64,000 nt of DNA from Gammaproteobacteria bacterium (GTDB lineage Bacteria; Pseudomonadota; Gammaproteobacteria; UBA12402), in contig JASFHH010000002.1 of the NCBI GenBank assembly GCA_050123335.1, forward strand, positions 9,519 through 73,518, in the 5' to 3' direction. The notes under the pieces are model-generated. The model searched no databases and was not told where the DNA came from. It worked only from the letters and a program-made list of their open reading frames with translations. Positions 1-64,000 of this stretch are shown one piece after another (positions within the stretch are counted from its first letter, which is position 1; every line of letters starts with the position of its first letter). Made by a program: the position numbers and the translations under genes.

Positions 1-223
1 GCGTAATGAGAGTGTTAGCAAACCGCCGCTAGTGACTAAAAAAATTACTATTTGAGCGTAAAATGGACAAAATTTTGTGAAATTTATATAGCATCTTATT
101 ATTTGGTTGATATACTAGGAACGGGGTGATTATATTAACTTTGTGTGATGAATAATAAAAAGACAGGCAAAAAAATATAGTTAAGAAAATTAAGATAAAT
201 GTTAATGATAGCGGAGGTGCGTC

Positions 224-583
224 ATGTCTTTTCAAATACTTATCGGAGTTTTTAAAAAACGTCAAATTGCTGATAAAGTACAAGAGGAAATTGAGCGCGG
301 CATAAAAACCGGGTTTACTAAAAAACATTTTTTTAATTATGACTTTAGTGATGATTTTAATATTAATTCTGACGATGAATTTGAGGGAAAAATAGAAGTG
401 TTAATTCGTAATGAAACTGAAGTAATACTCGAAGGCAAAGAAGAAAAGGTTAAAGATTTTTTTAATAAACATAAAAATTCAATATGTAAAATTGTAAAAG
501 ATTATCAACAAAAAAATGACAACAATGAATTTCAAAATGAAAACGATGAATATGAAACTGTAATTATACCACATTTTAAGTAA
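224..583 (+). CDS. hypothetical small acidic protein (119 aa)
   Basis: ORF with a GGAGGTG Shine-Dalgarno 6 nt upstream of the ATG. The protein is acidic and Lys/Glu/Asn-rich; no recognisable motif. Confidence 0.35.
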   Translation: MSFQILIGVFKKRQIADKVQEEIERGIKTGFTKKHFFNYDFSDDFNINSDDEFEGKIEVLIRNETEVILEGKEEKVKDFFNKHKNSICKIVKDYQQKNDNNEFQNENDEYETVIIPHFK

Positions 584-596
584 ACGTTAAGTTTTT

Positions 597-2594
597 ATGT
601 CTAAACAAACAATTCTGAAAATTGCGGTTCCAACACCATTGCGTCGGGTGTTTGATTATTTGTTGCCAAATAAAATCGATGCTACGAATTTGCAACCAGG
701 AATGCGAGTTAAGATTCCATTTGGCACGCGTGAGGTTGTTGGGATTTTATTAGGTATCGCAGATTCAAGTAAAATTCCTGCGGATAAATTAAAACCTATA
801 AAAGAAGTTTTGGATGTTGAGCCAGTTTTTTCAGATACAATGTTAAATTTATGTAAATGGGCAAGTGGTTATTATCATTATCCAATCGGTGAGGTTTTAT
901 CTGCGGCTTTGCCTAAGTTATTGCGTCAAGGTAAAAAAGTTGAATTAAAGCAAAATATTATTGCAAAAAATTCCTCATCAGAAAAATTAATTTTAAATTC
1001 AGCGCAGCAATTTGCAGTGGACAAAGTTTTAAAATATCAAGATAAGTTTCAAGCCTTTTTATTATATGGTGTTACTGGTAGTGGTAAAACAGAAGTATAT
1101 TTGCATGTTTTAGAAAAAATATTATCCCTTGGCAAGCAGGCGTTGATTTTGGTTCCAGAAATTGCATTAACTCCACAAACGGTGCGGCGTTTTACCGAGC
1201 GGTTTAATGTTCCAGTGGTTAGTTTGCATTCTAGCTTGAGTGATCGTAAGCGGTTAGATGCTTGGGTTTTAGCACGCACAGGTGTTGCTAAAATTGTTAT
1301 TGGCACACGTTCATCTGTTTTTACACAGTTTAATAATTTAGGTATTATTATTATCGATGAAGAACATGATTTATCTTTCAAGCAGCAAAAGGGGTTTCGT
1401 TATTCAGCCAGAGATTTGGCGGTGATTCGTGCAAATCAGCAAAAAATTCCGATAATTTTAGGTTCAGCTACACCATCATTGGAAACATTGCATAATGTAA
1501 ACATAAAACGTTATCAGCGTCTTGATTTACCGGAGCGAGCAGGTAGTGCAATTCATCCACGATATAAAATAATTGATCTAAGAGATCAGCGTTTATTGCA
1601 TGGCATGTCAAAAAAATTATTAGCAACGGTTCGTGAACATTTAGATAATGATAATCAGGTAATGATTTTTTTAAATCGCAGAGGATATGCGCCGATTTTA
1701 ATGTGTCATAAATGTGGTTGGATTGCAAAATGCAAAAATTGTGATGCAAATATGACATTACATTCACAACCAGTTTATTTGCATTGTCATCATTGTGATC
1801 GTAGACAGCCTATATTTCGTGAGTGTCCGGCGTGTGCTGGTAAATCATTATTTAATGTTGGTATTGGTACCGAACAATTGGAGTTAGTTTTAGGTAAATA
1901 TTTTTTTGATGTGGAAGTGGTGCGTATTGATCGTGATACCACGCGTAAAAAAGGTGAATTAAATAAAATTTTAAATAATGTCAGGAATGGCAAAAAACAG
2001 ATTTTAGTTGGTACGCAAATGATTGCTAAAGGACATCATTTTCCTAATGTAACTTTAGTTGGAATTATAAATGTGGATAACGGTTTTTTTAGCGCGGATT
2101 TTCGTACTACCGAACGCATTGGGCAATTATTAATTCAGGTGGCAGGCCGTGCTGGCAGAGCAGAAAAACCAGGTGAAGTATTGATTCAAACTCATCATCC
2201 GGAAAATCCTTTGTTATTTCAATTGATTAATGCTGGTTATCAAGGGTTTTCGCAAGCAGCATTGCAAGAGAGAAATGATAGTCAAATGCCACCGTATTCT
2301 TATTTTGTTTTGATTAGGGCGCAAGCTCTTCAGGAAGACATTATGATGCAGTTTTTAGATGTGGTTAAAGAAACTGCAAGCTCGTTTGTGACTGACAAAG
2401 TGATGTTGCTTGGTCCAATTCCATCTCCGATGTTGCGACGTAATAGATATTATCGTGGGCAATTGTTATTACAAGCTCTTGAGCGTAGCGATTTACAGCA
2501 AATCATGAATAAATTGACACCACAAATTGAACAATTAAAATTGGCAAATAAAGTGAGGTGGTCGGTTGATGTTGATCCGTTAGAGATGTTTTAA
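597..2594 (+). CDS. priA: primosomal protein N' (replication restart helicase PriA)
   Basis: Walker A motif GVTGSGKTEVY and DEEH helicase motif. Cys-rich zinc-binding cluster (CHKCGW...CKNCD...HCHHCD...CPACAG). Length 665 aa is typical of PriA. Confidence 0.9.
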   Translation: MSKQTILKIAVPTPLRRVFDYLLPNKIDATNLQPGMRVKIPFGTREVVGILLGIADSSKIPADKLKPIKEVLDVEPVFSDTMLNLCKWASGYYHYPIGEVLSAALPKLLRQGKKVELKQNIIAKNSSSEKLILNSAQQFAVDKVLKYQDKFQAFLLYGVTGSGKTEVYLHVLEKILSLGKQALILVPEIALTPQTVRRFTERFNVPVVSLHSSLSDRKRLDAWVLARTGVAKIVIGTRSSVFTQFNNLGIIIIDEEHDLSFKQQKGFRYSARDLAVIRANQQKIPIILGSATPSLETLHNVNIKRYQRLDLPERAGSAIHPRYKIIDLRDQRLLHGMSKKLLATVREHLDNDNQVMIFLNRRGYAPILMCHKCGWIAKCKNCDANMTLHSQPVYLHCHHCDRRQPIFRECPACAGKSLFNVGIGTEQLELVLGKYFFDVEVVRIDRDTTRKKGELNKILNNVRNGKKQILVGTQMIAKGHHFPNVTLVGIINVDNGFFSADFRTTERIGQLLIQVAGRAGRAEKPGEVLIQTHHPENPLLFQLINAGYQGFSQAALQERNDSQMPPYSYFVLIRAQALQEDIMMQFLDVVKETASSFVTDKVMLLGPIPSPMLRRNRYYRGQLLLQALERSDLQQIMNKLTPQIEQLKLANKVRWSVDVDPLEMF

Positions 2595-4630
2595 TGAACG
2601 TATTACTAAAAAAATACAAATTTCCGCCGTTTGATAAAATTAAATATAAAGACATTGAGCCGGCATTAGATAAAATTTTAACTGATAATCGCGCGCAATT
2701 AGCGGAACTTTTAGAAAGTAAAAAATTTACTTGGAAAAATTTGATTGTGCCTATAGAGGAAATGGGTGATTGTTTAAATAAGATGTGGTCGCCAATCAGT
2801 CATCTAAATAGTGTAATGGATTCAACAGAGTTGCGAGCAATTTATAATCGCTGCTTGCCGAAGTTAGTAAAATATCATACCGAGATTAGTCATAATACCA
2901 AACTATATAACGCGGTAAAATCAATTGCGAAAAGTAAATCTTTTAGAAAACTTAACAAAATTCAGCGCAGAATTATTAAACATGAAGTTCGTGATTTTAA
3001 GTTAGCAGGTGTGGCTTTAAATAAAAAAGATAAAGAAAAATTTGCTGTTTTGCAACAGCAATTAGCAAATTTGACTACTAAGTTTTCTGAAAATGTAATG
3101 GATGCAACCAGATCCTGGTATAGTCATGTTACCAATAAAAAACAGTTGTCTGGTTTGCCTCAGCGTATTATTACGGTAGCGAAAAATGAAGCGAAAAACA
3201 GGAAGGTGCAAGGCTGGGTGTTGACTTTGGATTTTCCTGTTTATTATGCAGTAATGACTTATGCAGATAATCGTGCGTTGCGTAAAAAAATGTATCATGC
3301 TTATGTTACACGCGCTTCAGATCAAAAACCTAGTAAGAAAAAATTTGATAATTCTAAAATCATGCAGGAAATTTTGCAAATTAGGCTGAAGCTTTCTGCG
3401 TTGCTTGGATTTAAAAATTTTGCGCAATATTCGATTGCGACCAAAATGGCAGAAAACACTAAACAAGTCATGGTTTTTTTAACTGAATTAGCAGAGCGCA
3501 CGTTTCCGTATGCAAGAAAAGAAATGCAGCAGCTAAAGAAATTTGCGCGTGATAAGTATAAAATCAAAAAACTGGAAGCTTGGGATATTTCTTATTATAG
3601 CGAAAAATTACGCAAACAAGATTACGCAATTACTCAGGAAGAGCTACGTCCATATTTTGTTGAAGAAAATGTATTGCAAGGTTTGTTTATTATCGTGGAA
3701 AAATTATTTAATTTTAAAATTAGATTACGTAAAAATAAAAATATTTGGCATAAAGATATTAAATATTATGAAATCGTTAACAATAATCAAACAATCGCAG
3801 GATTTTATGTGGATCTATATGTCAGAGCGCACAAACGTAGCGGTGCCTGGATGGATGAATGTCGAGTAAGAAGAAAATTATCAAATAAAAAAATTCAATT
3901 ACCAATAGCATATTTAACTTGCAATTTTAGTAAGCCTTCAAAAAACAAACCGTCGTTGCTTACTCATGATGAAGTTATAACTTTGTTTCATGAGTTTGGC
4001 CACTGTTTGCAGCATTTGTTAACTAAGATTGATTATCCGGAAGTTTCGGGAATTAATGGTGTTGAGTGGGATGCGGTAGAGCTTGCCAGTCAATTTATGG
4101 AAAATTTCGCTTGGCAAAAAGAGGGTTTAGACTTGATTGCTAAACATTATAAAACCCACAAGAAGTTGCCGCAAAAATTATATCAAAAATTAATTGCCAG
4201 CAAAAATTTTCATGCGGCGATGCAAATGGTGCGCCAATTAGAATTTGCTTTATTTGATTTTCGTCTTCATCAGGAATTTAATCCGAAAAAGAAAGATCAA
4301 ATCCAAACGATTTTAAATCAAGTTAGAAAAAAGATAAGTGTCATACCAACACCAGCATTTAACCGTTTTCAGCAGAGTTTTTCACATATTTTTGCTGGTG
4401 GTTATGCCGCAGGTTATTACAGCTATAAATGGGCGGAAGTTTTATCTGCTGATGCGTTTGCTAAATTCGAGGAAACGGGGGTTTTTAATCGCAAAACTGG
4501 ACGTGAATTTTTGACTTGTATTTTGGAAAGAGGCGGTTCAGAAGATGCTATGGAATTATTTAAGAAGTTTCGTGGCAGAAAACCAAAAATCGATGCTTTG
4601 TTGAAATCATGTGGTTTGATTCAAAATTAA
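2594..4630 (+). CDS. prlC: M3 family zinc metallopeptidase (oligopeptidase A / Dcp-like)
   Basis: HEFGHCLQH zinc-binding HExxH motif in a ~680-aa protein, the typical size for OpdA/Dcp. The ATG overlaps the priA stop (ATGA). Confidence 0.85.
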   Translation: MNVLLKKYKFPPFDKIKYKDIEPALDKILTDNRAQLAELLESKKFTWKNLIVPIEEMGDCLNKMWSPISHLNSVMDSTELRAIYNRCLPKLVKYHTEISHNTKLYNAVKSIAKSKSFRKLNKIQRRIIKHEVRDFKLAGVALNKKDKEKFAVLQQQLANLTTKFSENVMDATRSWYSHVTNKKQLSGLPQRIITVAKNEAKNRKVQGWVLTLDFPVYYAVMTYADNRALRKKMYHAYVTRASDQKPSKKKFDNSKIMQEILQIRLKLSALLGFKNFAQYSIATKMAENTKQVMVFLTELAERTFPYARKEMQQLKKFARDKYKIKKLEAWDISYYSEKLRKQDYAITQEELRPYFVEENVLQGLFIIVEKLFNFKIRLRKNKNIWHKDIKYYEIVNNNQTIAGFYVDLYVRAHKRSGAWMDECRVRRKLSNKKIQLPIAYLTCNFSKPSKNKPSLLTHDEVITLFHEFGHCLQHLLTKIDYPEVSGINGVEWDAVELASQFMENFAWQKEGLDLIAKHYKTHKKLPQKLYQKLIASKNFHAAMQMVRQLEFALFDFRLHQEFNPKKKDQIQTILNQVRKKISVIPTPAFNRFQQSFSHIFAGGYAAGYYSYKWAEVLSADAFAKFEETGVFNRKTGREFLTCILERGGSEDAMELFKKFRGRKPKIDALLKSCGLIQN

Positions 4631-4687
4631 CTAAAATTATAGAAAATACATCAATAAAAAAAGAATTTTATCAATTGCATTGCTGAT

Positions 4688-5932
4688 CTAAATTTTTGGG
4701 GTCATTATAGGTTTATCAGATGTTCGGATAATGATGTCGTTGAGTTTTTTTGTTTTAGTCAGCGAAAGCATTTTTTTTCGTGAGAGTATAGTTTCTTTTT
4801 GTGAAAACTCATGTATAAAATTAGTTATTTTTCTCATGTATATTTTATGTTTTTTATAACAACTAAAGTTATACATAGAGCCATCCTCGTATATAACAAT
4901 AATTTTTGGTGGATTTGTGATATTACACCCAACCATATGATAAGCATTTTGATATACAGCAATTTTTATAATTTTTTGGTCAGGAAATTTATTATTCTTG
5001 TTATTAGAATAATAGGTAATCTTTTTTAGTTTCTTATTTTTCTGTAAAGCAAAAAATTTTTTGTCACTAAATATGTAAATTGATTTACCAAAATAGTCCA
5101 TAAATAAGTATTCTACATTGATTTGATTATTAGGGATATTTTTTAAATATAGTTTGCCTTCTATTAATTCTAAAAAGTTTTTTAGATCCCATGGCCCAAT
5201 AACCGATTTTTTCCCTAGGTAAATCCAGCCATTTCTTAGAGTTTTAAAAAAAGTCATGTTACGATATTTGACAATATCTATTATTTTGTATTTACTTAAT
5301 TGTTCTAGTTCTTTAAATGACACTGTGCCTTTTTGGATGAATCTTATCATTTGATAAACTTTGGTTTTGTGACTATTTATTTCTTCAATAAAATACATAG
5401 AATTATGGGTTTTTATAACGTTATATGGGTTTTTAAAACATATTTTTGATTCAGTCTCGAACATAACCTTCACGAATTTGTGATTTTTTTTGATGTCACA
5501 AAAAACCATGCTTGTATTTTTAGCTTGCAGCACAATAAAGTTATTATTCGCCTTAATATTTGTGATTTTTATTTTTTTGCTTATGCCTTTTAGAAGTTCA
5601 GGGTTTGAGCATTCGTGTATATATTGATCACCAAAAGACCCTTCAGAATTAAAATAATCTGTACCTAAAGAACCCATGATATATATCTCATTTTTATCAG
5701 TTAGGAATAAACTGCCATAATGAGAGACAGTGGCAACGTCGATAATGTTAAATTTAGATAAGTTTGCTATCGGAATGGGTCTGCTTATTAATGTTTCTTT
5801 GCTAAAGCCCAGTAATGGCATATGGTTATTACTAAATTGTTCAGTAGATTTTGCCGTGTAATAAACTTTTCCATCAGTACCTAGAAATAAAGTATGAAAG
5901 TACCCAATACTAATTTTTTTGATTTTAAACAT
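4688..5932 (-). CDS. hypothetical Lys/Asn-rich protein, possibly beta-propeller (RCC1-like) repeat, effector-like
   Basis: Very AT-rich 414-aa ORF. Recurring G-[ST]-D-G-x-[VI]-Y / LGTDYF-like segments are weakly reminiscent of RCC1 blades. No catalytic motif recognised. Confidence 0.4.
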   Translation of the reverse strand: MFKIKKISIGYFHTLFLGTDGKVYYTAKSTEQFSNNHMPLLGFSKETLISRPIPIANLSKFNIIDVATVSHYGSLFLTDKNEIYIMGSLGTDYFNSEGSFGDQYIHECSNPELLKGISKKIKITNIKANNNFIVLQAKNTSMVFCDIKKNHKFVKVMFETESKICFKNPYNVIKTHNSMYFIEEINSHKTKVYQMIRFIQKGTVSFKELEQLSKYKIIDIVKYRNMTFFKTLRNGWIYLGKKSVIGPWDLKNFLELIEGKLYLKNIPNNQINVEYLFMDYFGKSIYIFSDKKFFALQKNKKLKKITYYSNNKNNKFPDQKIIKIAVYQNAYHMVGCNITNPPKIIVIYEDGSMYNFSCYKKHKIYMRKITNFIHEFSQKETILSRKKMLSLTKTKKLNDIIIRTSDKPIMTPKI

Positions 5933-6141
5933 TGTGTAAGTTTGCCAAATGTCACGACTAATTTTATTTGATATTCACCATTTATCAGAAAATATCACTA
6001 TTTATTACAAATAATAGTAGTTAAATCTTAAGGTTTTATTAACAAAAGCAAAAAAACGAAAGAATTTTTTTGCTTTAATAAAAGAATCGCCATTACTGTT
6101 AGTATCTTCTAACGATCCGCAATCATCCGTTATAGTCAAAA

Positions 6142-6669
6142 TCAAGGCAAAAAGTTGTTTTTTAACTCAACATAACAATCAGCGCTATAGCGCAGTAATT
6201 GTTTTTCCTGTTCGGTTAGTTTGCGAATTTGTTTTGCAGGCGAACCCAAATATAAATAACCACTTTCTAGAGTTTTGTTCGATGGTACAAAGCTTGCAGC
6301 GCCTAAAATGACTTCGTCTTCAATAATTGTTCCGTCAAGGATAGTAGATCCCATGCCGATTAAACATAAATTGCCGATGGTGCAGCCATGCAAAATTACG
6401 TTGTGTCCCACTGTAGTATTTTCGCCAATAATTAACGGTCGTCCTCCGGGGTAAAATTCACAATCAGGGCTTGTGTGTAAAGTTGAGTTATCTTGAATAT
6501 TAGTGCGCTTACCGATCGAAATATAGTTAACATCACCGCGAAGTACCGCCATCGGCCAGATAGAGACATCTTCAGCAATCTCAACTTGTCCAATCACTTT
6601 GGCCATAGAGTCAACAAATGCAGTTTTAGCTATTTTAGGTGTGTGTTTTTGGTATTTGCAAATGTTCAT
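6142..6669 (-). CDS. gamma-class carbonic anhydrase / hexapeptide-repeat (LbH) family protein (YrdA/PaaY-like)
   Basis: Left-handed beta-helix hexapeptide repeats. Conserved histidines in the pattern ...NIQDNSTLH... and ...GHNVILHGC..., typical of the gamma-CA family. 175 aa. Confidence 0.8.
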   Translation of the reverse strand: MNICKYQKHTPKIAKTAFVDSMAKVIGQVEIAEDVSIWPMAVLRGDVNYISIGKRTNIQDNSTLHTSPDCEFYPGGRPLIIGENTTVGHNVILHGCTIGNLCLIGMGSTILDGTIIEDEVILGAASFVPSNKTLESGYLYLGSPAKQIRKLTEQEKQLLRYSADCYVELKNNFLP

Positions 6670-6744
6670 AGGGTATTAATTTAACATAAATTAGGATACT
6701 TGCAACCATCAATTCAGCGTGCGTGCTAACTTATAGAAGTAAAT

Positions 6745-8823
6745 TTATGTCTTTTTCATTTTGTTGCCAATTTTAGTCAGGTTTTTGTGAGTTTCTTTTA
6801 GAATATTTATTTCAGTAATGTTGTCACAATTACTAAATAGCAAGGAAATATTTGTGGTATTATTGTTTTTAATTTTTTTAAAATATTTATTTCGGTTACT
6901 TTTTCCAGGAATAGTGTTCAGAACTGTCCAATAGAGAAATACTTTATTTTGCATAAAATCAGTAAATAATTTTGGGTTGTTTTCTGATAAGGCACAAAAA
7001 TTGGCAATCATACTAAATGCATTTTTCCAGATATGATTGTTTAATTTCTTAGCAAAAGACAAATTTTCATTAGAAATTAATTTTTCAAATAATTGTAACT
7101 TATCTTTTGCTTGTTTGTGGTTATTATTTAACAATTTTTTCTCATTTAATAGGGCAATAACTTGATTTTTGGTTAACATTTTTGTGTCTATGCAATTGCA
7201 TAAAAATTGTGAATTAATTAAATCAGGTCTCTTTTTCAAAAAACTAAATACTTGCTTATTTGTCCATAAGTTTAATTTATATAGCTTTGATAATGATTCT
7301 AATTTTATCAGATTAATTTTGTATTTTATAATATTTTGCGCAATGGGTTTATTTATTATCCCCAGCTTAAATAATAGCAATATGGTATTGAAGTTTTTTA
7401 CATGTTCTTTGTTTTTCATTAATTTAGATACATATTGCCGGTGTTTTGTAATAAACAAAAAATTTAAGCATTTTTTTGCTTCTTTACAAGATGTTGATGT
7501 TAATAATTTAGATAAATCTTCTTTTCGTGTCTGGTCAAAAATATTTATTATGGTGTTGATAAAATTTTCCATATGTCGCGGTTTAAAATCTTTTACTGAT
7601 TTTAAATCTTTATTACAAATCTTTAAAATTTCAAAAATGTGTAGCTTTTTGTTTACAAGTTTTATTTTGGGAAGATGTAGCAAAACCTGACAAGATGTAG
7701 AAACGTTATTGCTTTTGTTAAGCATTTTGTCTAAAGACAAATTTTTGATTAACATTTGATAAAAATTTTCATTTGCCAAGCATTTACAAATTATTTTTAT
7801 TTTTTCTTGCTCCGATTCTTTTGAGTTAATGTGTTTCAAAAAAATATCTAATAGAATTTTCTTAACATTTTGTAATTTTTTTATTTTTATGACTTTTAAA
7901 ACATCATCGAGAACACCATTGTGCAGCACTTTCTTTTTTTCTAATAATTTAGAAATTTCATTATGAGCTTTTAATTCCAGCAAAAATTCAATTTTACTAG
8001 CTAAATCCAGATTTTTATCATTTAAAATCTTTTGTTTAAAATCAACTTCACTGTATGCAACCGTTATTTCAGATGGTTTTTTGTGGTTTTTATTGTTAAT
8101 AGTTTGCTGCAAACATTTTATCATTTTACTGAAATAAGAATTTTTGTCCTGTTTGGCTTTTGTTATTATATTTGAAATATTTTTAATGTCTCCAAAACAG
8201 CATAAAGCCAACAATTTTTCAGCTTGTCCATAAGTTAATTCATCATTAGGATTACCAAAGATTTTTTGTGTCTCTTCTTTAGTAAAATTGGGCCATTTGT
8301 TTATTTGAACAGTTTTATAAAAAATTCCGTTTTTGATCTTAATGGTAAAAACAACATTAAAGTCGCTTTGGTCAAGCTTTTTCATTCCATCATCTTGTAA
8401 TTCTTTAAGTAAAATCTTTAGCCGCATCGTATGCGTTACACAATTATTTGATTGCTCAGATAAAAAATTCTGAATAGAGTGAGAATCAATATCAAAAAAT
8501 TCTAAATTAAATGCATTGAATTTTGTGCTCTTTTGGTTTAAAACTTTATTGATATTAATTATGAACTTTGTGATACCGCTATAATTCTTTTGTTGTAAAT
8601 GTGTTATAAAAAGACGGGCAAATTGCAATCCTAACTGATTTTCAAATACTTTATACTTTTCATAAAATGGCTTTTTTCTTGATAAAAGATAGCCGTTAAT
8701 AATATTTGTTGAGCGTAAAAGGTCTAATTGTACTTGTGAGAGTTTTGTATCTTTGTTTCCGTAGGAAGTATAGCTTATATAGAAATTCAGAAGTTCTTTT
8801 AAGGTTATGTATTTACTCAACAT
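6745..8823 (-). CDS. large hypothetical Lys/Asn/Leu-rich protein, effector-like
   Basis: 692-aa ORF with very low GC and no recognisable enzymatic motif. Composition resembles Legionellales translocated effectors. Confidence 0.45.
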   Translation of the reverse strand: MLSKYITLKELLNFYISYTSYGNKDTKLSQVQLDLLRSTNIINGYLLSRKKPFYEKYKVFENQLGLQFARLFITHLQQKNYSGITKFIININKVLNQKSTKFNAFNLEFFDIDSHSIQNFLSEQSNNCVTHTMRLKILLKELQDDGMKKLDQSDFNVVFTIKIKNGIFYKTVQINKWPNFTKEETQKIFGNPNDELTYGQAEKLLALCCFGDIKNISNIITKAKQDKNSYFSKMIKCLQQTINNKNHKKPSEITVAYSEVDFKQKILNDKNLDLASKIEFLLELKAHNEISKLLEKKKVLHNGVLDDVLKVIKIKKLQNVKKILLDIFLKHINSKESEQEKIKIICKCLANENFYQMLIKNLSLDKMLNKSNNVSTSCQVLLHLPKIKLVNKKLHIFEILKICNKDLKSVKDFKPRHMENFINTIINIFDQTRKEDLSKLLTSTSCKEAKKCLNFLFITKHRQYVSKLMKNKEHVKNFNTILLLFKLGIINKPIAQNIIKYKINLIKLESLSKLYKLNLWTNKQVFSFLKKRPDLINSQFLCNCIDTKMLTKNQVIALLNEKKLLNNNHKQAKDKLQLFEKLISNENLSFAKKLNNHIWKNAFSMIANFCALSENNPKLFTDFMQNKVFLYWTVLNTIPGKSNRNKYFKKIKNNNTTNISLLFSNCDNITEINILKETHKNLTKIGNKMKKT

Positions 8824-9107
8824 ATTTTTACCGCCTGATATTATTATTTACAGGTAGTATAGTACGCAAAAAGACATTTCGCTGATGATCAGGGCGCTTC
8901 GACTTTAACTATTTGATAAATTGTGTGTTTTACTGTTTGTGGCAGATTTTGATCAAGAATCGGGGCGAATTTTAAAGTTACAATTTCGTGCAAAAAAATG
9001 CATGTTTTATGTGATTTCCTATAGATTTTATAGTAAAATGCTTACATAAATGATCAGGTATGTCTTGTTGATCAGTTATACAAGAGAATAGAAGGGAGGG
9101 TATAATA

Positions 9108-9296
9108 ATGGCTACAATAACGAAAGAGACAAATTTGCGAATCGGATTGGTTGGTTGTGCCGCCTTTTTTCAACATCACCGCGAAGAAGCGGAGTTTTTA
9201 GTGTCTAATCCTAATCTTCAGAAAAAGCTTGATGCTAGTGAACCGTTAAAAGGGGATCAAGAGATAGATCTGAATGAGATTAATTATTTCAGGTAA
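9108..9296 (+). CDS. small hypothetical protein (62 aa)
   Basis: Strong RBS (GAAGGGAGGG) upstream of the ATG. No homology recognisable. Confidence 0.25.
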   Translation: MATITKETNLRIGLVGCAAFFQHHREEAEFLVSNPNLQKKLDASEPLKGDQEIDLNEINYFR

Positions 9297-9492
9297 GCTA
9301 TAATTTTTTTGCTACAGTTGCGGTACCAGTATCGTTTTTATCAATAAGGTTGAAAGGGCGTAAATGCGCTTTAAAAATAACCGCAAGAATTGCTAAAATC
9401 ACAAATACAAAAATCAATATTCCTAGTATAAATTTATTGCTTGTTTTCACATGAGTTCCTTAATAAAATTAACTCCCTATAAGGAACAGCAT

Positions 9493-10206
9493 ATGACAAA
9501 ACCAATATTATTTCAAGTTGGCACTATTGCTTCATTGTTGCAAGGAGTGCACATTGGTGAGGTAGATATTGCAACTTTAAAGCAATATGGTGATTTTGGT
9601 ATCGGAACTTTTCATGCGGTAGATGGTGAGTTAATTGTAATTGATGGTGATTTTTATCGTATTGCAGGTCACGGAGAAGTAACAAAAGTTGAGTTGACTA
9701 AAAAGACTCCATTTGCATTGGTTACTTCTTTTCAAGTAGAACAAACTTTTACGCTAACAGATATTGCAGATGTTACGAAGCTTGAAGACTCAATCAGCCA
9801 GCAGTTTGCAAGTAAAAATTATATTTATGCGGTTCGCATTGATGGTGAATTTTTTAATATGCAGGTACGTAGTCTAAAAGCGCAACCGCAACCGTTTCGT
9901 CCGTTAGCGGAAGTTTTACCAGAAATCCAAATGATATTTGATTTAGGAACTACACAAGGAACCATAGTGGATTTTTATTTTCCTGAGTATATGAGCGATA
10001 TTAATTTGACAGGTCATCATATGCATTATTTGAATGCGGAAAAAACTGCAGGAGGGCATGTATTTGCTGCAGGCGTGAAACAAGCTACAGTCAGCGTTTG
10101 TCGCATGCAAGAGTTTATATTGCATTTTCCTATGAATAAAGATTTTGCTGCGGCTGATTTGGCGGTGAAAAAAGCTGAGCTTGAGGAAGCTGAGAAGGCA
10201 AAATAG
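9493..10206 (+). CDS. budA: alpha-acetolactate decarboxylase
   Basis: N-terminal signature ...LFQVGTIASLLQGVHIGE...YGDFGIGTFHAVDGELIVIDGDFYRI... matches the ALDC family. The start is chosen at the ATG preceded by AAGGAACAG; the ORF track begins 42 nt earlier at 9451. Confidence 0.8.
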   Translation: MTKPILFQVGTIASLLQGVHIGEVDIATLKQYGDFGIGTFHAVDGELIVIDGDFYRIAGHGEVTKVELTKKTPFALVTSFQVEQTFTLTDIADVTKLEDSISQQFASKNYIYAVRIDGEFFNMQVRSLKAQPQPFRPLAEVLPEIQMIFDLGTTQGTIVDFYFPEYMSDINLTGHHMHYLNAEKTAGGHVFAAGVKQATVSVCRMQEFILHFPMNKDFAAADLAVKKAELEEAEKAK

Positions 10207-10329
10207 AGCTGCGGGTTTTTACTGGCGTAGAAAAATCTGTAGATCTTTTATAGGTTTTTTGCTACAGTGAACGTTCATTCATTTCAACACTTATTTTTCG
10301 AAAGTTAATCATTTTTTGAGGGTAATAAT

Positions 10330-11391
10330 ATGGCAAAAAGCAAACAAGAAGTAACTTCTGCAGATAGCAGCGGTAAAGATAAAGCATTATTAGCGGCATT
10401 AGGCCAAATTGAGCGGCAATTTGGTAAGGGAACAGTAATGCGTATGGGTGACACTAGTGTTGCGCATGATATTGATGTGGTCTCAACTGGCTCATTAGGG
10501 CTGGATATAGCTTTAGGTATTGGCGGTTTGCCGCGTGGACGCATAGTAGAAGTTTATGGTCCTGAATCATCCGGTAAAACAACTTTGACCTTACATTTAG
10601 TGGCTGAGTGTCAGAAAAATGGTGGCACGGCAGCTTTTGTGGATGCCGAAAATGCGTTGGATCCAGTTTATGCTGAGAAATTAGGAGTTAATGTAAACGA
10701 ACTATTAATTTCTCAACCAGACAATGGTGAACAGGCGTTGGAAATCACTGATATGTTGGTGCGTTCGGGCGCGGTTGATTTGATCGTAATTGACTCAGTT
10801 GCGGCTTTAACTCCAAAGGCAGAAATTGAAGGCGAAATGGGCGATTCCCATATGGGGTTACAAGCACGATTAATGTCACAAGCGTTGCGTAAATTAACGG
10901 CGAACATTAAGCGCTCAAATACTTTGGTAATTTTCATTAACCAAATTCGCATGAAGATTGGAGTGATGTTTGGCAATCCGGAAACAACAACTGGTGGTAA
11001 TGCATTGAAGTTTTATTCTTCGGTGCGTCTCGATATTCGTCGTACTGGTGCAATCAAGAAAGGCGACGAAGTGTTAGGTAACGAAACTCGTGTAAAAGTG
11101 GTCAAGAATAAAGTCGCACCTCCATTCAAGAAAGCTGAGTTTGATATTATTTATGGGCAAGGTATTTCACGTGAAGGAGAAATCATTGATTTGGGAGTGA
11201 AGCACGATTTTGTCGAAAAATCTGGAGCTTGGTATAGTTATAATGGCGAACGCATTGGGCAAGGTAAAGATAATGTACGTAACTTTTTACAAGCTAACTC
11301 TGAAATTGCGGCAGATATTGAAGGAAAAATACGCGCGAAATTAATGGATGTTGCAAAATCTTGCGTTTCTGAAACGGAGTCTGAGGAATAA
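10330..11391 (+). CDS. recA: recombinase RecA
   Basis: GPESSGKTT Walker A motif and canonical RecA sequence throughout. 353 aa. Confidence 0.95.
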
Positions 11392-11844
11392 ATGACCGAG
11401 CAAGAAGTTCGTAATGTTGCAATAAAATTATTGGCGCAACGTGAACATTCACGTTATGAATTACAAAGTAAATTATTAATTCGTAAATATGATCGCGCAG
11501 TCATTGAAAAAGTATTGGACGAATTAAGTCAGACAAATTTACAAAGTGATATTCGCTTTGCGCAAAGTTATACGCGGATGAAAATGGCGCGAGGTTTTGG
11601 TCCAATACGTATTCGCCAAGAACTGCACGATCGTGGGATTGCTGATGATTTAATTGAAGAATGTTTGGCGATAAGTTTAGATGCATGGATGCAGGAAATA
11701 ATTAAAGTGCGGAGTAAAAAGTTTGGCTCTGACGTACCGCACGATTATGAGGAGCGTGCTAAACAAATGCGTTTTTTGCAATATCGAGGTTTTACTACTG
11801 AACAAATAAAACGAGGAATGAGATCGATCGATGAAAACAGCTAA
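11392..11844 (+). CDS. recX: RecA regulator RecX
   Basis: Lies immediately downstream of recA. It is a 150-aa helical protein with the conserved RecX pattern (...LLAQREHSRYELQSKL...). The recA-recX-alaS synteny supports the call. Confidence 0.85.
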   Translation: MTEQEVRNVAIKLLAQREHSRYELQSKLLIRKYDRAVIEKVLDELSQTNLQSDIRFAQSYTRMKMARGFGPIRIRQELHDRGIADDLIEECLAISLDAWMQEIIKVRSKKFGSDVPHDYEERAKQMRFLQYRGFTTEQIKRGMRSIDENS

Positions 11845-14383
11845 ATTACGAAAAGTTTTTTTAGATTATTTTCAAAAAAAACAACATGAAATAGTTGCTA
11901 GCAGTTCTTTAGTGCCAGAAGATGATCCAAGTTTGTTTTTTGTTAATGCGGGCATGGTGCCATTTAAAAATGTATTTTTAGGTAGAGAAAAAAGACCTTA
12001 TGTTCGTGCGACTTCAGTGCAAAAATGTATGCGGGTTAGCGGAAAGCATAATGATTTAGAACAGGTTGGTTTTACTGCACGCCATCATACTTTCTTTGAA
12101 ATGCTAGGCAATTTTAGTTTTGGTGATTATTTTAAGCGTGAAGCGATTCAGTATGCGTGGGAATTTTTGACTGATGTTTTAAAAATTCCTGCAGAAAAAT
12201 TATGGATAACAGTTTATAAAGATGATCAGGAAGCTGCTGATATTTGGCTAAAAGAAATAAAAATTGATCCAAAACAATTTTCTAGATGTGGAGAAAAAGA
12301 TAATTTTTGGGCGATGGGTGATATTGGTCCTTGTGGCCCTTGCTCAGAAATTTTTTATGATCATGGTGATAAATTTTCTGGTGGTCCTCCGGGTTCTCCA
12401 GATGAAGATGGTGATCGGTATGTAGAAATTTGGAATTTAGTGTTCATGCAGTATAACCGCGATCATAATGGTAATTTAACTCCATTACCAAAACCATCAA
12501 TAGATACTGGTATGGGTTTGGAACGAGTTGCGGCGGTAATGCAAGGAGTGCATAGTAATTACGATATTGATTTATTTCAAGATTTACTTAAAGCTGTTGC
12601 TGATGTTGTTGGTGCAAAAGATTTTGATGATCCTGGATTAAAAGTCATTGCTGACCACATTCGTGCAAGTGTATTTTTAATTGCAGATGATGTGTTACCA
12701 TCCAATGAAGGCAGGGGTTATGTGTTGCGCCGTATTATTCGGCGTGCAATTAGGTATGGAAATAAATTAGGAATGAGTAGGCCATTTTTTTATAAATTGG
12801 TTGCACCATTGGTTAAAATCATGGGTGATGCTTACCCAGAAATTTCCACAGCACAGCATTTTATTGAAAAAACCATATTGCATGAAGAAGAACAATTTGC
12901 CAAAACTTTACATCTTGGTTTAAAGATTTTAGAAGAAGACATTGCACATTTAAAAACAAAAGTTATTCCGGGTGGGATAGTGTTTAAATTATATGATACT
13001 TATGGCTTTCCGGAAGATTTAACTGCAATTATTGCGCGTGAGCGTGGTTTAGAAATTGATATAAAAGGTTTTGAAAAAGAAATGCAACAACAGCGTAATC
13101 GTTCAAAAGCTTCCAGTCAGTTTAAAACTGATTATAATCTTGAATTGCCCGAGATGTCAGCTACTAAATTTATTGGTTATGATAATTTAACTTGCGATGG
13201 TAAAGTTTTAGCTTTGCTGCAAAATAATAAGTTGGTAGATGAATTAAATAATGGTGAGGGTGCAATTGTTTTAGACTGTACCCCGTTTTTTGCTGAAGCT
13301 GGTGGACAAATTGCCGATACAGGTGAAATTAAATTGGCTTCCGGCATTTTTGCGGTACATGATACGCAAAAAATCGGTAATGTGATTGTGCACTTTGGGA
13401 AAATGCAGCAAGGGAAATTACATACTGATGATAAAGTTACTGCTTGCGTTTCTCCTGATAATCGCCGCGCAGTTGCATTGAATCACACAGCAACACATTT
13501 GTTACATGCAGCGTTGCGTAAAGTTTTAGGTAAACATGTAAAACAAAAAGGTTCTTTGGTTGCAGCTGATCGGTTGCGTTTTGATTTTTCTCATCCTAAT
13601 CCGGTTACACCAAAAGAATTATATCAAGTTGAAGAATTGGTTTATGCACAAATTTTATCGAATTGTCCGGTAGAAACTAATATTATGGCACCGAATGATG
13701 CAATGAAAATGGGTGCTATGGCATTATTTGGTGAGAAATATGGTGAAAAAGTTCGTGTGTTAAGTATTGGCGATTTTTCATTAGAGCTTTGTGGTGGCAC
13801 ACATGTGCAACGCACTGGCGATTTAGGTTATTTTCGTATCATTAGCGAAACAGGTGTGGCTGCAGGAGTGCGTCGAATTGAAGCAGTAACAGGTTGGGGT
13901 GCTTCACAATTTGTTTTACAACAAGCAGAGCATAATCATGCAGAGCTTGCGCAATTACAATTACAAAAACGCGAATTGCAAAAGAGCATTGAACAACTTA
14001 AAAATAAATTGGCTGGAAGTTTTGTAAATGATTTAGCGAATGCCGCAAAAAAAATTAACGATATAAATGTTTTAACCGCAATAGTTTCTGATGTTGATGT
14101 AAAAGGTTTGCGCACATTATTAGATCAATTAAAAAATAAATTTGATGAAGCAGTGATTGTGTTAGCAACAACTAAAAATAATGTGGTTAATTTAGTTGCA
14201 GGTGTAACAAAAAGTTGCACAAATCGTTTTCATGCTGGTGAAATAGTAAACATTGTTGCTAAAAAAATAGGCGGAAAAGGTGGTGGTAGAAAAGATTTAG
14301 CACAAGGTGGTGGCAATAATTTAAACGAATTAAATAATGCATTAATTCTTGTTGAAAAGTATGTTAAAGAAGGTATAAAATAA
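11831..14383 (+). CDS. alaS: alanine--tRNA ligase
   Basis: Class II aaRS motifs of AlaS (FTARHHTFFEMLGNFSFGDY; editing domain HTATHLLH...CGGTH). The 5' end overlaps the recX 3' end by 14 nt. Confidence 0.95.
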   Translation: MKTAKLRKVFLDYFQKKQHEIVASSSLVPEDDPSLFFVNAGMVPFKNVFLGREKRPYVRATSVQKCMRVSGKHNDLEQVGFTARHHTFFEMLGNFSFGDYFKREAIQYAWEFLTDVLKIPAEKLWITVYKDDQEAADIWLKEIKIDPKQFSRCGEKDNFWAMGDIGPCGPCSEIFYDHGDKFSGGPPGSPDEDGDRYVEIWNLVFMQYNRDHNGNLTPLPKPSIDTGMGLERVAAVMQGVHSNYDIDLFQDLLKAVADVVGAKDFDDPGLKVIADHIRASVFLIADDVLPSNEGRGYVLRRIIRRAIRYGNKLGMSRPFFYKLVAPLVKIMGDAYPEISTAQHFIEKTILHEEEQFAKTLHLGLKILEEDIAHLKTKVIPGGIVFKLYDTYGFPEDLTAIIARERGLEIDIKGFEKEMQQQRNRSKASSQFKTDYNLELPEMSATKFIGYDNLTCDGKVLALLQNNKLVDELNNGEGAIVLDCTPFFAEAGGQIADTGEIKLASGIFAVHDTQKIGNVIVHFGKMQQGKLHTDDKVTACVSPDNRRAVALNHTATHLLHAALRKVLGKHVKQKGSLVAADRLRFDFSHPNPVTPKELYQVEELVYAQILSNCPVETNIMAPNDAMKMGAMALFGEKYGEKVRVLSIGDFSLELCGGTHVQRTGDLGYFRIISETGVAAGVRRIEAVTGWGASQFVLQQAEHNHAELAQLQLQKRELQKSIEQLKNKLAGSFVNDLANAAKKINDINVLTAIVSDVDVKGLRTLLDQLKNKFDEAVIVLATTKNNVVNLVAGVTKSCTNRFHAGEIVNIVAKKIGGKGGGRKDLAQGGGNNLNELNNALILVEKYVKEGIK

Positions 14384-14459
14384 AATTCCTGTTTGAAAAA
14401 AAACAGATGGAAAAAAATAATTCAAATCTTTTTTGGATTAAGTTTTTAAATTAAATGGA

Positions 14460-14700
14460 ATGGCAGGAGTGATTGCAAATTAATTGTAATAACTTCTGAA
14501 ATAAATCAAGTAAACTTGGCCCTGATTAGGGAGGAAAGAAGGGGGAGTTTAATCTTACGTATTAAACGCTCTTTTAATGTGCAAGTAGGTTAATGCAAAT
14601 TATTTTGCTTGCTGGGAGCATTAAGAATTGAGGAAAAGTGAGGGAATGTCGGCCAAGGATGGCTAGGCCTCTTTTAGTTACTTAGCTATAAGAAGGCTAT
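14460..14700 (+). ncRNA. candidate CsrA-titrating small RNA (RsmY/RsmZ/CsrB-like), GGA-motif rich
   Basis: About 8 GGA motifs fall within ~200 nt, including AAGGAUGG presented in the loop of a GGCC...GGCC hairpin (14651-14670). The region sits immediately upstream of csrA and is followed by hairpins with U-rich tails. No ORF is present. Confidence 0.25.
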
Positions 14701-14787
14701 ATGCCAATCCTACCTCAAGATGCGATTTTTGGTTTTCGCTTTTGCATTGTTCGCCAAAATTTCGCATCTTGAGGTAGGATTGGCATA
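14701..14787. repeat. 87-nt near-perfect inverted repeat (about 25-bp perfect stem) with U-rich 3' tail
   Basis: ATGCCAATCCTACCTCAAGATGCGA ... TCGCATCTTGAGGTAGGATTGGCAT was read directly from the sequence. It is followed by AGCTCTTTTCTTT. Confidence 0.6.
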
Positions 14788-15072
14788 GCTCTTTTCTTTA
14801 ATTACCGGATGATTTGTTCAAAAAATGAACAAAAGTGGTTGTTTTGGGGTATTTTTGTGATTTTTTCGCAAAAAAAAACCAAAAAATTTGAATCCTTAAG
14901 GTTTTTTTAAGGTTTATCTACTACAATAAGATCATCCTAGGTGTTTAATGTCTTCCGTTAAAGCTTGGGGAGTGGGTTTTGTTCAAAGTGTATATGTTGA
15001 GCAAAGATAAGTTGATACAAAGTATTAAATAGGGAATAAGTACTATAGTTACTATAAGGATATAAGGAGTTC

Positions 15073-15276
15073 GTGATGCTGATTTTAACAAGACGTACAG
15101 GAGAAAGTTTGATTATAGGGGATGATGTTACAGTAACTGTGCTTGGTATTAAAGGTAACCAAGTACGTATTGGAGTAAACGCTCCAAAGGAAGTTTCTGT
15201 TCATCGCGAAGAAATATATCAGCGTATTCAGGATGAGAAACAAGGAAAGGGAAGTAGCGACAGCGATAAGGAATAA
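15073..15276 (+). CDS. csrA: carbon storage regulator CsrA (RsmA)
   Basis: [48 protein letters not shown] is the canonical CsrA sequence. The leader has two GGA motifs, one of them in the SD. Confidence 0.95.
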
Positions 15277-15552
15277 TGTTTCTGACGACTGTTAGAAATA
15301 TCTTGATAAAGGAATGTTTGGTTCTTGTTTATGTAGTTGCGTGTAATCTGCGCGTATTTATATACCCATCACGATCGAATTTTTTCTAAACCAAAACATC
15401 TAATTCTAAACGCAATTCGGCGCATTACAAAACGGAAAGCCTGATCATAATAGGTATCGTATGTCATTTATTTTTACTGTAAAATCTGTGTAATTTTCTC
15501 AGCTTGCAACGGTCTAATTCTCAAGTTATACTCAGCCGTTTTAGAATACTTT

Positions 15553-15647
<95 letters not shown>

Positions 15648-15739
15648 TAATATGTAGATTTAGTATTAAGATAGAAAGAAGATTTAAAAAATTAGTTATA
15701 GCGGGGATGAGAACCCTCGCAATCGCAAAGCGATTGGAA

Positions 15740-15851
15740 GAGGGTTCGACAAAATCGGCAGGATAGCCGATTTTGAACGTCGAAGCGAAGCTTCGACGGC
15801 CCGAAGGGCGAGGACACAGGATGTGTCCGAGTAATCCCTCTCTCTCCGCCA
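15740..15851 (+). pseudogene. tRNA-Ser-like 3' fragment (T-arm + acceptor 3' strand + CCA) split in the T-loop by an ~85-nt structured insert
   Basis: GAGGGTTCGA | insert | ATCCCTC TCTCTCC G CCA. The insert contains the hairpins AATCGGCAGGATAGCCGATT and GAGGACACAGGATGTGTCCGAG. Confidence 0.5.
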
Positions 15852-15879
15852 TTTATATTACAGAGTAACATAAGCTTTT

Positions 15880-15953
15880 GCGCCCGTAGCTCAGCTGGAT
15901 AGAGTACCTGGCTACGAACCAGGCGGTCGGGAGTTCGAATCTCTCCGGGCGCG
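15880..15953 (+). tRNA. tRNA-Arg (anticodon ACG)
   Basis: 74-nt cloverleaf: acceptor GCGCCCG/CGGGCGC, anticodon loop CUACGAA, T-loop GGGAGTTCGAATCTCTC, discriminator G; CCA is not encoded. Confidence 0.9.
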
Positions 15954-15990
15954 CTTAGATTCAAAAAAAATCCACTTATAAGTGGTTTCG

Positions 15991-16845
15991 TTAGTTGCTT
16001 TTTTGTTGTTCTTCCTGTTGCTCGATTTGATTCAAATAATTTTTCTGTGATATGACTTGCTTCCCAGTTTCTTTTTCTAATTCCACGCGAGCATTGCCAG
16101 CAATTTTACCGCCTTTTTGCGCTGCATCTTTATTTGCATTAAAACCTTGTGCATTTTTGCTGCGAGTTATTTCTGTGGTTGATGCTTCACCAAGCATTGA
16201 AAAAATTAACTCTAGATCAGTCATGTGATCGCGCAAATTTTCTCGCTTGAGCTTTTTATGTTTTTTATATTCATTTGGTGTCATGCCAAAGGCAGCTTTG
16301 GAAATTTCTGCAGTTAAAATTGCGTATTCGCGTTGTTCTTTGACATCACGTTTTTTCCATTCCTCAGTTAATTCATCACGAATTGCAATACTGCGCATTC
16401 GTTTTTCAATCCAATCATCTGAGTAACCTTTGGCTTTGTAAATAGCGCGAGTACGTTTTGAGGCAAGCTCCGGATCCTCGATTTCCTGAATTCTCTCATA
16501 CCCAACTTTGGCTAACCATCTTTTGAACGGCTCAGCCTTGGGTGAGGGGATAGATTGAATTATGCGGAAAATTCCTTCGGTGTTGGCGGCGTTTAGCTTT
16601 TGTTTACCACCAGAAGTTTCAAAATAAAGGGGGGTGACAATTTGTCCCCACCCTTTGGTTAACTCGTTGTCTCTTATACGCATTTTTTTAATATAGTCAC
16701 TTGCATTAACTGAATCGGTTAATGCTTGTACAACATCGGCAATTACAAACCACCATTCCCCATTATGCATGGTTTTGCGTATATTTTTGCCTTTAAAGAC
16801 AGCAATTTTGGTTGATGACTCAATAGTTGTATTATTCTTGTTCAT
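15991..16845 (-). CDS. Bro-N domain (phage antirepressor-like) protein
   Basis: The N-terminus (...AVFKGKNIRKTMHNGEWWFVIADVVQALTDSVNASDYIKKM...) matches the Bro-N/KilA-N-type DNA-binding fold that is frequent on mobile elements. Immediately adjacent to tRNA-Arg. Confidence 0.6.
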   Translation of the reverse strand: MNKNNTTIESSTKIAVFKGKNIRKTMHNGEWWFVIADVVQALTDSVNASDYIKKMRIRDNELTKGWGQIVTPLYFETSGGKQKLNAANTEGIFRIIQSIPSPKAEPFKRWLAKVGYERIQEIEDPELASKRTRAIYKAKGYSDDWIEKRMRSIAIRDELTEEWKKRDVKEQREYAILTAEISKAAFGMTPNEYKKHKKLKRENLRDHMTDLELIFSMLGEASTTEITRSKNAQGFNANKDAAQKGGKIAGNARVELEKETGKQVISQKNYLNQIEQQEEQQKSN

Positions 16846-17080
16846 GATTGTACCTCCTTTTTGATTTTTTTATTTTGCATCTAAAAACCTCTATTTCATC
16901 CGTGAAATCTTGAATTGCCCAAATCATTTGATAAATTGTATCACGATCAAGTTCTAGCTCCCCTTCCTGAGTAGCTAGCAGACCACTTATGATCGCTTGT
17001 ATTTTGATGAATCTTTCATCTATTGCATCTTGCAAATCTAGTTCTGAAAGTGAAGGATTAAGCAGAAAAATATTATCCAT
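16832..17080 (-). CDS. small hypothetical protein (82 aa)
   Basis: ORF overlapping the start of the Bro-N gene by 14 nt (operon-like). No motif. Confidence 0.3.
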   Translation of the reverse strand: MDNIFLLNPSLSELDLQDAIDERFIKIQAIISGLLATQEGELELDRDTIYQMIWAIQDFTDEIEVFRCKIKKSKRRYNHEQE

Positions 17081-17395
17081 AAATCACCCGTTTTTATTTT
17101 GAATTAAATATGCATCAACAAAATTTATATTGATGTCCGGGATTTTACAGGTTAGCCTTCCTGCCGTGTGAGTGTTTCGAGCACCATTGTTACGATAAAT
17201 TTAATATGGGTGTTTGTCAATGATAAAAAACTTAAAAAAAGTTTTTTAATATAGTCAAATGTTTATTGGAAACAGAAAATTGCTTAAACTTTATTTAGAT
17301 TATAGGCTAAAATAAGCTGGATTGTAGCTGAAATAGCTATGTGTGAAAGATAAAGCAATGTAAATTGCAGCTATGTAACTGTAGGAGATGTAGCG

Positions 17396-18643
17396 ATGAA
17401 AATAGCTTTTTTGATAGAAGGGTATAAGTTAGATTATAAATGCCGAAGCATCCAATGGGCAATTAATTTAGCAAAAAAAAATTCTGCTTTAATATTTGAT
17501 ATTATTGAATCATGTTCGCCTATACATTTGAGCGAGGCACTTCGCTTGTTTCCTAAAAAAGAATGGGCTTTTTGCGTACTGGGATGGATTACTACTTTAG
17601 AAAATCATGGAAGAGATTTGAAAAACATTATAACTTTAATTAAGTGGTGTTTTGAAAATCTTATCAAAGAAGGTCATATAAAAAAAATACCAACTTACCT
17701 AGAAAACTTATATGATCAAAGCAAAAAATCAAAATTAAATTTTGAGAAAGCAAAGGTTATGTTAGATAAACACATTCCAAAAGAATATACATCATCAGAT
17801 AAAATTGAAAAATTCTCTCAAAAATTAAATAAAATAATGAATGAAACCAGTAATAAGTTGTCTAGAATAAATTTTCTAAAATGGCTAGAAAAAAACAAGG
17901 AAGTCCGGGAAATTTTTGTTTATGTTGGGGAGAATCATATTGATTTTTGTGATTCCATAGAAAAAGTAAAGATAATTAAAAAAAGTAATGATATGCGAAG
18001 ATTATGTGTAAATATATTTGGTAAAAATGTTTATATTAATATATTTAGAGTAACACATAGAGATGTCAAGTATTATGAGTCTGATGTCAAGCATTATGAG
18101 TCTATGGAGCAATTTGCAAAAGGGCGTGGTCTTATAATTCCAAAAAATACCTCACAAATAATTCAAGATACCTCACAAATAATTCAAGATACCTCACAAA
18201 TAATTCAAGAAGACCTCTTGCAGACAAATCGTGGTCTTGTGAATGATTTATTGCTTGCTTGGAGTTATGCTAATGATGCACTTAAAAAATTAATTGAACG
18301 TGGTGAAAAAAAACCAGTATTTTCCAGCAAGTTTCCAAAAAAACAGTTTTCAGAAAAAAAGTTTCCAAAAAAAGTCAAGTTTGATTTGCATAAATGCGTT
18401 CAAAAATTTGATTTTTGGATGAAGTATTATAATCATTTTAATACAACAGATACACAAGAGCTGTATGCTTGGTTACATGCAGATAGAGGTAGTAGGTTAG
18501 TGTCTGAATATAGTGATTTTTGTAAATTGGCTGAAGCTTTAAAGAAAAAGAAATATAATATTATATTCCCTCTTTCAGAATTTAAGTTTAAAGAGAATAT
18601 GAAGATAGCGCATTCTCGCGAAAAAGAATACTCTATGATTTAA
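17396..18643 (+). CDS. hypothetical protein with in-frame tandem repeats
   Basis: 415-aa Lys-rich ORF. It contains 3x TSQIIQD (21-nt units), 2x DVK[YH]YES and KFPKK repeats. Confidence 0.4.
   Translation: MKIAFLIEGYKLDYKCRSIQWAINLAKKNSALIFDIIESCSPIHLSEALRLFPKKEWAFCVLGWITTLENHGRDLKNIITLIKWCFENLIKEGHIKKIPTYLENLYDQSKKSKLNFEKAKVMLDKHIPKEYTSSDKIEKFSQKLNKIMNETSNKLSRINFLKWLEKNKEVREIFVYVGENHIDFCDSIEKVKIIKKSNDMRRLCVNIFGKNVYINIFRVTHRDVKYYESDVKHYESMEQFAKGRGLIIPKNTSQIIQDTSQIIQDTSQIIQEDLLQTNRGLVNDLLLAWSYANDALKKLIERGEKKPVFSSKFPKKQFSEKKFPKKVKFDLHKCVQKFDFWMKYYNHFNTTDTQELYAWLHADRGSRLVSEYSDFCKLAEALKKKKYNIIFPLSEFKFKENMKIAHSREKEYSMI
18149..18211 (+). repeat. 3 tandem copies of a 21-nt unit (ACCTCACAAATAATTCAAGAT) inside the CDS
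   Basis: Read directly from the sequence. The copies are in frame and encode TSQIIQD x3. Confidence 0.85.
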
Positions 18644-18652
18644 TTTTTTTAA

Positions 18653-18680
18653 CTGCGAACCAGGCGGTCGGAAGTTCGAA
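18653..18680 (+). repeat. partial tRNA-Arg 3'-half copy (CTGCGAACCAGGCGGTCGGAAGTTCGAA) followed by an AAAAAATTGCAGG motif
   Basis: Near-identical to the anticodon-stem-to-T-loop segment of the tRNA-Arg at 15880-15953. It is truncated within the T-loop. Confidence 0.55.
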
Positions 18681-18786
18681 AAAATTGCAGGGGCAGATTA
18701 TTTTTGATTTAGAACTAATTGAATAAGTCGAAATTAAAATAGTTTTTGCATCAAGTTACTATTGATGTAATAGCTTAGACTGTTTG

Positions 18787-19953
18787 CTAATGGTTTTGCA
18801 GTAATTTAATTAAGTCTTCAATATTGATAAAAGTAACCACAATGTCATCATATTGTTTTTGATAGCTTTCGTTGACGTCAAAGCCTACAACAAAATTTTC
18901 TCCTTTAGGGTAATGCTTGCGAAAAATATGTAAACTTTTGGAGTTAAATGTGTCGGCGCTCCATTTGCATTCAATAGCAATAGGTTCTTTTCGATTACGT
19001 TTTTTGAGATAAATAAAGTCTATTTCATGACGTCTTTTGTCTCTCCAATAGTAAATATTTCTGGTTTGCAAATTACCGTGTAATTCGTTTAATACACAAT
19101 GCTCCCACAACAAACCCATATCATCCGTTCTTAATTTGTGCCAACTTTTAGCATAACAAATCATTCCTGTATCAAAACCATAAACTTTAGGTGCAGAGAT
19201 AATTTCGGAAGGCAGGTGGGAATTAAAAGGTCTAACAATGTGTGCAACAAATGTCGCTTCTAAAACTGAAAGATAATTTGATATTGTTGTTCTGCTAACT
19301 TCACAAGGAGAAGTAAATCTAGTTGCTTCAAAAATATTGCCGCTTTGAGTAAATAATAATTCAACAAATTTTTGAAAAGAATGACGTCGTTCTAATCTAA
19401 ATAATTCTTGAATATCTTTAGCCCAATAGGAATCTATCCATTCGAGAAATTCTTTTTCAGGAAATTCTTTTGACATAAAAAATGGGGGTAAGCCACCATG
19501 CAATAATCGATGTTCAATTTTTTTATTTCCAAAGATTTTAGACTCAGATAATAACATTGGTGTTAACCACAGTTCTGTTTTGCGTCCTGTTAATGTGTCG
19601 CCAAATTTACTGGATGCGCCAAGTGTGGATGAGCCTGTTGCAATGATTTTAATATCCGAAAAATGATCTGCTGCGATTTTTAATAGTTCAGATGGATTGG
19701 TTAATCTATGAATTTCATCCAGTACCAGACGCCCGCCGTTTTTGCTTGTCAAAAATAATTCTGCGTTTTCCATTTGTTTGCGCACGCTAGGAAGCTCACA
19801 ATCGTAGTAATCGACATTATCCAAGCTTCTGCAGAGGCAAGTTTTGCCTACGCGCCTAACGCCAGATAGCCAGAGGATAGATTTTCTTTCCCAGGCTTGT
19901 TCAATTTTATTTTTCCAAAAAATACGTTCTTTCATGGTTTGCTCCAAATGCAA
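18787..19953 (-). CDS. AAA+ ATPase, DUF4143-type
   Basis: Walker A GVRRVGKT; architecture and length (388 aa) are typical of the ATPase/DUF4143 family common in islands. Confidence 0.7.
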   Translation of the reverse strand: MHLEQTMKERIFWKNKIEQAWERKSILWLSGVRRVGKTCLCRSLDNVDYYDCELPSVRKQMENAELFLTSKNGGRLVLDEIHRLTNPSELLKIAADHFSDIKIIATGSSTLGASSKFGDTLTGRKTELWLTPMLLSESKIFGNKKIEHRLLHGGLPPFFMSKEFPEKEFLEWIDSYWAKDIQELFRLERRHSFQKFVELLFTQSGNIFEATRFTSPCEVSRTTISNYLSVLEATFVAHIVRPFNSHLPSEIISAPKVYGFDTGMICYAKSWHKLRTDDMGLLWEHCVLNELHGNLQTRNIYYWRDKRRHEIDFIYLKKRNRKEPIAIECKWSADTFNSKSLHIFRKHYPKGENFVVGFDVNESYQKQYDDIVVTFINIEDLIKLLQNH

Positions 19954-20138
19954 CTATGATTGCATATAGTTTAACTATATGCAACTATAAATGCAAATAG
20001 TTTATCCACTTTTGTCTTAATCAATAACCTCGCGTGTGAGATTCGCGTGATTGGGTTCTCATAAGTTGGCATTTGTACGTGTTTGCAATGGGCATCCGCA
20101 TTTAAAAAATTATTAAAAATCAAAGTATTACGTTTAAA

Positions 20139-20360
20139 TGCGCGTGCTACGAACCAGGCGGTCGGGAGTTTGACAAATCGGCAGGATAGCCGATTTGCAC
20201 AACTTTGCATAGCAAAGTTGCCCGAAGGGCGAGGCACAAGGAAGTGCCGAGTGAAAAAATTGCAGGATTGCAATTTTCGACGTTTTATGCAGCAAAACGC
20301 CTGCAGGGTGATGCGCCATGGAAGGCGCATCATTAATCTCTCCGGGCGCGCTTAGATTCA
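20139..20360 (+). pseudogene. tRNA-Arg-derived pseudo-copy: 5' piece GCGCGTGCTACGAACCAGGCGGTCGGGAGTT + ~170-nt insert + 3' piece TCTCTCCGGGCGCGCTTAGATTCA
   Basis: Both pieces match tRNA-Arg(ACG) plus its immediate 3' flank. The insert shares the AATCGGCAGGATAGCCGATT and GCCCGAAGGGCGAGG-ACA-GGA-GTG-CCGAGT hairpins with the insert at 15750-15833. It also carries AAAAAATTGCAGGATTGCAATTTT. Confidence 0.55.
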
Positions 20361-20429
20361 GCAGATAAATCAAGCGGTTATAACGTTAGTCCTCAGCCGC
20401 TTTTTTTGTTTCCATGCAACAGGTGTTAA

Positions 20430-21032
20430 ATGAGCGATGCTAAACATTGGGATGCTAAATGGGCAACCCAAAATAAAAGCAAAAAAAATAATTTTGCAAA
20501 AAGAGCCTATGCTTTAATGAAGCAATATGGCCTAAGAACAATATTAGATATTGGTTGTGGAGATGGTAGAGACTCATTATATTTTGCCAACCAAGGTTTA
20601 CAAGTAACAGCCGTAGATTTTGCGGAGAATACAATTAGAAAATTAAAAGAGAACAATACACAAATAAGCTGGTTATCGCAAGATATCAGAGAAATTGCTT
20701 TTGACACTAATTCTTTTGATGCTGTTTATGCTCACTTAAGTATTCAATATTTCAATGATAAAATAACGGAGCACATTTTTAATGCTTTATACGATATTTT
20801 AAAAAAAGGCGGGTTGGTTTTTATTAAATGCAAATCGACAGATGATCCTTTATTTGGGAAGGGGGATAAAATGGGACAAAATATGTATATGACCACTCAT
20901 TTACGTCATTTTTTCTCGAAAAACTATATGGTGGAAAAATTGAAAAAATTTCATCTTCTTAACATACGCAAAACAACTTCAGTTTATGAGGGGAGAAAAT
21001 CATGTTTTATAGAGGCAGTAGCAATTAAGTAA
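20430..21032 (+). CDS. class I SAM-dependent methyltransferase
   Basis: LDIGCGDGRDSLYFANQG (motif I, GxGxG) and acidic motif II ...VTAVDFAE... 200 aa. Confidence 0.7.
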   Translation: MSDAKHWDAKWATQNKSKKNNFAKRAYALMKQYGLRTILDIGCGDGRDSLYFANQGLQVTAVDFAENTIRKLKENNTQISWLSQDIREIAFDTNSFDAVYAHLSIQYFNDKITEHIFNALYDILKKGGLVFIKCKSTDDPLFGKGDKMGQNMYMTTHLRHFFSKNYMVEKLKKFHLLNIRKTTSVYEGRKSCFIEAVAIK

Positions 21033-21165
21033 GGATTTTACCCTGCACACATGATGTGCGTGGTCGGGGGTTCAAAAAAATTGCAGGATTGAAAATTTTT
21101 AATGATTTCTTAAAAATCATGGGTAAAATTCTTAGTATATCAATATACCGTTTTGGGGGATTTAC

Positions 21166-21667
21166 TTTGATTATTCGTGCAGAGAAAGAATCGGATATAA
21201 CAAGAATATTTGAAATTACTAAGGAAGCTTTTAGAAATCATCCATATAGCCAGGGTACAGAACAATTTATTATAGATGCATTACGCAGAGATGGTGTGCT
21301 TACTATTTCCTTAGTTGCTGAGATTGATGGAAAAATAGTTGGACATATTGCTTTTTCTCCGGTGACTATTTCTGATGGCAGTAGCGATTGGTATGGACTT
21401 GGTCCTGTTTCTGTGCAGCCCGAATTTCAGCGGCAGGGTATTGGGAAAGCCCTTATTCTTGAAGGATTGTCTCAATTAGAGGCATTAGGCGCTCAAGGGT
21501 GTATTCTTGTAGGTGATCCAGCATACTATAATCGATTTGGATTTAAAAACTTTCCTAATTTAGCTATGAAGCATGTTCCTCAAGAATATGTTCTTGTTTT
21601 GCCTTTCTCTGAAAAGATAGCAAGTGGAGTGATTGAGCATCATCCTGATTTTTTTGTTAAAGGATAA
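21166..21667 (+). CDS. GNAT family N-acetyltransferase (YhbS-like)
   Basis: ...GHIAFSPVTISDG...QRQGIGKALILEGL...GDPAYYNRFGF resembles E. coli YhbS. The start is placed at TTG (LIIRAEKE). The longer track ORF (21056) would read through the upstream tRNA-like repeat, so a later start is more plausible. Confidence 0.65.
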
Positions 21668-21753
21668 GTGGTTTTATCTGTAGTTTTATTGTCATTTTTT
21701 TTACAAGCATGGTAGATTATAAATAGGATGTTAGCTTAAAGTGGTGGTTATAA

Positions 21754-24537
21754 ATGGAACAGAAATTTTATTGTAGGTTCTTTAATGTTCTTTTGCTGTT
21801 ATTTCTTTTATTGTTTAGTTTGGCTTGTTATGCCAATAAATTGAACAGCATAGCGTTTTATTATGGCAGCAATTTACCAGTTGATGAGTTACGAGCTTTT
21901 GATGTAACAGTTGTTGATCCTGAACAGCATAGTATTTCACCAGCGAAGTTTAATGCATCACATAGCCAAATGTTTGCTTATGTAAGTGTGGGTGAGGTCA
22001 ATCCAGCGCGCAGTTATTTTGCTAAAATATCCAGCAATTGGATCATAGGAGAGAACCCAACGTGGCAAGCCAAAGTTTTGGATCAAAGCAATCCCCAATG
22101 GCGGGATTTTTTTGTAAAGCGCATTATCAAGCCACTTTGGGACAAGGGTTATCGTGGATTTTTTCTGGATACATTAGATTCATATCAATTAGCAGCAAAG
22201 ACTCCGGAAGCTAGAGCCAAGCAAGAGGAAGGTTTAGTAAAATTAATAGAAGCAGTTAAAAAGGAATATCCACAGGCACAATTAATTTTTAATCGTGGAT
22301 TTGAAATTTTGCCTAAAGTGCATAAATTGGTTTATGCCGTCGCAGCAGAATCATTATTTGCTGGTTGGAATCAAGCAGAACGTAAATATGAGCCGGTATC
22401 AGCAGAAGATAGAGAGTGGTTGTTAACTAAGCTGCGGGAAGTTCAAGGGTATAATTTACCTATAGTAGTGATTGATTATGTGGCGCCGGCAAAACGAACA
22501 GAAGCCAGGGAAGTTGCACAAAAAATCATGAAATTGGGTTTTATTCCCTGGGTGGCAGATGCTGATTTGACTAGTTTGGGTATAGGTAGTGTTGAAGTTA
22601 TGCCGCGAAAGATATTGGTTCTTTATGATAGTAACATTACCAAAGATATTATGCAAACTAATGCTTTGATGTATGCAGCAATGCCATTGGAATATTACGG
22701 TTATGTGCCTCTATTTCATGATGTGCATAAGTGGGTGTTACCACAGAAAAGTTTAGCTGGTAGTTATGCAGGTATTTTGTTGTGGACGGGAACTGATTAT
22801 TTATCATTACATAAACAGTTGCAAGATTGGTTGGTTAAACAAAAACAGCAGAATATTCCCATTGTTATTCTGAATAGTTTGGGAGAAAAATTAAGCAAGA
22901 ATTTTACTAATAATTTTGGTTTGGTGATAAAGTCTAAAGCCCCTAGGCCAGCTTCTGTAAAAATAATCAAGAAATCTCCATTAATGGATTATGAAATGCA
23001 ATCTTTTCCTAATCCATATAGTTTTGTTCCCATTAAAAGTTTGCAGGGAACAGTTTTATTGCAATTACAAGATAATCGTGGCGATTTAGCAGATATGGCA
23101 GCGATAACCCCATGGGGAGGATATGTAATACAGCCATTTGTATTAGTTAATTTGCCGAATGAACAGGCCAGATGGATTGTGAACCCATTGCAATTTTTTA
23201 GACTTGCCTTTAAATTACAGCCGCAACCCGTTCCAGATGTAACTACTGAAAATGGTCAGCGTATCATGATAGTGCATGTAGATGGTGATGGTTTTGTTAG
23301 CCGTACTGAATGGAATCCAAAGTTGTTAGATGGTGCAGGGATGTTGCAGGAAATTTTTCAGCACTATGATGTTCCATCAACAGTTTCGATTATTCAGAGT
23401 GAAATAGGTAAAAAAGGTGTTTATCCTAAATTATCAGAAGAAGCAGAAGCGGTAGCAAGAAAAATTTTTCGTTTGCCTTGGATAGAAGTAGCTAGTCATT
23501 CTTTTTCACATCCTTATGTGTGGCAGCCTGAATTAGTAAAAAAATTGCCGAAATACTATAAAACATGGCACCTGCCAGTACCTAATTATAAATTTAATCT
23601 TCAAGACGAGATTACTGGGTCAGTTAAATATATTAATACTGAGTTAGCACCTGCAGGAAAACTTTGCAAAGTTTTTCTTTGGACGGGAAATTGTAATCCG
23701 GGGGCAGCAGCAGTTGCTTTGACATATAAAGACAATTTATTGAATATGAATGGTGGTGATACGGTTATTACTAATAATCAAAAGTCATTAACTAATATTG
23801 CGCCACTTGGAGTTTACAAGGGAAAATATTTTCAAGTATTTGCACCTAATCAAAATGAAAACATTTATACCAATGAGTGGCGTGGTCCATATTATGGTTA
23901 TCGGCGCGTTATTGAAACGTTTAAGCTAACAGATAAGCCATTACGATTTAAGCCGATTGATATTTACTACCATTTTTATAGTGCCTCCAAAACAGCTTCA
24001 TTAAAAGCATTAAAGACAGTTTATGATTGGGCTTTAAAGCAACCAGTAATAAATCTTTATGCTTCAGAGTATATCAATAAAGTGTTGGATTTTAATCATA
24101 TTGCGTTAGCCAAAAAAGATTCTGGTTGGTTGATTAATAGTAGAGGTGAATTGCGTGAATTACGTATTCCACAGTCATTGGGTTATCCAGATTTATTGCA
24201 TAGTACAAATGTAATTGGATTTAGTAGTTACGGTAAAGATTATTATGTGCATTTGGGCACTAAGCAACAGACTATATTACGATTGCAATCACAGGCGCCT
24301 AAAATATCTTATATAGCTGATGCTAATGGATTAATTAGTGATTTTGTTAGGAGTTCTGATGGATTTACTTTTAAGCTAAAAAGTTATACGCCGGCAAAAT
24401 TAAACCTGGCTAATATGCATAGTTGCAAATTATATCAAAACAATCGTTTAATTAGGCCACAAGAAACTGTTACAGGTATGCAAAGTTTTGTATTTAAGGA
24501 TAAAGGCTCATATGCATTTAAGGTTCGTTGTAAATAG
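21754..24537 (+). CDS. pelA: PelA: exported bifunctional Pel polysaccharide hydrolase / CE4 deacetylase
   Basis: N-terminal signal peptide. N-terminal hydrolase domain (...WDKGYRGFFLDTLDSY...). Central CE4 deacetylase motifs (HVDGDGF; ASHSFSHPY). 927 aa, comparable to PelA (~950 aa). Followed by pelB-G. Confidence 0.8.
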   Translation: MEQKFYCRFFNVLLLLFLLLFSLACYANKLNSIAFYYGSNLPVDELRAFDVTVVDPEQHSISPAKFNASHSQMFAYVSVGEVNPARSYFAKISSNWIIGENPTWQAKVLDQSNPQWRDFFVKRIIKPLWDKGYRGFFLDTLDSYQLAAKTPEARAKQEEGLVKLIEAVKKEYPQAQLIFNRGFEILPKVHKLVYAVAAESLFAGWNQAERKYEPVSAEDREWLLTKLREVQGYNLPIVVIDYVAPAKRTEAREVAQKIMKLGFIPWVADADLTSLGIGSVEVMPRKILVLYDSNITKDIMQTNALMYAAMPLEYYGYVPLFHDVHKWVLPQKSLAGSYAGILLWTGTDYLSLHKQLQDWLVKQKQQNIPIVILNSLGEKLSKNFTNNFGLVIKSKAPRPASVKIIKKSPLMDYEMQSFPNPYSFVPIKSLQGTVLLQLQDNRGDLADMAAITPWGGYVIQPFVLVNLPNEQARWIVNPLQFFRLAFKLQPQPVPDVTTENGQRIMIVHVDGDGFVSRTEWNPKLLDGAGMLQEIFQHYDVPSTVSIIQSEIGKKGVYPKLSEEAEAVARKIFRLPWIEVASHSFSHPYVWQPELVKKLPKYYKTWHLPVPNYKFNLQDEITGSVKYINTELAPAGKLCKVFLWTGNCNPGAAAVALTYKDNLLNMNGGDTVITNNQKSLTNIAPLGVYKGKYFQVFAPNQNENIYTNEWRGPYYGYRRVIETFKLTDKPLRFKPIDIYYHFYSASKTASLKALKTVYDWALKQPVINLYASEYINKVLDFNHIALAKKDSGWLINSRGELRELRIPQSLGYPDLLHSTNVIGFSSYGKDYYVHLGTKQQTILRLQSQAPKISYIADANGLISDFVRSSDGFTFKLKSYTPAKLNLANMHSCKLYQNNRLIRPQETVTGMQSFVFKDKGSYAFKVRCK

Positions 24538-24583
24538 TGTTTTTGATTTTAGAATGACTTTGATTTATTAGGAGGATAGAGTT

Positions 24584-25570
24584 TTGCAGGGAATACTGAT
24601 GAGGAATTTTGCGAGATTTGTTTTATTGTTTTGTTCATGGTTGTTTTGTGTTGTTTGTAATGCAAGTGAAGTACATAGTGTCGCATTCTGCTATAGTTAT
24701 AATCCGCCGATTGAAAGACTAAAACAGTTTCAAATTGTTGTGGTTGATCCGGATAGTAAATTAAATCCAAAAAAATTTAATTCTGATCATAGACAAGCTT
24801 TTGCATATGTTAACATTGGTGAGATACACCCAAGCAGGTGCTATTTTGCAAAATTACATCCAAAATTATGGTTATGGGGAAATCCTTACTGGGGGTCTAT
24901 GATTTTAGATCACAGTAATCACAAAACGCGTGCATTTATCATGAAGCATGTTATTGCACCAATATGGGATAAAGGTTATCGTGGATTTTTTCTTGATGGG
25001 TTAGATTCGTATAAAATTGTTCCTTATTTGCGTCAAGAAAGTAAAGTGCAGCATGAAGGAATATTAAGAATTATCTTAGCGATAAAGCATAAGTATCCAG
25101 AAGCTAAAATTATTTTGAACAGAGGTTTTGAGTTTTTGCCGAAAATCCATCATTTTGTTTATGCTGTTACAGCTGAATCTGTTTTTGCTGCCTGGAATCC
25201 CAAGGATAGAATTTATGAGAAAGTTCCTTTTTTTTATCGTCGGCTCACTGTTAGAAAATTAAAGCAAATAAAAGATAAATATAAATTACCAATTATAGTT
25301 ATTGATTATGTGTCACCTGAACAAGTTAATCGAAGCAATTTAATTGCTCACGAGATTCGTAAATTGGGTTTTATTCCATGGGTAACTGATTGGAAATTAT
25401 CTATGATTGGTGTTGGTAATAAGTATAATAATTTTATTACATCAAATTATACTCGAAAGTCAAAGAAAGGTTACATGTTGGAACGGTTTTATCCCTATTT
25501 TTATAGTAGCATCTTAAAAAAAATATATTTAAGATGGGGTACATTATTTTTTTATAAGATAAAAAATTAA
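24584..25570 (+). CDS. PelA N-terminal glycoside-hydrolase-domain paralog (stand-alone, 328 aa)
   Basis: Collinear similarity to residues ~30-300 of the upstream PelA (FAYVNIGE..., WDKGYRGFFLDGLDSY, LNRGFE, IDYV, LGFIPWV). Has a signal peptide but lacks the deacetylase half. Confidence 0.6.
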   Translation: MQGILMRNFARFVLLFCSWLFCVVCNASEVHSVAFCYSYNPPIERLKQFQIVVVDPDSKLNPKKFNSDHRQAFAYVNIGEIHPSRCYFAKLHPKLWLWGNPYWGSMILDHSNHKTRAFIMKHVIAPIWDKGYRGFFLDGLDSYKIVPYLRQESKVQHEGILRIILAIKHKYPEAKIILNRGFEFLPKIHHFVYAVTAESVFAAWNPKDRIYEKVPFFYRRLTVRKLKQIKDKYKLPIIVIDYVSPEQVNRSNLIAHEIRKLGFIPWVTDWKLSMIGVGNKYNNFITSNYTRKSKKGYMLERFYPYFYSSILKKIYLRWGTLFFYKIKN

Positions 25571-25609
25571 GCCATATTTCGAGTAACAGAAATGAGATAA
25601 AGGTCACGT

Positions 25610-26530
25610 ATGCGTTTATGGTTCGCTGCAAGAGATAGAGATAAACATTCGATTAAAGCTAAATTTGCTGCCTGGTGGCAAATTTTGGGGTTTATAGTGG
25701 TAGCTGTTATTTTATTACTATTTTTTTTTCCTAAAGAAGGTATTTTAGGTAACATTGCCCAACAAAGAGAAGCAGATAGATTAGCTAAGCTTTATTTGCA
25801 AAATTTAGTTGACTTATATCCTGGTAATAAGCAGTTCCATATATTGTTAGCTGAACAAAATGTCAGAGCAGGCGAGGTTGTTGAAGCAGTTAAACAGGTA
25901 CTCCCTTTTGTGGTTGTAGAACCAAAAACCAAGACTGATTGGCATGCTTTATTAATTTATTACAAGATTGTACGCATTGAGACTTATAGTAAACCGCGAC
26001 TGAGTTATGCGCGAACTAGAGGTATGCAAAAAATGCAACAGTTGCTGGAGGTTTTATTAAAAGGCAATTTTGCTGCATTAGATATGTTAATGTTGGCTCA
26101 AGATGCGGTAAAATTAAATCGAATTGACACTGCATTAGCGGCTTATAATAAAATAACTGCAGTGCCACCCGCTGCATGTGTTAGTCGTGATATGCAGATG
26201 TGTTTAGCGTTATCTGTAGATGGTGCAAAATTTATGTTATCACAAAGCAAATATAAAGCTGCTGCACAATTATATTTTCTAGCACAATTAAATAGTACAA
26301 GTTTAGCTGATAAACGGTTGTATTTTATTAATGGATTGAAGTGTTTGCAATCAGGTAATATGTTGGAAGATGCTATGCAAGCTGCTCAAAAGCATATTGG
26401 TAGTTTAGCGCATGATAAAAAAACATTAGTTTTTTTAACACGTCTAGCGTTAATGTCGAACGAGCCTAAATTAGCGCAACAATATATTCGGCGGGCTTTG
26501 CAATTAAAACAGCAGGTTACAAAGCCATAA
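25610..26530 (+). CDS. pelB: PelB N-terminal module (membrane-anchored TPR protein)
   Basis: An N-terminal TM helix is followed by TPR-like helical repeats. The stop overlaps the next ATG (TAATG). Confidence 0.55.
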   Translation: MRLWFAARDRDKHSIKAKFAAWWQILGFIVVAVILLLFFFPKEGILGNIAQQREADRLAKLYLQNLVDLYPGNKQFHILLAEQNVRAGEVVEAVKQVLPFVVVEPKTKTDWHALLIYYKIVRIETYSKPRLSYARTRGMQKMQQLLEVLLKGNFAALDMLMLAQDAVKLNRIDTALAAYNKITAVPPAACVSRDMQMCLALSVDGAKFMLSQSKYKAAAQLYFLAQLNSTSLADKRLYFINGLKCLQSGNMLEDAMQAAQKHIGSLAHDKKTLVFLTRLALMSNEPKLAQQYIRRALQLKQQVTKP

Positions 26531-29439
26531 TGAGTAACAATATATTAACAAATTTAATTTTTATTTTTTTATTTTTCTTAGTAGGTTTTTTTTGCTTACC
26601 TGGTTACGCGCAAAAAAATAATTCCTCAGCTTTGACAACTGTCAAAAGTGTTGATAATAAGTCACAAACCTTATTGATTAGTTATGATCCGCAAATTTAC
26701 TTATTGGCCTATCAAACTTTTTTGGCGAATAAAAATATTAAACATGCATACCTTATTGCTAAAGCGGCAGTTGCGCAACGGCCGGATGATGTTGATTGGC
26801 GAAGGCGCTTTGCTCAAGTGGCTTCCTGGTATGATAAACCTAAAGTTGCTTTACAGCAGTGGGTTTATCTAGCTGAGTATAAGAAAGATAGAGAAGCTTT
26901 TGATAAGGCAATTACAATTGCTCACATGCTGCATGACAATCAGCTTTTAGCAAAATTATATAATTTAAAAATAGAATATGGATATGGTTATCAGGATGCT
27001 TGGAAAGGATATATAACCGCGCAAGAATCTTTAGGGGAACCGGAGAAAGCAATTCAAAAGTTGAAAAAAATTATTGCTGAAAAACCAACTCTTTATAATC
27101 TTGAACAATTGGGAGCTCTTTATAATGCAACTGGTAATACTGCAGAAGAATTAAAAACTTTACAAACTATCAAAGAGAAATTTGGTATTTTGCCAAAAAA
27201 CGCATTGCGTCAAGCTGAAATTTTATATTCTCATGGTAAAGTTAAAGAAGCACATACAGTACTTATGACAGCAGCAAGTAAGGCTAAAGATGAGCACCAT
27301 GAGTTTTGGCAAGCTTTTGGGCAATTAGCATGGATGTTGCAAGATAAAAAGAATGCTAAATTAGCTTACACAAAATTACACGAAGCTGGAAAAATAGATC
27401 AGGGAGCTTTAATAAATTATATTCAATTAATGGAAGCTAGAGATAAGCAAGAAGCGTTTAAGCTGTCAATTCAAGGTTGGAATCAATATCATGATAATTA
27501 TTTTATTACCCAGGTAATTTCTTTAGCACCAGAATTGCAAGAATGGAATAGGCTAGCTACTATTCTCGGTGGTTTATCAACAGAAACTAAACAATATTTG
27601 GCGCAGCTGCCTTATTATTATGCAGTACAAGCACGACTTTTTGCACATAATGGTGAATCACAACAAGCATTTAATATTTATCGTCAGGCATTGAAAAAAT
27701 TTCCTGAAGATGTTGATTTGAAAATTGATTATTTGTGGTTTTTAATTGATTATCAATATAAAGCACAGTTACGTTTAACTTTGTATTTATGGCAATATCA
27801 GGCAATGAATGATATGAAATTTATTCCTGCATATGCAGCAGGTTATATTATGCTGCAACAACCACAAGATGCTTTGGTATTGTTGCAATTACAGTTTGCA
27901 CAGAAACAACAGGATTATAATTGGTTAATTAATGTGGCGGACACTTTAGATCAAGTTAATCGTCCTATTGATGCAACACGCATGCGACAATTAGCCTGGT
28001 ATTGGTTATTGGTTGCAAATACGCGTAAATTTGTGCCAGCTACCAGAAAGAATGTTGTTGATTTTGCCCGAGTTGCTATGTATCAAGCGCCTGGTAATAT
28101 TACTGCGCAAACTGTAGCACAACTTTCGCAATATGCTAGTAATCAAGAGGCAGATATTGTTTTGCTGACTTGGGCATTGCAATTGGATGAATATCAATTA
28201 GCTGATTATGCTTGGAACTATTACGGTATAAATCAAAAAATTTCGCCATGGATTCAGCAGACTATAGCATTACAAAATAATGATCGCTATCATTTAGCTC
28301 AATTATTGCAGGATGAGCTTGATAAATTGCCGTATCGTGATCGAGTTATCGCAGCTAAACGTATCGGACAAGATCGTTTAGCACAGAAATTGGCTTATCA
28401 AGGGTTACAGGAGCATCCTACTGATTCGGAAATGTATGATTTGATGACTACAACTCAACTAATTGCGGCTGACAAGATTCAAATTATTCCCGCATATCAA
28501 GAAATAGGCTCAATTCGTGGATTCAAGTCGCATTTATCTGGGAGATTTTTTGTTAATCCCAGAGTTAGTGTTATGCCATGGATAAATGCTTGGCGGACAA
28601 GAACTAATGATGCTAGCATTATTTTGCCTGCTACGAATGTTGATCGTGATGCTGGAATACAGATTAATCGGCGTTATAGTCATGGGCTTTTAAGCGCTAA
28701 TATAGGATATCGTGACGCATTAGCTGGTTTTATCAGCGCAGAATTGACAGGTTCTTATAGATTTACCAGCAAGTTGTTTACTATTATGACATTAGGCTAC
28801 AATCAGCGGGCAGATGAAAGTACAGCTTTATTAATTGCGGGCATGAAGGATGAGGCAAAACTAGAATTTAGTTATCAAATGCAACCGCGTGATTCATTGT
28901 ATGGAGCAGTTTCATATCAGAATTTTAAATCGCAGGATGATGTTTATTTAGGCAATGGTCATATGGCTGAAGTTAGATATACGCATAAACTTCAATTTGC
29001 TTATCCAGATTGGAATGTTAGTGTGTTTTCAGATATTCAGCGTTATCAGCATAATGGCAGGGTTAGTTCACGAGCTAGTAAAGTTATTCCGGAAGGTACA
29101 GCTGCTGAAGTATCTTTTTTTGTGCCGCTAAATTCTATTCGTTATGGTGCTAGTATAGGGTTTGGTCAGGGTTATTTTGAGCCTTATAGATATGATATTA
29201 AGAACTTGGATTTAGGACAAGAATATAGTGAGCCTTATACCCATGCCTGGCGGCCTTTTGGAGAAATAAACATATTTAATAATACTAGATTTGGTTTTGG
29301 TTCATATATAAATATTGGTATTGCAGGACATGTGTTTGGCCGTGATCACTTAGCGATATATTATGAGCGAGGTGTTAATGTGGAGGCTTCGAATCAAAAA
29401 GATTATATTATTGCTGCGAGTTATCAGTTATACTTTTAA
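26530..29439 (+). CDS. pelB: PelB C-terminal module (TPR repeats + C-terminal outer-membrane beta-barrel porin)
   Basis: Own signal peptide, a long TPR region, and a C-terminal beta-strand-rich region with alternating aromatic residues ending in ...SYQLYF (terminal Phe typical of OMPs). 969 aa. Confidence 0.7.
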   Translation: MSNNILTNLIFIFLFFLVGFFCLPGYAQKNNSSALTTVKSVDNKSQTLLISYDPQIYLLAYQTFLANKNIKHAYLIAKAAVAQRPDDVDWRRRFAQVASWYDKPKVALQQWVYLAEYKKDREAFDKAITIAHMLHDNQLLAKLYNLKIEYGYGYQDAWKGYITAQESLGEPEKAIQKLKKIIAEKPTLYNLEQLGALYNATGNTAEELKTLQTIKEKFGILPKNALRQAEILYSHGKVKEAHTVLMTAASKAKDEHHEFWQAFGQLAWMLQDKKNAKLAYTKLHEAGKIDQGALINYIQLMEARDKQEAFKLSIQGWNQYHDNYFITQVISLAPELQEWNRLATILGGLSTETKQYLAQLPYYYAVQARLFAHNGESQQAFNIYRQALKKFPEDVDLKIDYLWFLIDYQYKAQLRLTLYLWQYQAMNDMKFIPAYAAGYIMLQQPQDALVLLQLQFAQKQQDYNWLINVADTLDQVNRPIDATRMRQLAWYWLLVANTRKFVPATRKNVVDFARVAMYQAPGNITAQTVAQLSQYASNQEADIVLLTWALQLDEYQLADYAWNYYGINQKISPWIQQTIALQNNDRYHLAQLLQDELDKLPYRDRVIAAKRIGQDRLAQKLAYQGLQEHPTDSEMYDLMTTTQLIAADKIQIIPAYQEIGSIRGFKSHLSGRFFVNPRVSVMPWINAWRTRTNDASIILPATNVDRDAGIQINRRYSHGLLSANIGYRDALAGFISAELTGSYRFTSKLFTIMTLGYNQRADESTALLIAGMKDEAKLEFSYQMQPRDSLYGAVSYQNFKSQDDVYLGNGHMAEVRYTHKLQFAYPDWNVSVFSDIQRYQHNGRVSSRASKVIPEGTAAEVSFFVPLNSIRYGASIGFGQGYFEPYRYDIKNLDLGQEYSEPYTHAWRPFGEINIFNNTRFGFGSYINIGIAGHVFGRDHLAIYYERGVNVEASNQKDYIIAASYQLYF

Positions 29440-29481
29440 TAATTAGGAATGATTTGTATAGGCAAATTGGGGGTAAATGAA

Positions 29482-30033
29482 ATGAAAAAGCTAAGATATT
29501 TCTTGATTATGATGATATCAGTTTTATTGGTAAGTTGTGCAACCACTACCATTACTGGTTCTCAAAAAATACCGCTGGTGCATGTTGGAGTTAATTGGGG
29601 TGTAATTCCTATGGTTAATAATACTCAAACGCCACAGGCTGGCGAAAAAGCAGCTACAATTACGGCAGGCATATTACGTGCAACTAACATACGTAAAGTT
29701 ATTATTTATAAACAACGGGTATCATGTAGTAAAATTTTAGCTTGCCCACAACAACAACCGTCAATGTATAAAGTTAGAACGTGGGCAAGAATGAACCATA
29801 TTCGTTATGTTATGATGGGTACAGTTAATGAATGGCGTTATAAAGTTGGTTTAGATGGCGAGCCAGCTGTTAGTGTAGATTTAAATTTGATAGACATGCG
29901 TACAGGCAAAATAATTTGGAATGCTGTAGGTAGTAAAGTTGGAGGTAGTCGGGGTAGTTTGGGGGTTATTGCTCATCAGTTAATTGCGGAGATGTTGTAT
30001 AATTTGATTACAGTAAATAATTGCATTAATTAG
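29482..30033 (+). CDS. pelC: PelC lipoprotein
   Basis: Lipobox LLVSC after a signal peptide; ~180 aa; lies between pelB and pelD. The start is at the ATG after a GGGGG RBS; the track ORF begins 33 nt earlier. Confidence 0.7.
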   Translation: MKKLRYFLIMMISVLLVSCATTTITGSQKIPLVHVGVNWGVIPMVNNTQTPQAGEKAATITAGILRATNIRKVIIYKQRVSCSKILACPQQQPSMYKVRTWARMNHIRYVMMGTVNEWRYKVGLDGEPAVSVDLNLIDMRTGKIIWNAVGSKVGGSRGSLGVIAHQLIAEMLYNLITVNNCIN

Positions 30034-30141
30034 TAATAAGGATTGAGGGTGGAGGTTCCGGATAAATATTACGCATTTCTCGGGATGTGATTATTAAACA
30101 TGCGTTAAAGGATGTATTAGGATTAAGGGGTTATTTAAGGT

Positions 30142-31485
30142 GTGGTGAAGAAATTTAGCTATAGAGATAGATTATTATATAGGGCCAAAGGATTTTGGCC
30201 CTATGTTGAAGCAGTTGTGATTACTGTAATAATTCTTAGTATTTCTTATATTTTTAATCGGGAAGATCCTCTTTGTCTTCAAAGTTCTTTTCCATGGGTT
30301 TGGTTCGCACCAGTTTTGGTTGCATTGCGTTATGGTACCTTGGCAGGTGCATTTTCCATTATTATTGTGTTATTGGCTTTATTTCAATTAGAACCTAAGG
30401 GGGAGTTGCTAGAGATAGTACGTTATCGCTATTTCATGCTTGGGGGAGTATTACTAACAGTTTTGTGTGGCGAGTTTAATAATGCTTGGCTTAATTCGAT
30501 GAAACGTTTTGCGCAATTAAATCAATATGTGCACAAACGTTTAGATGGTTTGAATAGAGCATTTTATTTAATACGGTTATCGCATGATAGATTAGAGCAT
30601 AACTTAATTAGTAAAACAGTAACTTTGCGCAGTACCTTTAATGATTTGTTTCGTTTACTTGTTGCTGCCAAAGGTGAGCTAACAGTAGAAATCGCTGATC
30701 GTTTTATGCATCTATTGGATCAACATTGTGCTATGGAAGCTGCTGCATTATATCGTTATCAAGATGGGAAGTTTATTACTGAACCTATTGCACATATTTG
30801 GGCTGACAGGCCATTGCTAAATCCAGATGATATTATGGTACAACATTGTTTGCAGCATCACGGAGTTAGTTATTATGCGGCTAATCAGTTACAGAGAGAA
30901 CAGCAAAGTGATTACTTGGCAGCAATAGCAATGCGTACTAATGAAGATGAGTTAGTAGGTATATTAACTATTACAGATATGACGTTTTGGTCTTTAAATG
31001 AAGAAACTTTACGTGAATTAAGTGTATTGTTGTCTTATTTTGCTGATGGTATTTGGGCGATTAAAGTATCGCCAGAAGTATTGCAAGCTTATCCCGATTG
31101 TCCACCAGAATTAGCAGTAGAAATGCAGAAGCTTATTCGTTTGAAGCGTGATTATCGAGTTGACAGTGCGTTCGTGGCTTTTGTAATAGAACATAATGAT
31201 TTGCGTTATCGTAATATTGTTATGCAGTTGCAACATATGCGTCGTGGGGTGGATACTTGTTGGCATCATCAGGAGAAGCAGCGTGATATTTTATTTACTT
31301 TAATGCCTTTTTCACCACCCGTGGCTGTGGAAGGATATCGCGCGCGTTTTGCGCGTTATTTGCAGTCAGAATTTGGCATTAAAATCGATGAGCATAAGGG
31401 AGTTTATTTTAGATATTTGCAAATTTTTGCTGCAACGCCGTTACAGATTATTCAACAATTGATGGAATATGTGAATGCAAAATGA
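30142..31485 (+). CDS. pelD: PelD, c-di-GMP receptor (TM + GAF + degenerate GGDEF)
   Basis: N-terminal TM helices; 447 aa (PelD is ~455 aa). Position in the operon supports the call. GTG start. Confidence 0.7.
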   Translation: MVKKFSYRDRLLYRAKGFWPYVEAVVITVIILSISYIFNREDPLCLQSSFPWVWFAPVLVALRYGTLAGAFSIIIVLLALFQLEPKGELLEIVRYRYFMLGGVLLTVLCGEFNNAWLNSMKRFAQLNQYVHKRLDGLNRAFYLIRLSHDRLEHNLISKTVTLRSTFNDLFRLLVAAKGELTVEIADRFMHLLDQHCAMEAAALYRYQDGKFITEPIAHIWADRPLLNPDDIMVQHCLQHHGVSYYAANQLQREQQSDYLAAIAMRTNEDELVGILTITDMTFWSLNEETLRELSVLLSYFADGIWAIKVSPEVLQAYPDCPPELAVEMQKLIRLKRDYRVDSAFVAFVIEHNDLRYRNIVMQLQHMRRGVDTCWHHQEKQRDILFTLMPFSPPVAVEGYRARFARYLQSEFGIKIDEHKGVYFRYLQIFAATPLQIIQQLMEYVNAK

Positions 31486-32392
31486 TTTGTTATTTTTATC
31501 GATCAATGGTTTGATTAGTTTTATATTAGCTAATGTGTTATGGCTTGTATTGCCAAAAAATTTGCAACGTCCAAGATTGGCAATAATTCTTTTATTCTTT
31601 ATATTAAGTGCTTTTATACCTGTAATTGGCGCAATATTTCTGGTGTTATTGACGGTGTTATCTTATTGGTTTGTTAGAGAAAGGCCAGGAAGATTTATAA
31701 GTGTAATAGAACGGCCAATTTTTTTAAGGGAGAAAATTACTAAACCAATTGATTATGGTGAAGGTGGGGCTTGGATGCGAATGCGTTCTGATTCTGCTTT
31801 AACCTCTAACAGGTTGCAGGCTATGGTTGCAGTGAATTTTGCTAATGTGGCTTTAGTTAATCGATTGAATAGTGAAATGTTACATGAAAATAGTGATGAG
31901 TTACGTTTGTTTGCTTTTAGTTTGTTGAATGAACAGGCAGTTAAGTTAGATAAATGGATTAGTGAAAATCAAAAAGTGTTAAAGCAACAAGAATTATCCC
32001 AGTTAGAACGTGCGCAAACTGAAAAACGATTGGCATTTTTATACTGGGAATTGGTTTATCAGAATTTAGTGCAAGATGATTTATTAAATTATATGTTAAG
32101 CAAAGCGTTGCAGTATACTTTAAGTGCAATAGAACAATTGCGTGAAGATTTGGGGTTATGGGTTTTATTGGGGAAAATTTATTATCGTAATCGGGACGAA
32201 AAACAGGCGGTGGAAGCGTTTTCTATGGCGTTGCGGTTGAGAGCCCCTTATGAAAATGTGCTGCCTTATTTGGCGGCAATTAATTTTAAACATCGAGATT
32301 ACCCCCAACTTAAAGCAACCTTAAGTAAGGGCAAAACTTTAACAGATGTTCCTAGATTGTGGGAAGTAGTGCAATTTTGGGGTGGAACATGA
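31475..32392 (+). CDS. pelE: PelE (inner-membrane TPR protein)
   Basis: Two N-terminal TM helices followed by a TPR-like helical C-terminus; 305 aa. Position between pelD and pelF supports the call. Confidence 0.65.
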   Translation: MQNDLLFLSINGLISFILANVLWLVLPKNLQRPRLAIILLFFILSAFIPVIGAIFLVLLTVLSYWFVRERPGRFISVIERPIFLREKITKPIDYGEGGAWMRMRSDSALTSNRLQAMVAVNFANVALVNRLNSEMLHENSDELRLFAFSLLNEQAVKLDKWISENQKVLKQQELSQLERAQTEKRLAFLYWELVYQNLVQDDLLNYMLSKALQYTLSAIEQLREDLGLWVLLGKIYYRNRDEKQAVEAFSMALRLRAPYENVLPYLAAINFKHRDYPQLKATLSKGKTLTDVPRLWEVVQFWGGT

Positions 32393-33909
32393 TTGGTGAA
32401 AATTATCCACGGGCAAAAGAAGCAGATATTGCACTTTTAATGGAGGGTTCATATCCTTTTGTTGTTGGTGGTGTTTCACATTGGACGCACCAAATAATAA
32501 ATGCTTTTCCGCAATTTAAATTTGCGGTTATTTTCATTGGTTCTAGTCCAGAAGATTATAAAGAAGGAATGCGTTACCAATTACCTAAAAATGTAGTGCA
32601 TTTTGAAACCCATTATTTATATTCAACCCAAGAAGATTTCATTGATGTTAAAAAACTGCAAAATAAATCGTTAGTGTCGTTTAATTTATTGCAAGATTTT
32701 TTAGCTCAACATAATGGGCAGATTGCAGATAGATTTCACGGGTTGGATTTTCATATTGATGTCGATTCTCATGTTAAATATGAGCATTTCTTTTATTCCA
32801 AACCATCTTGGGATTTTATTGTAAATAATTACACTAAATATTGTACCGACCCATCATTTATTGATTATTTTTGGAATATTATGAATATTCAACGACCATT
32901 ATGGCAGATTGCCTCAATTGTTGAGGATTTTATTAAGGTCAAAATGGTGCATACTGTTTCTACTGGTTATGCTGGTTTTTTTGGGGCGTTGTTGAATTTT
33001 TATCATCATTATCCTTTGGTTTTGACGGAACATGGTATTTATACCAAAGAACGGCGCATTGAATTATTACAAACGAAATTAATTGGGGAAGATGATCAAA
33101 CTCAAAGATTTGCAACAGAAATGGGTTATATTCGCAATTTATGGATACGTTATTTTGATTTGTTAGCGCGTATTTGCTATGAAGTTGCAAATCCAATTAC
33201 TAGTTTATTTACTTTGGCAAGAGATAAGCAAATTGAAGAAGGCGCGCAACAGGAAAAAACGACAATTATTCCTAATGGAATAGATATTGCGAAATTTAGT
33301 AAATTGCGTGCATTGAGAGAAGAAAAAATTCCTTCGATATTATGTTTAATTGGTCGGGTAGTATCAATTAAGGATGTAAAAACGTTTATTCGGGCGATGA
33401 ATGTTGTAGTACAACATATACCAGAGGCACAAGGTTGGATAGCTGGTCCTGTGGACGAAGAGCCAGAATATTTTCAAGAATGTAAGAATTTAGTTACAGT
33501 TTTAGAATTGGAAGATCATGTCAAGTTTTTCCCTGGCAGACAGGATGTAACTAAAATATTTCCGCGGATTGGTTTAATGATGCTAAGTTCTATTAGTGAA
33601 GGAATGCCGTTAGTTCTCTTGGAAGGTTTTGCTTCGGGTGTGCCTGCAGTTGCTACTGATGTGGGTGCGTGTCGCGAATTAATTTTTGGTAGAGATGCGG
33701 AAGATAAAAAACTAGGCGCAGCAGGAGAGATAGTATATATCGCTAATCCACAAGCTTTAGCTGATGCTGCGGTAAGGTTGTTGCAAAATCCTAAGAGTTG
33801 GCAAAATGCACAACATGCAGCGATAGCTAGAGTAGAAAAGTATTTTGATCAACAACAGATGTTTGCAAAATTTAAATCAATATATGAAAAGGTTTTGCAG
33901 GGAGCCTAA
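32389..33909 (+). CDS. pelF: PelF, GT4 family glycosyltransferase
   Basis: GT4 motif EGFASGVPAVATDVGACRELI; ~506 aa. The ATG overlaps the pelE stop (ATGA). Confidence 0.85.
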   Translation: MIGENYPRAKEADIALLMEGSYPFVVGGVSHWTHQIINAFPQFKFAVIFIGSSPEDYKEGMRYQLPKNVVHFETHYLYSTQEDFIDVKKLQNKSLVSFNLLQDFLAQHNGQIADRFHGLDFHIDVDSHVKYEHFFYSKPSWDFIVNNYTKYCTDPSFIDYFWNIMNIQRPLWQIASIVEDFIKVKMVHTVSTGYAGFFGALLNFYHHYPLVLTEHGIYTKERRIELLQTKLIGEDDQTQRFATEMGYIRNLWIRYFDLLARICYEVANPITSLFTLARDKQIEEGAQQEKTTIIPNGIDIAKFSKLRALREEKIPSILCLIGRVVSIKDVKTFIRAMNVVVQHIPEAQGWIAGPVDEEPEYFQECKNLVTVLELEDHVKFFPGRQDVTKIFPRIGLMMLSSISEGMPLVLLEGFASGVPAVATDVGACRELIFGRDAEDKKLGAAGEIVYIANPQALADAAVRLLQNPKSWQNAQHAAIARVEKYFDQQQMFAKFKSIYEKVLQGA

Positions 33910-33912
33910 TTT

Positions 33913-35283
33913 ATGGCAGGTATTGGATTTGAATTACGTAAATTATTGCGTCGAGGCAGCTATTTAAATATCGCGCGTGCGTATGGTTATGCCGGAATTA
34001 TTAGTGCAGGTCCTTGGGTTATTTCTATTTGTGGTATTATTGCTTTAGATTTTTTAAAATATTTTGATATCACACAAGCGAGTATTATTCAACAGTTTCA
34101 GGTTTCTATTACTTATCTTATAGCTTTAAGTTTAATATTCAGCGGATTTACGCAACATAGTTTTACTAGATATGTTGCTGATCGTTTATTCGAAAAGAAG
34201 TTTGATTATGTAGTTCCTAATTTTAATGGGGTATTGTTAGTATTAACAGCTGTGAGTGGTTTATTTGGATTTATTTTAGCTAACGTATTTTTTTTGCAAC
34301 AGGATTTTTATTTTCGTTTATTTATGAGTGGTTCATTTGTTGTGCTATGTAATATTTGGTTTACTACTAATTTACTTTCTGGTTTGAAAAATTATCGTTC
34401 TATATTATTAGCTTTTTTTGTTGGTTATAGTATATCTGTGTATTTAGGTTATCTATTACGTTTTCATGGTTTAGATGGTTTGCTGGGCGGTTTTTTTGTC
34501 GGACAATTTGTTTTATTAGCAGGCATGTTAATAATTTTATATTATTACTATCCATCCAATCGAATCATTGATTTTGATTTTTTGCGTCCAGGAAGAGTTT
34601 TTTTTACTTTGGTTTTTACTAGTTTATTTTACAACTTGGGGATTTGGGTAGATAAATTTATTTTTTGGTATTCTCCTTTAACTAGTCATTCAGTTTTGGG
34701 TCCTTTACATATATCTGTTATTTATGATTTACCGATTTTTCTTGCGTATTTAGCAATTATTCCGGGGATGGCTATTTTTTTGTTCCGCGTAGAAACTAAT
34801 TTTGTAGAATATTATAATTATTATTATGATTCTGTTCGTAATGGCGATACTTTGTTTAATATTATTGGAGCTAGATATCAAATGGCTGATGCGGCACGTC
34901 AAGGTATATTTGATATTATACGAATTCAGGGGATAACTATTTTTACTATATTTATCTTGGGGCCAAAGTTGTTATCGTTTTTACATGTATCAAAACATTA
35001 TATATATTTGCTTAATATAGATATAGTTGGTACGAGTTTGTTAGTTATTTTTTTGGCTTTATTGAATTATATGTTTTATTTAGATCGGCGTGTAAGCGCA
35101 TTAGTTTTAAATGTGTTATTTTTTGTTTTTAATGCGATATTAACTTTGTGGACTATTCATCTTGGAGTTTTTTACTTTGGTTATGGTTTTGTATTAGCTT
35201 TGTTATTAGTTAATGTTATTGCAGTTTTAATATTAAATCATGATTTTGATAATTTAGAATATATTACTTTTATGCGGAAATAG
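33913..35283 (+). CDS. pelG: PelG, polytopic membrane exporter (MATE/PST-like)
   Basis: 456 aa (the same length as PelG), ~12 predicted TM helices. Last gene of the operon. Confidence 0.8.
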   Translation: MAGIGFELRKLLRRGSYLNIARAYGYAGIISAGPWVISICGIIALDFLKYFDITQASIIQQFQVSITYLIALSLIFSGFTQHSFTRYVADRLFEKKFDYVVPNFNGVLLVLTAVSGLFGFILANVFFLQQDFYFRLFMSGSFVVLCNIWFTTNLLSGLKNYRSILLAFFVGYSISVYLGYLLRFHGLDGLLGGFFVGQFVLLAGMLIILYYYYPSNRIIDFDFLRPGRVFFTLVFTSLFYNLGIWVDKFIFWYSPLTSHSVLGPLHISVIYDLPIFLAYLAIIPGMAIFLFRVETNFVEYYNYYYDSVRNGDTLFNIIGARYQMADAARQGIFDIIRIQGITIFTIFILGPKLLSFLHVSKHYIYLLNIDIVGTSLLVIFLALLNYMFYLDRRVSALVLNVLFFVFNAILTLWTIHLGVFYFGYGFVLALLLVNVIAVLILNHDFDNLEYITFMRK

Positions 35284-35425
35284 TTGTGTTTCATTAAGTT
35301 TATATTTGGCTTCAAGGTTTTGTCAAGAAGTACAAAAAAGTAATTGATCCTTCTAAACCTCTGTGCCATACTTACTTTAAATTTAATTAACAACAAGAGC
35401 AACAGCAAGGATTCTGTAATTGAAA

Positions 35426-35459
35426 GGCCTGAGAGGTGGATACTCAGGCCTTTTTTTTT
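35426..35459 (+). terminator. rho-independent terminator after pelG
   Basis: GGCCTGAG-N10-CTCAGGCC hairpin followed by T9. Confidence 0.7.
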
Positions 35460-35486
35460 ACTGTGAATCAATAGGAGAATAATAAT

Positions 35487-36506
35487 ATGGTAAAAAATAA
35501 ACCAATAGAGAAGCAGGATTGTTATCTACAAATCAAAAATGTTTTAGATGAGGCTAGATCTAAAATTTATAGGCAAATTAACTCGGTTATGGTTCAGGCT
35601 TATTGGAATATTGGAAGAATTATAGTTGAAGAAGAGCAGCAGGGTAAAGCGAAAGCTGGGTATGGTAGCAAATTGCTGGAAAATCTATCAGAAAGGTTAA
35701 CAAAGGATTTTGGTAGGGGGTTCAAGACTAGCAATTTGTGGGATATGCGTAAGTTGTATCTTACTTTTCCAATTCTCCAGGCACTGCCTGGAGAATTGAG
35801 CTGGACGCATTATCGTATCCTACTAAGGGTTGAAGAGGAAAATGCTAGAAATTTCTACCTTAATGAGTGTGCAGAATCTCGCTGGAGTACTAGGGAATTA
35901 GAGCGCCAGATCAATTCTATGCTATTTGAGCGATTGGCTGCAAGCAAAGATAAAGCCAAGGTCAAAGCTTTGGCTGAAAAAGGGCAGATTATTCAGATGC
36001 CAAGTGATGCTATCAAAGATCCGTATATTTTTGAATTTCTTGGTTGGCCAGAGCAGTATACTTTTTCAGAAAGCGATTTAGAAACTGCTTTGATAGATAA
36101 TTTAAAAGGATTTTTATTGGAGTTGGGTAAGGGGTTCAGCTTTGTAGCTAGACAACAGCGCATTACTTTGGAAAATGATCATTTTTATATTGATTTGGTT
36201 TTTTACAATCGGTTGTTGCGGAATTTCGTATTAATAGATTTGAAATTAGGTAAGCTAACACATCAAGATCTTGGTCAAATGCAAATGTATGTGAATTATT
36301 ATGACCGTATTGTTAAATCAAAAGATGAAGATTCTACGGTCGGTATAGTGCTATGCAAAGACAAAAACGAAACGGTAGCAAAATTTACTTTGCCAGAAGA
36401 TAATAAAAATATTTTTGCATCGAAATACAAGCCGTATTTGCCTACTGAAGAAGAATTGATGCGAGAAATTGAAGCAATTTCGGCGAGGTTGGAAACGAAA
36501 AAATAG
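35487..36506 (+). CDS. PDDEXK nuclease-fold protein, DUF1016/YhcG family
   Basis: The N-terminus is YhcG-like (...YWNIGRIIVEEEQQGK...). The C-terminus has a PD-(D/E)xK-like motif ...IDLVFYNRLLRNFVLIDLKLGK. 339 aa. Confidence 0.7.
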   Translation: MVKNKPIEKQDCYLQIKNVLDEARSKIYRQINSVMVQAYWNIGRIIVEEEQQGKAKAGYGSKLLENLSERLTKDFGRGFKTSNLWDMRKLYLTFPILQALPGELSWTHYRILLRVEEENARNFYLNECAESRWSTRELERQINSMLFERLAASKDKAKVKALAEKGQIIQMPSDAIKDPYIFEFLGWPEQYTFSESDLETALIDNLKGFLLELGKGFSFVARQQRITLENDHFYIDLVFYNRLLRNFVLIDLKLGKLTHQDLGQMQMYVNYYDRIVKSKDEDSTVGIVLCKDKNETVAKFTLPEDNKNIFASKYKPYLPTEEELMREIEAISARLETKK

Positions 36507-36661
36507 TAAGATTTATGTAGGATAGTAAATGAATTTTCCTATAAAAATAGATTTAGGAATTAAAACACTTTGTTCTAAATTGCAATTTCTTTTTAGAAGG
36601 TTTAAAATCTTAGTTTGCATGGTAAAAAGATATACTTTTAACGAGCAAAGGATTTTCTCAT

Positions 36662-37594
36662 ATGGCAAAGATAAGATTTCGTAAAGAGGCAACAAAAAAG
36701 ATCTTTTCACCAGAGCAGCTAGATCTATTAACTACAATTGCTCCCAGTCGTAATTGGCTGATATTGGTCACAATTGCTGTTTTACTTGTTTTTGTTGTTT
36801 TTTGGGGTTTTTTCGGAGCCATACCTACAACGGTAGATGTTAGAGGGATAGTTATCGATGCTGCTGTGAATGATGTTTATGCTCCTGTTACTGGTTATAA
36901 TCAGTCTTTGAATATAAAGCTTGGTGACCAGGTTCATGCAGGTGAGGAATTGTTGAGAATTATTCCGCCAGATTTATATATCAAATTAGTTGCAGTAAAA
37001 TCTCGCTTGGAAAAACAAAGGAATAACCAGAAATTGCAACAGGAGTTAATAAGTATAAATAAGCAAATTATGCAGCAGGCAATTTATGTTATATCTCCTT
37101 ATACCGGCAGGATAGTGGAATTAGACATACAATCTGGAGAATATGTTGATAAACACCAATTGTTATTACGCATCGAGCGTTTTCAGACAGATGCTGCTGG
37201 TTTGCATGCGATATTATTCGTTTCACCAATCGAAGGTAAACGTATAAAAACGGGAATGAAGGTGCAGCTGGCTCCTTCAACAGTACGTCCTGAGGAGTAT
37301 GGTTATCTTTTGGGAAAAGTCAGCTATGTTTCAAAGTATTCAGTAACATCATTTGATATAGTAAATATTTTGGGAAATAGAGATTTTACCAAAGCATTCT
37401 CAAGAGGTTTAATGCCTTTAGAGGTAAGGGTAAAGCTTATTCCTGATTCAAAAACGCAATCTGGTTACAAATGGTCTTCTTCTAAAGGACCACCGATTCG
37501 GATAGATTCGGGTACTTTTTGTATGGGTAAAGTTATTATTGGTCGAATCAGACCGATAAATCTCGTGCTTCCTGCTTTAAGGGGGGCGTTTTGA
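36662..37594 (+). CDS. HlyD-family membrane fusion protein of an NHLM-type bacteriocin export system
   Basis: N-terminal TM anchor, biotinyl/lipoyl-like beta-hairpin and coiled coil; 310 aa. Lies immediately upstream of two bacteriocin-type ABC transporters. Confidence 0.65.
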   Translation: MAKIRFRKEATKKIFSPEQLDLLTTIAPSRNWLILVTIAVLLVFVVFWGFFGAIPTTVDVRGIVIDAAVNDVYAPVTGYNQSLNIKLGDQVHAGEELLRIIPPDLYIKLVAVKSRLEKQRNNQKLQQELISINKQIMQQAIYVISPYTGRIVELDIQSGEYVDKHQLLLRIERFQTDAAGLHAILFVSPIEGKRIKTGMKVQLAPSTVRPEEYGYLLGKVSYVSKYSVTSFDIVNILGNRDFTKAFSRGLMPLEVRVKLIPDSKTQSGYKWSSSKGPPIRIDSGTFCMGKVIIGRIRPINLVLPALRGAF

Positions 37595-37598
37595 ACGA

Positions 37599-39743
37599 AT
37601 GAGAAGAGTTAAGACTCCAACTGTTCTTCAAATGGAAGCCGTTGAGTGCGGAGCGGCTGCATTAGGAATAATTTTAGCTTATTATGGTAATTTTGTTCCA
37701 TTAGAGAAGCTTAGAATTGAATGCGGGGTTTCAAGAGATGGCAGTAAGGCTTCCAATGTTGTTAAAGTTGCGCGCAAATATGGACTTGATGCCCAGGGAA
37801 TAAATGTAGATCTTGAAGGTTTGGCTAATCTTAAAATGCCAGTTATTCTTTTTTGGGGGTTTGCTCATTTTGTAGTTCTCGAAGGTATAAAAGGCAAAAA
37901 AGTTTATCTTAATGATCCGGCTGCTGGGCCTAGAACAGTTTCCTGGCAAGAATTGGGTGAATATTTTACCGGGATTGCGCTTACATTTGCGCCAACGGAC
38001 AGATTGCAAAAAACAGCAAAATCACGAACTTTATTCAAGGCGATTAAAAATAAATTAATTAATTGTAAACAGTTGTTGCTTTTTATTATTTTAACAGGAT
38101 TTTTTTTAGTGTTGCCTGGTTTGGTAATACCAGCTTATACTAAAATTTTTGTTGATAACATTGTAGTTGCAAAAATGAATAATTGGTTTGCAGCGCTTAT
38201 AGTGGCAATGATTCTTACAGTGTTTGTTTATGGTATTTTAACATGGTTGCAGCAATTTTATTTAACCAAGTTAGATTTAAAGTTAACTATTTCAAATACG
38301 GCTAAGTTTTTGCATCACATGTTGCATCTTCCAATTGAATTTTTTAGTCAAAGATTTGTTGGTGATCTTATTTATCGAATACAACTTAATAAAAATGTAG
38401 CACGACTTTTATCAGGAAATTTAGCTTCAAGTTTGGTTAGTTTAATGATGGTGATTTTCTTTGCGATGTTGATGTTTTATTACGATGTTGTTTTAACAAT
38501 AATTGGTATTGTGAGTACTGTGATAATTTTAATAGCGTTAAAAATAATATACAGAAAACAAATGGATCTTAATCGACGACAAAAAATAGAATTTGGTAAG
38601 ACCATAGGAATAACAATGCGCAGCTTGCAAATTATAGAGACTATAAAATCATCTGGTTTAGAGGGAGATATATTTTCACGTTTGTCAGGACAGATGGCAA
38701 AAATGACAAATGTTCAGCAAGAATCGGGCTCCATTAGTAACGTTTTAAATTCAATTTATCCGTTGGTAACAATGTTAACTACTACAACGGTGTTAATAGT
38801 AGGTGCGATGCGGGTTATCGAGGGTGATTTAAGTATTGGTACGTTAGTGGCTTTTCAATCTCTTATGCTATGTTTTTTAACGCCAGTAGTACGAATTGCG
38901 ACATTATTTCAGGATGTTCAACAGCTACATACCAGCATTGAAAGGTTAGATGACGTTTTTCACTATCCAGTTTGTGGTTGTTTTACTGCAAAAAAAAGCA
39001 AGAAATTTAAGAAAGCAAAATTATCCGGCAACCTTTTGGTTGATAATATAAGTTTTGGTTATAATCCTCTTGAAGAGCCTTTGATTAAAAATTTCAGTTG
39101 TGAATTATCTCCAGGGAAAAAAATAGCTTTAGTTGGAAAAACTGGTTCAGGCAAATCAACTATTAGCAAATTAATTGCTGGTTTATATCAGCCGTGGGAA
39201 GGAAAAATTCTTTTTGATGGAGAGCCGTGTTTTTCTATTCCTAGGAATATTTTTATTAGCTCTTTGGCCATGGTAGATCAGGAAGTGGTGCTTTTTGCTG
39301 GAACAGTGCGTGATAATATAACAATGTGGAATGAAACCATAAGTGATAATAGAATTATTCAAGCTGCAAAAGATGCATGTATACATGAGGATATCATAGC
39401 TAAATTCGGTGGTTATGAAGGGAAAGTTAATGAAAATGGTAATAATTTTAGTGGCGGTCAAAGACAGTTATTAGAAATTGCGCGTGCTTTAGTTGTTGAT
39501 CCTTCCATATTGATTTTAGATGAGGCCACCAGTGCTTTAGATGCTTATACAGAACAAAAGATTCAGGATAATTTAAATCGTGTAGGGTGTGCATGTTTGA
39601 TTGTTGCTCATAGGCTTAGTACTGTAAAATATTGTGATGAAATAATTGTGATTGATAATGGTGAAATCATACAACGTGGCACGCACGAACAATTAGAAAA
39701 TGAAAAAGAAGGGTTGTATTACCAATTAATAAGGATGTATTAA
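37599..39743 (+). CDS. bacteriocin/RiPP export ABC transporter with N-terminal C39 peptidase domain (LanT/SunT-like)
   Basis: N-terminal C39 papain-like domain with the catalytic Cys in ...VLQMEAVECGAAALGIIL... Six TM helices. C-terminal ABC ATPase (GKTGSGKST; LSGGQRQ; ILILDEATSALD). Confidence 0.85.
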   Translation: MRRVKTPTVLQMEAVECGAAALGIILAYYGNFVPLEKLRIECGVSRDGSKASNVVKVARKYGLDAQGINVDLEGLANLKMPVILFWGFAHFVVLEGIKGKKVYLNDPAAGPRTVSWQELGEYFTGIALTFAPTDRLQKTAKSRTLFKAIKNKLINCKQLLLFIILTGFFLVLPGLVIPAYTKIFVDNIVVAKMNNWFAALIVAMILTVFVYGILTWLQQFYLTKLDLKLTISNTAKFLHHMLHLPIEFFSQRFVGDLIYRIQLNKNVARLLSGNLASSLVSLMMVIFFAMLMFYYDVVLTIIGIVSTVIILIALKIIYRKQMDLNRRQKIEFGKTIGITMRSLQIIETIKSSGLEGDIFSRLSGQMAKMTNVQQESGSISNVLNSIYPLVTMLTTTTVLIVGAMRVIEGDLSIGTLVAFQSLMLCFLTPVVRIATLFQDVQQLHTSIERLDDVFHYPVCGCFTAKKSKKFKKAKLSGNLLVDNISFGYNPLEEPLIKNFSCELSPGKKIALVGKTGSGKSTISKLIAGLYQPWEGKILFDGEPCFSIPRNIFISSLAMVDQEVVLFAGTVRDNITMWNETISDNRIIQAAKDACIHEDIIAKFGGYEGKVNENGNNFSGGQRQLLEIARALVVDPSILILDEATSALDAYTEQKIQDNLNRVGCACLIVAHRLSTVKYCDEIIVIDNGEIIQRGTHEQLENEKEGLYYQLIRMY

Positions 39744-39748
39744 ATACG

Positions 39749-42640
39749 ATGAATTATTTGCGTAGCTTAATCAAACTTTGTCATTTATTAATTTTAAGAT
39801 CATACGCTGATATTGATATAAATTCTACAAACAAGTTTTGGTTGGTTCGATCAGGTGCCATAGATGTTTTTTTTATTCAGAAGAATGATCAAGATGAAAT
39901 AATATCAAGAAGGCACATTTTTCGCGCAAATTCTGGCGATGTAATTTTTAGTGGGACATTACAAACAGACAAATCAAATGTTTCATTAGTTGCTGCAGGA
40001 TTACCTGGAAGTAAGATTTGGGAATGTGATGTTGATGCTGTGCTGGAATTGGCGATTCATTATGATCAACAACATAAACTGGTTAAAATAATAAATCGGT
40101 GGTTAACAAAATTATTCGCTGGTGTTGAAAAAGAAAAAGAGCGGGGTGATTGTCAGATCATAGAAAAAAAACAAGGGAAATTAATGCCAGGAGCATATAT
40201 TTCTGCTGATAAAAAAGCTCCTGTTTGGTTACAACTTGATATAACGAATATTACTATTAAAGGGCTGAAAGTTGAAACAGATTCTTTGATACCGCTTGTA
40301 AATACTAATTGGATAGAAATAGAACAAGATTGTAATTTTACAACTTATACTACTCAAGAATTAATTTCACAAAATAAATTTAAAGTGATATTACAGAATT
40401 TTTATGGGTTATTGCTTGATAGTTTAACGCAAGAGAACAAAGAGAAAGAAAAAAATGATTTGGATATTTTGCACCAACAAGTATTTTTTAAAAAAACTAA
40501 TTTTTTACGATCTCTTGGTATACTAAAAAATGTTTTGTCATTTAGAGCAAAAGATAGAATGTTTATTGTTGATCAAGAATCTTCATTATATGCTGCTTGT
40601 TGTGTTGTGGCAAAATCACAGGGCATTGAGGTTATTAGGAATGAATTATATCAAAAACAAAAATCATCTGGTACGGTTGATGAGATTGGTAGGTTGTCTA
40701 ATTTTCCGGTGCGAAAGGTTAATTTAACTCCAGGATGGTCTAAAAAAGATATTGGTTCTTTGTTGGTGTTTGATAAGTTGGGACATCCGCTGGCTCTATT
40801 GCAATCATCTGCCACCAGTTATGAATTATATGACCCGGTTACTGGGTTGTCCCGCGTAGTTACAGCTGAAGTTGAGGAAGCTATTGATCAAACAGCATTT
40901 GTTTTTTATCAGCCATTGCCTTCAGAACAAATTGATGGAAAAAAAATATTGCGTTTTGGTTTCGCTGGTTTGGGTAAGAGTTTTATTTCTATTGCATTAT
41001 TGGGAATAGGTGGTGGCCTGATAAGTTTATTAACACCTTTAGCTACTCAGGTTGTTTTTGATAGCATTATTCCTTCCGCAACTTATAGTTGGCTAATTCA
41101 TCTTGGTATTATATTGTGTTTTGCAGTGTTAAATATCGCTGTCTTTAATTTTGTAAACAATCTTTCTTTGTTAAGAATAGAGGGGAAATTTAATGTAAAA
41201 ACTCAAACCGCATTATGGTATAGGCTTTTAAATTTACCTGTAAATTTCTGTCGTAAATTTACCGCTGGTAATTTAACAACAAGAGTTATGGCTATAAATT
41301 CAATACGGCAACAGCTTTCTGGTGTTAGTTCGAATATTATTATAGGAGCAATTTTTTCAAGCTTAAATTTTTTGTTATTGTTCTACTATAGTTCTTCTAT
41401 GGCTTTAATTGCCTTGTTAATCTCAGTTGTGTTAGTAATTTTTCAGATTGTTTTGGGATACGTATTATATAAATATAATTTTGTTATACAATCTATAGAG
41501 GGAAAAATTTTTGGTATTTTAAATCAATTTATTGGTGGCATTATAAAATTGCGCTTAACTAATACTGAAGATAAAGCTTTTGCTATATGGTCGGATAAAT
41601 TTAGTAATCAGCAGCGATTGTTTGGTTTATCTTTGTTGCTTAATAATTTTTTAAATACAATTTACGCAATTTTTCCTTTGTTAGCTGCGATAACGATTTT
41701 TTCCTGGTTTTTTTTCTTCAGTTATAAGCAATTAACTACTGGTGAATTTTTAGCTTTTAATGTTGCTTTTTTGAGTTTTCAGAACGCTATTCTGCGGGTT
41801 GGTTTGGTTCTTCCTGTTATTATTTCTGCTATACCTCTATTTAAACGTACCAAACCGATATTAGATAGTTTACCAGAGATTAATGCTAGCAGACATTTTC
41901 CAGGAAGTTTACGTGGGTCAATTGAAGTGAGAAACGTTAGTTTTCGTTATAATGCGAATGGACCTGATGCGTTGACAGATATTTCACTGACTATTCAACC
42001 TAAAGAATTTGTTGCGATTGTGGGAGAATCAGGCAGTGGTAAGTCAACTTTGTTAAGATTGTTGTTGGGGTTTGAGCGACCCAATTTAGGAGATATATAT
42101 TACGATAACAAAGAATTGGCGACTTTGAATTGTCGTGAGGTACGTCGCCAAATAGGAGTAGTATTACAGAATGGTCAATTAATGGCAGGAACTATCTTTG
42201 ATAATATTGCTGGGGCTGCAAATATTACTTTAGACGATGCAAAAGAGGCTATAAGTCTTGCAGGTCTTAAGGAAGATATTGAGCAAATGCCGATGGGCAT
42301 GCATACTTTTGTGGGGGTGGGAGGATCGTCTCTTTCTGCAGGTCAGCGGCAACGCTTATTGATTGCGCAAGCTTTAGCAAAAAAACCAAAAATTCTTATG
42401 TTTGACGAAGCTACCAGTGCTTTGGATAATAAAACTCAGGCGCAAATACATTCCACTTTAAAAGGTCTTGATGTAACCAGGATGGTTATTGCGCATCGTT
42501 TAAGTACTATTATTGATGCAGATCGTATTTACGTTTTGCATCAAGGCAGAATTGTTCAAGTTGGAACTTATCAGCAATTATCTCAAGCGGAAGGTTTTTT
42601 TAAAAAACTTATTACAAAACAACTTCTGCAAAACAACTGA
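39749..42640 (+). CDS. second ABC transporter (permease+ATPase) with a ~330-aa N-terminal extension (possible cNMP-binding-like domain)
   Basis: Walker A GESGSGKST; signature LSAGQRQ; Walker B LMFDEATSALD. TM domain. 963 aa. Paired with the C39 transporter, as in NHLM/prochlorosin-type export systems. Confidence 0.8.
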   Translation: MNYLRSLIKLCHLLILRSYADIDINSTNKFWLVRSGAIDVFFIQKNDQDEIISRRHIFRANSGDVIFSGTLQTDKSNVSLVAAGLPGSKIWECDVDAVLELAIHYDQQHKLVKIINRWLTKLFAGVEKEKERGDCQIIEKKQGKLMPGAYISADKKAPVWLQLDITNITIKGLKVETDSLIPLVNTNWIEIEQDCNFTTYTTQELISQNKFKVILQNFYGLLLDSLTQENKEKEKNDLDILHQQVFFKKTNFLRSLGILKNVLSFRAKDRMFIVDQESSLYAACCVVAKSQGIEVIRNELYQKQKSSGTVDEIGRLSNFPVRKVNLTPGWSKKDIGSLLVFDKLGHPLALLQSSATSYELYDPVTGLSRVVTAEVEEAIDQTAFVFYQPLPSEQIDGKKILRFGFAGLGKSFISIALLGIGGGLISLLTPLATQVVFDSIIPSATYSWLIHLGIILCFAVLNIAVFNFVNNLSLLRIEGKFNVKTQTALWYRLLNLPVNFCRKFTAGNLTTRVMAINSIRQQLSGVSSNIIIGAIFSSLNFLLLFYYSSSMALIALLISVVLVIFQIVLGYVLYKYNFVIQSIEGKIFGILNQFIGGIIKLRLTNTEDKAFAIWSDKFSNQQRLFGLSLLLNNFLNTIYAIFPLLAAITIFSWFFFFSYKQLTTGEFLAFNVAFLSFQNAILRVGLVLPVIISAIPLFKRTKPILDSLPEINASRHFPGSLRGSIEVRNVSFRYNANGPDALTDISLTIQPKEFVAIVGESGSGKSTLLRLLLGFERPNLGDIYYDNKELATLNCREVRRQIGVVLQNGQLMAGTIFDNIAGAANITLDDAKEAISLAGLKEDIEQMPMGMHTFVGVGGSSLSAGQRQRLLIAQALAKKPKILMFDEATSALDNKTQAQIHSTLKGLDVTRMVIAHRLSTIIDADRIYVLHQGRIVQVGTYQQLSQAEGFFKKLITKQLLQNN

Positions 42641-42691
42641 AATTGTATTAAATTTGTCCGCAGAAGTTATCTTGTAAAAAATTAAGTTATA

Positions 42692-43003
42692 CTAGCATCC
42701 ATAGCATGTCAAAGTGAATTGAAGGTTACCAGCGGCAAGCATAGCTAATTCCTCATCACTTAATTTTTCAACCTTTGCTCGTTTTTCAGTAGGGATATGT
42801 GGAAGAACTATGGTTATTTCATCTTTTTTTTCATCGATTACATTGATTCTCATGTTTTGTAAATGTTCTAATTTATCCTTATCGAGGGTTTCTTTTGCTA
42901 TAGCTAATATAGCTTCTTTTGGATTGTTATGTAATTGTTTTTTAAATTCTGGGTCACGTAAACATTTGATGATTATTTTATCTTTAAGGTTTATATTGGT
43001 CAT
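42692..43003 (-). CDS. lanthipeptide precursor with NHLP (nitrile-hydratase-leader-peptide) type leader; predicted core NLQFTLTCYGC
   Basis: The leader (...LSDEELAMLAAG) is ~70% identical to the neighbouring precursor, and the C-terminal core is short, Cys/Thr-containing and divergent. The start is taken at the ATG (MTNINL) preceded by GGAGG; the track ORF begins 5 codons earlier. Confidence 0.7.
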   Translation of the reverse strand: MTNINLKDKIIIKCLRDPEFKKQLHNNPKEAILAIAKETLDKDKLEHLQNMRINVIDEKKDEITIVLPHIPTEKRAKVEKLSDEELAMLAAGNLQFTLTCYGC

Positions 43004-43138
43004 GCTATCTTCCTCCATTAAATGATATTTAAGATGTCCAAATTAATAGTACCATTATTTCAATATAAAATGCAATTACTTAAACAAAAGCAAGGATAAT
43101 GATAAAATTTATTATAAAAATATTTTTTATAGTAGTAA

Positions 43139-43471
43139 CTAACAATTGCAGGTTTGCGTGATTGTTGAACATATACCGCAAGTGATTATTGTGTTTGCGC
43201 CTGCAATGACAGCTAATTCATCATCGCTTAATTTTTGAATTTTTGCTTGTTGTTCATCAGGAATGTACGGAAGAACTATTGTCATTTCATTTCGTTTTTC
43301 ATGGATTATGTTGAAGTTCATATTTTGTATACGTTCTAGTTCATTCTTGTCGAGTTCTGCTTTTGCTAAAGACAATATAGCTTTTTTGGGGTTTTCTTGT
43401 AATTGTTTGTTGAATTCTGGATCACGGATGCTTTTGATGATGATTTGTTCTCTAAGATTTATATCAGACAT
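43139..43471 (-). CDS. lanthipeptide precursor with NHLP type leader; predicted core NTIITCGICSTITQTCNC
   Basis: The leader ends ...LSDDELAVIAGA. The 18-aa core has 4 Cys and 7 Ser/Thr. The start is taken at the ATG (MSDINL) preceded by GGAGG. Confidence 0.7.
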   Translation of the reverse strand: MSDINLREQIIIKSIRDPEFNKQLQENPKKAILSLAKAELDKNELERIQNMNFNIIHEKRNEMTIVLPYIPDEQQAKIQKLSDDELAVIAGANTIITCGICSTITQTCNC

Positions 43472-43540
43472 ATTGTTTTCCTCCATACAGTTTTATAAAA
43501 ACACCTATTAATAATACCACTTATCTAATGGGATACGCAA

Positions 43541-46500
43541 TTACTCAAATAGAAGTATTGAAGGTAAGTTATCAGGAGAAGTCATTCGTAGAAGTTCATA
43601 TCCTACCCCGGTAATGCCTCTAAATAATCCCAGTATTGGAGTATCGGTTGGAAAATTATGGATAAAGCTGAAACCGCCTTTATGTTTTGCTTTGGTTATT
43701 ATGGATAGAGCATAACGCGTGGCTTCATTATGTAAGTCATCTATTCCTAATCTATGTGTGGCTTCAGAAATGAAATTAATACGGCCAAAATTACCACAGC
43801 ATAAGTGATCTAAGATGCGATTATTATGTTGCAAAGTTGCATTTAGTGCGTGGTCGATATCTTTTCTAATGCTTATTGTGTCATAGATAGGCAACCCTCC
43901 CAAACGACCCAAGCCGATACCTACAGCGCCATGGCACCAGGCATTTTGGTATTGTGGGGTTTTGCATGATGTTCTTAAGTCAGGCCAGTTATTTGCGTCA
44001 TGATGAAATATACTGGTTTCGTACATGATTCCTTCTTTGGCTGCTTGTAGATATTCATTTTTTTGCGTTGCCTCAAATAATTTTAATAATGCATAAGCAA
44101 TACCAGCCGCGCCATGTCCAAATCCAGCCAATGGTCTGTGGCTATTTATAGTGATCCATGTTTTATGTCCGTTTTTGGTAATTTTATTTTTTAGTAAATG
44201 TTCACCACACGCAATTGCTTTTTGTAAAAATTTTTGTTCACTCGTTATTTTGTATAAATTTAACAAGCTAAGAATAGCTCCAGCTGAACCAGCTATAATA
44301 TCCAAAATTTGATCTTTGTTGATTAAATCATCATTAATCAACGATGCAACTATTTTTGCATCTTCTAATAAACTTGGTTCTTTGATTAAATTATTTATAC
44401 AGACTAACGCATATATAATGGAGCCTAATCCTGTTGTTCCGCCTATTCCCCAGGTTGATCCTAAAAATTTAAATTCATCTGTTTTTAAAAAAGTTCTTAA
44501 CGGTTGTAATCCGGCCAAAGCAAGTTTACGATAGTTATCATTGCAAAATATTTTACTTGCTGCAGCTAGAAATAAAGCAATGCCGGTTGCTCCATTATAA
44601 AGGTTGAAATCAGCTTGTTGTAAATAATAATCTTCTCTCATTGGGTCAAAATCAATTTGTAACCATGTAGCTGAATTATCGTGGTATATTGCATGCATGG
44701 TAATAATTTCGGTAATTTTAAGTACTTCATTTTTGATGATATCAGAAGCTTTTTTGGTGCCAAATATTTTTGGTAAGCTGGAAGATTTTTTTGGTTGCTG
44801 TGTGCTTAACTCTTTAGCATATCGTGCACACAGAGAATATTTAATAAGCTTTGATTGAAAATCGAGATCTTCTTTAGACAAATGTTGGATTTTATTTGTT
44901 ACATTGTTGTAACCAAGGCGCGTAAAAAAATCTGGTTTTTTATTGCTGGTGCTAAAAGTAAATTTAGGAATATCTAAAATATCCATCGCTTTATGCTCAG
45001 GCAAAATTAATTGCCAAACAAGAGGTTTTTTGTTGTTATACAATAATGGTTTAGTTAATATGTCTAAAGCGATATTTCGTTTAATCCCATTTTGCAAAAA
45101 TTCTGCTTGTTGGGAAAATTGTAATAATAAGGCATATATTTTGGTTGATCTGACCACCCAACGAATTTCCTGATTTAAAAATAGTTTAAATGGGCTGTTT
45201 GCGCTTAACAATAATTTTTTATTTTTTAAGAAGAAATCATACATCGTTGTAAAGCCATTTATTATTTGAGTAATGTAATTTTGTGGGGTTTGTATTTGCT
45301 TGGCTAATTTTGGAAAATTTGATTGTAAAACATGAGACTTATTTATCGTTATATATTTGTAAGACATGTCGTCACAGTTAATTCGTGTCCATCTATAGTT
45401 TTTAATGGTGGTATTAAATAATATGTCGCCAGCCAAACCGCTAACATCCAAGCCATATTTTTCAAAGTTATTATTACCAAAAGGTAATAAGCCTAAGCGT
45501 AATACTGATTTATCGACAATGGTTTGGGATGTTGAAGTTGACGAGGCATCAAATGGTTTTACAGTTGGTTGCAGCAAGGTTTCTAAATCAACAATTACCG
45601 GAAAACTGGCGTTTGCGATGATATTTTCAAAATGAAAATCTGTTCCTTCTAACAAATATAACACACAAATAAGTTTACCTACCCGGTTGTAATAATCTTT
45701 TATGCCTTTGGTGTTTTTACATTCCAAATATTCTACAAACTCAACCCATCCATAATCGCTTTTATTGATTATTTTAAGAGTTTTAAAAGATTGCATAAAT
45801 TTTTCTTGCTGGTTAATCCATTTTAAAAAGTCAAAATATGCAGCATCAATTCCCAGATTTCTTGGTTTATATACAACTTTGGTGCCGCAAGCGAATTCAA
45901 CAATGATAATTTTTTTTCCTTTGTTGTGAGCATCGGAAATGTCTGTTTTAATGTTTTTGATTTTGAAAGAGTTTTTATTTATTCCAAAAACTTTGATTAA
46001 TTCACGCTTATCTTTTTCGACACGCTGCAAAAATTCTTTTATATTATCTAACCAAAACGTTGTAGTTGTTCCGATTAGTTTTGCTAAAACCGCATAGTCT
46101 TCTAAAAAACTTGTCAATTGATTTGTTAACATTGTATTAACAAATTCATGGTATTGTTTATTCGTGCATTTTTTTTCTAAAAGTGAGGTAAAAGGATCTC
46201 GTGACCAGTTTATGTAACGAAAAACCAAAAATTCTTTATGCAAAGCAAAAACTGAAATAAAGCATAATTTATTAAGCAGCGATCGTATTAATTTGTGAGC
46301 AGCTCTTTTATGCAGCAATTTCATTTGTTCTGGAGCTTCTTTGTACAGCCTGTCTGAAGCAATTTGAACAAAAGGTAATAAAATGTCCTCAAAGGGCAGT
46401 GGTGATTTTTTTTTAATCCAGGGATATTTATATTTAGTATTTTCAGTTGCAAATAGTTCTGCGATTTGGACTCCATTTTGTAATAGTTTCATCCATGGGT

Positions 46501-46759
46501 GAATGTTGTCATTATACGTTTGCGATGTTGCAGTTGTTAATGCAGCGTTTACTTGTTTTAGACTAAAGCCATCCCAACTGAATCTTTTTATTAATGTATC
46601 CGGATCATTATTGGCAACGGTTTTTTGCCATTGTTGAAAGAACCTGTTTTTTGATAAATCATCATGTGTTTGTTTGGTATTATTACAATTCTCTATTTTA
46701 TCGTAGAAAGAACGGGATTTTGACGAGATTTTTTGCAATGTTTCGTTTGATAATTTCAT
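43541..46759 (-). CDS. lanM: class II lanthipeptide synthetase LanM (bifunctional dehydratase/cyclase)
   Basis: 1072 aa. The C-terminal LanC-like cyclase motifs are all present: GFGHGAAGIAYAL, NAWCHGAVGIGL, HLCCGNFG. A large N-terminal dehydratase domain precedes them. Lies adjacent to the precursors. Confidence 0.85.
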   Translation of the reverse strand: MKLSNETLQKISSKSRSFYDKIENCNNTKQTHDDLSKNRFFQQWQKTVANNDPDTLIKRFSWDGFSLKQVNAALTTATSQTYNDNIHPWMKLLQNGVQIAELFATENTKYKYPWIKKKSPLPFEDILLPFVQIASDRLYKEAPEQMKLLHKRAAHKLIRSLLNKLCFISVFALHKEFLVFRYINWSRDPFTSLLEKKCTNKQYHEFVNTMLTNQLTSFLEDYAVLAKLIGTTTTFWLDNIKEFLQRVEKDKRELIKVFGINKNSFKIKNIKTDISDAHNKGKKIIIVEFACGTKVVYKPRNLGIDAAYFDFLKWINQQEKFMQSFKTLKIINKSDYGWVEFVEYLECKNTKGIKDYYNRVGKLICVLYLLEGTDFHFENIIANASFPVIVDLETLLQPTVKPFDASSTSTSQTIVDKSVLRLGLLPFGNNNFEKYGLDVSGLAGDILFNTTIKNYRWTRINCDDMSYKYITINKSHVLQSNFPKLAKQIQTPQNYITQIINGFTTMYDFFLKNKKLLLSANSPFKLFLNQEIRWVVRSTKIYALLLQFSQQAEFLQNGIKRNIALDILTKPLLYNNKKPLVWQLILPEHKAMDILDIPKFTFSTSNKKPDFFTRLGYNNVTNKIQHLSKEDLDFQSKLIKYSLCARYAKELSTQQPKKSSSLPKIFGTKKASDIIKNEVLKITEIITMHAIYHDNSATWLQIDFDPMREDYYLQQADFNLYNGATGIALFLAAASKIFCNDNYRKLALAGLQPLRTFLKTDEFKFLGSTWGIGGTTGLGSIIYALVCINNLIKEPSLLEDAKIVASLINDDLINKDQILDIIAGSAGAILSLLNLYKITSEQKFLQKAIACGEHLLKNKITKNGHKTWITINSHRPLAGFGHGAAGIAYALLKLFEATQKNEYLQAAKEGIMYETSIFHHDANNWPDLRTSCKTPQYQNAWCHGAVGIGLGRLGGLPIYDTISIRKDIDHALNATLQHNNRILDHLCCGNFGRINFISEATHRLGIDDLHNEATRYALSIITKAKHKGGFSFIHNFPTDTPILGLFRGITGVGYELLRMTSPDNLPSILLFE

Positions 46760-46973
46760 TTTAAAATATTATAAGTTTAGATAATAAAATAGGCATAGTG
46801 TAACTAAATTATTTCAGAAGTAAAATATATTATTTTTTTGGTATATATTGCATATTGTATGATTTTTTGGATTATAGCAAACAAGGGTCAAATTTTATTC
46901 AAACCTTAATGTTGTTAAAGAGGGCAGCAAATGGTATCTTATATAATTTTATCTATTACGGAGGGAGAGAAAA

Positions 46974-47711
46974 ATGGACAATATAAAAGAACTATATTCA
47001 AAGTTTGATGGAAATTTTGCAGCAATTCCGTCGGATAAAAATCGTGGCAAACCAAAACCTGCAATACAAAAGCCTTATCCTGATAATGCACAGTTAATTG
47101 ATTTGCCACAAGATGATTTTGCCACTCACAATGTTTCTTTGTTTGATGCGATTAAAAATCGTAAAACTCATCGAAAATTTAGTGAAGCATCTTTAACTAT
47201 AAATGAATTATCATTTTTACTTTGGGCTACACAAGGTATTCGCAGCGAAAAAAATCCACAATACCGTAGTGTTGCTTCAGCTGGCGCGTGTCATCCTTTT
47301 GAAACTTATCTAGCAATTTATCATATTACGGATTTGTCAGCGGGTTTGTATCGATATTTGCCTATCGAACATAAGCTTTATTTTATTTCATCAGATGATG
47401 AAATCGTTAATAAAATTAAATTAGTTATTCCTAGCGAAAATCCAGTATACAAAGGCATCGATACAAGTGCAGTTACTTTTTTGTGGACAGCGTTGCCATA
47501 TCGTGCTATTTGGAAATATCCTGGTATGGTGGTGAAACTGATCGCACAAGACTCTGGTCATTTGTGCCAAAATTTATATTTAGCTGCGGAGGCAATTAAT
47601 TCTGGAGTTTGTGCTGTAGATGCCTATTTGCAGGATAAAGCAGATGGTTTTTTGCAAATAGATAGCAAGGAGGAGTTTGTGGTTTATATGTCGGTGGTTG
47701 GAAAGCTTTAG
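46974..47711 (+). CDS. SagB-type dehydrogenase / nitroreductase-family protein
   Basis: Nitroreductase fold signature (...RKTHRKF...LSFLLWATQGIR...ASAGACHPFETYL...). 245 aa. Divergent from lanM. Confidence 0.55.
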   Translation: MDNIKELYSKFDGNFAAIPSDKNRGKPKPAIQKPYPDNAQLIDLPQDDFATHNVSLFDAIKNRKTHRKFSEASLTINELSFLLWATQGIRSEKNPQYRSVASAGACHPFETYLAIYHITDLSAGLYRYLPIEHKLYFISSDDEIVNKIKLVIPSENPVYKGIDTSAVTFLWTALPYRAIWKYPGMVVKLIAQDSGHLCQNLYLAAEAINSGVCAVDAYLQDKADGFLQIDSKEEFVVYMSVVGKL

Positions 47712-47722
47712 GGTTTAATCAT

Positions 47723-48916
47723 ATGAAGGACAGTAGTAAAATTGATTACAAACTATTTTTTTTGGTGCTTTTGACATTTTTTACATTAGGTCAAGTGGCA
47801 TCTGATATTTATGTGCCGTCATTACCTGCTATTACGCTTTGGTTTCATTCTACAAGCGCAATGATTCAGTGGTCAGTGGCGACTTATATGTTGGGTTTTA
47901 GTTTGTCGCAATTATTTTATGGTCCTATTTCTGATTTTTATGGAAGACGAATTGTAATTTTTTGCGGCTTAACAATTAGTATAATAGGCACATTGTTTTG
48001 TGTGTTTTCTAACAATCCTTTAATGCTAATTATTGGTCGATTAATTCAAGGGCTGGGGATGGGGGTTACATCCGTTCTTGGTCGTGCAATATTGCGTGAT
48101 TGTTTCAGTGGAGAAGAGTTAGCTAGATTCGGTTCGTTCTTAGGAGTTGGTACAACATTAACTGTTGGTAGTGCGCCGATTATTGGTGGTTATTTTCAGT
48201 ATTATTTAAATTGGCAAAGTGTGTTCATTTTTTTATTTGTATATAGTCTTGCTATTTTTGTATTGGTTTATTTATATTTGCCGGAAACAAGCCCAGAGCA
48301 TAAAAATAAATTTAACTTATTGTTAGTGGGTAAAAATTATTGGTCGATTATTTCTAGTCGAATATTTTTAGGTTATACATTTTGTGCTTTATTTGCTTAT
48401 GCTGGTAGTTTGGCTTTTTTTGCGATGAGCCCCTTTTTATTGCAAGATAAAGTTGGTTTATCGGTAGTAGAATATGGTTGGTCAACAGCTATTATTACCG
48501 CTTCATTTTTAATTAGTGGCATGGTTAATGCAAAATTTGTTGTAAAATTTGGTATTAATCGTATGTTAAAAATTGGCTCAATGCTTGCGATTGTTGCTGG
48601 TGTTTTAATGTTGTTGCCTGTATTAATGAGTACGATTAATGCATTTGTGATTCTTTTGCCGGCTGCATTATTTGGAGTGGCAGCAATTATTTTACTATGT
48701 AACGCATTTCCTGGAGCTTTTACCCCCTTTAAAAATATTGCCGGAGCTGCTGGCGCAGTTTACGGTTGTTTGCAAATTGCTGGTGGATTTGTATCAACGT
48801 CACTTATTGCTACATTGCATTTTAAAGATCAAGAGCCGTTAGCTCTTATATATATTGCAGTAGGAGTATTTTCTTTTTTGGCTTTAACGCGGTTAGCATT
48901 AAAAAGAAATAATTAA
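47723..48916 (+). CDS. MFS transporter (Bcr/CflA-like drug efflux)
   Basis: 12 TM helices; MFS motif A-like GRRIVIFCGL. 397 aa. Confidence 0.8.
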   Translation: MKDSSKIDYKLFFLVLLTFFTLGQVASDIYVPSLPAITLWFHSTSAMIQWSVATYMLGFSLSQLFYGPISDFYGRRIVIFCGLTISIIGTLFCVFSNNPLMLIIGRLIQGLGMGVTSVLGRAILRDCFSGEELARFGSFLGVGTTLTVGSAPIIGGYFQYYLNWQSVFIFLFVYSLAIFVLVYLYLPETSPEHKNKFNLLLVGKNYWSIISSRIFLGYTFCALFAYAGSLAFFAMSPFLLQDKVGLSVVEYGWSTAIITASFLISGMVNAKFVVKFGINRMLKIGSMLAIVAGVLMLLPVLMSTINAFVILLPAALFGVAAIILLCNAFPGAFTPFKNIAGAAGAVYGCLQIAGGFVSTSLIATLHFKDQEPLALIYIAVGVFSFLALTRLALKRNN

Positions 48917-48947
48917 TGATTTAGTTGGCAGTAACTTGCTGTTCTAA

Positions 48948-49538
48948 TTATTGTATGCTTAAATGCGGTTTTGGTTTGTTAATTAATTTATCAATATTTA
49001 ACTGAGTTAGAACGTCAGTGCAGTCTTTTGGAGATATTGGTTTTTTGAGAAACTTATTGAATCCGGCTTTTAAGGCAGGTGTTTCATATTCAGGACAACT
49101 TGAAATGGCGATAGTTGGTGGGAGAGTCAAGTTTTCAGATTTATAATACTCTTTGACTTTTTTAACAAAATCAAATCCAGACTCATTTGATAATTCTATA
49201 TCCGAGATGATTAAATCAATATGATTTGAAGATTTGATATATCTCAATGCTTCAGCAATAGAGCCAACACATTCCGCACTTATGCCTGATTTTGTTAATT
49301 CTTGTGACAAAAAATACCGTTGCAATGGGCAATCATCGAGTATTAGAGTCAGTGTTTGGCCTTTTATAAAAGATTTTTCTGATGCAGTAGTAAAAAAATT
49401 ACTTTTGCAGTTGATCATTTCTTCCTCGCATTTGTTGCGAGAACATTGGCCAAAATTCCGTTTTTCTTTATTACTATAATTATTGAGGCTTTGTCCTCTG
49501 CTATATTCATAGAGATCATTTAAAAAATTCAAAAGCAC
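48948..49538 (-). CDS. response-regulator receiver (CheY-like) domain protein
   Basis: The receiver fold is in the C-terminal ~120 aa (LILDDC...IISDIELSNESGFDFVKKV...). The N-terminal extension is uncertain and the true start may be internal. Confidence 0.5.
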   Translation of the reverse strand: MLLNFLNDLYEYSRGQSLNNYSNKEKRNFGQCSRNKCEEEMINCKSNFFTTASEKSFIKGQTLTLILDDCPLQRYFLSQELTKSGISAECVGSIAEALRYIKSSNHIDLIISDIELSNESGFDFVKKVKEYYKSENLTLPPTIAISSCPEYETPALKAGFNKFLKKPISPKDCTDVLTQLNIDKLINKPKPHLSIQ

Positions 49539-49848
49539 AATTTACGCTTTTGTTAAGGTGTTGTCAATGTTAATTAAAAACAATATTTGTTGGTGAAAAT
49601 TACAAGTTTGAGAAGTATAGAAATTAGATGAAAGCAATGGCTTGTTTATGTGTTTGGCAGATTTGTTCATAATTAGAGCAATGCAATCGTCTCAGTTCAA
49701 GTTTTGATCAGAGGTAAGAGCAAATCCTTGTGGTTGGCATCATGGTGTATTCTTACATGTCTTTTGTGAGTTAATAGTTGTTTTTATGTTATTTGCATAA
49801 TAATTGTGCTAGCATAAAATTTAATATGGCAATAAAAGGAATTGATTT

Positions 49849-50652
49849 ATGCGCTGTGAATCGTTTTGTGTAACAGGATCTTATGATTTGCAGGCTATAG
49901 CAGATTCTTTTGCTAATAAAGGTTACGCTATCAATCAACACGGTAAAAAAGTTTTACATTTATCGAAAATTGCAAATCAGAAATGTGATATTTTTATTTT
50001 TTCTCATGGATCATTAGTTACTTGGGGGGTCGACGAAGCTGAAAGTTATAAAGTTATTGCAGAACTTAAGCCTTTTGCTAATAATCCATTAACGCATATC
50101 GAAACTGGAAGTTTTGAATTTCGATATGGAGATGAAACCAAATTTTTTGTTGACAAAAAGCTTAATCAGGATGTTATTATTTTGGAGTCCTCAGATCCGT
50201 CTATTAAACTTGCTGTTTCATACGGTTTGGCTCAATCAATTAAGCTTGAGTCGTTTGAGCAAACAGTAGAGAATGCAGTAAATAAAAATGTGTATTTGGC
50301 TCATGAATTATCAAGTCGTGGCAAAATACCGTTAACCAGACGGGAAATTTCCAAATGTATAGGCGAGATTTTTAAAGTAAAAAGTTTGGTTAACCTTAAT
50401 AGTGAATATTTAGATATACCAGAATATTTTTGGGAAAGGTCGGCGCTTGAAAACTATTATATTATTACAATTAAATTTTTGGATTTAAATAAGCGTGTTG
50501 CTGCGTTAAACCAAAGGCTTAATGTTTTGCAAGACTTATTTGATGTTTTGAACAATCAGTTACAGCATTCGCATTCAACTACTTTAGAATGGACAATTAT
50601 CATTTTGATTTTTATCGAAATTATAATTATGTTGATATATTACACTGTTTAA
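49849..50652 (+). CDS. RMD1/YagE family (DUF155) protein
   Basis: Overall pattern and the C-terminal hydrophobic helix (EWTIIILIFIEIIIMLI) are typical of DUF155. 267 aa. Confidence 0.5.
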   Translation: MRCESFCVTGSYDLQAIADSFANKGYAINQHGKKVLHLSKIANQKCDIFIFSHGSLVTWGVDEAESYKVIAELKPFANNPLTHIETGSFEFRYGDETKFFVDKKLNQDVIILESSDPSIKLAVSYGLAQSIKLESFEQTVENAVNKNVYLAHELSSRGKIPLTRREISKCIGEIFKVKSLVNLNSEYLDIPEYFWERSALENYYIITIKFLDLNKRVAALNQRLNVLQDLFDVLNNQLQHSHSTTLEWTIIILIFIEIIIMLIYYTV

Positions 50653-50665
50653 TAAGGATTTTTTT

Positions 50666-51634
50666 ATGAGTACCACTGACCAAGTAACATTTGCATGTGA
50701 TTTTGACAATAATGGTGGTGCGTCTGTTGTTGATTTAGATGCAAAACAAAAGGATGCGCAAACAAGGTGGGTTCATGTTAGTCTTTTAGATGATACAGGC
50801 AAAGCATGGTTGAAGGATAAAAGTGGGCTTAATGTGTTGGTTTGCGAGGCTATGTTAGCAAAAGAGACGCGGCCAAGATTGATGGTGTCCAATGGTGGTG
50901 TATTGATTATTTTGAGAAGTATTAATTTTCATCCGGGTGATGAGCCTGATGATATGTTATCAGTTAGAATTTGGATCGAAAAAAACAGGATAATTACTGC
51001 TTCAAGAAAAACTTTGTTATCTATTCGTGAAATTAAAGAAGCTTTAGAAAATAAGACTGGACCAATATCATCAATGGCTTTTTTAGATGATATTACTGGG
51101 CAAATTACCGATAAAATAGGTTTATATATTGATAAAATTGATGTGGCAATTTTCTCTTTGGAGAAAGAATCCGTTTTACTGCCAACTAAAGAAACTAGAA
51201 ATAAATTGGCTGAAGTTAGAAGTCAAATTGTTGCAATTCGCCGATATATTTCGCCACAAAGAGATGCTTTATCAAGATTAACACAACTTGATCGTTTTCC
51301 TTGGTTAACCGAAACTGATCGTTTTCATTTTATGGAAACATCTGATAGAACTATAAGGTGTTTGGAAGACTTGGATGAGGCTCGTGATCGTGCGACGATT
51401 ATTCGGGAAACTATTTCAAATTTAATTTCTGAGCGAGTTGAACAGCGAATGTATATTTTATCATTAGTGGCAGCTATTTTTTTGCCGCTGACTTTTCTTA
51501 CTGGGCTTTTAGGAATTAATGTTGCTGGAATTCCTGGAGCAAATGCAAAATCAGCATTTGCTCTGGTTACATTTGTTATGATTATTATTGCTGTTATCGA
51601 GTATATTTTATTTAAAAAGAAGCGGTGGTTATGA
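50666..51634 (+). CDS. CorA-family divalent-cation transporter (ZntB-like)
   Basis: Two C-terminal TM helices with ...FLPLTFLTGLLGINVAGIPG (GxN motif). 322 aa. Confidence 0.75.
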   Translation: MSTTDQVTFACDFDNNGGASVVDLDAKQKDAQTRWVHVSLLDDTGKAWLKDKSGLNVLVCEAMLAKETRPRLMVSNGGVLIILRSINFHPGDEPDDMLSVRIWIEKNRIITASRKTLLSIREIKEALENKTGPISSMAFLDDITGQITDKIGLYIDKIDVAIFSLEKESVLLPTKETRNKLAEVRSQIVAIRRYISPQRDALSRLTQLDRFPWLTETDRFHFMETSDRTIRCLEDLDEARDRATIIRETISNLISERVEQRMYILSLVAAIFLPLTFLTGLLGINVAGIPGANAKSAFALVTFVMIIIAVIEYILFKKKRWL

Positions 51635-51637
51635 TGT

Positions 51638-52999
51638 CTATAGTTCAACCGTATATCCATATTTCGGCACAATACATGTCCAGCCAAATTTATTTTCGAT
51701 TTTTTCCTTAGCTGATAATGATGCATGTAATTCACCATGAGTTATAAAGATGCGTTTTGGCGTGTTTTCAATTCCTTCGAGCCAATGTAAAATATCTTCA
51801 TAATCAGCATGTGCAGATAAATTATCAATGTCTGCAATTTGTGCTTTAACCGGGATAAACCTCCCATGAATTTTAATCGATTTTTCTCCATTAAGCAGTC
51901 GTGCACCGCGAGTGCCGGCTGCTTGAAAGCTGGTAAAAACAACGGAATTTTTTTCATACTCAATAAAGCGTTTTAAATGATGTAAAACTCTGCCACCAGT
52001 TGCCATTCCGCTGGCGGAAATTATAATTTTTGGAAAGGAATATTTGTCAATTTCCATTGATTCTTCGGGGGTTTTAACATATTCAATGCTGTTACAGATA
52101 GCATTAATACTGTCTTTCGATAATTTATGCAGATTACTATAATCGCAATATAGTTGGCTGACATTAGTAGCCATCGGACTGTCCAAATAAATAGGTATAT
52201 TCGGGATTAGTTCAGCTTGTTTTAGCTGATAAAGATAATACATAATTAATTGTGATCTACCAACTGCAAAGGCTGGGATAATGATTACTCCGCTTCTTTT
52301 GCTTGTTTCATTAATTATTTTAGCTAATAATTTTTTTGGATCAGCATCGCTATGCAGACGATCACCATAAGTAGATTCTACAACTAAATAATCAGCATGT
52401 TCTATTGCAGCGGGCGCTTTTATTATTGGGTCATCAAAACGTCCGACATCTCCGGAAAAAGCCAACGATTTATGGTTGTATTTTATTGTAACGTAATTTG
52501 CTCCCAGAATATGTCCCACAGGAGTTAATTGTATTCTAAAATCAGTTGCAAGGGTGTATTCTTTATCCCAATCAATTATTTCCAGATATTTAAAAACATT
52601 TTTCGCGTCATTTTCAGTGTAAAGTGGCAATGCTGGTTTATGCTTGGAAAACCCTTTTCTATTGGCGAATCGTGCATCTTCTTCATGTAATCTACCGCTA
52701 TCTGGTAGTAAAATACGACATAAAGCATTTGTGGCAGCAGAACATAATATTTTGCCTTTGAAACCATTTTTAACCAGTAACGGTAAATAGCCACTATGAT
52801 CGATATGCGCATGAGTTAAGATAACATAGTCTATGGTTTTTGGATCGACAGGTAAGGGCTCCCAATTTCTTAAACGTAATTCTTTTAACCCCTGAAATAA
52901 ACCGCAATCAACTAATATTTTAAGGTTATCTGCTTCAATTAAATATTTTGACCCAGTAACTGTTTGAGTGGCTCCTAAAAATGTGAGGCGCATAAACAC
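51638..52999 (-). CDS. MBL-fold beta-CASP family RNA-processing metallo-hydrolase
   Basis: HAHIDHSGYLP metallo-beta-lactamase motif near the N-terminus plus the beta-CASP arrangement. 453 aa. Confidence 0.8.
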   Translation of the reverse strand: MFMRLTFLGATQTVTGSKYLIEADNLKILVDCGLFQGLKELRLRNWEPLPVDPKTIDYVILTHAHIDHSGYLPLLVKNGFKGKILCSAATNALCRILLPDSGRLHEEDARFANRKGFSKHKPALPLYTENDAKNVFKYLEIIDWDKEYTLATDFRIQLTPVGHILGANYVTIKYNHKSLAFSGDVGRFDDPIIKAPAAIEHADYLVVESTYGDRLHSDADPKKLLAKIINETSKRSGVIIIPAFAVGRSQLIMYYLYQLKQAELIPNIPIYLDSPMATNVSQLYCDYSNLHKLSKDSINAICNSIEYVKTPEESMEIDKYSFPKIIISASGMATGGRVLHHLKRFIEYEKNSVVFTSFQAAGTRGARLLNGEKSIKIHGRFIPVKAQIADIDNLSAHADYEDILHWLEGIENTPKRIFITHGELHASLSAKEKIENKFGWTCIVPKYGYTVEL

Positions 53000-53133
53000 T
53001 CCTATCGAAAATGTTAAGTTTATACCTGGTGTCCTTCTTGGTCAATGAGAAGAGGATGAGTTTGCATGGTTTTGTAAAAATCGTTAATTCTAAATTGCTG
53101 AGGGTTTTATTCCACTTTGCTTTAATTTGTCGA

Positions 53134-56100
53134 TTAATGTTGATACATATTACGTTTCTGGCCATTATTGGTTTTTTTGGGGTCATTATTATTTTTATTA
53201 TCTTTGCTAAAGAACTTTAATCCCTTAGAATTTTTTTGTGCCTTTTTTATGTTGATATAAATATTTTGAGGGGTTAAACCATCTTTGTTTTGCTGTGTAT
53301 TTAATCCAGAGAATTTTTTTGCCAATTCCAAGTAATACTTACTACTAACCTTTGCTAAAACATGTAATATATTATTATCTGAAGAATTTTTCCATTTCGG
53401 GTCTGCATATTTTATGCAAAGTGTCACCAAATCCCAACGGGAATTTTTAATCATAGATTCGAGCAAAGAATCACTACTATTTGGCGAAACGCTATTTAAT
53501 GCTTCAATAATAAATTTTTTTTCTACCTTTTTGAACAAGTCATCAAGCGCTGTTACTATGTTTTTTTGTTTTTGCAAAACAAAAATCATCCAAATAAGTG
53601 AAATAATATCATTATTATCCTGCATTTTTGTGAGTCTATTGTTAATAAGCTCATCTTTTAACATAATGGCTATTTCAGATTTAGGTTCAAAAGCTATTTT
53701 TTTAAACACGATCATGCCTGTATTGTAGTTTGACCAAAAATCGATATAAGGCAACATAAGTTCAAGAAAATTATTTTTTAAAGTGGGCGGTATATTTTCA
53801 TCATTACCAGTAAGCAACATCATTAAAGGAGTCATAGCTAGATTAAACTTTTTGGCGTCATCTTCTTTTTTGTTTTCTGTCGGAATTTTGATCTCAGAAA
53901 TACCCTGATTGATATAATGAAATAGTTGATCTTTTGGAACATTTTTCAGCAAACATTCAAACAAAGCAAGATTACCACGATAAATTACTTTATGAAATAT
54001 ACTATAGCCTTTTAAATCCGTATCAAATAACTCATTCAATGGTATATTTTTGCATGCAAATTTAATAATATCTTCAACCTCATTATTCCAAGGTTTATTA
54101 ATAAGGTGTGTAAAAACATTTCCATAATCATATTGAATTAAACAAATCTTCCCTAAGCAATTGTATATAATTTTAGCCGCAGCAAAATTGTTCATTAACA
54201 AAGCTTTTTCAAAAATATTAACCTGCATATTATTTGGTTGCTCAAAGTTGAAAAAATCCTCAAGCAATTTGCTTTTTTCGTGTTTTTTTACATTTTCCAA
54301 TAATAACTTGAGCTTATTATTCAATTTAGGACGTTCTATACAAAAATCAATTATTTGCATAAGATCATATGAAATAATCTGGTCTTGAAACTTGTTTGCT
54401 TTAAATAAATCAATAATGTGGTCAAGATGAAGGTTGATCATTTTTTGTGTGGCATTAGGGTGAAATGCATACTGATAAGCCTTCAACCCAAGCATATTGA
54501 TTGTATATTTAAGCTTATGCTCATCAAACAGTTTTTTAACAAAAGAAACATTCCCATCCATTGTAGCAAGATATAGACCTGTTGCATTTATCGGCCATTC
54601 TTTGTTCTTTTTATCTTTATTTTTGCTTTTTCGTTTCTTTGAATCTATGATTTTTTTCTCTTTTTTCTTTTTGAATTTTTTGTTGTTTGGTTTAAAAATC
54701 ATCTGTTGCAGTTTTGAGTTATTTGCAAGTATTTTTTTAAGCTTGTTAACGAAATTCTCAAGATGTGTTGGGAAAAGCAAAAGACCCCTAACTAAGCATT
54801 CAGAATTCTTATATCCAAAGATATCAAATTTACTTTCATGAGGTAATTCTTTCTGGAATATTTTTTTAACTTCCTTATTTTTATATAGATAGAAACAAAT
54901 TTTTGTAAGAGAATGCTCGTTAAAACCATATTTTTTTAAAATTTGTTTTGACTTGTTAATTGACTCTCCTCGTGACAATATTTTTATTTCAGGTGGACGA
55001 ATAATTTTGGGTTTGTTATTGAAAGTCTTGGCGCTTTCTTCTAATTTTGCACGTTTTATTTTTTCAAGCAATTGCTTTTTTAGCAGCCTTTTTTTTAAAG
55101 AAAATTGTTTTTTCTTCTTTTTCCTTTTGGATTTTTTAGATTTCTTGTTGATTTTAATCTCTTGTATAAGATTTAATTCTTTTATTAAAGTTTTAACATC
55201 GTTTTTTATTGCATCTGTCTGTATAGATTTAAGCTCAAAAAGTATTTCTTTTGTGTTATTATCTAATTTCTTAAGATGAGCACATAGGTTTTCTATGTAG
55301 ATATTTTGAATAGTCCTTTTAGATAATGATTGTAGGGTTTCTTTTGCTTTTTTGAAATCTTTTAAAGCAATATAATGATATATTTTATACGGATGGTTGT
55401 GCGTGAACAAGTTTTTGTCGTGCAAAACTTTAATGACTAATTTGCTTGCTCTATATTGAAATGCTCTGTTTATTATTTTTTTTATATGAGAATGTGTGGT
55501 TAAGTGTTTGTGGTGTATTAATAATGTCTTTAACAATTTATAATTGTCCACTTTGAATGCAATATCTAAGAGATTATTTTTCATTGAAGTTGTGCTGAAC
55601 AATTTCAGCGGTAAACGATAAGTTACTTTATCAATAGTGCGTTTATTATCAATTTGCAAACAAATTTCTTTTGATGATGTTAATTTCACATCGATTTTCA
55701 TATCATGAGTTTTAAATAGATAATGTGATTTACCATATGCAAGATGTCCAATTGAAGCAATAATAAATTGTATGGATTTGTTTTTAGGTTGGATTTCTCT
55801 AAGGGTTTGCAAAAAATCTGATGTGGGTAAGGTTGAGCCATTACCTAAAAGATTGATGGCAGTATTGGTTTGGCTGTAAAGCAATGCATAATGTAACGGT
55901 GTATCACATGTTATAGAAAATTTGTTTATTTTGTATGTTTTTTTTAATTTTTCGCAAATTGTATCTGGATGTAGACTAATGACTTCAGCGATGTTTTCTG
56001 ATAACTTGAAATGGATGGAGTTAATTAGGGGTGTGCACTTTTGTTTTGATGAGTTTGTTTTGTTAATATTATACAATTTTTTGATATAATTATAGTTTAT

Positions 56101-58308
56101 ATTGTCTTTGTTTGCTAAATTTTCATCAAGAATATATCTGATAATGTTAGAGCAGTTTTTGGATGCAAGAATGCCTGCACCCAGAGCGTAATTTATTACA
56201 TGCATCTTGTTTAAGCAATTGGTCATATATAATTTAGAGCCGTTTTTTAATAGATACTTAAAGATTTCATGGTCTTTTGCGATAATAGAAACATTAAGAG
56301 GGGTTTGGTTATATATATTAGGTTGTTCGAGGCCAAATAATTTTGAGTCGATGAGTTTTTTTGTCATTTTAGCTTGGCCATGTATTATTGAATATGTGAG
56401 TATTGTTTCTCCATAATGGTGTTTATTTTTAAAGTCTTTATGGTTTTGTGTGTTCTTTATGTAATCATCGACTTTTCTAAAATCAGCGTTTCTAATGATT
56501 TGAAAAATATTTTGTGGTTTTGGGTTTGTTTTGAATTTTTTTAAATATTTATTAAGTATGGGCTGGTATAAGCTATTTTGCTTTTCGTTTTGAATGGTTG
56601 TTATGACTTCATTGGTAATTTTGGCTCCATTCTGAATTAATTTTTCAAAGCTTTTTATATCTAGGCTATGTGTTATGGCATCATATAGGATGTATTTGAT
56701 TTTGTTAAAGTTAATTTTTTTCGTTAAAAGATGCTTTATTATTTGTGGATTTATATTTTTCTTTTCTATAGCGTTTGTAACTTCATGTTCATATGTATAG
56801 TCATGCTTGTCTAATTCTGTAGTGAATATTTTAAGCATTTTAAAATCATTCTTTTCGATGGAATATTGCAGCATGCTGCATAAGCTCGATATTGATATTT
56901 TAGTATAATTCAAAAAGTCTTTGACAATGTTATATTTGGTTAATTCAACAGCTAGCTCAAACGCAGTTCTTGCTGAATAGGAATGGTTCTTACAGAACAA
57001 AGGCATGTTGATATTATCAGAATGTTTTTCTATTATGTTTGTAATTAACTTCTTTTTTCCAAGTATAATCGCAATTGCCAAGATTGAATAGCCGCATGGA
57101 ATGCCCTGATATTCTTTTGATGACACAGTTTGGTACATGTATGATGGTATTTTATTGTCTTTTATTAGTTGTATTAATTTTCTTGGATTTTTTAATAATT
57201 TATTTGCATATTTTTCACATTTTTCCTTATTTTTATTGTCAGCTAGATAATGATTTAATAATTTTTCGTTATATTGTTTTATTAGTGGAGAGTAATTTTT
57301 GATTTTGTGTTCAAATTCTGATAGATATTTTTTTAGATAATAACATAAAGCATCTAAAGATTTAGGGTTGTTGTTCTTGCAGAGATAGTCTATTGGGGTA
57401 TCTCCTTTTTGGTTTTTTTTATCCCATCCAAATCTTTCATAAAGAATCATGCCAAATTTTATATTTGTTACTATTTTTTTGCTTTTACTTTCACAAAATT
57501 TATGTAGCTGATAATGATTGTTAATGTATTTGATTGTTGCATCAGCTTTGAATTTTTTCAGTCTAAAACATAACCAAAGTTTTCCTGGAAGTTCATTTTT
57601 ATACGGTTGTAAAAGTTTATCCAATTCTTTTGTTCCCATAGATTTGTTTAATTCATCGTAAATTTTAATAGCAAAATCACACTCTGTTATTAAACAGGGA
57701 TAGAAGGTTAAAAATGTGTGTAATGCGCACAAGTAACTTTCATTTCTTGCGTCTTCGTCGTCTATAAAGTTGCTTAGTATTTTACAAATTTGAAAAATAT
57801 CTGCATCATTGGTTTGTTTTTCTTTGCATGTTTTGATTACTTTTTTGTAAGCATCACTAATTATTGTGTTATTTGGCAGACTTTTTTTGATTTTGAGTAT
57901 CAATTTTTTTAATGATTTATTTTCAGCAAGAATTTCACAGTAATGAATTATAAAGTTGCTGCATATTTTGCTGAGAATTGTTTGTGCCGCAATTTTATTA
58001 GGATATGTCTTTTCATCCAATATGCGTGATAAAGTTTCTATTATTTTTTTAGTAATAGTTAAGGTTTGTGTATTGTCATCGGGTCTTAAGTTTACTATAT
58101 CAAATAAATTAAAGTTTTCTTTTAAATGTTTTTCGAAGGCTTGCAAATATAATATATATTTATGGTATATTTTTTTGTTTAATAACGTTTCACAGCATGT
58201 TATTAATTCGGATAGTAGGTTTTTGTATATGCTTGATGTTGTGTCATGTATATTATTATACCATTTTATTTGAGAAAAATAATCTTCAAATTCTTCAAGA
58301 GTTTTCAT
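53134..58308 (-). CDS. giant (1724 aa) ankyrin-repeat-containing Lys/Asn-rich protein, effector-like
   Basis: Multiple ANK-like units (e.g. CDTPLHYALLYSQTNTAINLLGNGSTL; GETILTYSIIHGQAKMTKKLIDS; QTPLNVSIIAKDHEIFKYLLKNGSKL). Poly-Lys tracts (KKSKKSKRKKKKKQ; KKFKKKKEKKIIDSKKRKSKNKDKKNKE). GC is very low. Confidence 0.55.
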   Translation of the reverse strand: MKTLEEFEDYFSQIKWYNNIHDTTSSIYKNLLSELITCCETLLNKKIYHKYILYLQAFEKHLKENFNLFDIVNLRPDDNTQTLTITKKIIETLSRILDEKTYPNKIAAQTILSKICSNFIIHYCEILAENKSLKKLILKIKKSLPNNTIISDAYKKVIKTCKEKQTNDADIFQICKILSNFIDDEDARNESYLCALHTFLTFYPCLITECDFAIKIYDELNKSMGTKELDKLLQPYKNELPGKLWLCFRLKKFKADATIKYINNHYQLHKFCESKSKKIVTNIKFGMILYERFGWDKKNQKGDTPIDYLCKNNNPKSLDALCYYLKKYLSEFEHKIKNYSPLIKQYNEKLLNHYLADNKNKEKCEKYANKLLKNPRKLIQLIKDNKIPSYMYQTVSSKEYQGIPCGYSILAIAIILGKKKLITNIIEKHSDNINMPLFCKNHSYSARTAFELAVELTKYNIVKDFLNYTKISISSLCSMLQYSIEKNDFKMLKIFTTELDKHDYTYEHEVTNAIEKKNINPQIIKHLLTKKINFNKIKYILYDAITHSLDIKSFEKLIQNGAKITNEVITTIQNEKQNSLYQPILNKYLKKFKTNPKPQNIFQIIRNADFRKVDDYIKNTQNHKDFKNKHHYGETILTYSIIHGQAKMTKKLIDSKLFGLEQPNIYNQTPLNVSIIAKDHEIFKYLLKNGSKLYMTNCLNKMHVINYALGAGILASKNCSNIIRYILDENLANKDNINYNYIKKLYNINKTNSSKQKCTPLINSIHFKLSENIAEVISLHPDTICEKLKKTYKINKFSITCDTPLHYALLYSQTNTAINLLGNGSTLPTSDFLQTLREIQPKNKSIQFIIASIGHLAYGKSHYLFKTHDMKIDVKLTSSKEICLQIDNKRTIDKVTYRLPLKLFSTTSMKNNLLDIAFKVDNYKLLKTLLIHHKHLTTHSHIKKIINRAFQYRASKLVIKVLHDKNLFTHNHPYKIYHYIALKDFKKAKETLQSLSKRTIQNIYIENLCAHLKKLDNNTKEILFELKSIQTDAIKNDVKTLIKELNLIQEIKINKKSKKSKRKKKKKQFSLKKRLLKKQLLEKIKRAKLEESAKTFNNKPKIIRPPEIKILSRGESINKSKQILKKYGFNEHSLTKICFYLYKNKEVKKIFQKELPHESKFDIFGYKNSECLVRGLLLFPTHLENFVNKLKKILANNSKLQQMIFKPNNKKFKKKKEKKIIDSKKRKSKNKDKKNKEWPINATGLYLATMDGNVSFVKKLFDEHKLKYTINMLGLKAYQYAFHPNATQKMINLHLDHIIDLFKANKFQDQIISYDLMQIIDFCIERPKLNNKLKLLLENVKKHEKSKLLEDFFNFEQPNNMQVNIFEKALLMNNFAAAKIIYNCLGKICLIQYDYGNVFTHLINKPWNNEVEDIIKFACKNIPLNELFDTDLKGYSIFHKVIYRGNLALFECLLKNVPKDQLFHYINQGISEIKIPTENKKEDDAKKFNLAMTPLMMLLTGNDENIPPTLKNNFLELMLPYIDFWSNYNTGMIVFKKIAFEPKSEIAIMLKDELINNRLTKMQDNNDIISLIWMIFVLQKQKNIVTALDDLFKKVEKKFIIEALNSVSPNSSDSLLESMIKNSRWDLVTLCIKYADPKWKNSSDNNILHVLAKVSSKYYLELAKKFSGLNTQQNKDGLTPQNIYINIKKAQKNSKGLKFFSKDNKNNNDPKKTNNGQKRNMYQH

Positions 58309-58452
58309 TGTTATTTCTTCCTATATTGTCCGAAAAGTGTAAATATTTTAATCTGATATTTCCCATTTGGCCGATAGGTATCATTACTTCGTTTTGATTA
58401 TAGCAGTTATTTCTTAAGGCAAGCTTAAGAGATCAAAAGATAAGGGCTTTTT

Positions 58453-60303
58453 TTAATTTGGGGGAACTAAGCAGTTTTTTTTATGGCCGATTAAATCATT
58501 ACGTCCAAGTTGTTTTAAAGCCTGGCGAAGCAACGGCCAGTTTTTTGGTTCATGGTAGCGTAAAAAAGCTTTATGCAATCGACGTTGTTTAGCGCCTTTA
58601 GGAATATATACTTTTGAACTGGAAGATATTGTATCTTTTAACGGGTTGAAACCAGTGTGATACATGGTGGTAGCTAAAGTAAGCGGAGTTGGTAAAAAAT
58701 TTTGTACTTTCTCCAAGCGAAAGTTATTTGTTTTAAGCCAAAGAGCTAATTCTAACATGTCTTCATCGCGTGTGCCGGGGTGAGCGGCAATAAAGTATGG
58801 AATAAGGTATTGTTCTTTGTTAGCAGCACAGGAATATTTAGTAAATAATTTTGAAAATTCAGTATAAATGTCGATGCCTGGTTTGCACATAATTTCTAAA
58901 ACATTATCTGTAATATGTTCGGGTGCAATCTTTAAATAACCTCCGACATGATGACTGATGAGCTCTTTAATGTAAGGAGGAGATTTAAGTGCCAAGTCAT
59001 AACGCACACCGGAGGCGATTAAAACTTTTTTAATTCCCGGGATATTGCGGGCTTTTTTATAAATCTGAATCAGCGCGTTATGATTAGTTTTTAGATTGGG
59101 ACAGATTTTAGGATGTAAGCATGATAGCTTACGGCATTTAGTTGTACATGGCGGAAGCTTGCAGTTCAGGTTGTACATGTTGGCGCTTGGTCCGCCAAGA
59201 TCGGAAATGATTCCTGTAAAGCCAGGGACGTTATCTCTGATAAGTTCGATTTCTGTTAAAATTGAACGCTCGCTGCGGTTTTGAATGATGCGGCCTTCAT
59301 GGGCGGTAATTGCACAAAAACTACAGCCGCCAAAACATCCGCGAACAATAGTTACTGAAGTTTTAATCATTTCATAGGCTGGAATTTTAGCTGTTCCGTA
59401 AGACGGGTGAGGTAAGCGCGAATAAGGTAATTCATAAATTTTATCAAGTTCTTTAGTTGTTAGCGGAATAGCAGGTGGATTAATAACAACGAAACGATCA
59501 TTGTGCTTTTGCGCAAGAGGTTTAGCTATAAACGGGTTTGATTCCAAATAAAAGGTTCTGACCGCTTGTGCGTATAAAAGAGGTGAGTTTTTTACCTTGA
59601 TAAATGAAGGTAATTTTATGGCTTCATTAGGAGGCTTGTTTGCAACAATACAACTGCCGCGTAGATTATTGATATCTTTTATATTGGTTCCTTTGGCGAG
59701 CTGGTGAGCTAGCTCGACAATTGCTCTTTCAGCGTTGCCATAAAGTAAGATATCTGCTTTGGAATCCATTAATAATGAGTGTCGCACTTTGTCTGACCAA
59801 TAATCATAATGAGCAATTCTGCGTAATGATGCTTCAATTCCTCCGACGATTATTGGCACGTCATGGTAGGCTTCGCGGCAACGTTGTGCATAGACAATAG
59901 TAGCTCGGTCCGGGCGTTTGTTTGATGCGGCATTTGGGGTATAAGCATCATCGGAACGTATTTTTCGGTCAGCAGTATAGCGGTTAACCATCGAATCCAT
60001 ATTGCCGGAAGTGATCCCAAAAAATAGGTTGGGTTTTCCTAGTCGCATGAAGTCAACGCAGCTATGCCAATCTGGCTGGCTAATGATGCCAACTCTAAAA
60101 CCTTGCGCTTCTAATAATCTGCTAATTAACGCCATGCCAAAGCTGGCGTGGTCAACATATGCATCACCAGTGACAATAATAATATCGCAGCTATCCCAGC
60201 CGAGTTGTTGCATTTCTATCCGTGACATCGGTAATACTGGCGCAATACCAAAACGTTTAGCCCAATATTTGCGATAGGAAAAGATGTTAGTTGGTTTGGT
60301 CAT
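58453..60303 (-). CDS. ygiQ: YgiQ family radical SAM protein (UPF0313)
   Basis: N-terminal YgiQ signature (...[21 protein letters not shown]...) and radical SAM cysteine cluster [10 protein letters not shown]. 616 aa. Confidence 0.8.
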
Positions 60304-60428
60304 CGCGGTATTATATATGAGTTTTGTTAGTAAAATAAATGTTTGCTTTTGCTAAAAATAAGCGTAGCATCATTTGCTTTTTTGTAGATTTGGTCTATAT
60401 CAAGTTAAATTACTTCAAGAATATTTGT

Positions 60429-61745
60429 ATGAAATTGGCAAAACTTAGGGACATCGCCGTAAGTGTTTTACTTATAATCCTTCCTATCAGCAGTTCTCTT
60501 TGCATTGATATGTATTTGCCTGCTTATTCGAGTATGGCAACAACCTTTGGAGTTGGTGAAGGAGAAATTAACTTGTCGATGAGTATTTACTTATTTGGGC
60601 TAGCTGTTGGGCAGTTGGTTTATGGGTCGTTGGCAGACAGATTTGGCAGAAAAATTGTATTGGTGTTGGGACTGTTATTATTTTCGATAGCAAGCTTTGC
60701 ATGTATTGTATCAGTCAATCTAGATATGTTTTTATGGTCGCGTTTATTTCAGGCATTAGGAGCTTGTAGTAGTATTGTGCTTTGTCGTACCATTGTTACC
60801 GATAGCTATCATCCAGAAAAGCGAACCACTATTTTGGCATTAATTTCAGCTGCGAATATTTTTTCTCCAGCTATAGCGCCTTTATTGGGTGGGGTGGTCA
60901 CTAGTCTCTTTAGTTGGCGATTTATTTTTGTGATTATAATGATTTTTGGGTTAATTATGTTTTTTGGTACAGTCTTTTTATTGCGCGAAACTTTAGTTGT
61001 CCCGGATCAAGAAGCGTTGAAGTTATTTAAAATTATTGCCAATTTAAAAAGTTTATTAGCAAATCGTATATATATTGGGTATGTGTTTTGTTTGGGCGCG
61101 CTGTATTCTTTGGTTTTTGTTTGGGTGACTTTTTCACCTACGATTTTAATCGATCATTTTGGGGTTAAATCTGATTATTTTGGATTGTATTTTTTAATGC
61201 CTGCTATAGGCAGTACTTTAGGTGCGATTTTTACCGCGCAATTTGGCCATAAGTTTCGTAAAAGAACGCTTATTCGGTTTGGACTATTTGCTATTTTTGT
61301 TGCAATTTGTGGTTTGAGCATTATTGAATATATGCATTGGGATCATTCGCCTTTTAGTGTTATGGTTTGTGTTATGTTAACCTTTTTTGCTACGGGTATG
61401 ACTGGTCCTTTGCTTACATCCAGCTCTTTAGCTCAATTTGTTAATATAGGTGGGTTTGCATCCGGAATGTTGGGTTTTGTGCAAATAATTTCTGGTTCCT
61501 CTATGGGGGCAATCACTAGCTTATTTTATGCTGATAGTGAGCATAAGCTACCAGTTTTAATGGCTGGTGCTTTGGGTGTTTCAATAATATGGTTTTTGTT
61601 TGCTACTTTTCACCGAAAAACCACTGCTATTGCATTAGTAAAGAGCCGAAAGATGCTGATGCTTTTTCCTGGGGCAAGAAAGTTGAATTTGCGTTTTTCT
61701 ATGTTGCAAAGAAAGAGAAAAAGTCAAGTAAAAAAGATTGAATAG
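60429..61745 (+). CDS. MFS transporter (Bcr/CflA subfamily)
   Basis: 12 TM helices; motif GRKIVLVLGL. The start is taken at the internal ATG (MKLAKL), because the upstream 30 codons overlap the ygiQ start region. Confidence 0.75.
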   Translation: MKLAKLRDIAVSVLLIILPISSSLCIDMYLPAYSSMATTFGVGEGEINLSMSIYLFGLAVGQLVYGSLADRFGRKIVLVLGLLLFSIASFACIVSVNLDMFLWSRLFQALGACSSIVLCRTIVTDSYHPEKRTTILALISAANIFSPAIAPLLGGVVTSLFSWRFIFVIIMIFGLIMFFGTVFLLRETLVVPDQEALKLFKIIANLKSLLANRIYIGYVFCLGALYSLVFVWVTFSPTILIDHFGVKSDYFGLYFLMPAIGSTLGAIFTAQFGHKFRKRTLIRFGLFAIFVAICGLSIIEYMHWDHSPFSVMVCVMLTFFATGMTGPLLTSSSLAQFVNIGGFASGMLGFVQIISGSSMGAITSLFYADSEHKLPVLMAGALGVSIIWFLFATFHRKTTAIALVKSRKMLMLFPGARKLNLRFSMLQRKRKSQVKKIE

Positions 61746-61864
61746 AGATTAAATTTTCTTTTTCTTTTATAGAAAATTGGGATATAAATTATATATCGGG
61801 CTTGATAATTTGCCCGGTTCAGGTGCCGCTATTGGCAAAAATCAATTTTTGGAGATTTTTAATT

Positions 61865-62155
61865 ATGATAAAGAAAGGTGTTTTGTTAACGGTTATGGTT
61901 GGTAGTCTTATGTTGGTTGGGAGTATGGCAAAAGCTATGCCTGCCAATTCTGTGTTTGCTGCAAATAACTATCAGGTTATTTTGGCTGCTGAAGACAATG
62001 GTACAGCACAAGATGATCAATCGGTTCCTACAGATGATCAGACTGGTACTCAAGATGATCAGAGTGTGACTTCAGATGATGGTCAGAATCAGGGAGATCA
62101 GCCTGCGGATCAAAATGATCAATCATCAGATGATACCAGTGGTGATGATTATTGA
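61865..62155 (+). CDS. secreted acidic repeat protein (signal peptide + Q/D-rich DDQ repeats)
   Basis: Signal peptide MIKKGVLLTVMVGSLMLVGSMAKA, then repeated DDQS/DDQT units. A GGAG RBS precedes the ATG. Confidence 0.4.
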   Translation: MIKKGVLLTVMVGSLMLVGSMAKAMPANSVFAANNYQVILAAEDNGTAQDDQSVPTDDQTGTQDDQSVTSDDGQNQGDQPADQNDQSSDDTSGDDY

Positions 62156-62219
62156 TAATTTTAGGTATATTTTTGTTAAAAATGGTCATATTTTATAAAT
62201 TTTATTTGGAGATATTGGT

Positions 62220-62408
62220 ATGAATTCTATTAAAAAATTATTGGTTTTGTTTTCAGTGTGTTGTTTTGTTTTTGTAGCATCTTGTGCAGAGAAGAAAGTC
62301 GCTCCACCACCTGCTAAAAAGTGTAAAACTGTGAGAACCGTTAAAAAGTCCAAGACCAGAAGAGTTAGAGCTTCAGCACATAAAAAAATTACCAAACAAA
62401 AAAGTTAA
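62220..62408 (+). CDS. small basic lipoprotein (62 aa)
   Basis: Lipobox FVASC, then a Lys/Arg-rich tail. Confidence 0.35.
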   Translation: MNSIKKLLVLFSVCCFVFVASCAEKKVAPPPAKKCKTVRTVKKSKTRRVRASAHKKITKQKS

Positions 62409-62444
62409 AAGTTAATTGAAAATATATGATATTTGGAGGCATTT

Positions 62445-62582
62445 ATGTCAGATGATGATATTTTTTCAAATATTGATGATGATTCTTTTGGGAATGTTGG
62501 TACGGACGACTATGAGGGTGGTGGTTATGATGATTATGAGGAGGATTTAAGAGGTCGTTATACTAATGACGATTGGGATTAG
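62445..62582 (+). CDS. small acidic protein (45 aa, Asp/Gly/Tyr-rich)
   Basis: ATG 7 nt downstream of GGAGG; ends at TAG just before a terminator hairpin. Not in the ORF track (<60 aa). Confidence 0.25.
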   Translation: MSDDDIFSNIDDDSFGNVGTDDYEGGGYDDYEEDLRGRYTNDDWD

Positions 62583-62620
62583 CAATCTAAATTTGATAAT
62601 GTAAAGTTATCATTATAATA

Positions 62621-62650
62621 CCCCAGCAGTTTTTAACTGCTGGGGTTTTT
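62621..62650. terminator. bidirectional rho-independent terminator between convergent genes
   Basis: CCCCAGCAGTT-TTT-AACTGCTGGGG hairpin followed by T5; the complementary strand has an A/T-rich tail. Confidence 0.65.
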
Positions 62651-62674
62651 GCAAGAGTGTTCGTCCGCAAAACA

Positions 62675-63940
62675 TCAGTTATTTTTATAAGAAAATAGAT
62701 TAAATTCTTCTTGCCCTTGGTTTTGCAATAATTTTTCCTTGAGTCTTTCTATTTCTATCTTTTGCTTTAAAATTTCAGATTGTAATTCGGAATTTTGCTG
62801 CTTAAGTTTTTGATGGTTTTCCTTAAGAGCAAATATTTTTTTTGTCAAATCATGAAGGTTTTTCGATTTTTCAAATTTATTGTCATTAAATATGCCGGTG
62901 ACCTCAGTTTTTAGCTGAATACATTTTTTGATTTCGGGTGAGGTTATATTTTTATATTCTTTTATGTTTAATTTGAAATCTCTAATTTGTTGCTTAATCA
63001 TTCCTACTTTTTGTTTTAATTTATCATAACCATGGTTTTTTAATTTTATTTCTTCTTCTTTTAATTTTATAATCTTCTTTTGATTTTCAATGATCTGATT
63101 GTTTTTGTTAATTTTTAATTCTTGATTAAAAAGAACAGATGAGTTTTTTTCAATGGTGTTTTTTACATACTGTTTTGCTCTTTGCATTTCTTTGTGCAAT
63201 TTATCCTTTATCTTGTTTAAATCACGTTGGTAAACATATGGTATTAAATCACCAAATCCAAAAAGCATCTTGCGTTGTTGATCGCTTAATGATTTAAGTT
63301 TTTTTGCGCGTTTTTTATAAAACATTATAATATAAGAAAAATATGATTTTGTATTTTTGCGGATATCATTAATTGTATAATCCGTGTCGAAATATTTTTT
63401 GTCTATCAGATATTTGATAACATTAGAGCATCCTTTCATGGTTAAAATCCATACCAAATCATTTCCCAAAAAATTCTTATTGTTAAAACTTTCATAAGAT
63501 TTATCTTTTAACAAAGAAATAATAAATTTTTCATCGTGATGATGTGCAGCACATTTTAAAATCCCCTGGTAAATTTTTTGATTCGAAATTTTATGCACTT
63601 GCAATAATCGTTTTATTATTTTTAGATCCTTATGTTTGATCATTATTTCAAATAAGAAATTTATGTTTTCTATATTAGTAATATTAATACCTTGATTAAT
63701 AATAAATTGTATATTCCTAAAATTTTCACCTTTCATTGCCAGCTTTAAATGTCTTTGCTTAAGACATAGTTGTTTTTGTTTGATATATGATAAAATGTTT
63801 TCAAATACTAATTCTTCCCCTTTAAGAAGTTTTTGCGAAAAAAGATTTTCTATTTCTTCTTTTTTTTGCTGCTTTATTTCGTTAATTTGCTGCTTAATAA
63901 GTCGCCAAGTCTCGTTTTTAATTTTTTTAAAAAATGACAT
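62675..63940 (-). CDS. hypothetical coiled-coil protein with N-terminal ankyrin-like repeats, effector-like
   Basis: Lys-rich 421 aa. ANK-like segments (ILKCAAHHHDEKFIISLLKDK). Long C-terminal heptad-like coiled coil. Confidence 0.45.
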   Translation of the reverse strand: MSFFKKIKNETWRLIKQQINEIKQQKKEEIENLFSQKLLKGEELVFENILSYIKQKQLCLKQRHLKLAMKGENFRNIQFIINQGINITNIENINFLFEIMIKHKDLKIIKRLLQVHKISNQKIYQGILKCAAHHHDEKFIISLLKDKSYESFNNKNFLGNDLVWILTMKGCSNVIKYLIDKKYFDTDYTINDIRKNTKSYFSYIIMFYKKRAKKLKSLSDQQRKMLFGFGDLIPYVYQRDLNKIKDKLHKEMQRAKQYVKNTIEKNSSVLFNQELKINKNNQIIENQKKIIKLKEEEIKLKNHGYDKLKQKVGMIKQQIRDFKLNIKEYKNITSPEIKKCIQLKTEVTGIFNDNKFEKSKNLHDLTKKIFALKENHQKLKQQNSELQSEILKQKIEIERLKEKLLQNQGQEEFNLFSYKNN

Positions 63941-64000
63941 ACAATTTCTCCGGTTGATTTTTTACCATTTGTAAAATTATGAGTTCAATTTATGCCAGAG

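Follow-up and report, generated by a model that had tools for sequence, protein, structure and literature searches.

The locus lies in a 64,000-nucleotide stretch of gammaproteobacterial DNA, referred to here as the window. A pel operon extends from the pelA start at position 21754 to the pelG stop at position 35283, bounds that match those of the initial annotation exactly. It contains nine open reading frames, all on the + strand and free of internal stop codons, arranged in the order pelA, pelA2, pelB-N, pelB-C, pelC, pelD, pelE, pelF and pelG. The genes and the associated features are as follows.

21668..21753, + strand: candidate promoter region, intergenic, upstream of pelA, with two overlapping sigma-70-like matches
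21754..24537, + strand: pelA, 927 aa with signal peptide, periplasmic bifunctional Pel hydrolase (GH166) and deacetylase (CE21)
24584..25570, + strand: pelA2, stand-alone PelA-type hydrolase with signal peptide and without the deacetylase part
25610..26530, + strand: pelB-N, 306 aa, PelB N-terminal module with one transmembrane helix and ~7 TPR-like repeats
26530..29439, + strand: pelB-C, 969 aa, remainder of PelB with its own cleavable signal peptide, TPRs and a C-terminal beta-barrel porin
29449..30033, + strand: pelC, outer-membrane lipoprotein forming a ring around PelB, likely true start ATG 29482
30142..31485, + strand: pelD, inner-membrane c-di-GMP receptor with transmembrane segments, a GAF domain and a degenerate GGDEF domain
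31475..32392, + strand: pelE, inner-membrane protein with 2-3 N-terminal transmembrane segments and a C-terminal TPR region
32359..33909, + strand: pelF, cytoplasmic GT4 glycosyltransferase, the polymerase, probable start ATG 32389
33913..35283, + strand: pelG, polytopic inner-membrane protein of the synthase complex
35422..35459, + strand: intrinsic terminator after pelG, formed by GAAAGGCCTGAG, a 9-nt loop and CTCAGGCCTTTT, followed by a T run

The initial annotation had described a complete operon of seven collinear genes. The operon is intact, but the gene count had to be corrected, the additional genes being one for a further hydrolase of the PelA type (24584-25570) and one for a 306-aa N-terminal part of PelB (25610-26530). 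The overlapping junctions and the strong terminator that it had reported were both recovered. All junctions are short gaps or overlaps, the latter corresponding to TAATG between pelB-N and pelB-C (1 nt), to ATGA between pelE and pelF, provided that pelF starts at ATG 32389, and to 11 nt between pelD and pelE. The terminator has a 12-bp stem followed by U9 and a folding energy of -18.6 kcal/mol (z = -4.27 versus shuffled sequences, 0/200 of which folded as well), and it was missed by a pattern scanner because its loop has 9 nt. The two sigma-70-like matches upstream of pelA (21689-21718 and 21700-21729, 9/12 each) were not commoner than in shuffled sequence and hence the pelA promoter is proposed as a candidate only. 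The methyltransferase and GNAT genes found upstream of pelA share its strand and may be transcribed together with pel.

Assignment of the gene products to the Pel system

What we have observed at this locus is its gene content, the homology of its products, their catalytic and ligand-binding motifs, the topology signals and the conservation of the layout in relatives. The features that define the Pel families were found in PelA, PelB (as domain content), PelC, PelD, PelF and PelG, with matches that reach or far exceed the curated cutoffs. PelA aligned with the solved PelA structure 9cgy_A over residues 31-892 (E=3.9e-166). It retains the counterparts of the hydrolase residues D160 and E218 (in FFLDTLDS and AVAAESLF), as well as the metal and base motifs of the deacetylase, HVDGDG and HSFSH, which correspond to D528/D530/H600/H604 of P. 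aeruginosa PelA (PaPelA); the roles of these catalytic and metal residues have been described (PMC12022489). PelA thus has the residues expected for its family, those of a periplasmic hydrolase and a metal-dependent deacetylase. Both domains had been recognized from the start, whereas the class CE4 given to the second one needs revision, as this domain has a CE4-like fold and is now classed as the founding member of CE21; the hydrolase domain is of class GH166, although the matched Pfam model bears the name GH114 (PMC12022489).

The remaining assignments agreed with those made initially for PelC (lipoprotein), PelD (c-di-GMP receptor), PelF (GT4 glycosyltransferase) and PelG. PelC matched PaPelC (9h80_C) over its full length (E=4.1e-29), with the lipobox LLVSC aligned with the PaPelC lipobox cysteine. 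PelD is predicted to bind c-di-GMP: it carries a PelD_GGDEF domain (PF16963, 102 bits), matches the PaPelD structures 4euv and 4dn0 (E=7e-15), and has an RxxD I-site (RGVD) that aligns with RGLD of PaPelD (R367/D370), together with an arginine equivalent to R402. PelF covered the full profile of the NCBIfam equivalog NF038011 with 648 bits (cutoff 100) and matched DUF3492 in its N-terminal part (281 bits) and Glycos_transf_1. PelG matched positions 1-452 of 452 of PF16933 (471.5 bits), has at least 10 hydrophobic segments and is named by NCBI "exopolysaccharide Pel transporter PelG". Architecture and synteny are the grounds on which the putative PelE was assigned: hydropathy places its transmembrane segments at residues 8-67, TPR matches fall at 210-276, and its conserved position between pelD and pelF is shared with genes of four relatives whose products are 30-44% identical to it (L001, L003, L005, L008).

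TPR-porin exporters and periplasmic deacetylase or hydrolase enzymes are common to the Pel, PNAG, cellulose and alginate systems, and the locus could in principle be one of the other synthase-dependent systems (pga, bcs or alginate) merely resembling Pel. This has a negligible probability given the score of the PelF equivalog and the fact that PelG, PelD_GGDEF and the barrel of PelB belong to families specific to Pel, in line with the initial identification. Moreover, no GT2 synthase of the PgaC, BcsA or Alg8 type was found among the nine products, the sole glycosyltransferase being the GT4 PelF. No gene for a UDP-GlcNAc 4-epimerase (PelX-like) adjoins the operon.

Judging from its sequence, the region is very likely a functional nine-gene operon for the synthase-dependent exopolysaccharide Pel. 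All seven functions of the P. aeruginosa pelABCDEFG operon (PA3058-PA3064) are also present here and in identical order. As in P. aeruginosa, PelA is a four-domain protein with GH166 and CE21 sites, PelC is a lipoprotein, PelD has an I-site, PelF is a GT4 enzyme, PelG is present and PelB function relies on TPRs and a barrel; sequence identity to the proteins of P. aeruginosa and P. thermotolerans is low to moderate. The locus is an ordinary member of the Pel system except for its split PelB and for the extra copy of a Pel-cutting enzyme. It adds a well-supported Pel producer, as predicted from its genes, among uncultured low-GC gammaproteobacteria.

The split PelB and the second PelA-type hydrolase

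PelB had been annotated as a TPR-porin. The TPRs and the barrel were confirmed, but not their location in a single gene: a single-chain PelB with transmembrane anchor, ~19 TPRs and 16-strand porin was not found, and this domain content is distributed over pelB-N and pelB-C. The PelB-N family profile aligned with residues 6-283 of PaPelB (9h80_M, E=1.3e-23) and residues 66-846 of PelB-C aligned with PaPelB residues 299-1077 (E=1.3e-26), the two products tiling the P. aeruginosa protein with a split at about residue 285-299. The AlphaFold2 model of PelB-N (mean pLDDT 90.6) showed a transmembrane helix at residues 22-39 followed by helical hairpins, and its best Foldseek matches were TPR superhelices. 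PelB-C scored 190 bits for TPR_15 and 179.5 bits for B-barrel_PelB_C. Unlike in P. aeruginosa, the C-terminal part of PelB has gained a cleavable signal peptide, a hydrophobic N-terminal segment with a YAQ-type cleavage site that is common to other ~950-aa forms.

A phmmer search with PelB-N against 1.84 billion representatives returned 472 hits, which were either proteins of ~230-320 aa aligned over their full length or residues ~1-300 of PelB proteins of ~1200-1350 aa. Among the 150 best representatives of the PelB-N family, 83 were stand-alone proteins of at most 360 aa and 57 had at least 1000 aa. In the fused relatives P0006, P0009, P0011 and P0012, pelB-N aligned with residues ~2-300 and pelB-C from ~290-370 on.

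We have considered whether the split could stem from an assembly or sequencing frameshift, or from a fresh pseudogenising mutation, in a real gene coding for a fused PelB of ~1270 aa. The relatives do include fused proteins of 1218-1272 aa, and pelB-N and pelB-C adjoin with 1 nt in common, an arrangement that a frameshift would also produce. However, the identical split occurs at 24-52% identity in independent assemblies from different samples (L001/L002, L003/L004, L005/L006 and L008), with overlapping junctions recurring in L001, L003, L005 and L008. Furthermore, all short forms of PelB-C start with a signal peptide, canonical in the present protein, that is absent from the equivalent position of the fused forms. 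The high share of stand-alone proteins among the nearest PelB-N families and an earlier report of pelB fission (PMC7112194) point in the same direction, and an artefact or recent mutation is therefore very improbable. In that report, pelB gene fission in otherwise canonical pel operons is described for aquatic thermophilic species (Bundalovic-Torma et al. 2020, PMC7112194, Fig 5iii); within-operon locus duplications are likewise already in the literature. In contrast to the fission described there, the present one was found in uncultured gammaproteobacteria of low GC content and in a MAG labelled Legionellales, and we define here both the point of fission and the newly gained signal peptide.

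The second difference from P. aeruginosa is the extra hydrolase-only PelA paralog between pelA and pelB, with pelA2 directly preceding pelB-N. Its product has 328 aa if translated from TTG 24584, which is preceded at 7 nt by an AGGAGG ribosome-binding site, or 323 aa from ATG 24599. PelA2 matched PF03537 (69.5 bits) and the PelA hydrolase-domain structure 5tcb (E=2e-28), is 47% identical to residues 24-279 of PelA from the same window and retains both catalytic residues (FFLDGLDS, AVTAESVF). Another stand-alone PelA-type hydrolase adjoins a distant pel locus (L010).

Some features of pelA2 would fit a remnant of a pelA duplication that is in decay and has no role of its own. A relative (L001) has two full-length pelA-like genes in tandem, PelA2 lacks the three C-terminal domains and ends in an odd Y/F/K-rich tail (~45 residues of low complexity, conserved solely in the closest homolog), and the exact TTG-start sequence is absent from the protein collection. 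Against this, the reading frame is intact, with ribosome-binding site and signal peptide, and PelA2 shares 50 invariant columns, besides both catalytic residues, with other PelA-type hydrolases. In addition, a related co-occurring strain has an 80% identical homolog of equal length (324 aa) at the identical position. The gap between pelA2 and pelB-N is merely 39 nt, meaning that no decayed deacetylase sequence is left after pelA2. We thus regard the remnant hypothesis as unlikely.

Proposed mechanism of Pel synthesis and export

By analogy with P. aeruginosa, binding of c-di-GMP to the RxxD I-site of PelD would switch on the inner-membrane PelDEFG complex, and PelF (GT4) would polymerise UDP-GalNAc into an alpha-1,4-GalNAc chain that crosses the inner membrane. 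In the periplasm, the CE21 domain of PelA would partly deacetylate the chain, rendering it cationic, before its exit via the PelB beta-barrel capped by the PelC lipoprotein ring. Here, PelB is predicted to consist of two translationally coupled polypeptides. PelB-N would be the inner-membrane-anchored module, with roughly TPR1-8, and PelB-C the outer-membrane module with its own signal peptide, comprising the PelA-docking TPRs, an alpha-rich region and the porin. Any guide that spans the periplasm would thus have to assemble through non-covalent contacts. PelA2 would be a free periplasmic PelA-type endo-alpha-1,4-N-acetylgalactosaminidase that probably trims or releases Pel independently of PelB-bound PelA. 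We infer the polymer chemistry, the c-di-GMP control, the interaction of the PelB halves and the role of PelA2.

For P. aeruginosa, it has been proposed that PelB covalently bridges both membranes. The split PelB may instead be a widespread, selected architecture allowing Pel export without such a bridge, pelA2 being a co-evolved hydrolase dedicated to PelB-independent release or dispersal and the break marking the boundary between inner-membrane-proximal guide TPRs and PelA-docking TPRs. We advance this proposal, boundary included, only tentatively and consider it rather doubtful. If the split were indeed selected, nature would in effect have provided an experiment that bears on the trans-envelope model. 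Split PelB proteins occur commonly in metagenomes and provide ready-made constructs for testing whether the PelB TPR array has to link inner and outer membranes, and for asking what purpose the hydrolase activity of PelA serves. The current picture of the Pel system is unchanged by these findings.

A periplasmic TPR scaffold and an outer-membrane beta-barrel likewise serve synthase-dependent polysaccharides in the case of AlgK/AlgE (alginate), PgaA (PNAG) and BcsC (cellulose). In the alginate system, TPR protein and porin are made as distinct polypeptides (PMC12022489). Unlike there, the break in the present PelB falls inside the TPR array and not between TPR and porin, and the piece that is split off has an inner-membrane anchor instead of being an outer-membrane lipoprotein.

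Host and history of the operon

The initial annotation implied a Legionellales-type host, which we treat as a candidate assignment only: the AlaS protein of the window is ~60% identical to those of many different gammaproteobacteria. One Legionellales-labelled MAG (SP151, L008) carries a pel locus. The initial annotation considered the operon as probably acquired. Composition spoke against this, since the GC content (0.29-0.37), the GC3 (0.19-0.29) and the codon usage of the pel genes were indistinguishable from those of the window's housekeeping genes; a foreign origin of pel is not indicated by composition. The part of the claim that found support concerns the divergence of pel in a sister MAG and the differing flanks between close strains. 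The backbone proteins of the sister MAG are 86-98% identical to those of the window (RecA 98%, AlaS 94%, PriA 91%), yet its pel proteins are just 44-67% identical, which suggests that the history of the operon was non-vertical.

Vertical inheritance with no recent acquisition, the divergent pel of the sister MAG reflecting mis-binning or an old paralogous locus, is nevertheless quite possible, at somewhat less than even chances. Besides composition, it would fit the presence in co-occurring strains of pel loci of this type, with at least 80% identity, and the flanks of the operon, which have neither integrase nor transposase. Mis-binning is at odds with accessions MGD9153408 and MGD9153523, which point to one genome for the sister MAG. 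The operon is also located a few kb from a tRNA-Ser/tRNA-Arg site that holds an integrase in the sister MAG, and a strain with a PelG at least 90% identical has a different right flank, with gatBAC in place of yhcG and the lanthipeptide cluster. In the window itself no integrase was found, nor the arrangement of an island integrated at a tRNA gene, with integrase and flanking direct repeats.

Pel clusters are also known from deep-branching, probably free-living Rickettsiales, environmental relatives of host-associated bacteria, where they were taken to indicate an extracellular phase with biofilm formation (Schoen et al. 2022, PMC9352585). Unlike the present locus, the Rickettsiales clusters belong to Alphaproteobacteria and are described as derived, with functional equivalents of PelB and PelE (PMC9352585). 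Our organism may live in association with protists and also have an extracellular biofilm phase, because the genomes encode ankyrin and RCC1 repeat proteins alongside pel, and a comparable argument has been made for the free-living Rickettsiales (PMC9352585).

The ankyrin and RCC1 repeat proteins encoded in the window fit a protist-associated lifestyle, without proving it. To the left of pel, partial tRNA-Arg copies are found at 18653 and 20147-20359, with none to the right of pel anywhere in the window. These partial copies resemble RtT-like tRNA-linked repeats.

Gene content and organization of the pel operon

The initial annotation had placed a complete seven-gene pelABCDEFG operon at 21754-35283. 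ORF calling reproduced these outer coordinates exactly, together with consecutive genes in the same strand order, but resolved nine ORFs in the interval. The two additional ones resulted from PelB being encoded in two halves (pelB-N and pelB-C) and from an extra PelA-type hydrolase gene (pelA2).

Genes of the pel operon (coordinates, strand, gene, product length)
21754-24537, +, pelA, 927 aa
24584-25570, +, pelA2, 328 aa
25610-26530, +, pelB-N, 306 aa
26530-29439, +, pelB-C, 969 aa
29449-30033, +, pelC, 194 aa
30142-31485, +, pelD, 447 aa
31475-32392, +, pelE, 305 aa
32359-33909, +, pelF, 516 aa
33913-35283, +, pelG, 456 aa

The overlapping junctions noted initially were also found, TAATG at pelB-N/pelB-C and ATGA at pelE/pelF, the latter given a pelF start at ATG 32389. 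The pelD and pelE genes overlap by 11 nt and a gap of 3 nt separates pelF from pelG. The strong terminator assigned to the 3' side of pelG corresponds to a hairpin with a 12-bp stem and a U9 tail at 35422-35459 (-18.6 kcal/mol, z -4.3), which was overlooked by the pattern scanner because its loop has 9 nt. Upstream of pelA, the frequency of promoter-like matches was not above that of shuffled sequence. The upstream methyltransferase and GNAT genes were considered as members of the system and rejected, since they are not kept beside pel in relatives.

PelF matched the NCBIfam PelF equivalog (648 bits vs. a cutoff of 100) and PelG matched Pfam PelG from end to end (471 bits), the latter being already called by name in the NCBI pipeline annotation. 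PelD carries a PelD_GGDEF domain (102 bits), and its alignment to the Pseudomonas aeruginosa PelD structures revealed that the I-site is kept (RGVD vs. RGLD, plus the second arginine). The PelA deacetylase domain, PelC and PelE had no Pfam or NCBIfam match. The identity of PelA and PelC was settled by PDB sequence searches, with PelA aligning to the full-length solved structure 9cgy over residues 31-892 (E=4e-166) and PelC to P. aeruginosa PelC (E=4e-29), with the lipobox cysteine aligned. PelE was not settled by the PDB sequence search; its assignment is putative and follows architecture and synteny (expected TM segments, C-terminal TPRs, conserved position).

PelA retains the D/E pair of the hydrolase and the DxD and HxxxH motifs of the deacetylase, the roles of these catalytic and metal residues being described in PMC12022489. 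The deacetylase domain had been labeled CE4; the domain itself stands and nothing but its outdated family name changes, as the PelA domains have been reclassified as GH166 (hydrolase) and CE21 (deacetylase) (PMC12022489). A GT2 synthase of the pga/bcs/alg type was absent among the products, which upholds the assignment to Pel rather than to another exopolysaccharide system. Judging from sequence, the locus is a genuine, intact Pel operon. It belongs to a known system and differs in architecture at two points, pelB fission and a hydrolase-only pelA copy.

Split PelB and the additional hydrolase

The pelB-C product aligned to residues 299-1077 of P. aeruginosa PelB (PaPelB) and has the PelB barrel domain, and its N-terminus is a typical cleavable signal peptide. 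The pelB-N product had no PDB match when used as a single-sequence query. An exhaustive phmmer search retrieved 472 relatives of two kinds, either stand-alone proteins of ~230-320 aa, which aligned over their whole length, or proteins of 1200-1350 aa, which aligned over their first ~300 residues. Among the best 150 family representatives, 83 had up to 360 aa and 57 at least 1000 aa. One fused PelB relative, P0009, matched both pelB-N and pelB-C, and the profile of the stand-alone pelB-N family matched PaPelB residues 6-283 (E=1e-23). With the family alignment as input, the AlphaFold2 model of pelB-N (pLDDT 90.6) displayed a single TM helix and, after it, about seven helical hairpins, and its nearest folds were TPR superhelices.

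As pelB-N corresponds to PaPelB 6-283 and pelB-C to 299-1077, the alignments place the fission point near PaPelB residue 285-299. This is upstream of TPR9-15, on which PelA docks (PMC12022489). The possibility that the split was an assembly artefact was rejected, since a split PelB with overlapping junctions recurs in related pel loci (L001/L002, L003/L004, L005/L006 and L008). The phenomenon is not new, "pelB fission" having been listed for aquatic thermophiles in PMC7112194. The split PelB bears on the recent proposal that an uncleaved N-terminal helix lets PelB bridge both membranes (PMC12141448).

The pelA2 product shares 47% identity with the hydrolase domain of the adjacent PelA, matches the PelA hydrolase crystal structure (E=2e-28) and retains both catalytic residues; the gene has a ribosome-binding site and encodes a signal peptide. 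A strain from the same metagenome carries a 324-aa version (80% identity) between pelA and a 306-aa pelB-N, and a stand-alone PelA-type hydrolase is located upstream in L010, a distant, GC-rich pel locus. The idea that pelA2 arose by recent duplication of the pelA in this window was tested in a neighbour-joining tree, in which pelA2 fell on a long separate branch. Within-operon locus duplications are a reported class of events, to which a hydrolase-only copy of this origin would belong. The hydrolase activity of PelA in P. aeruginosa gives rise to cell-free Pel, and in PelB-docked PelA it is predicted not to encounter the polymer (PMC12022489). On this basis, PelA2 could be a free periplasmic enzyme for Pel trimming or release.

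PelA also varied in the related loci. L001 has a tandem pair of full-length pelA-like genes (3537-9136; 879 and 925 aa), while the PelA of L008 (981-3050; 689 aa) is devoid of the hydrolase domain. In L010 (10001-15272), the stand-alone hydrolase is accompanied by an epimerase upstream of pelA, and the hydrolase part of pelA is fragmented into small ORFs.

History of the operon and its flanks

The operon had been regarded as probably acquired. Composition did not favor this view, as the GC, GC3 and codon usage of pel match those of the window's housekeeping genes, but the comparison with a sister MAG (JASFHF01) and the flanks did. The backbone identity to JASFHF01 is 86-98% (RecA 98%, AlaS 94%, PriA 91%, M3 peptidase 90%, RecX 86%), whereas that of the pel proteins is 44-67%; both sister contigs were assigned to one genome through neighbouring protein accessions. 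In a strain with a PelG at least 90% identical, gatBAC lies 3' of pelG, vs. yhcG and a lanthipeptide cluster in the window. A few kb separate the operon from a tRNA-Ser/tRNA-Arg site, and in the sister MAG this site harbors an integrase. Around pel itself, mobile-element hallmarks were absent. Taken together, the divergent identities, the differing flanks and the nearby integrase-bearing tRNA site give moderate support to a non-vertical history of the operon, with mis-binning being possible.

On the right flank, the pel terminator is separated from the lanthipeptide transporter genes by a YhcG-type PDDEXK nuclease gene with a DUF1016 N-terminal domain (35487-36506). This nuclease gene was found on a 7.9-kb contig with an identical PelG and was missing after pelG in a variant strain. 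The class II lanthipeptide cluster spans 36662-46759; a close strain carries gatBAC immediately 3' of pelG instead.

Lanthipeptide cluster features (coordinates, strand where assigned, description)
36662-42640, HlyD-type protein and two ABC transporters, one with a C39 peptidase domain
42692-43018 and 43139-43486, -, two long precursors (108 and 115 aa), their leaders nitrile-hydratase-like and their C-termini rich in Cys/Thr
43541-46759, -, LanM synthetase (DUF4135 and LANC_like)

To the left of pel, the neighbouring tRNA-Ser and tRNA-Arg genes have partial 3'-half copies at 15646-15879 and 20147-20359 (also 18653-18676). Related hairpin-rich inserts (~95 and ~164 nt) break these copies at a shared T-loop position, following TTCGA; the inserts start with CAAA(A)TCGGCAGGATAGCCGATTT and include GCCCGAAGGGCGAGG. 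Exact matches to the 21-mer AATCGGCAGGATAGCCGATTT were found in at least 120 metagenome contigs that differ widely in GC content; among the matches listed, it lies within tRNA T-loop or anticodon-loop contexts in several contigs. The sole Rfam match of the inserts, with the full model, was a sub-threshold one to RtT RNA (RF00391; 27 bits vs. a gathering cutoff of 45). These inserts look like tRNA-linked repeat elements of an RtT-like family that is widespread and uncurated. The reading of the partial tRNA-Arg copies as attR of decayed islands was dropped as unproven, because the insert is weakly RtT-like and part of this very widespread hairpin element.

The segment from tRNA-Arg to the methyltransferase gene (15955-20359) encodes a Bro-N domain protein (15991-16845, -), a 415-aa orphan with the tandem repeat QIIQDTS x3 and a DUF4143 AAA ATPase (18787-19953, -). 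In the sister MAG locus (L009), an integrase is located directly 3' of the same tRNA-Arg. The segment looks like a variable insertion hotspot adjoining the pel operon.

Host and Pel in Legionellales

The literature search did not retrieve a Legionella-pel link. Among the supplementary tables of a 2020 survey that were searched, S2 in part, Legionella and Coxiella are named in S7 Table only, and these tables say nothing firm on predicted pel operons. The MAG containing L008, labeled Legionellales, carries a pel locus with a split PelB; the profile search of genome contigs for pel returned two loci only.

In the AlaS search, matches above 69% identity were exclusively to MAGs, and those to many gammaproteobacterial groups were at ~60%. 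Among the window's products are a 1724-aa ankyrin-repeat protein and an RCC1-repeat protein, whose genes are both very low in GC. Eukaryote-like domains of this kind are characteristic of effector proteins from protist-associated bacteria, e.g., Legionellales. The domain content would fit a protist-associated lifestyle and is no proof of Legionellales. Both proteins belong to a set of orphan genes with a GC of 25-28%, all on the - strand (53134-58308, 4688-5932, 62675-63940 and 6745-8823), which also includes one weak ankyrin match.

Follow-up and report, generated by a model that had tools for sequence, protein, structure and literature searches.

A probable class II lanthipeptide gene cluster with nitrile-hydratase-like leader peptides in an uncultured gammaproteobacterium

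The region between positions ~36662 and 46759 of a 64-kb stretch of gammaproteobacterial DNA (the whole stretch is referred to below as the window) very probably constitutes a class II lanthipeptide gene cluster of the type in which the precursor peptides carry a nitrile-hydratase-like leader peptide (NHLP). The combination of NHLP precursors, a LanM lanthionine synthetase and the export trio TIGR03794/03796/03797 is a kind of cluster known since 2010 (Haft, Basu and Mitchell 2010; PMC2887384), encountered here in an uncultured, low-GC gammaproteobacterium, which is an unusual host for NHLP/LanM lanthipeptides. Whilst the cluster leaves the current understanding of lanthipeptide biosynthesis unchanged, it adds a divergent leader subfamily to this group of peptides. 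The features of the locus are collected in Table 1.

Table 1 Features of the candidate lanthipeptide locus, with positions given within the window
Feature	Position	Strand	Details
HlyD-like NHLP bacteriocin secretion adaptor	36662..37594	plus	TIGR03794 254 bits, cutoff 156
NHLP export ABC transporter, N-terminal C39 double-glycine peptidase	37599..39743	plus	TIGR03796 981 bits, cutoff 853; PF03412 E = 3.5e-35
Second NHLP export ABC transporter	39749..42640	plus	963 aa; TIGR03797 808 bits, cutoff 709; no recognisable peptidase
21-bp stem hairpin	42612..42677		between convergent precursor A stop (42692) and ABC2 stop (42640)
Precursor A	42692..43003	minus	103 aa from second ATG; ORF from first ATG 42692..43018, 108 aa
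Precursor A core	42695-42727	minus	11 aa, NLQFTLTCYGC
Precursor A leader	42728-43003	minus	residues 1-92, C-terminal end ...LSDEELAMLAAG
GGAGG Shine-Dalgarno of precursor A	43012..43016	minus	ends 8 nt before ATG 43001-43003
Precursor B	43139..43471	minus	110 aa from second ATG; ORF from first ATG 43139..43486, 115 aa
Precursor B core	43142-43195	minus	18 aa, NTIITCGICSTITQTCNC
Precursor B leader	43196-43471	minus	residues 1-92, C-terminal end ...LSDDELAVIAGA
GGAGG Shine-Dalgarno of precursor B	43480..43484	minus	within upstream in-frame ATG region; ends 8 nt before ATG 43469-43471
Class II lanthionine synthetase LanM	43541..46759	minus	1072 aa; DUF4135 dehydratase + LanC-like cyclase; TIGR03897 871 bits; PF13575, PF05147
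Stand-alone SagB/ThcOx-type FMN dehydrogenase	46974..47711	plus	TIGR03605 122 bits; divergent from lanM

Two tandem precursor genes

An earlier note on this DNA had proposed two tandem precursor ORFs, and both are indeed present on the minus strand. Precursor A is called as a 103-aa gene in a Logan assembly and precursor B is identical to the NCBI protein P0001, annotated as 'hypothetical protein PVI75_00855'. The two proteins match each other with a BLASTP E value of 3e-45 (57% identity over their whole length), and a repeat finder that works independently of translation identifies the pair as the sole long repeat in a 12-kb region (42712-43011 versus 43180-43479, 300 nt, 74% identity). No third copy was found in the 64-kb window by tblastn.

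Both genes begin with the same arrangement of two in-frame ATG codons, exactly as the note had described it (ATGGAGGAAGATAGCATG in A and ATGGAGGAAAACAATATG in B). The proposal that the GGAGG within this sequence is the Shine-Dalgarno element for the second ATG is borne out by its spacing of 8 nt, no purine-rich stretch being found before the first ATG. Two independent gene callers choose the second ATG, and relatives in the family start at the equivalent position; A and B would thus be translated from the second ATG by means of the embedded GGAGG.

Counted from this likely true start, the conserved leader is 92 amino acids long rather than ~95, and the two leaders are less alike than the ~70% previously suggested, being 60% identical as protein (55/92) and 75.6% identical as DNA. 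Identity is highest at second codon positions, lower at first and lowest at third. The ratio of nonsynonymous to synonymous divergence between the leaders (dN/dS) is 0.29 at a dS of 0.77 and, because of these values, A and B are best read from their sequences as an old duplication under purifying selection, with no frameshift. The note had named this same comparison as a check on its precursor reading, which is left unrefuted. A recent duplication with a frameshifted core was considered as the origin of the core differences and rejected on the same values, together with the in-frame alignment of the cores across a two-codon indel (see below); read in any other frame, both cores run into stop codons.

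The leaders belong to the NHLP family

Profile comparisons assign the leaders of A and B to the NHLP family. TIGR03793, the curated NHLP model, is the top family for both proteins (A, 44.1 bits, E = 1.4e-11; B, 34.8 bits, E = 1.1e-8), with both scores lying under its cutoff of 50.9 bits, and Pfam NHase_alpha is matched by precursor A alone at 6e-4. A profile built from A, B and 20 relatives matches the alpha chains of nitrile hydratases at between 3e-20 and 1e-12, and the solved NHLP leaders 8tb1 and 9cjx at 1.6e-13 and 1.1e-9, respectively. The same profile reaches only 0.05 against the solved Nif11 leader 9zn4, compared with 1e-13 for NHLP leaders, and the Nif11-type model TIGR03798 scores 16.3 bits for A (E = 0.0089; cutoff 32.3 bits), B not being listed.

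These results bear on the suggestion that the locus displays the hallmark of the prochlorosins. As regards the enzyme, the comparison stands, there being a CCG-type LanM with more than one core to modify (see below); as regards the leader it does not. ProcA leaders are of the Nif11 type and, since those of A and B are NHLPs, the two peptides cannot strictly be called prochlorosins.

In an AF2 model of precursor B, ten-residue blocks over residues 11-90 have average pLDDT values of 87-97 and the core falls below 50. A Foldseek search against the PDB returned no significant match.

A search of a library of 1.84 billion representative proteins found, beyond the query's own cluster, just three entries at E <= 1e-10, two of them precursor-sized (P0122 and P0123); a word-indexed protein search returned the query itself as its sole match, and a metagenome search with the leader alignment yielded four distant loci, the source contig not being among the sequences recovered. 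The closest relative, P0122, is an orphan precursor encoded amid housekeeping genes of another low-GC organism, ~10 kb from a LanM gene. With these leaders escaping the curated models and B labelled 'hypothetical' in the public record, routine annotation is likely to under-count the subfamily.

The lanthionine synthetase

The earlier note attributed both precursors to a single LanM. The gene in question encodes the sole LanM in the window, on the same strand and 54 nt upstream of the precursors, and its product is full length and catalytically intact. Residues D276, H278, K298, D374, H376, N379, D391, R533 and T539 align to D252, H254, K274, D347, H349, N352, D364, R506 and T512 of CylM, all shown to be essential (PMC4550811). 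The zinc ligands are C942, C987 and C988, the sequence HLCCGNFG aligning to the LCHG of LicM2 and CylM. This CCG motif defines the ProcM-like group of LanM enzymes (PMC10027976, PMC11251773) and has been linked to high substrate tolerance (PMC10027976), in keeping with the promiscuous type that had been suggested.

Of the ~80 closest homologues, nearly all have the CCG motif too. The nearest relatives, of which the named ones are mainly cyanobacterial, are ~37% identical; the closest named homologue, from Coleofasciculus (37% identical, CCG), adjoins an NHase_alpha-like precursor. A LanM search of the genome contig collection gave no match.

Exporter genes and layout of the cluster

The three export genes are adjacent to one another and convergent with the precursor genes. 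In the C39 domain of the first ABC transporter the catalytic residues C17, H90 and D106 fall within aligned conserved motifs, and the domain matches LahT150 (6mpz) with an E value of 1.4e-44. The first ~277 residues of the second ABC transporter lie upstream of the match to the family model, and its N-terminal 284 amino acids have no match in Pfam.

The hairpin between the two convergent stop codons has a folding energy of -26.9 kcal/mol (z = -5.05; 0/200 shuffled sequences fold as well). From this folding model it is likely to act as a bidirectional terminator, at which lanM, B and A, probably forming one minus-strand transcript, would end. Scans for consensus promoters and terminators found sites no more numerous than in shuffled sequence, no stable structure was found between B and A, and Rfam has no match near the cluster, the window holding only two tRNAs, both far away. 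The GC content of the cluster is the same as that of its surroundings, and no convincing direct or inverted flanking repeats that might mark an insertion were found.

Cleavage site and core peptides

Similarity within the family stops at ...ELAMLAAG in A and ...ELAVIAGA in B, and the leaders of relatives in the subfamily end in GG, AG, AAG or GA and are followed by unrelated cores. As a C39 site, AG at positions -2/-1 is rarer than GG. Cleavage had been predicted after AG in A and GA in B, a prediction that agrees with the residues at -4/-7/-12, which are L/L/L and I/L/L, respectively; hydrophobic residues at these positions are the rule for C39 peptidases (PMC12537861).

Core A contains two Thr and two Cys, core B five Thr, one Ser and four Cys; the four Cys of core B are as had been noted, but its Ser/Thr residues number six, not seven. 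Nor do the two cores differ completely, as was thought. NLQFT(LT)CYGC and NTIITCGIC align in frame with one two-codon indel, sharing 4/9 residues and 16/27 nt. The term 'hypervariable' is not supported by two related cores that are identical at 4/9 core positions, against 55/92 positions of the leader.

Common to both cores is the module T-x(1-2)-T-C-x(1-3)-C, of which A has one copy and B two. In a six-frame translation of the window (128,000 residues) this motif, which was defined post hoc, occurs four times, three of them in the cores of A and B. Both cores end in Cys, a feature common across the precursor family.

The module invites comparison with the class I lanthipeptide nisin. In the nisin sequence, residues 23-28 (TATCHC) share the T-x-T-C-x-C layout; residues 13-18 of core B (TQTCNC) have exactly the same spacing. 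In nisin, residues 23-26 and 25-28 form two intertwined methyllanthionine rings. By analogy, each core module is predicted to form two overlapping rings of the kind seen in nisin rings D/E, which would link Thr5-Cys8 and Thr7-Cys11 in core A and Thr2-Cys6, Thr5-Cys9, Thr13-Cys16 and Thr15-Cys18 in core B. Nisin and subtilin differ from A and B in being made by LanB/LanC instead of LanM, in having another leader and in the remainder of the peptide; the likeness is thus a lead for ring topology that is silent on family membership. Short modular cores of 11 and 18 amino acids are easy targets for heterologous production, in which the building of overlapping rings by a CCG LanM could be tested.

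A proposed biosynthetic pathway

The genes suggest the following route to two modified peptides. The 92-aa leader would fold into a compact, helical, nitrile-hydratase-alpha-like domain that docks on LanM. LanM would phosphorylate Thr and Ser residues of the core and eliminate the phosphate to give dehydro-residues, to which its cyclase domain, with its zinc held by three Cys, would add Cys thiols, forming up to two (methyl)lanthionine rings in A and up to four in B. During export, the C39 domain of the first ABC transporter would remove the leader by cutting after AG (A) or GA (B), and the two ABC transporters would act with the HlyD adaptor to carry the mature peptides of 11 and 18 residues, presumably biologically active, across the Gram-negative envelope.

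Several features of this route are familiar from other NHLP-leader clusters, such as those described in 2010 from Nostoc sp. PCC 7120, N. punctiforme and Azospirillum sp. B510, and OspM and DprM are LanM enzymes with demonstrated activity on NHLP precursors (PMC12537861). These clusters (OspA/OspM and DprE1-7/DprM included) share with A and B a leader of ~90 amino acids homologous to the nitrile hydratase alpha chain, a cleavage site of the GG type preceded by hydrophobic residues at -4/-7/-12 (PMC12537861), a class II LanM adjoining the precursor genes, more than one precursor, with leaders that are conserved and cores that differ, and a three-gene exporter. The present cluster differs in its uncultured host of ~33% GC, in leaders that score under the TIGR03793 cutoff and end in AG/GA instead of GG, in a LanM with no closer relatives than those described above, and in very short cores with a TxTCxxC module. 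Unlike the dpr cluster, it has no rSAM, halogenase or other tailoring genes.

Alternative explanations

A and B might be the two halves of a two-component lanthipeptide, made by one LanM and active only together, rather than independent products of a diversity-generating system. This we consider rather unlikely, although it bears on function rather than biosynthesis and can coexist with the NHLP-leader cluster proposed above. The alpha-peptides of two-component lanthipeptides carry a mersacidin-like, lipid II-binding ring motif; neither core contains Glu, and such a motif is thus missing from both. The layout itself, with exactly two tandem precursors of conserved leader and unequal core length next to one LanM, matches that of roseocin and cytolysin (PMC10027976). 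Indeed the single-LanM two-peptide systems (cytolysin, carnolysin, bicereucin and roseocin) likewise combine two precursors of similar leader and different core with one LanM (PMC10027976), but those listed there use CHG-type enzymes and come from Firmicutes or Actinobacteria. Two-component classes have either two LanMs (haloduracin, lacticin 3147) or one of CHG type (cytolysin, roseocin) (PMC10027976), and the present arrangement, one LanM of CCG type, corresponds to neither. The cores of A and B, moreover, look like a single and a doubled form of one module, not like two distinct designs.

It is unlikely, too, that A and B represent just the cis-encoded members of a prochlorosin-style library whose other precursors, with the same leader, are scattered over the genome and rely on this LanM for processing. 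The substrate tolerance of CCG enzymes (PMC10027976) and the orphan position of P0122 speak for such a library, and the prochlorosin systems (ProcA/ProcM, SyncA/SyncM) resemble this cluster in their CCG LanM, long leader, service of one enzyme to more than one core and leader removal by a C39/ABC transporter. The NHLP type of the leader speaks against it, as do the lack of a further precursor in the window and the finding of no more than two precursor-sized relatives at E <= 1e-10 in the protein library. Prochlorosin genomes hold 29-79 precursors, and those of ProcM are dispersed throughout the genome (PMC10027976); the window has two, both adjoining lanM, and the prochlorosin host is a marine picocyanobacterium, which the present host is not.

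Decidedly unlikely is a more elaborate reading, in which A and B would be the one- and two-module forms of a nisin-D/E-like intertwined double ring, made by a promiscuous CCG LanM that a host-associated, Legionella-like gammaproteobacterium had acquired on an island inserted between yhcG and the SagB-like gene, the peptides perhaps acting jointly or being tailored by the SagB-type flavoenzyme. If true, such a modular double ring would add a new scaffold to the lanthipeptides, and one from a lineage that is not known to make products of this kind.

The SagB-like gene also raises the question of a modification other than lanthionine formation, as well as or instead of it, for example oxidation of the Cys/Thr-rich cores by the FMN dehydrogenase to give a hybrid product. 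The gene lies 214 nt from lanM, in divergent orientation, both cores have a terminal Cys, and thiazole/oxazole systems elsewhere use NHLP precursors (PMC2887384). Such a product is nevertheless very improbable: a terminal Cys is common in the precursor family, no YcaO cyclodehydratase or docking protein is found among the annotated ORFs of the window of at least 120 aa, and thousands of homologous stand-alone dehydrogenases of ~250 aa occur over bacteria and archaea. The closest homologues (60-76% identical) are in four loci that have neither LanM nor precursors, and the SagB-like gene is for this reason probably not a member of the cluster. In one locus (L093), orthologues of the cluster's two flanking genes, encoding YhcG (70% identical) and the SagB-like protein (60%), lie only ~2 kb apart, and the lanthipeptide genes therefore look to have been inserted between the two. 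Nor does the locus match that of a thiazole/oxazole-modified microcin, the SagB-like gene standing alone with no cyclodehydratase found among those same annotated ORFs.

That the locus is a decaying remnant, or that the small ORFs are not precursors of ribosomally synthesised peptides, is scarcely credible: the 'hypothetical' label of B and the sub-cutoff scores of both leaders are outweighed by purifying selection on the leaders (dN/dS 0.29), which diverged long ago (dS 0.77), and by a LanM, C39 peptidase and transporters of full length whose catalytic residues are intact.

The host

Class II lanthipeptide genes are not unprecedented in the Gammaproteobacteria, since Wenzhouxiangella sp. AB-CW3 has a lanA-lanM pair adjoining type I secretion genes (PMC7691419). 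That cluster differs from the present one in its transport genes, hlyBD, and in the separate periplasmic peptidase suggested for leader removal (PMC7691419). The RecA matches listed for the present host, 72-83% identical and nearly all scattered over Gamma- and Betaproteobacteria, are uninformative below the level of class. The host is of low GC content (~33%), and the window also encodes ankyrin- and RCC1-repeat proteins.

Two precursor genes related by duplication

Interpretation of the two genes as lanthipeptide precursors is supported, given an intact LanM and a C39 exporter, although the leaders prove to be of the NHLP (nitrile-hydratase-like leader peptide) rather than the prochlorosin type. 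The two tandem minus-strand ORFs are present as described in the earlier note and encode related proteins, precursors A and B (BLASTP E = 3e-45). Within the 12-kb region searched, the sole long repeat consists of their leader-coding segments (42712–43011 versus 43180–43479; 300 nt, 74% identical), a match seen at the DNA level independently of translation. No third copy of the precursor is found within the 64-kb window.

Features of the lanthipeptide cluster and its flanks
Feature	Coordinates	Orientation	Length	Remarks
YhcG-type PD-(D/E)XK nuclease gene	35487..36506			flanks cluster opposite SagB-like gene
HlyD-like adaptor	36662..37594	convergent with precursors		above curated cutoff
ABC transporter with C39 peptidase	37599..39743	convergent with precursors		above curated cutoff
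Second ABC transporter	39749..42640	convergent with precursors		above curated cutoff
Strong hairpin	42612-42677			between convergent gene ends; z = -5.05
Precursor A, from first ATG	42692..43018	minus	108 aa	
Precursor B, from first ATG	43139..43486	minus	115 aa	
LanM	43541..46759	minus	1072 aa	TIGR03897, 871 bits; 54 nt upstream of B, same strand
SagB/ThcOx-type dehydrogenase	46974..47711	divergent from lanM		

Protein identity between the leaders is 60% (55/92 residues) and DNA identity 75.6%, rather than the ~70% first estimated. With dS at 0.77, dN at 0.22 and dN/dS at 0.29, and with identity highest at second and lowest at third codon positions, the leader sequences bear the signature of an old duplication maintained by purifying selection. 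A duplication with a frameshifted core, which the earlier note had itself raised against its reading, is excluded by these values and by stop codons in the alternative frames of the two core regions.

Both genes start alike, with ATGGAGGAA-N6-ATG, and no purine-rich stretch precedes the first ATG in A or B. The proposal that GGAGG is the Shine–Dalgarno sequence for the second ATG is supported by its spacing (8 nt from the end of GGAGG to that ATG in both genes), by the NCBI and Logan gene callers, which choose the second ATG (110 aa for B, 103 aa for A), and by relatives in the leader family, which begin at the equivalent position. Two plus-strand ORFs opposite the precursors, 42810-43025 (71 aa) and 43263-43511 (82 aa), overlap the repeated leader segments; most likely they are not genes but mirror-image artefacts that the duplication produced.

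The leader family

The best family for both precursors is TIGR03793 (NHLP; E = 1.4e-11 for A, 1.1e-8 for B). Both score below its curated cutoff, consistent with the NCBI label of B, ‘hypothetical protein’. When 1.84 billion representative proteins were searched in full with HMMER, the two leaders serving as query, just 63 reached E <= 1e-3, mostly of ~90–125 aa; in most, the conserved region ends in GG, AG, AAG or GA and is followed by an unrelated, often Cys-rich tail. A profile built from 22 sequences of the family matches nitrile hydratase alpha subunits in the PDB (3e-20 to 1e-12) and the solved NHLP leaders 8tb1 (1.6e-13) and 9cjx (DprE2; 1.1e-9), but for 9zn4, a solved Nif11 leader, the match reaches only 0.05. 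Judged by these profile matches, the leaders of A and B are NHLP-type. Prochlorosin precursors, by contrast, carry a Nif11-type leader, so that the prochlorosin hallmark claimed for the locus holds as an analogy but not as membership.

The closest relative of the leader (P0122, 41–46% identical; locus L004, 104-421, and locus L005, 772-1089) is an orphan precursor lying between obg and a relB/yafQ toxin–antitoxin pair, with a gene for a 1079-aa LanM ~10 kb away; the organism is another one of low GC (36–40%). The NHLP leader profile matches a 406-aa protein from the representative-protein search (P0124) at four separate places, and this protein may comprise tandem NHLP-like domains.

The lanthionine synthetase

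When aligned with CylM and LicM2, LanM retains all of the residues essential in CylM (PMC4550811): D252/H254 (here D276/H278), K274 (K298), D347/H349/N352 (D374/H376/N379), D364 (D391) and R506/T512 (R533/T539). At its second zinc motif LanM has CCG (C987-C988), as in nearly all of the ~80 closest LanM homologues, versus CHG in LicM2 and CylM. By this motif the enzyme is of the ProcM-like ‘CCC’ type, which has been linked to substrate tolerance (PMC10027976, PMC11251773). It is possible that A and B form a two-component peptide pair, which is a question of function, not of biosynthesis, but known single-LanM examples use CHG enzymes. That a larger prochlorosin-like precursor library is encoded elsewhere in the genome seems rather improbable.

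The nearest LanM relatives are only ~37% identical, those with names being mainly cyanobacterial; one of these, from Coleofasciculus, adjoins an NHase_alpha-like precursor. A Coleofasciculus sp. locus (L095, JBKHUP010000027.1, 4854-19130) encodes two LanMs, a 178-aa NHase_alpha-like precursor, three Nif11 precursors and a Trp halogenase, and resembles the brominated-lanthipeptide clusters of PMC11791876.

The gene combination is already known: an NHLP leader with LanM and a TIGR03794/03796/03797 exporter was reported in Nostoc and Azospirillum in 2010 (PMC2887384), OspM and DprM are LanMs shown to act on NHLP precursors, among them several that combine a conserved leader with divergent cores (PMC12537861), and class II lanthipeptide genes are known from Gammaproteobacteria (PMC7691419). 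The present cluster differs in its host lineage, in a leader subfamily that scores below curated cutoffs, in cleavage after AG or GA and in cores that are short and modular.

Export and leader cleavage

Among the three NHLP export genes, the one with the C39 peptidase domain resembles LahT150 in that domain (E = 1.4e-44), with C17, H90 and D106 within aligned conserved motifs. The hairpin at the convergent gene ends is likely a terminator. The predicted cleavage after AG (A) or GA (B) fits the hydrophobic -4/-7/-12 pattern that directs C39 peptidases (PMC12537861), the residues being L/L/L and I/L/L, respectively, and leaders of the subfamily often end in AG or AAG. Cutting at these sites would release NLQFTLTCYGC from A and NTIITCGICSTITQTCNC from B as the mature peptides.

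In the second ABC transporter, ~277 residues (39749-40580) precede the TIGR03797 match, with no Pfam match in the first 284 aa; a related 895-aa transporter (locus L002) aligns from ~residue 215 onward.

Core peptides and predicted rings

The cores had been described as hypervariable and completely different. The DNA repeat, however, extends 16 nt into both, and an in-frame alignment with one two-codon indel, NLQFT(LT)CYGC versus NTIITCGIC, matches 4/9 residues and 16/27 nt; two cores so related do not demonstrate hypervariability. Core B has six Ser/Thr, not seven. All three Cys pairs fall within a shared module, T-x(1-2)-T-C-x(1-3)-C. Core A has a single copy (TLTCYGC) and core B two (TIITCGIC, TQTCNC), and this additional copy is the main way in which the cores differ. 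Across the whole window, translated in six frames (128,000 residues), the pattern has just four occurrences, three of them in these cores; the count is indicative only, since the motif was defined once these sequences had been inspected. Two relatives, P0122 (core TITCNSICICR, the same TxTCxxxC) and P0157, have the module in their cores too.

Nisin contains the same layout, TATCHC, which gives its two intertwined rings D and E. By analogy, one overlapping double ring is predicted for A and two for B.

Cluster boundaries

The SagB/ThcOx-type gene divergent from lanM invites the idea that a SagB-like enzyme tailors the peptides in a hybrid pathway. This is unlikely: no cyclodehydratase was found among the annotated ORFs of >= 120 aa in the window, and the four loci holding the closest homologues (60–76% identical) contain neither LanM nor precursors. 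Further points against membership of this gene in the cluster are its thousands of stand-alone homologues across bacteria and archaea, and locus L093, a related metagenomic contig where a YhcG gene (7245-8249, 70% identical) and a SagB-like gene (10001-10738, 60% identical) lie ~2 kb apart. Since the 10-kb lanthipeptide cluster sits between these two genes in the window, the comparison suggests an insertion with limits at ~36662 and 46759, although it is marked neither by repeats at its flanks nor by a change in GC content. That the precursor locus is a non-functional remnant is unlikely, given purifying selection on the leaders and the intact CylM-essential residues.

Genomic setting

The source is a Gammaproteobacteria MAG according to NCBI. 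The window is chromosomal (priA, recA and alaS are present), with ~33% GC, and its RecA is <= 83% identical to anything found. The ankyrin- and RCC1-repeat proteins encoded here hint at a Legionella-like, host-associated lifestyle. Eukaryote-like repeat proteins lie at 53134-58308, 62675-63940 and 4688-5932, comprising, in this order, a 1724-aa ankyrin-repeat protein, an ORF with a weak ankyrin match (E 0.0019, below the Pfam cutoff) and an RCC1-repeat protein; a locus with a close SagB homologue (L094) encodes LRR proteins and, by faint matches, ankyrin proteins. On the plus strand, immediately upstream of the cluster, is a complete pel exopolysaccharide operon (21754-35283), including two GH114 PelA-like genes, PelB (TPR/beta-barrel), PelD, the PelF glycosyltransferase and PelG. 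Two tRNA genes adjoin a Bro-N domain gene (15553-15953 and 15991-16845), a possible boundary of a prophage or integrated element.
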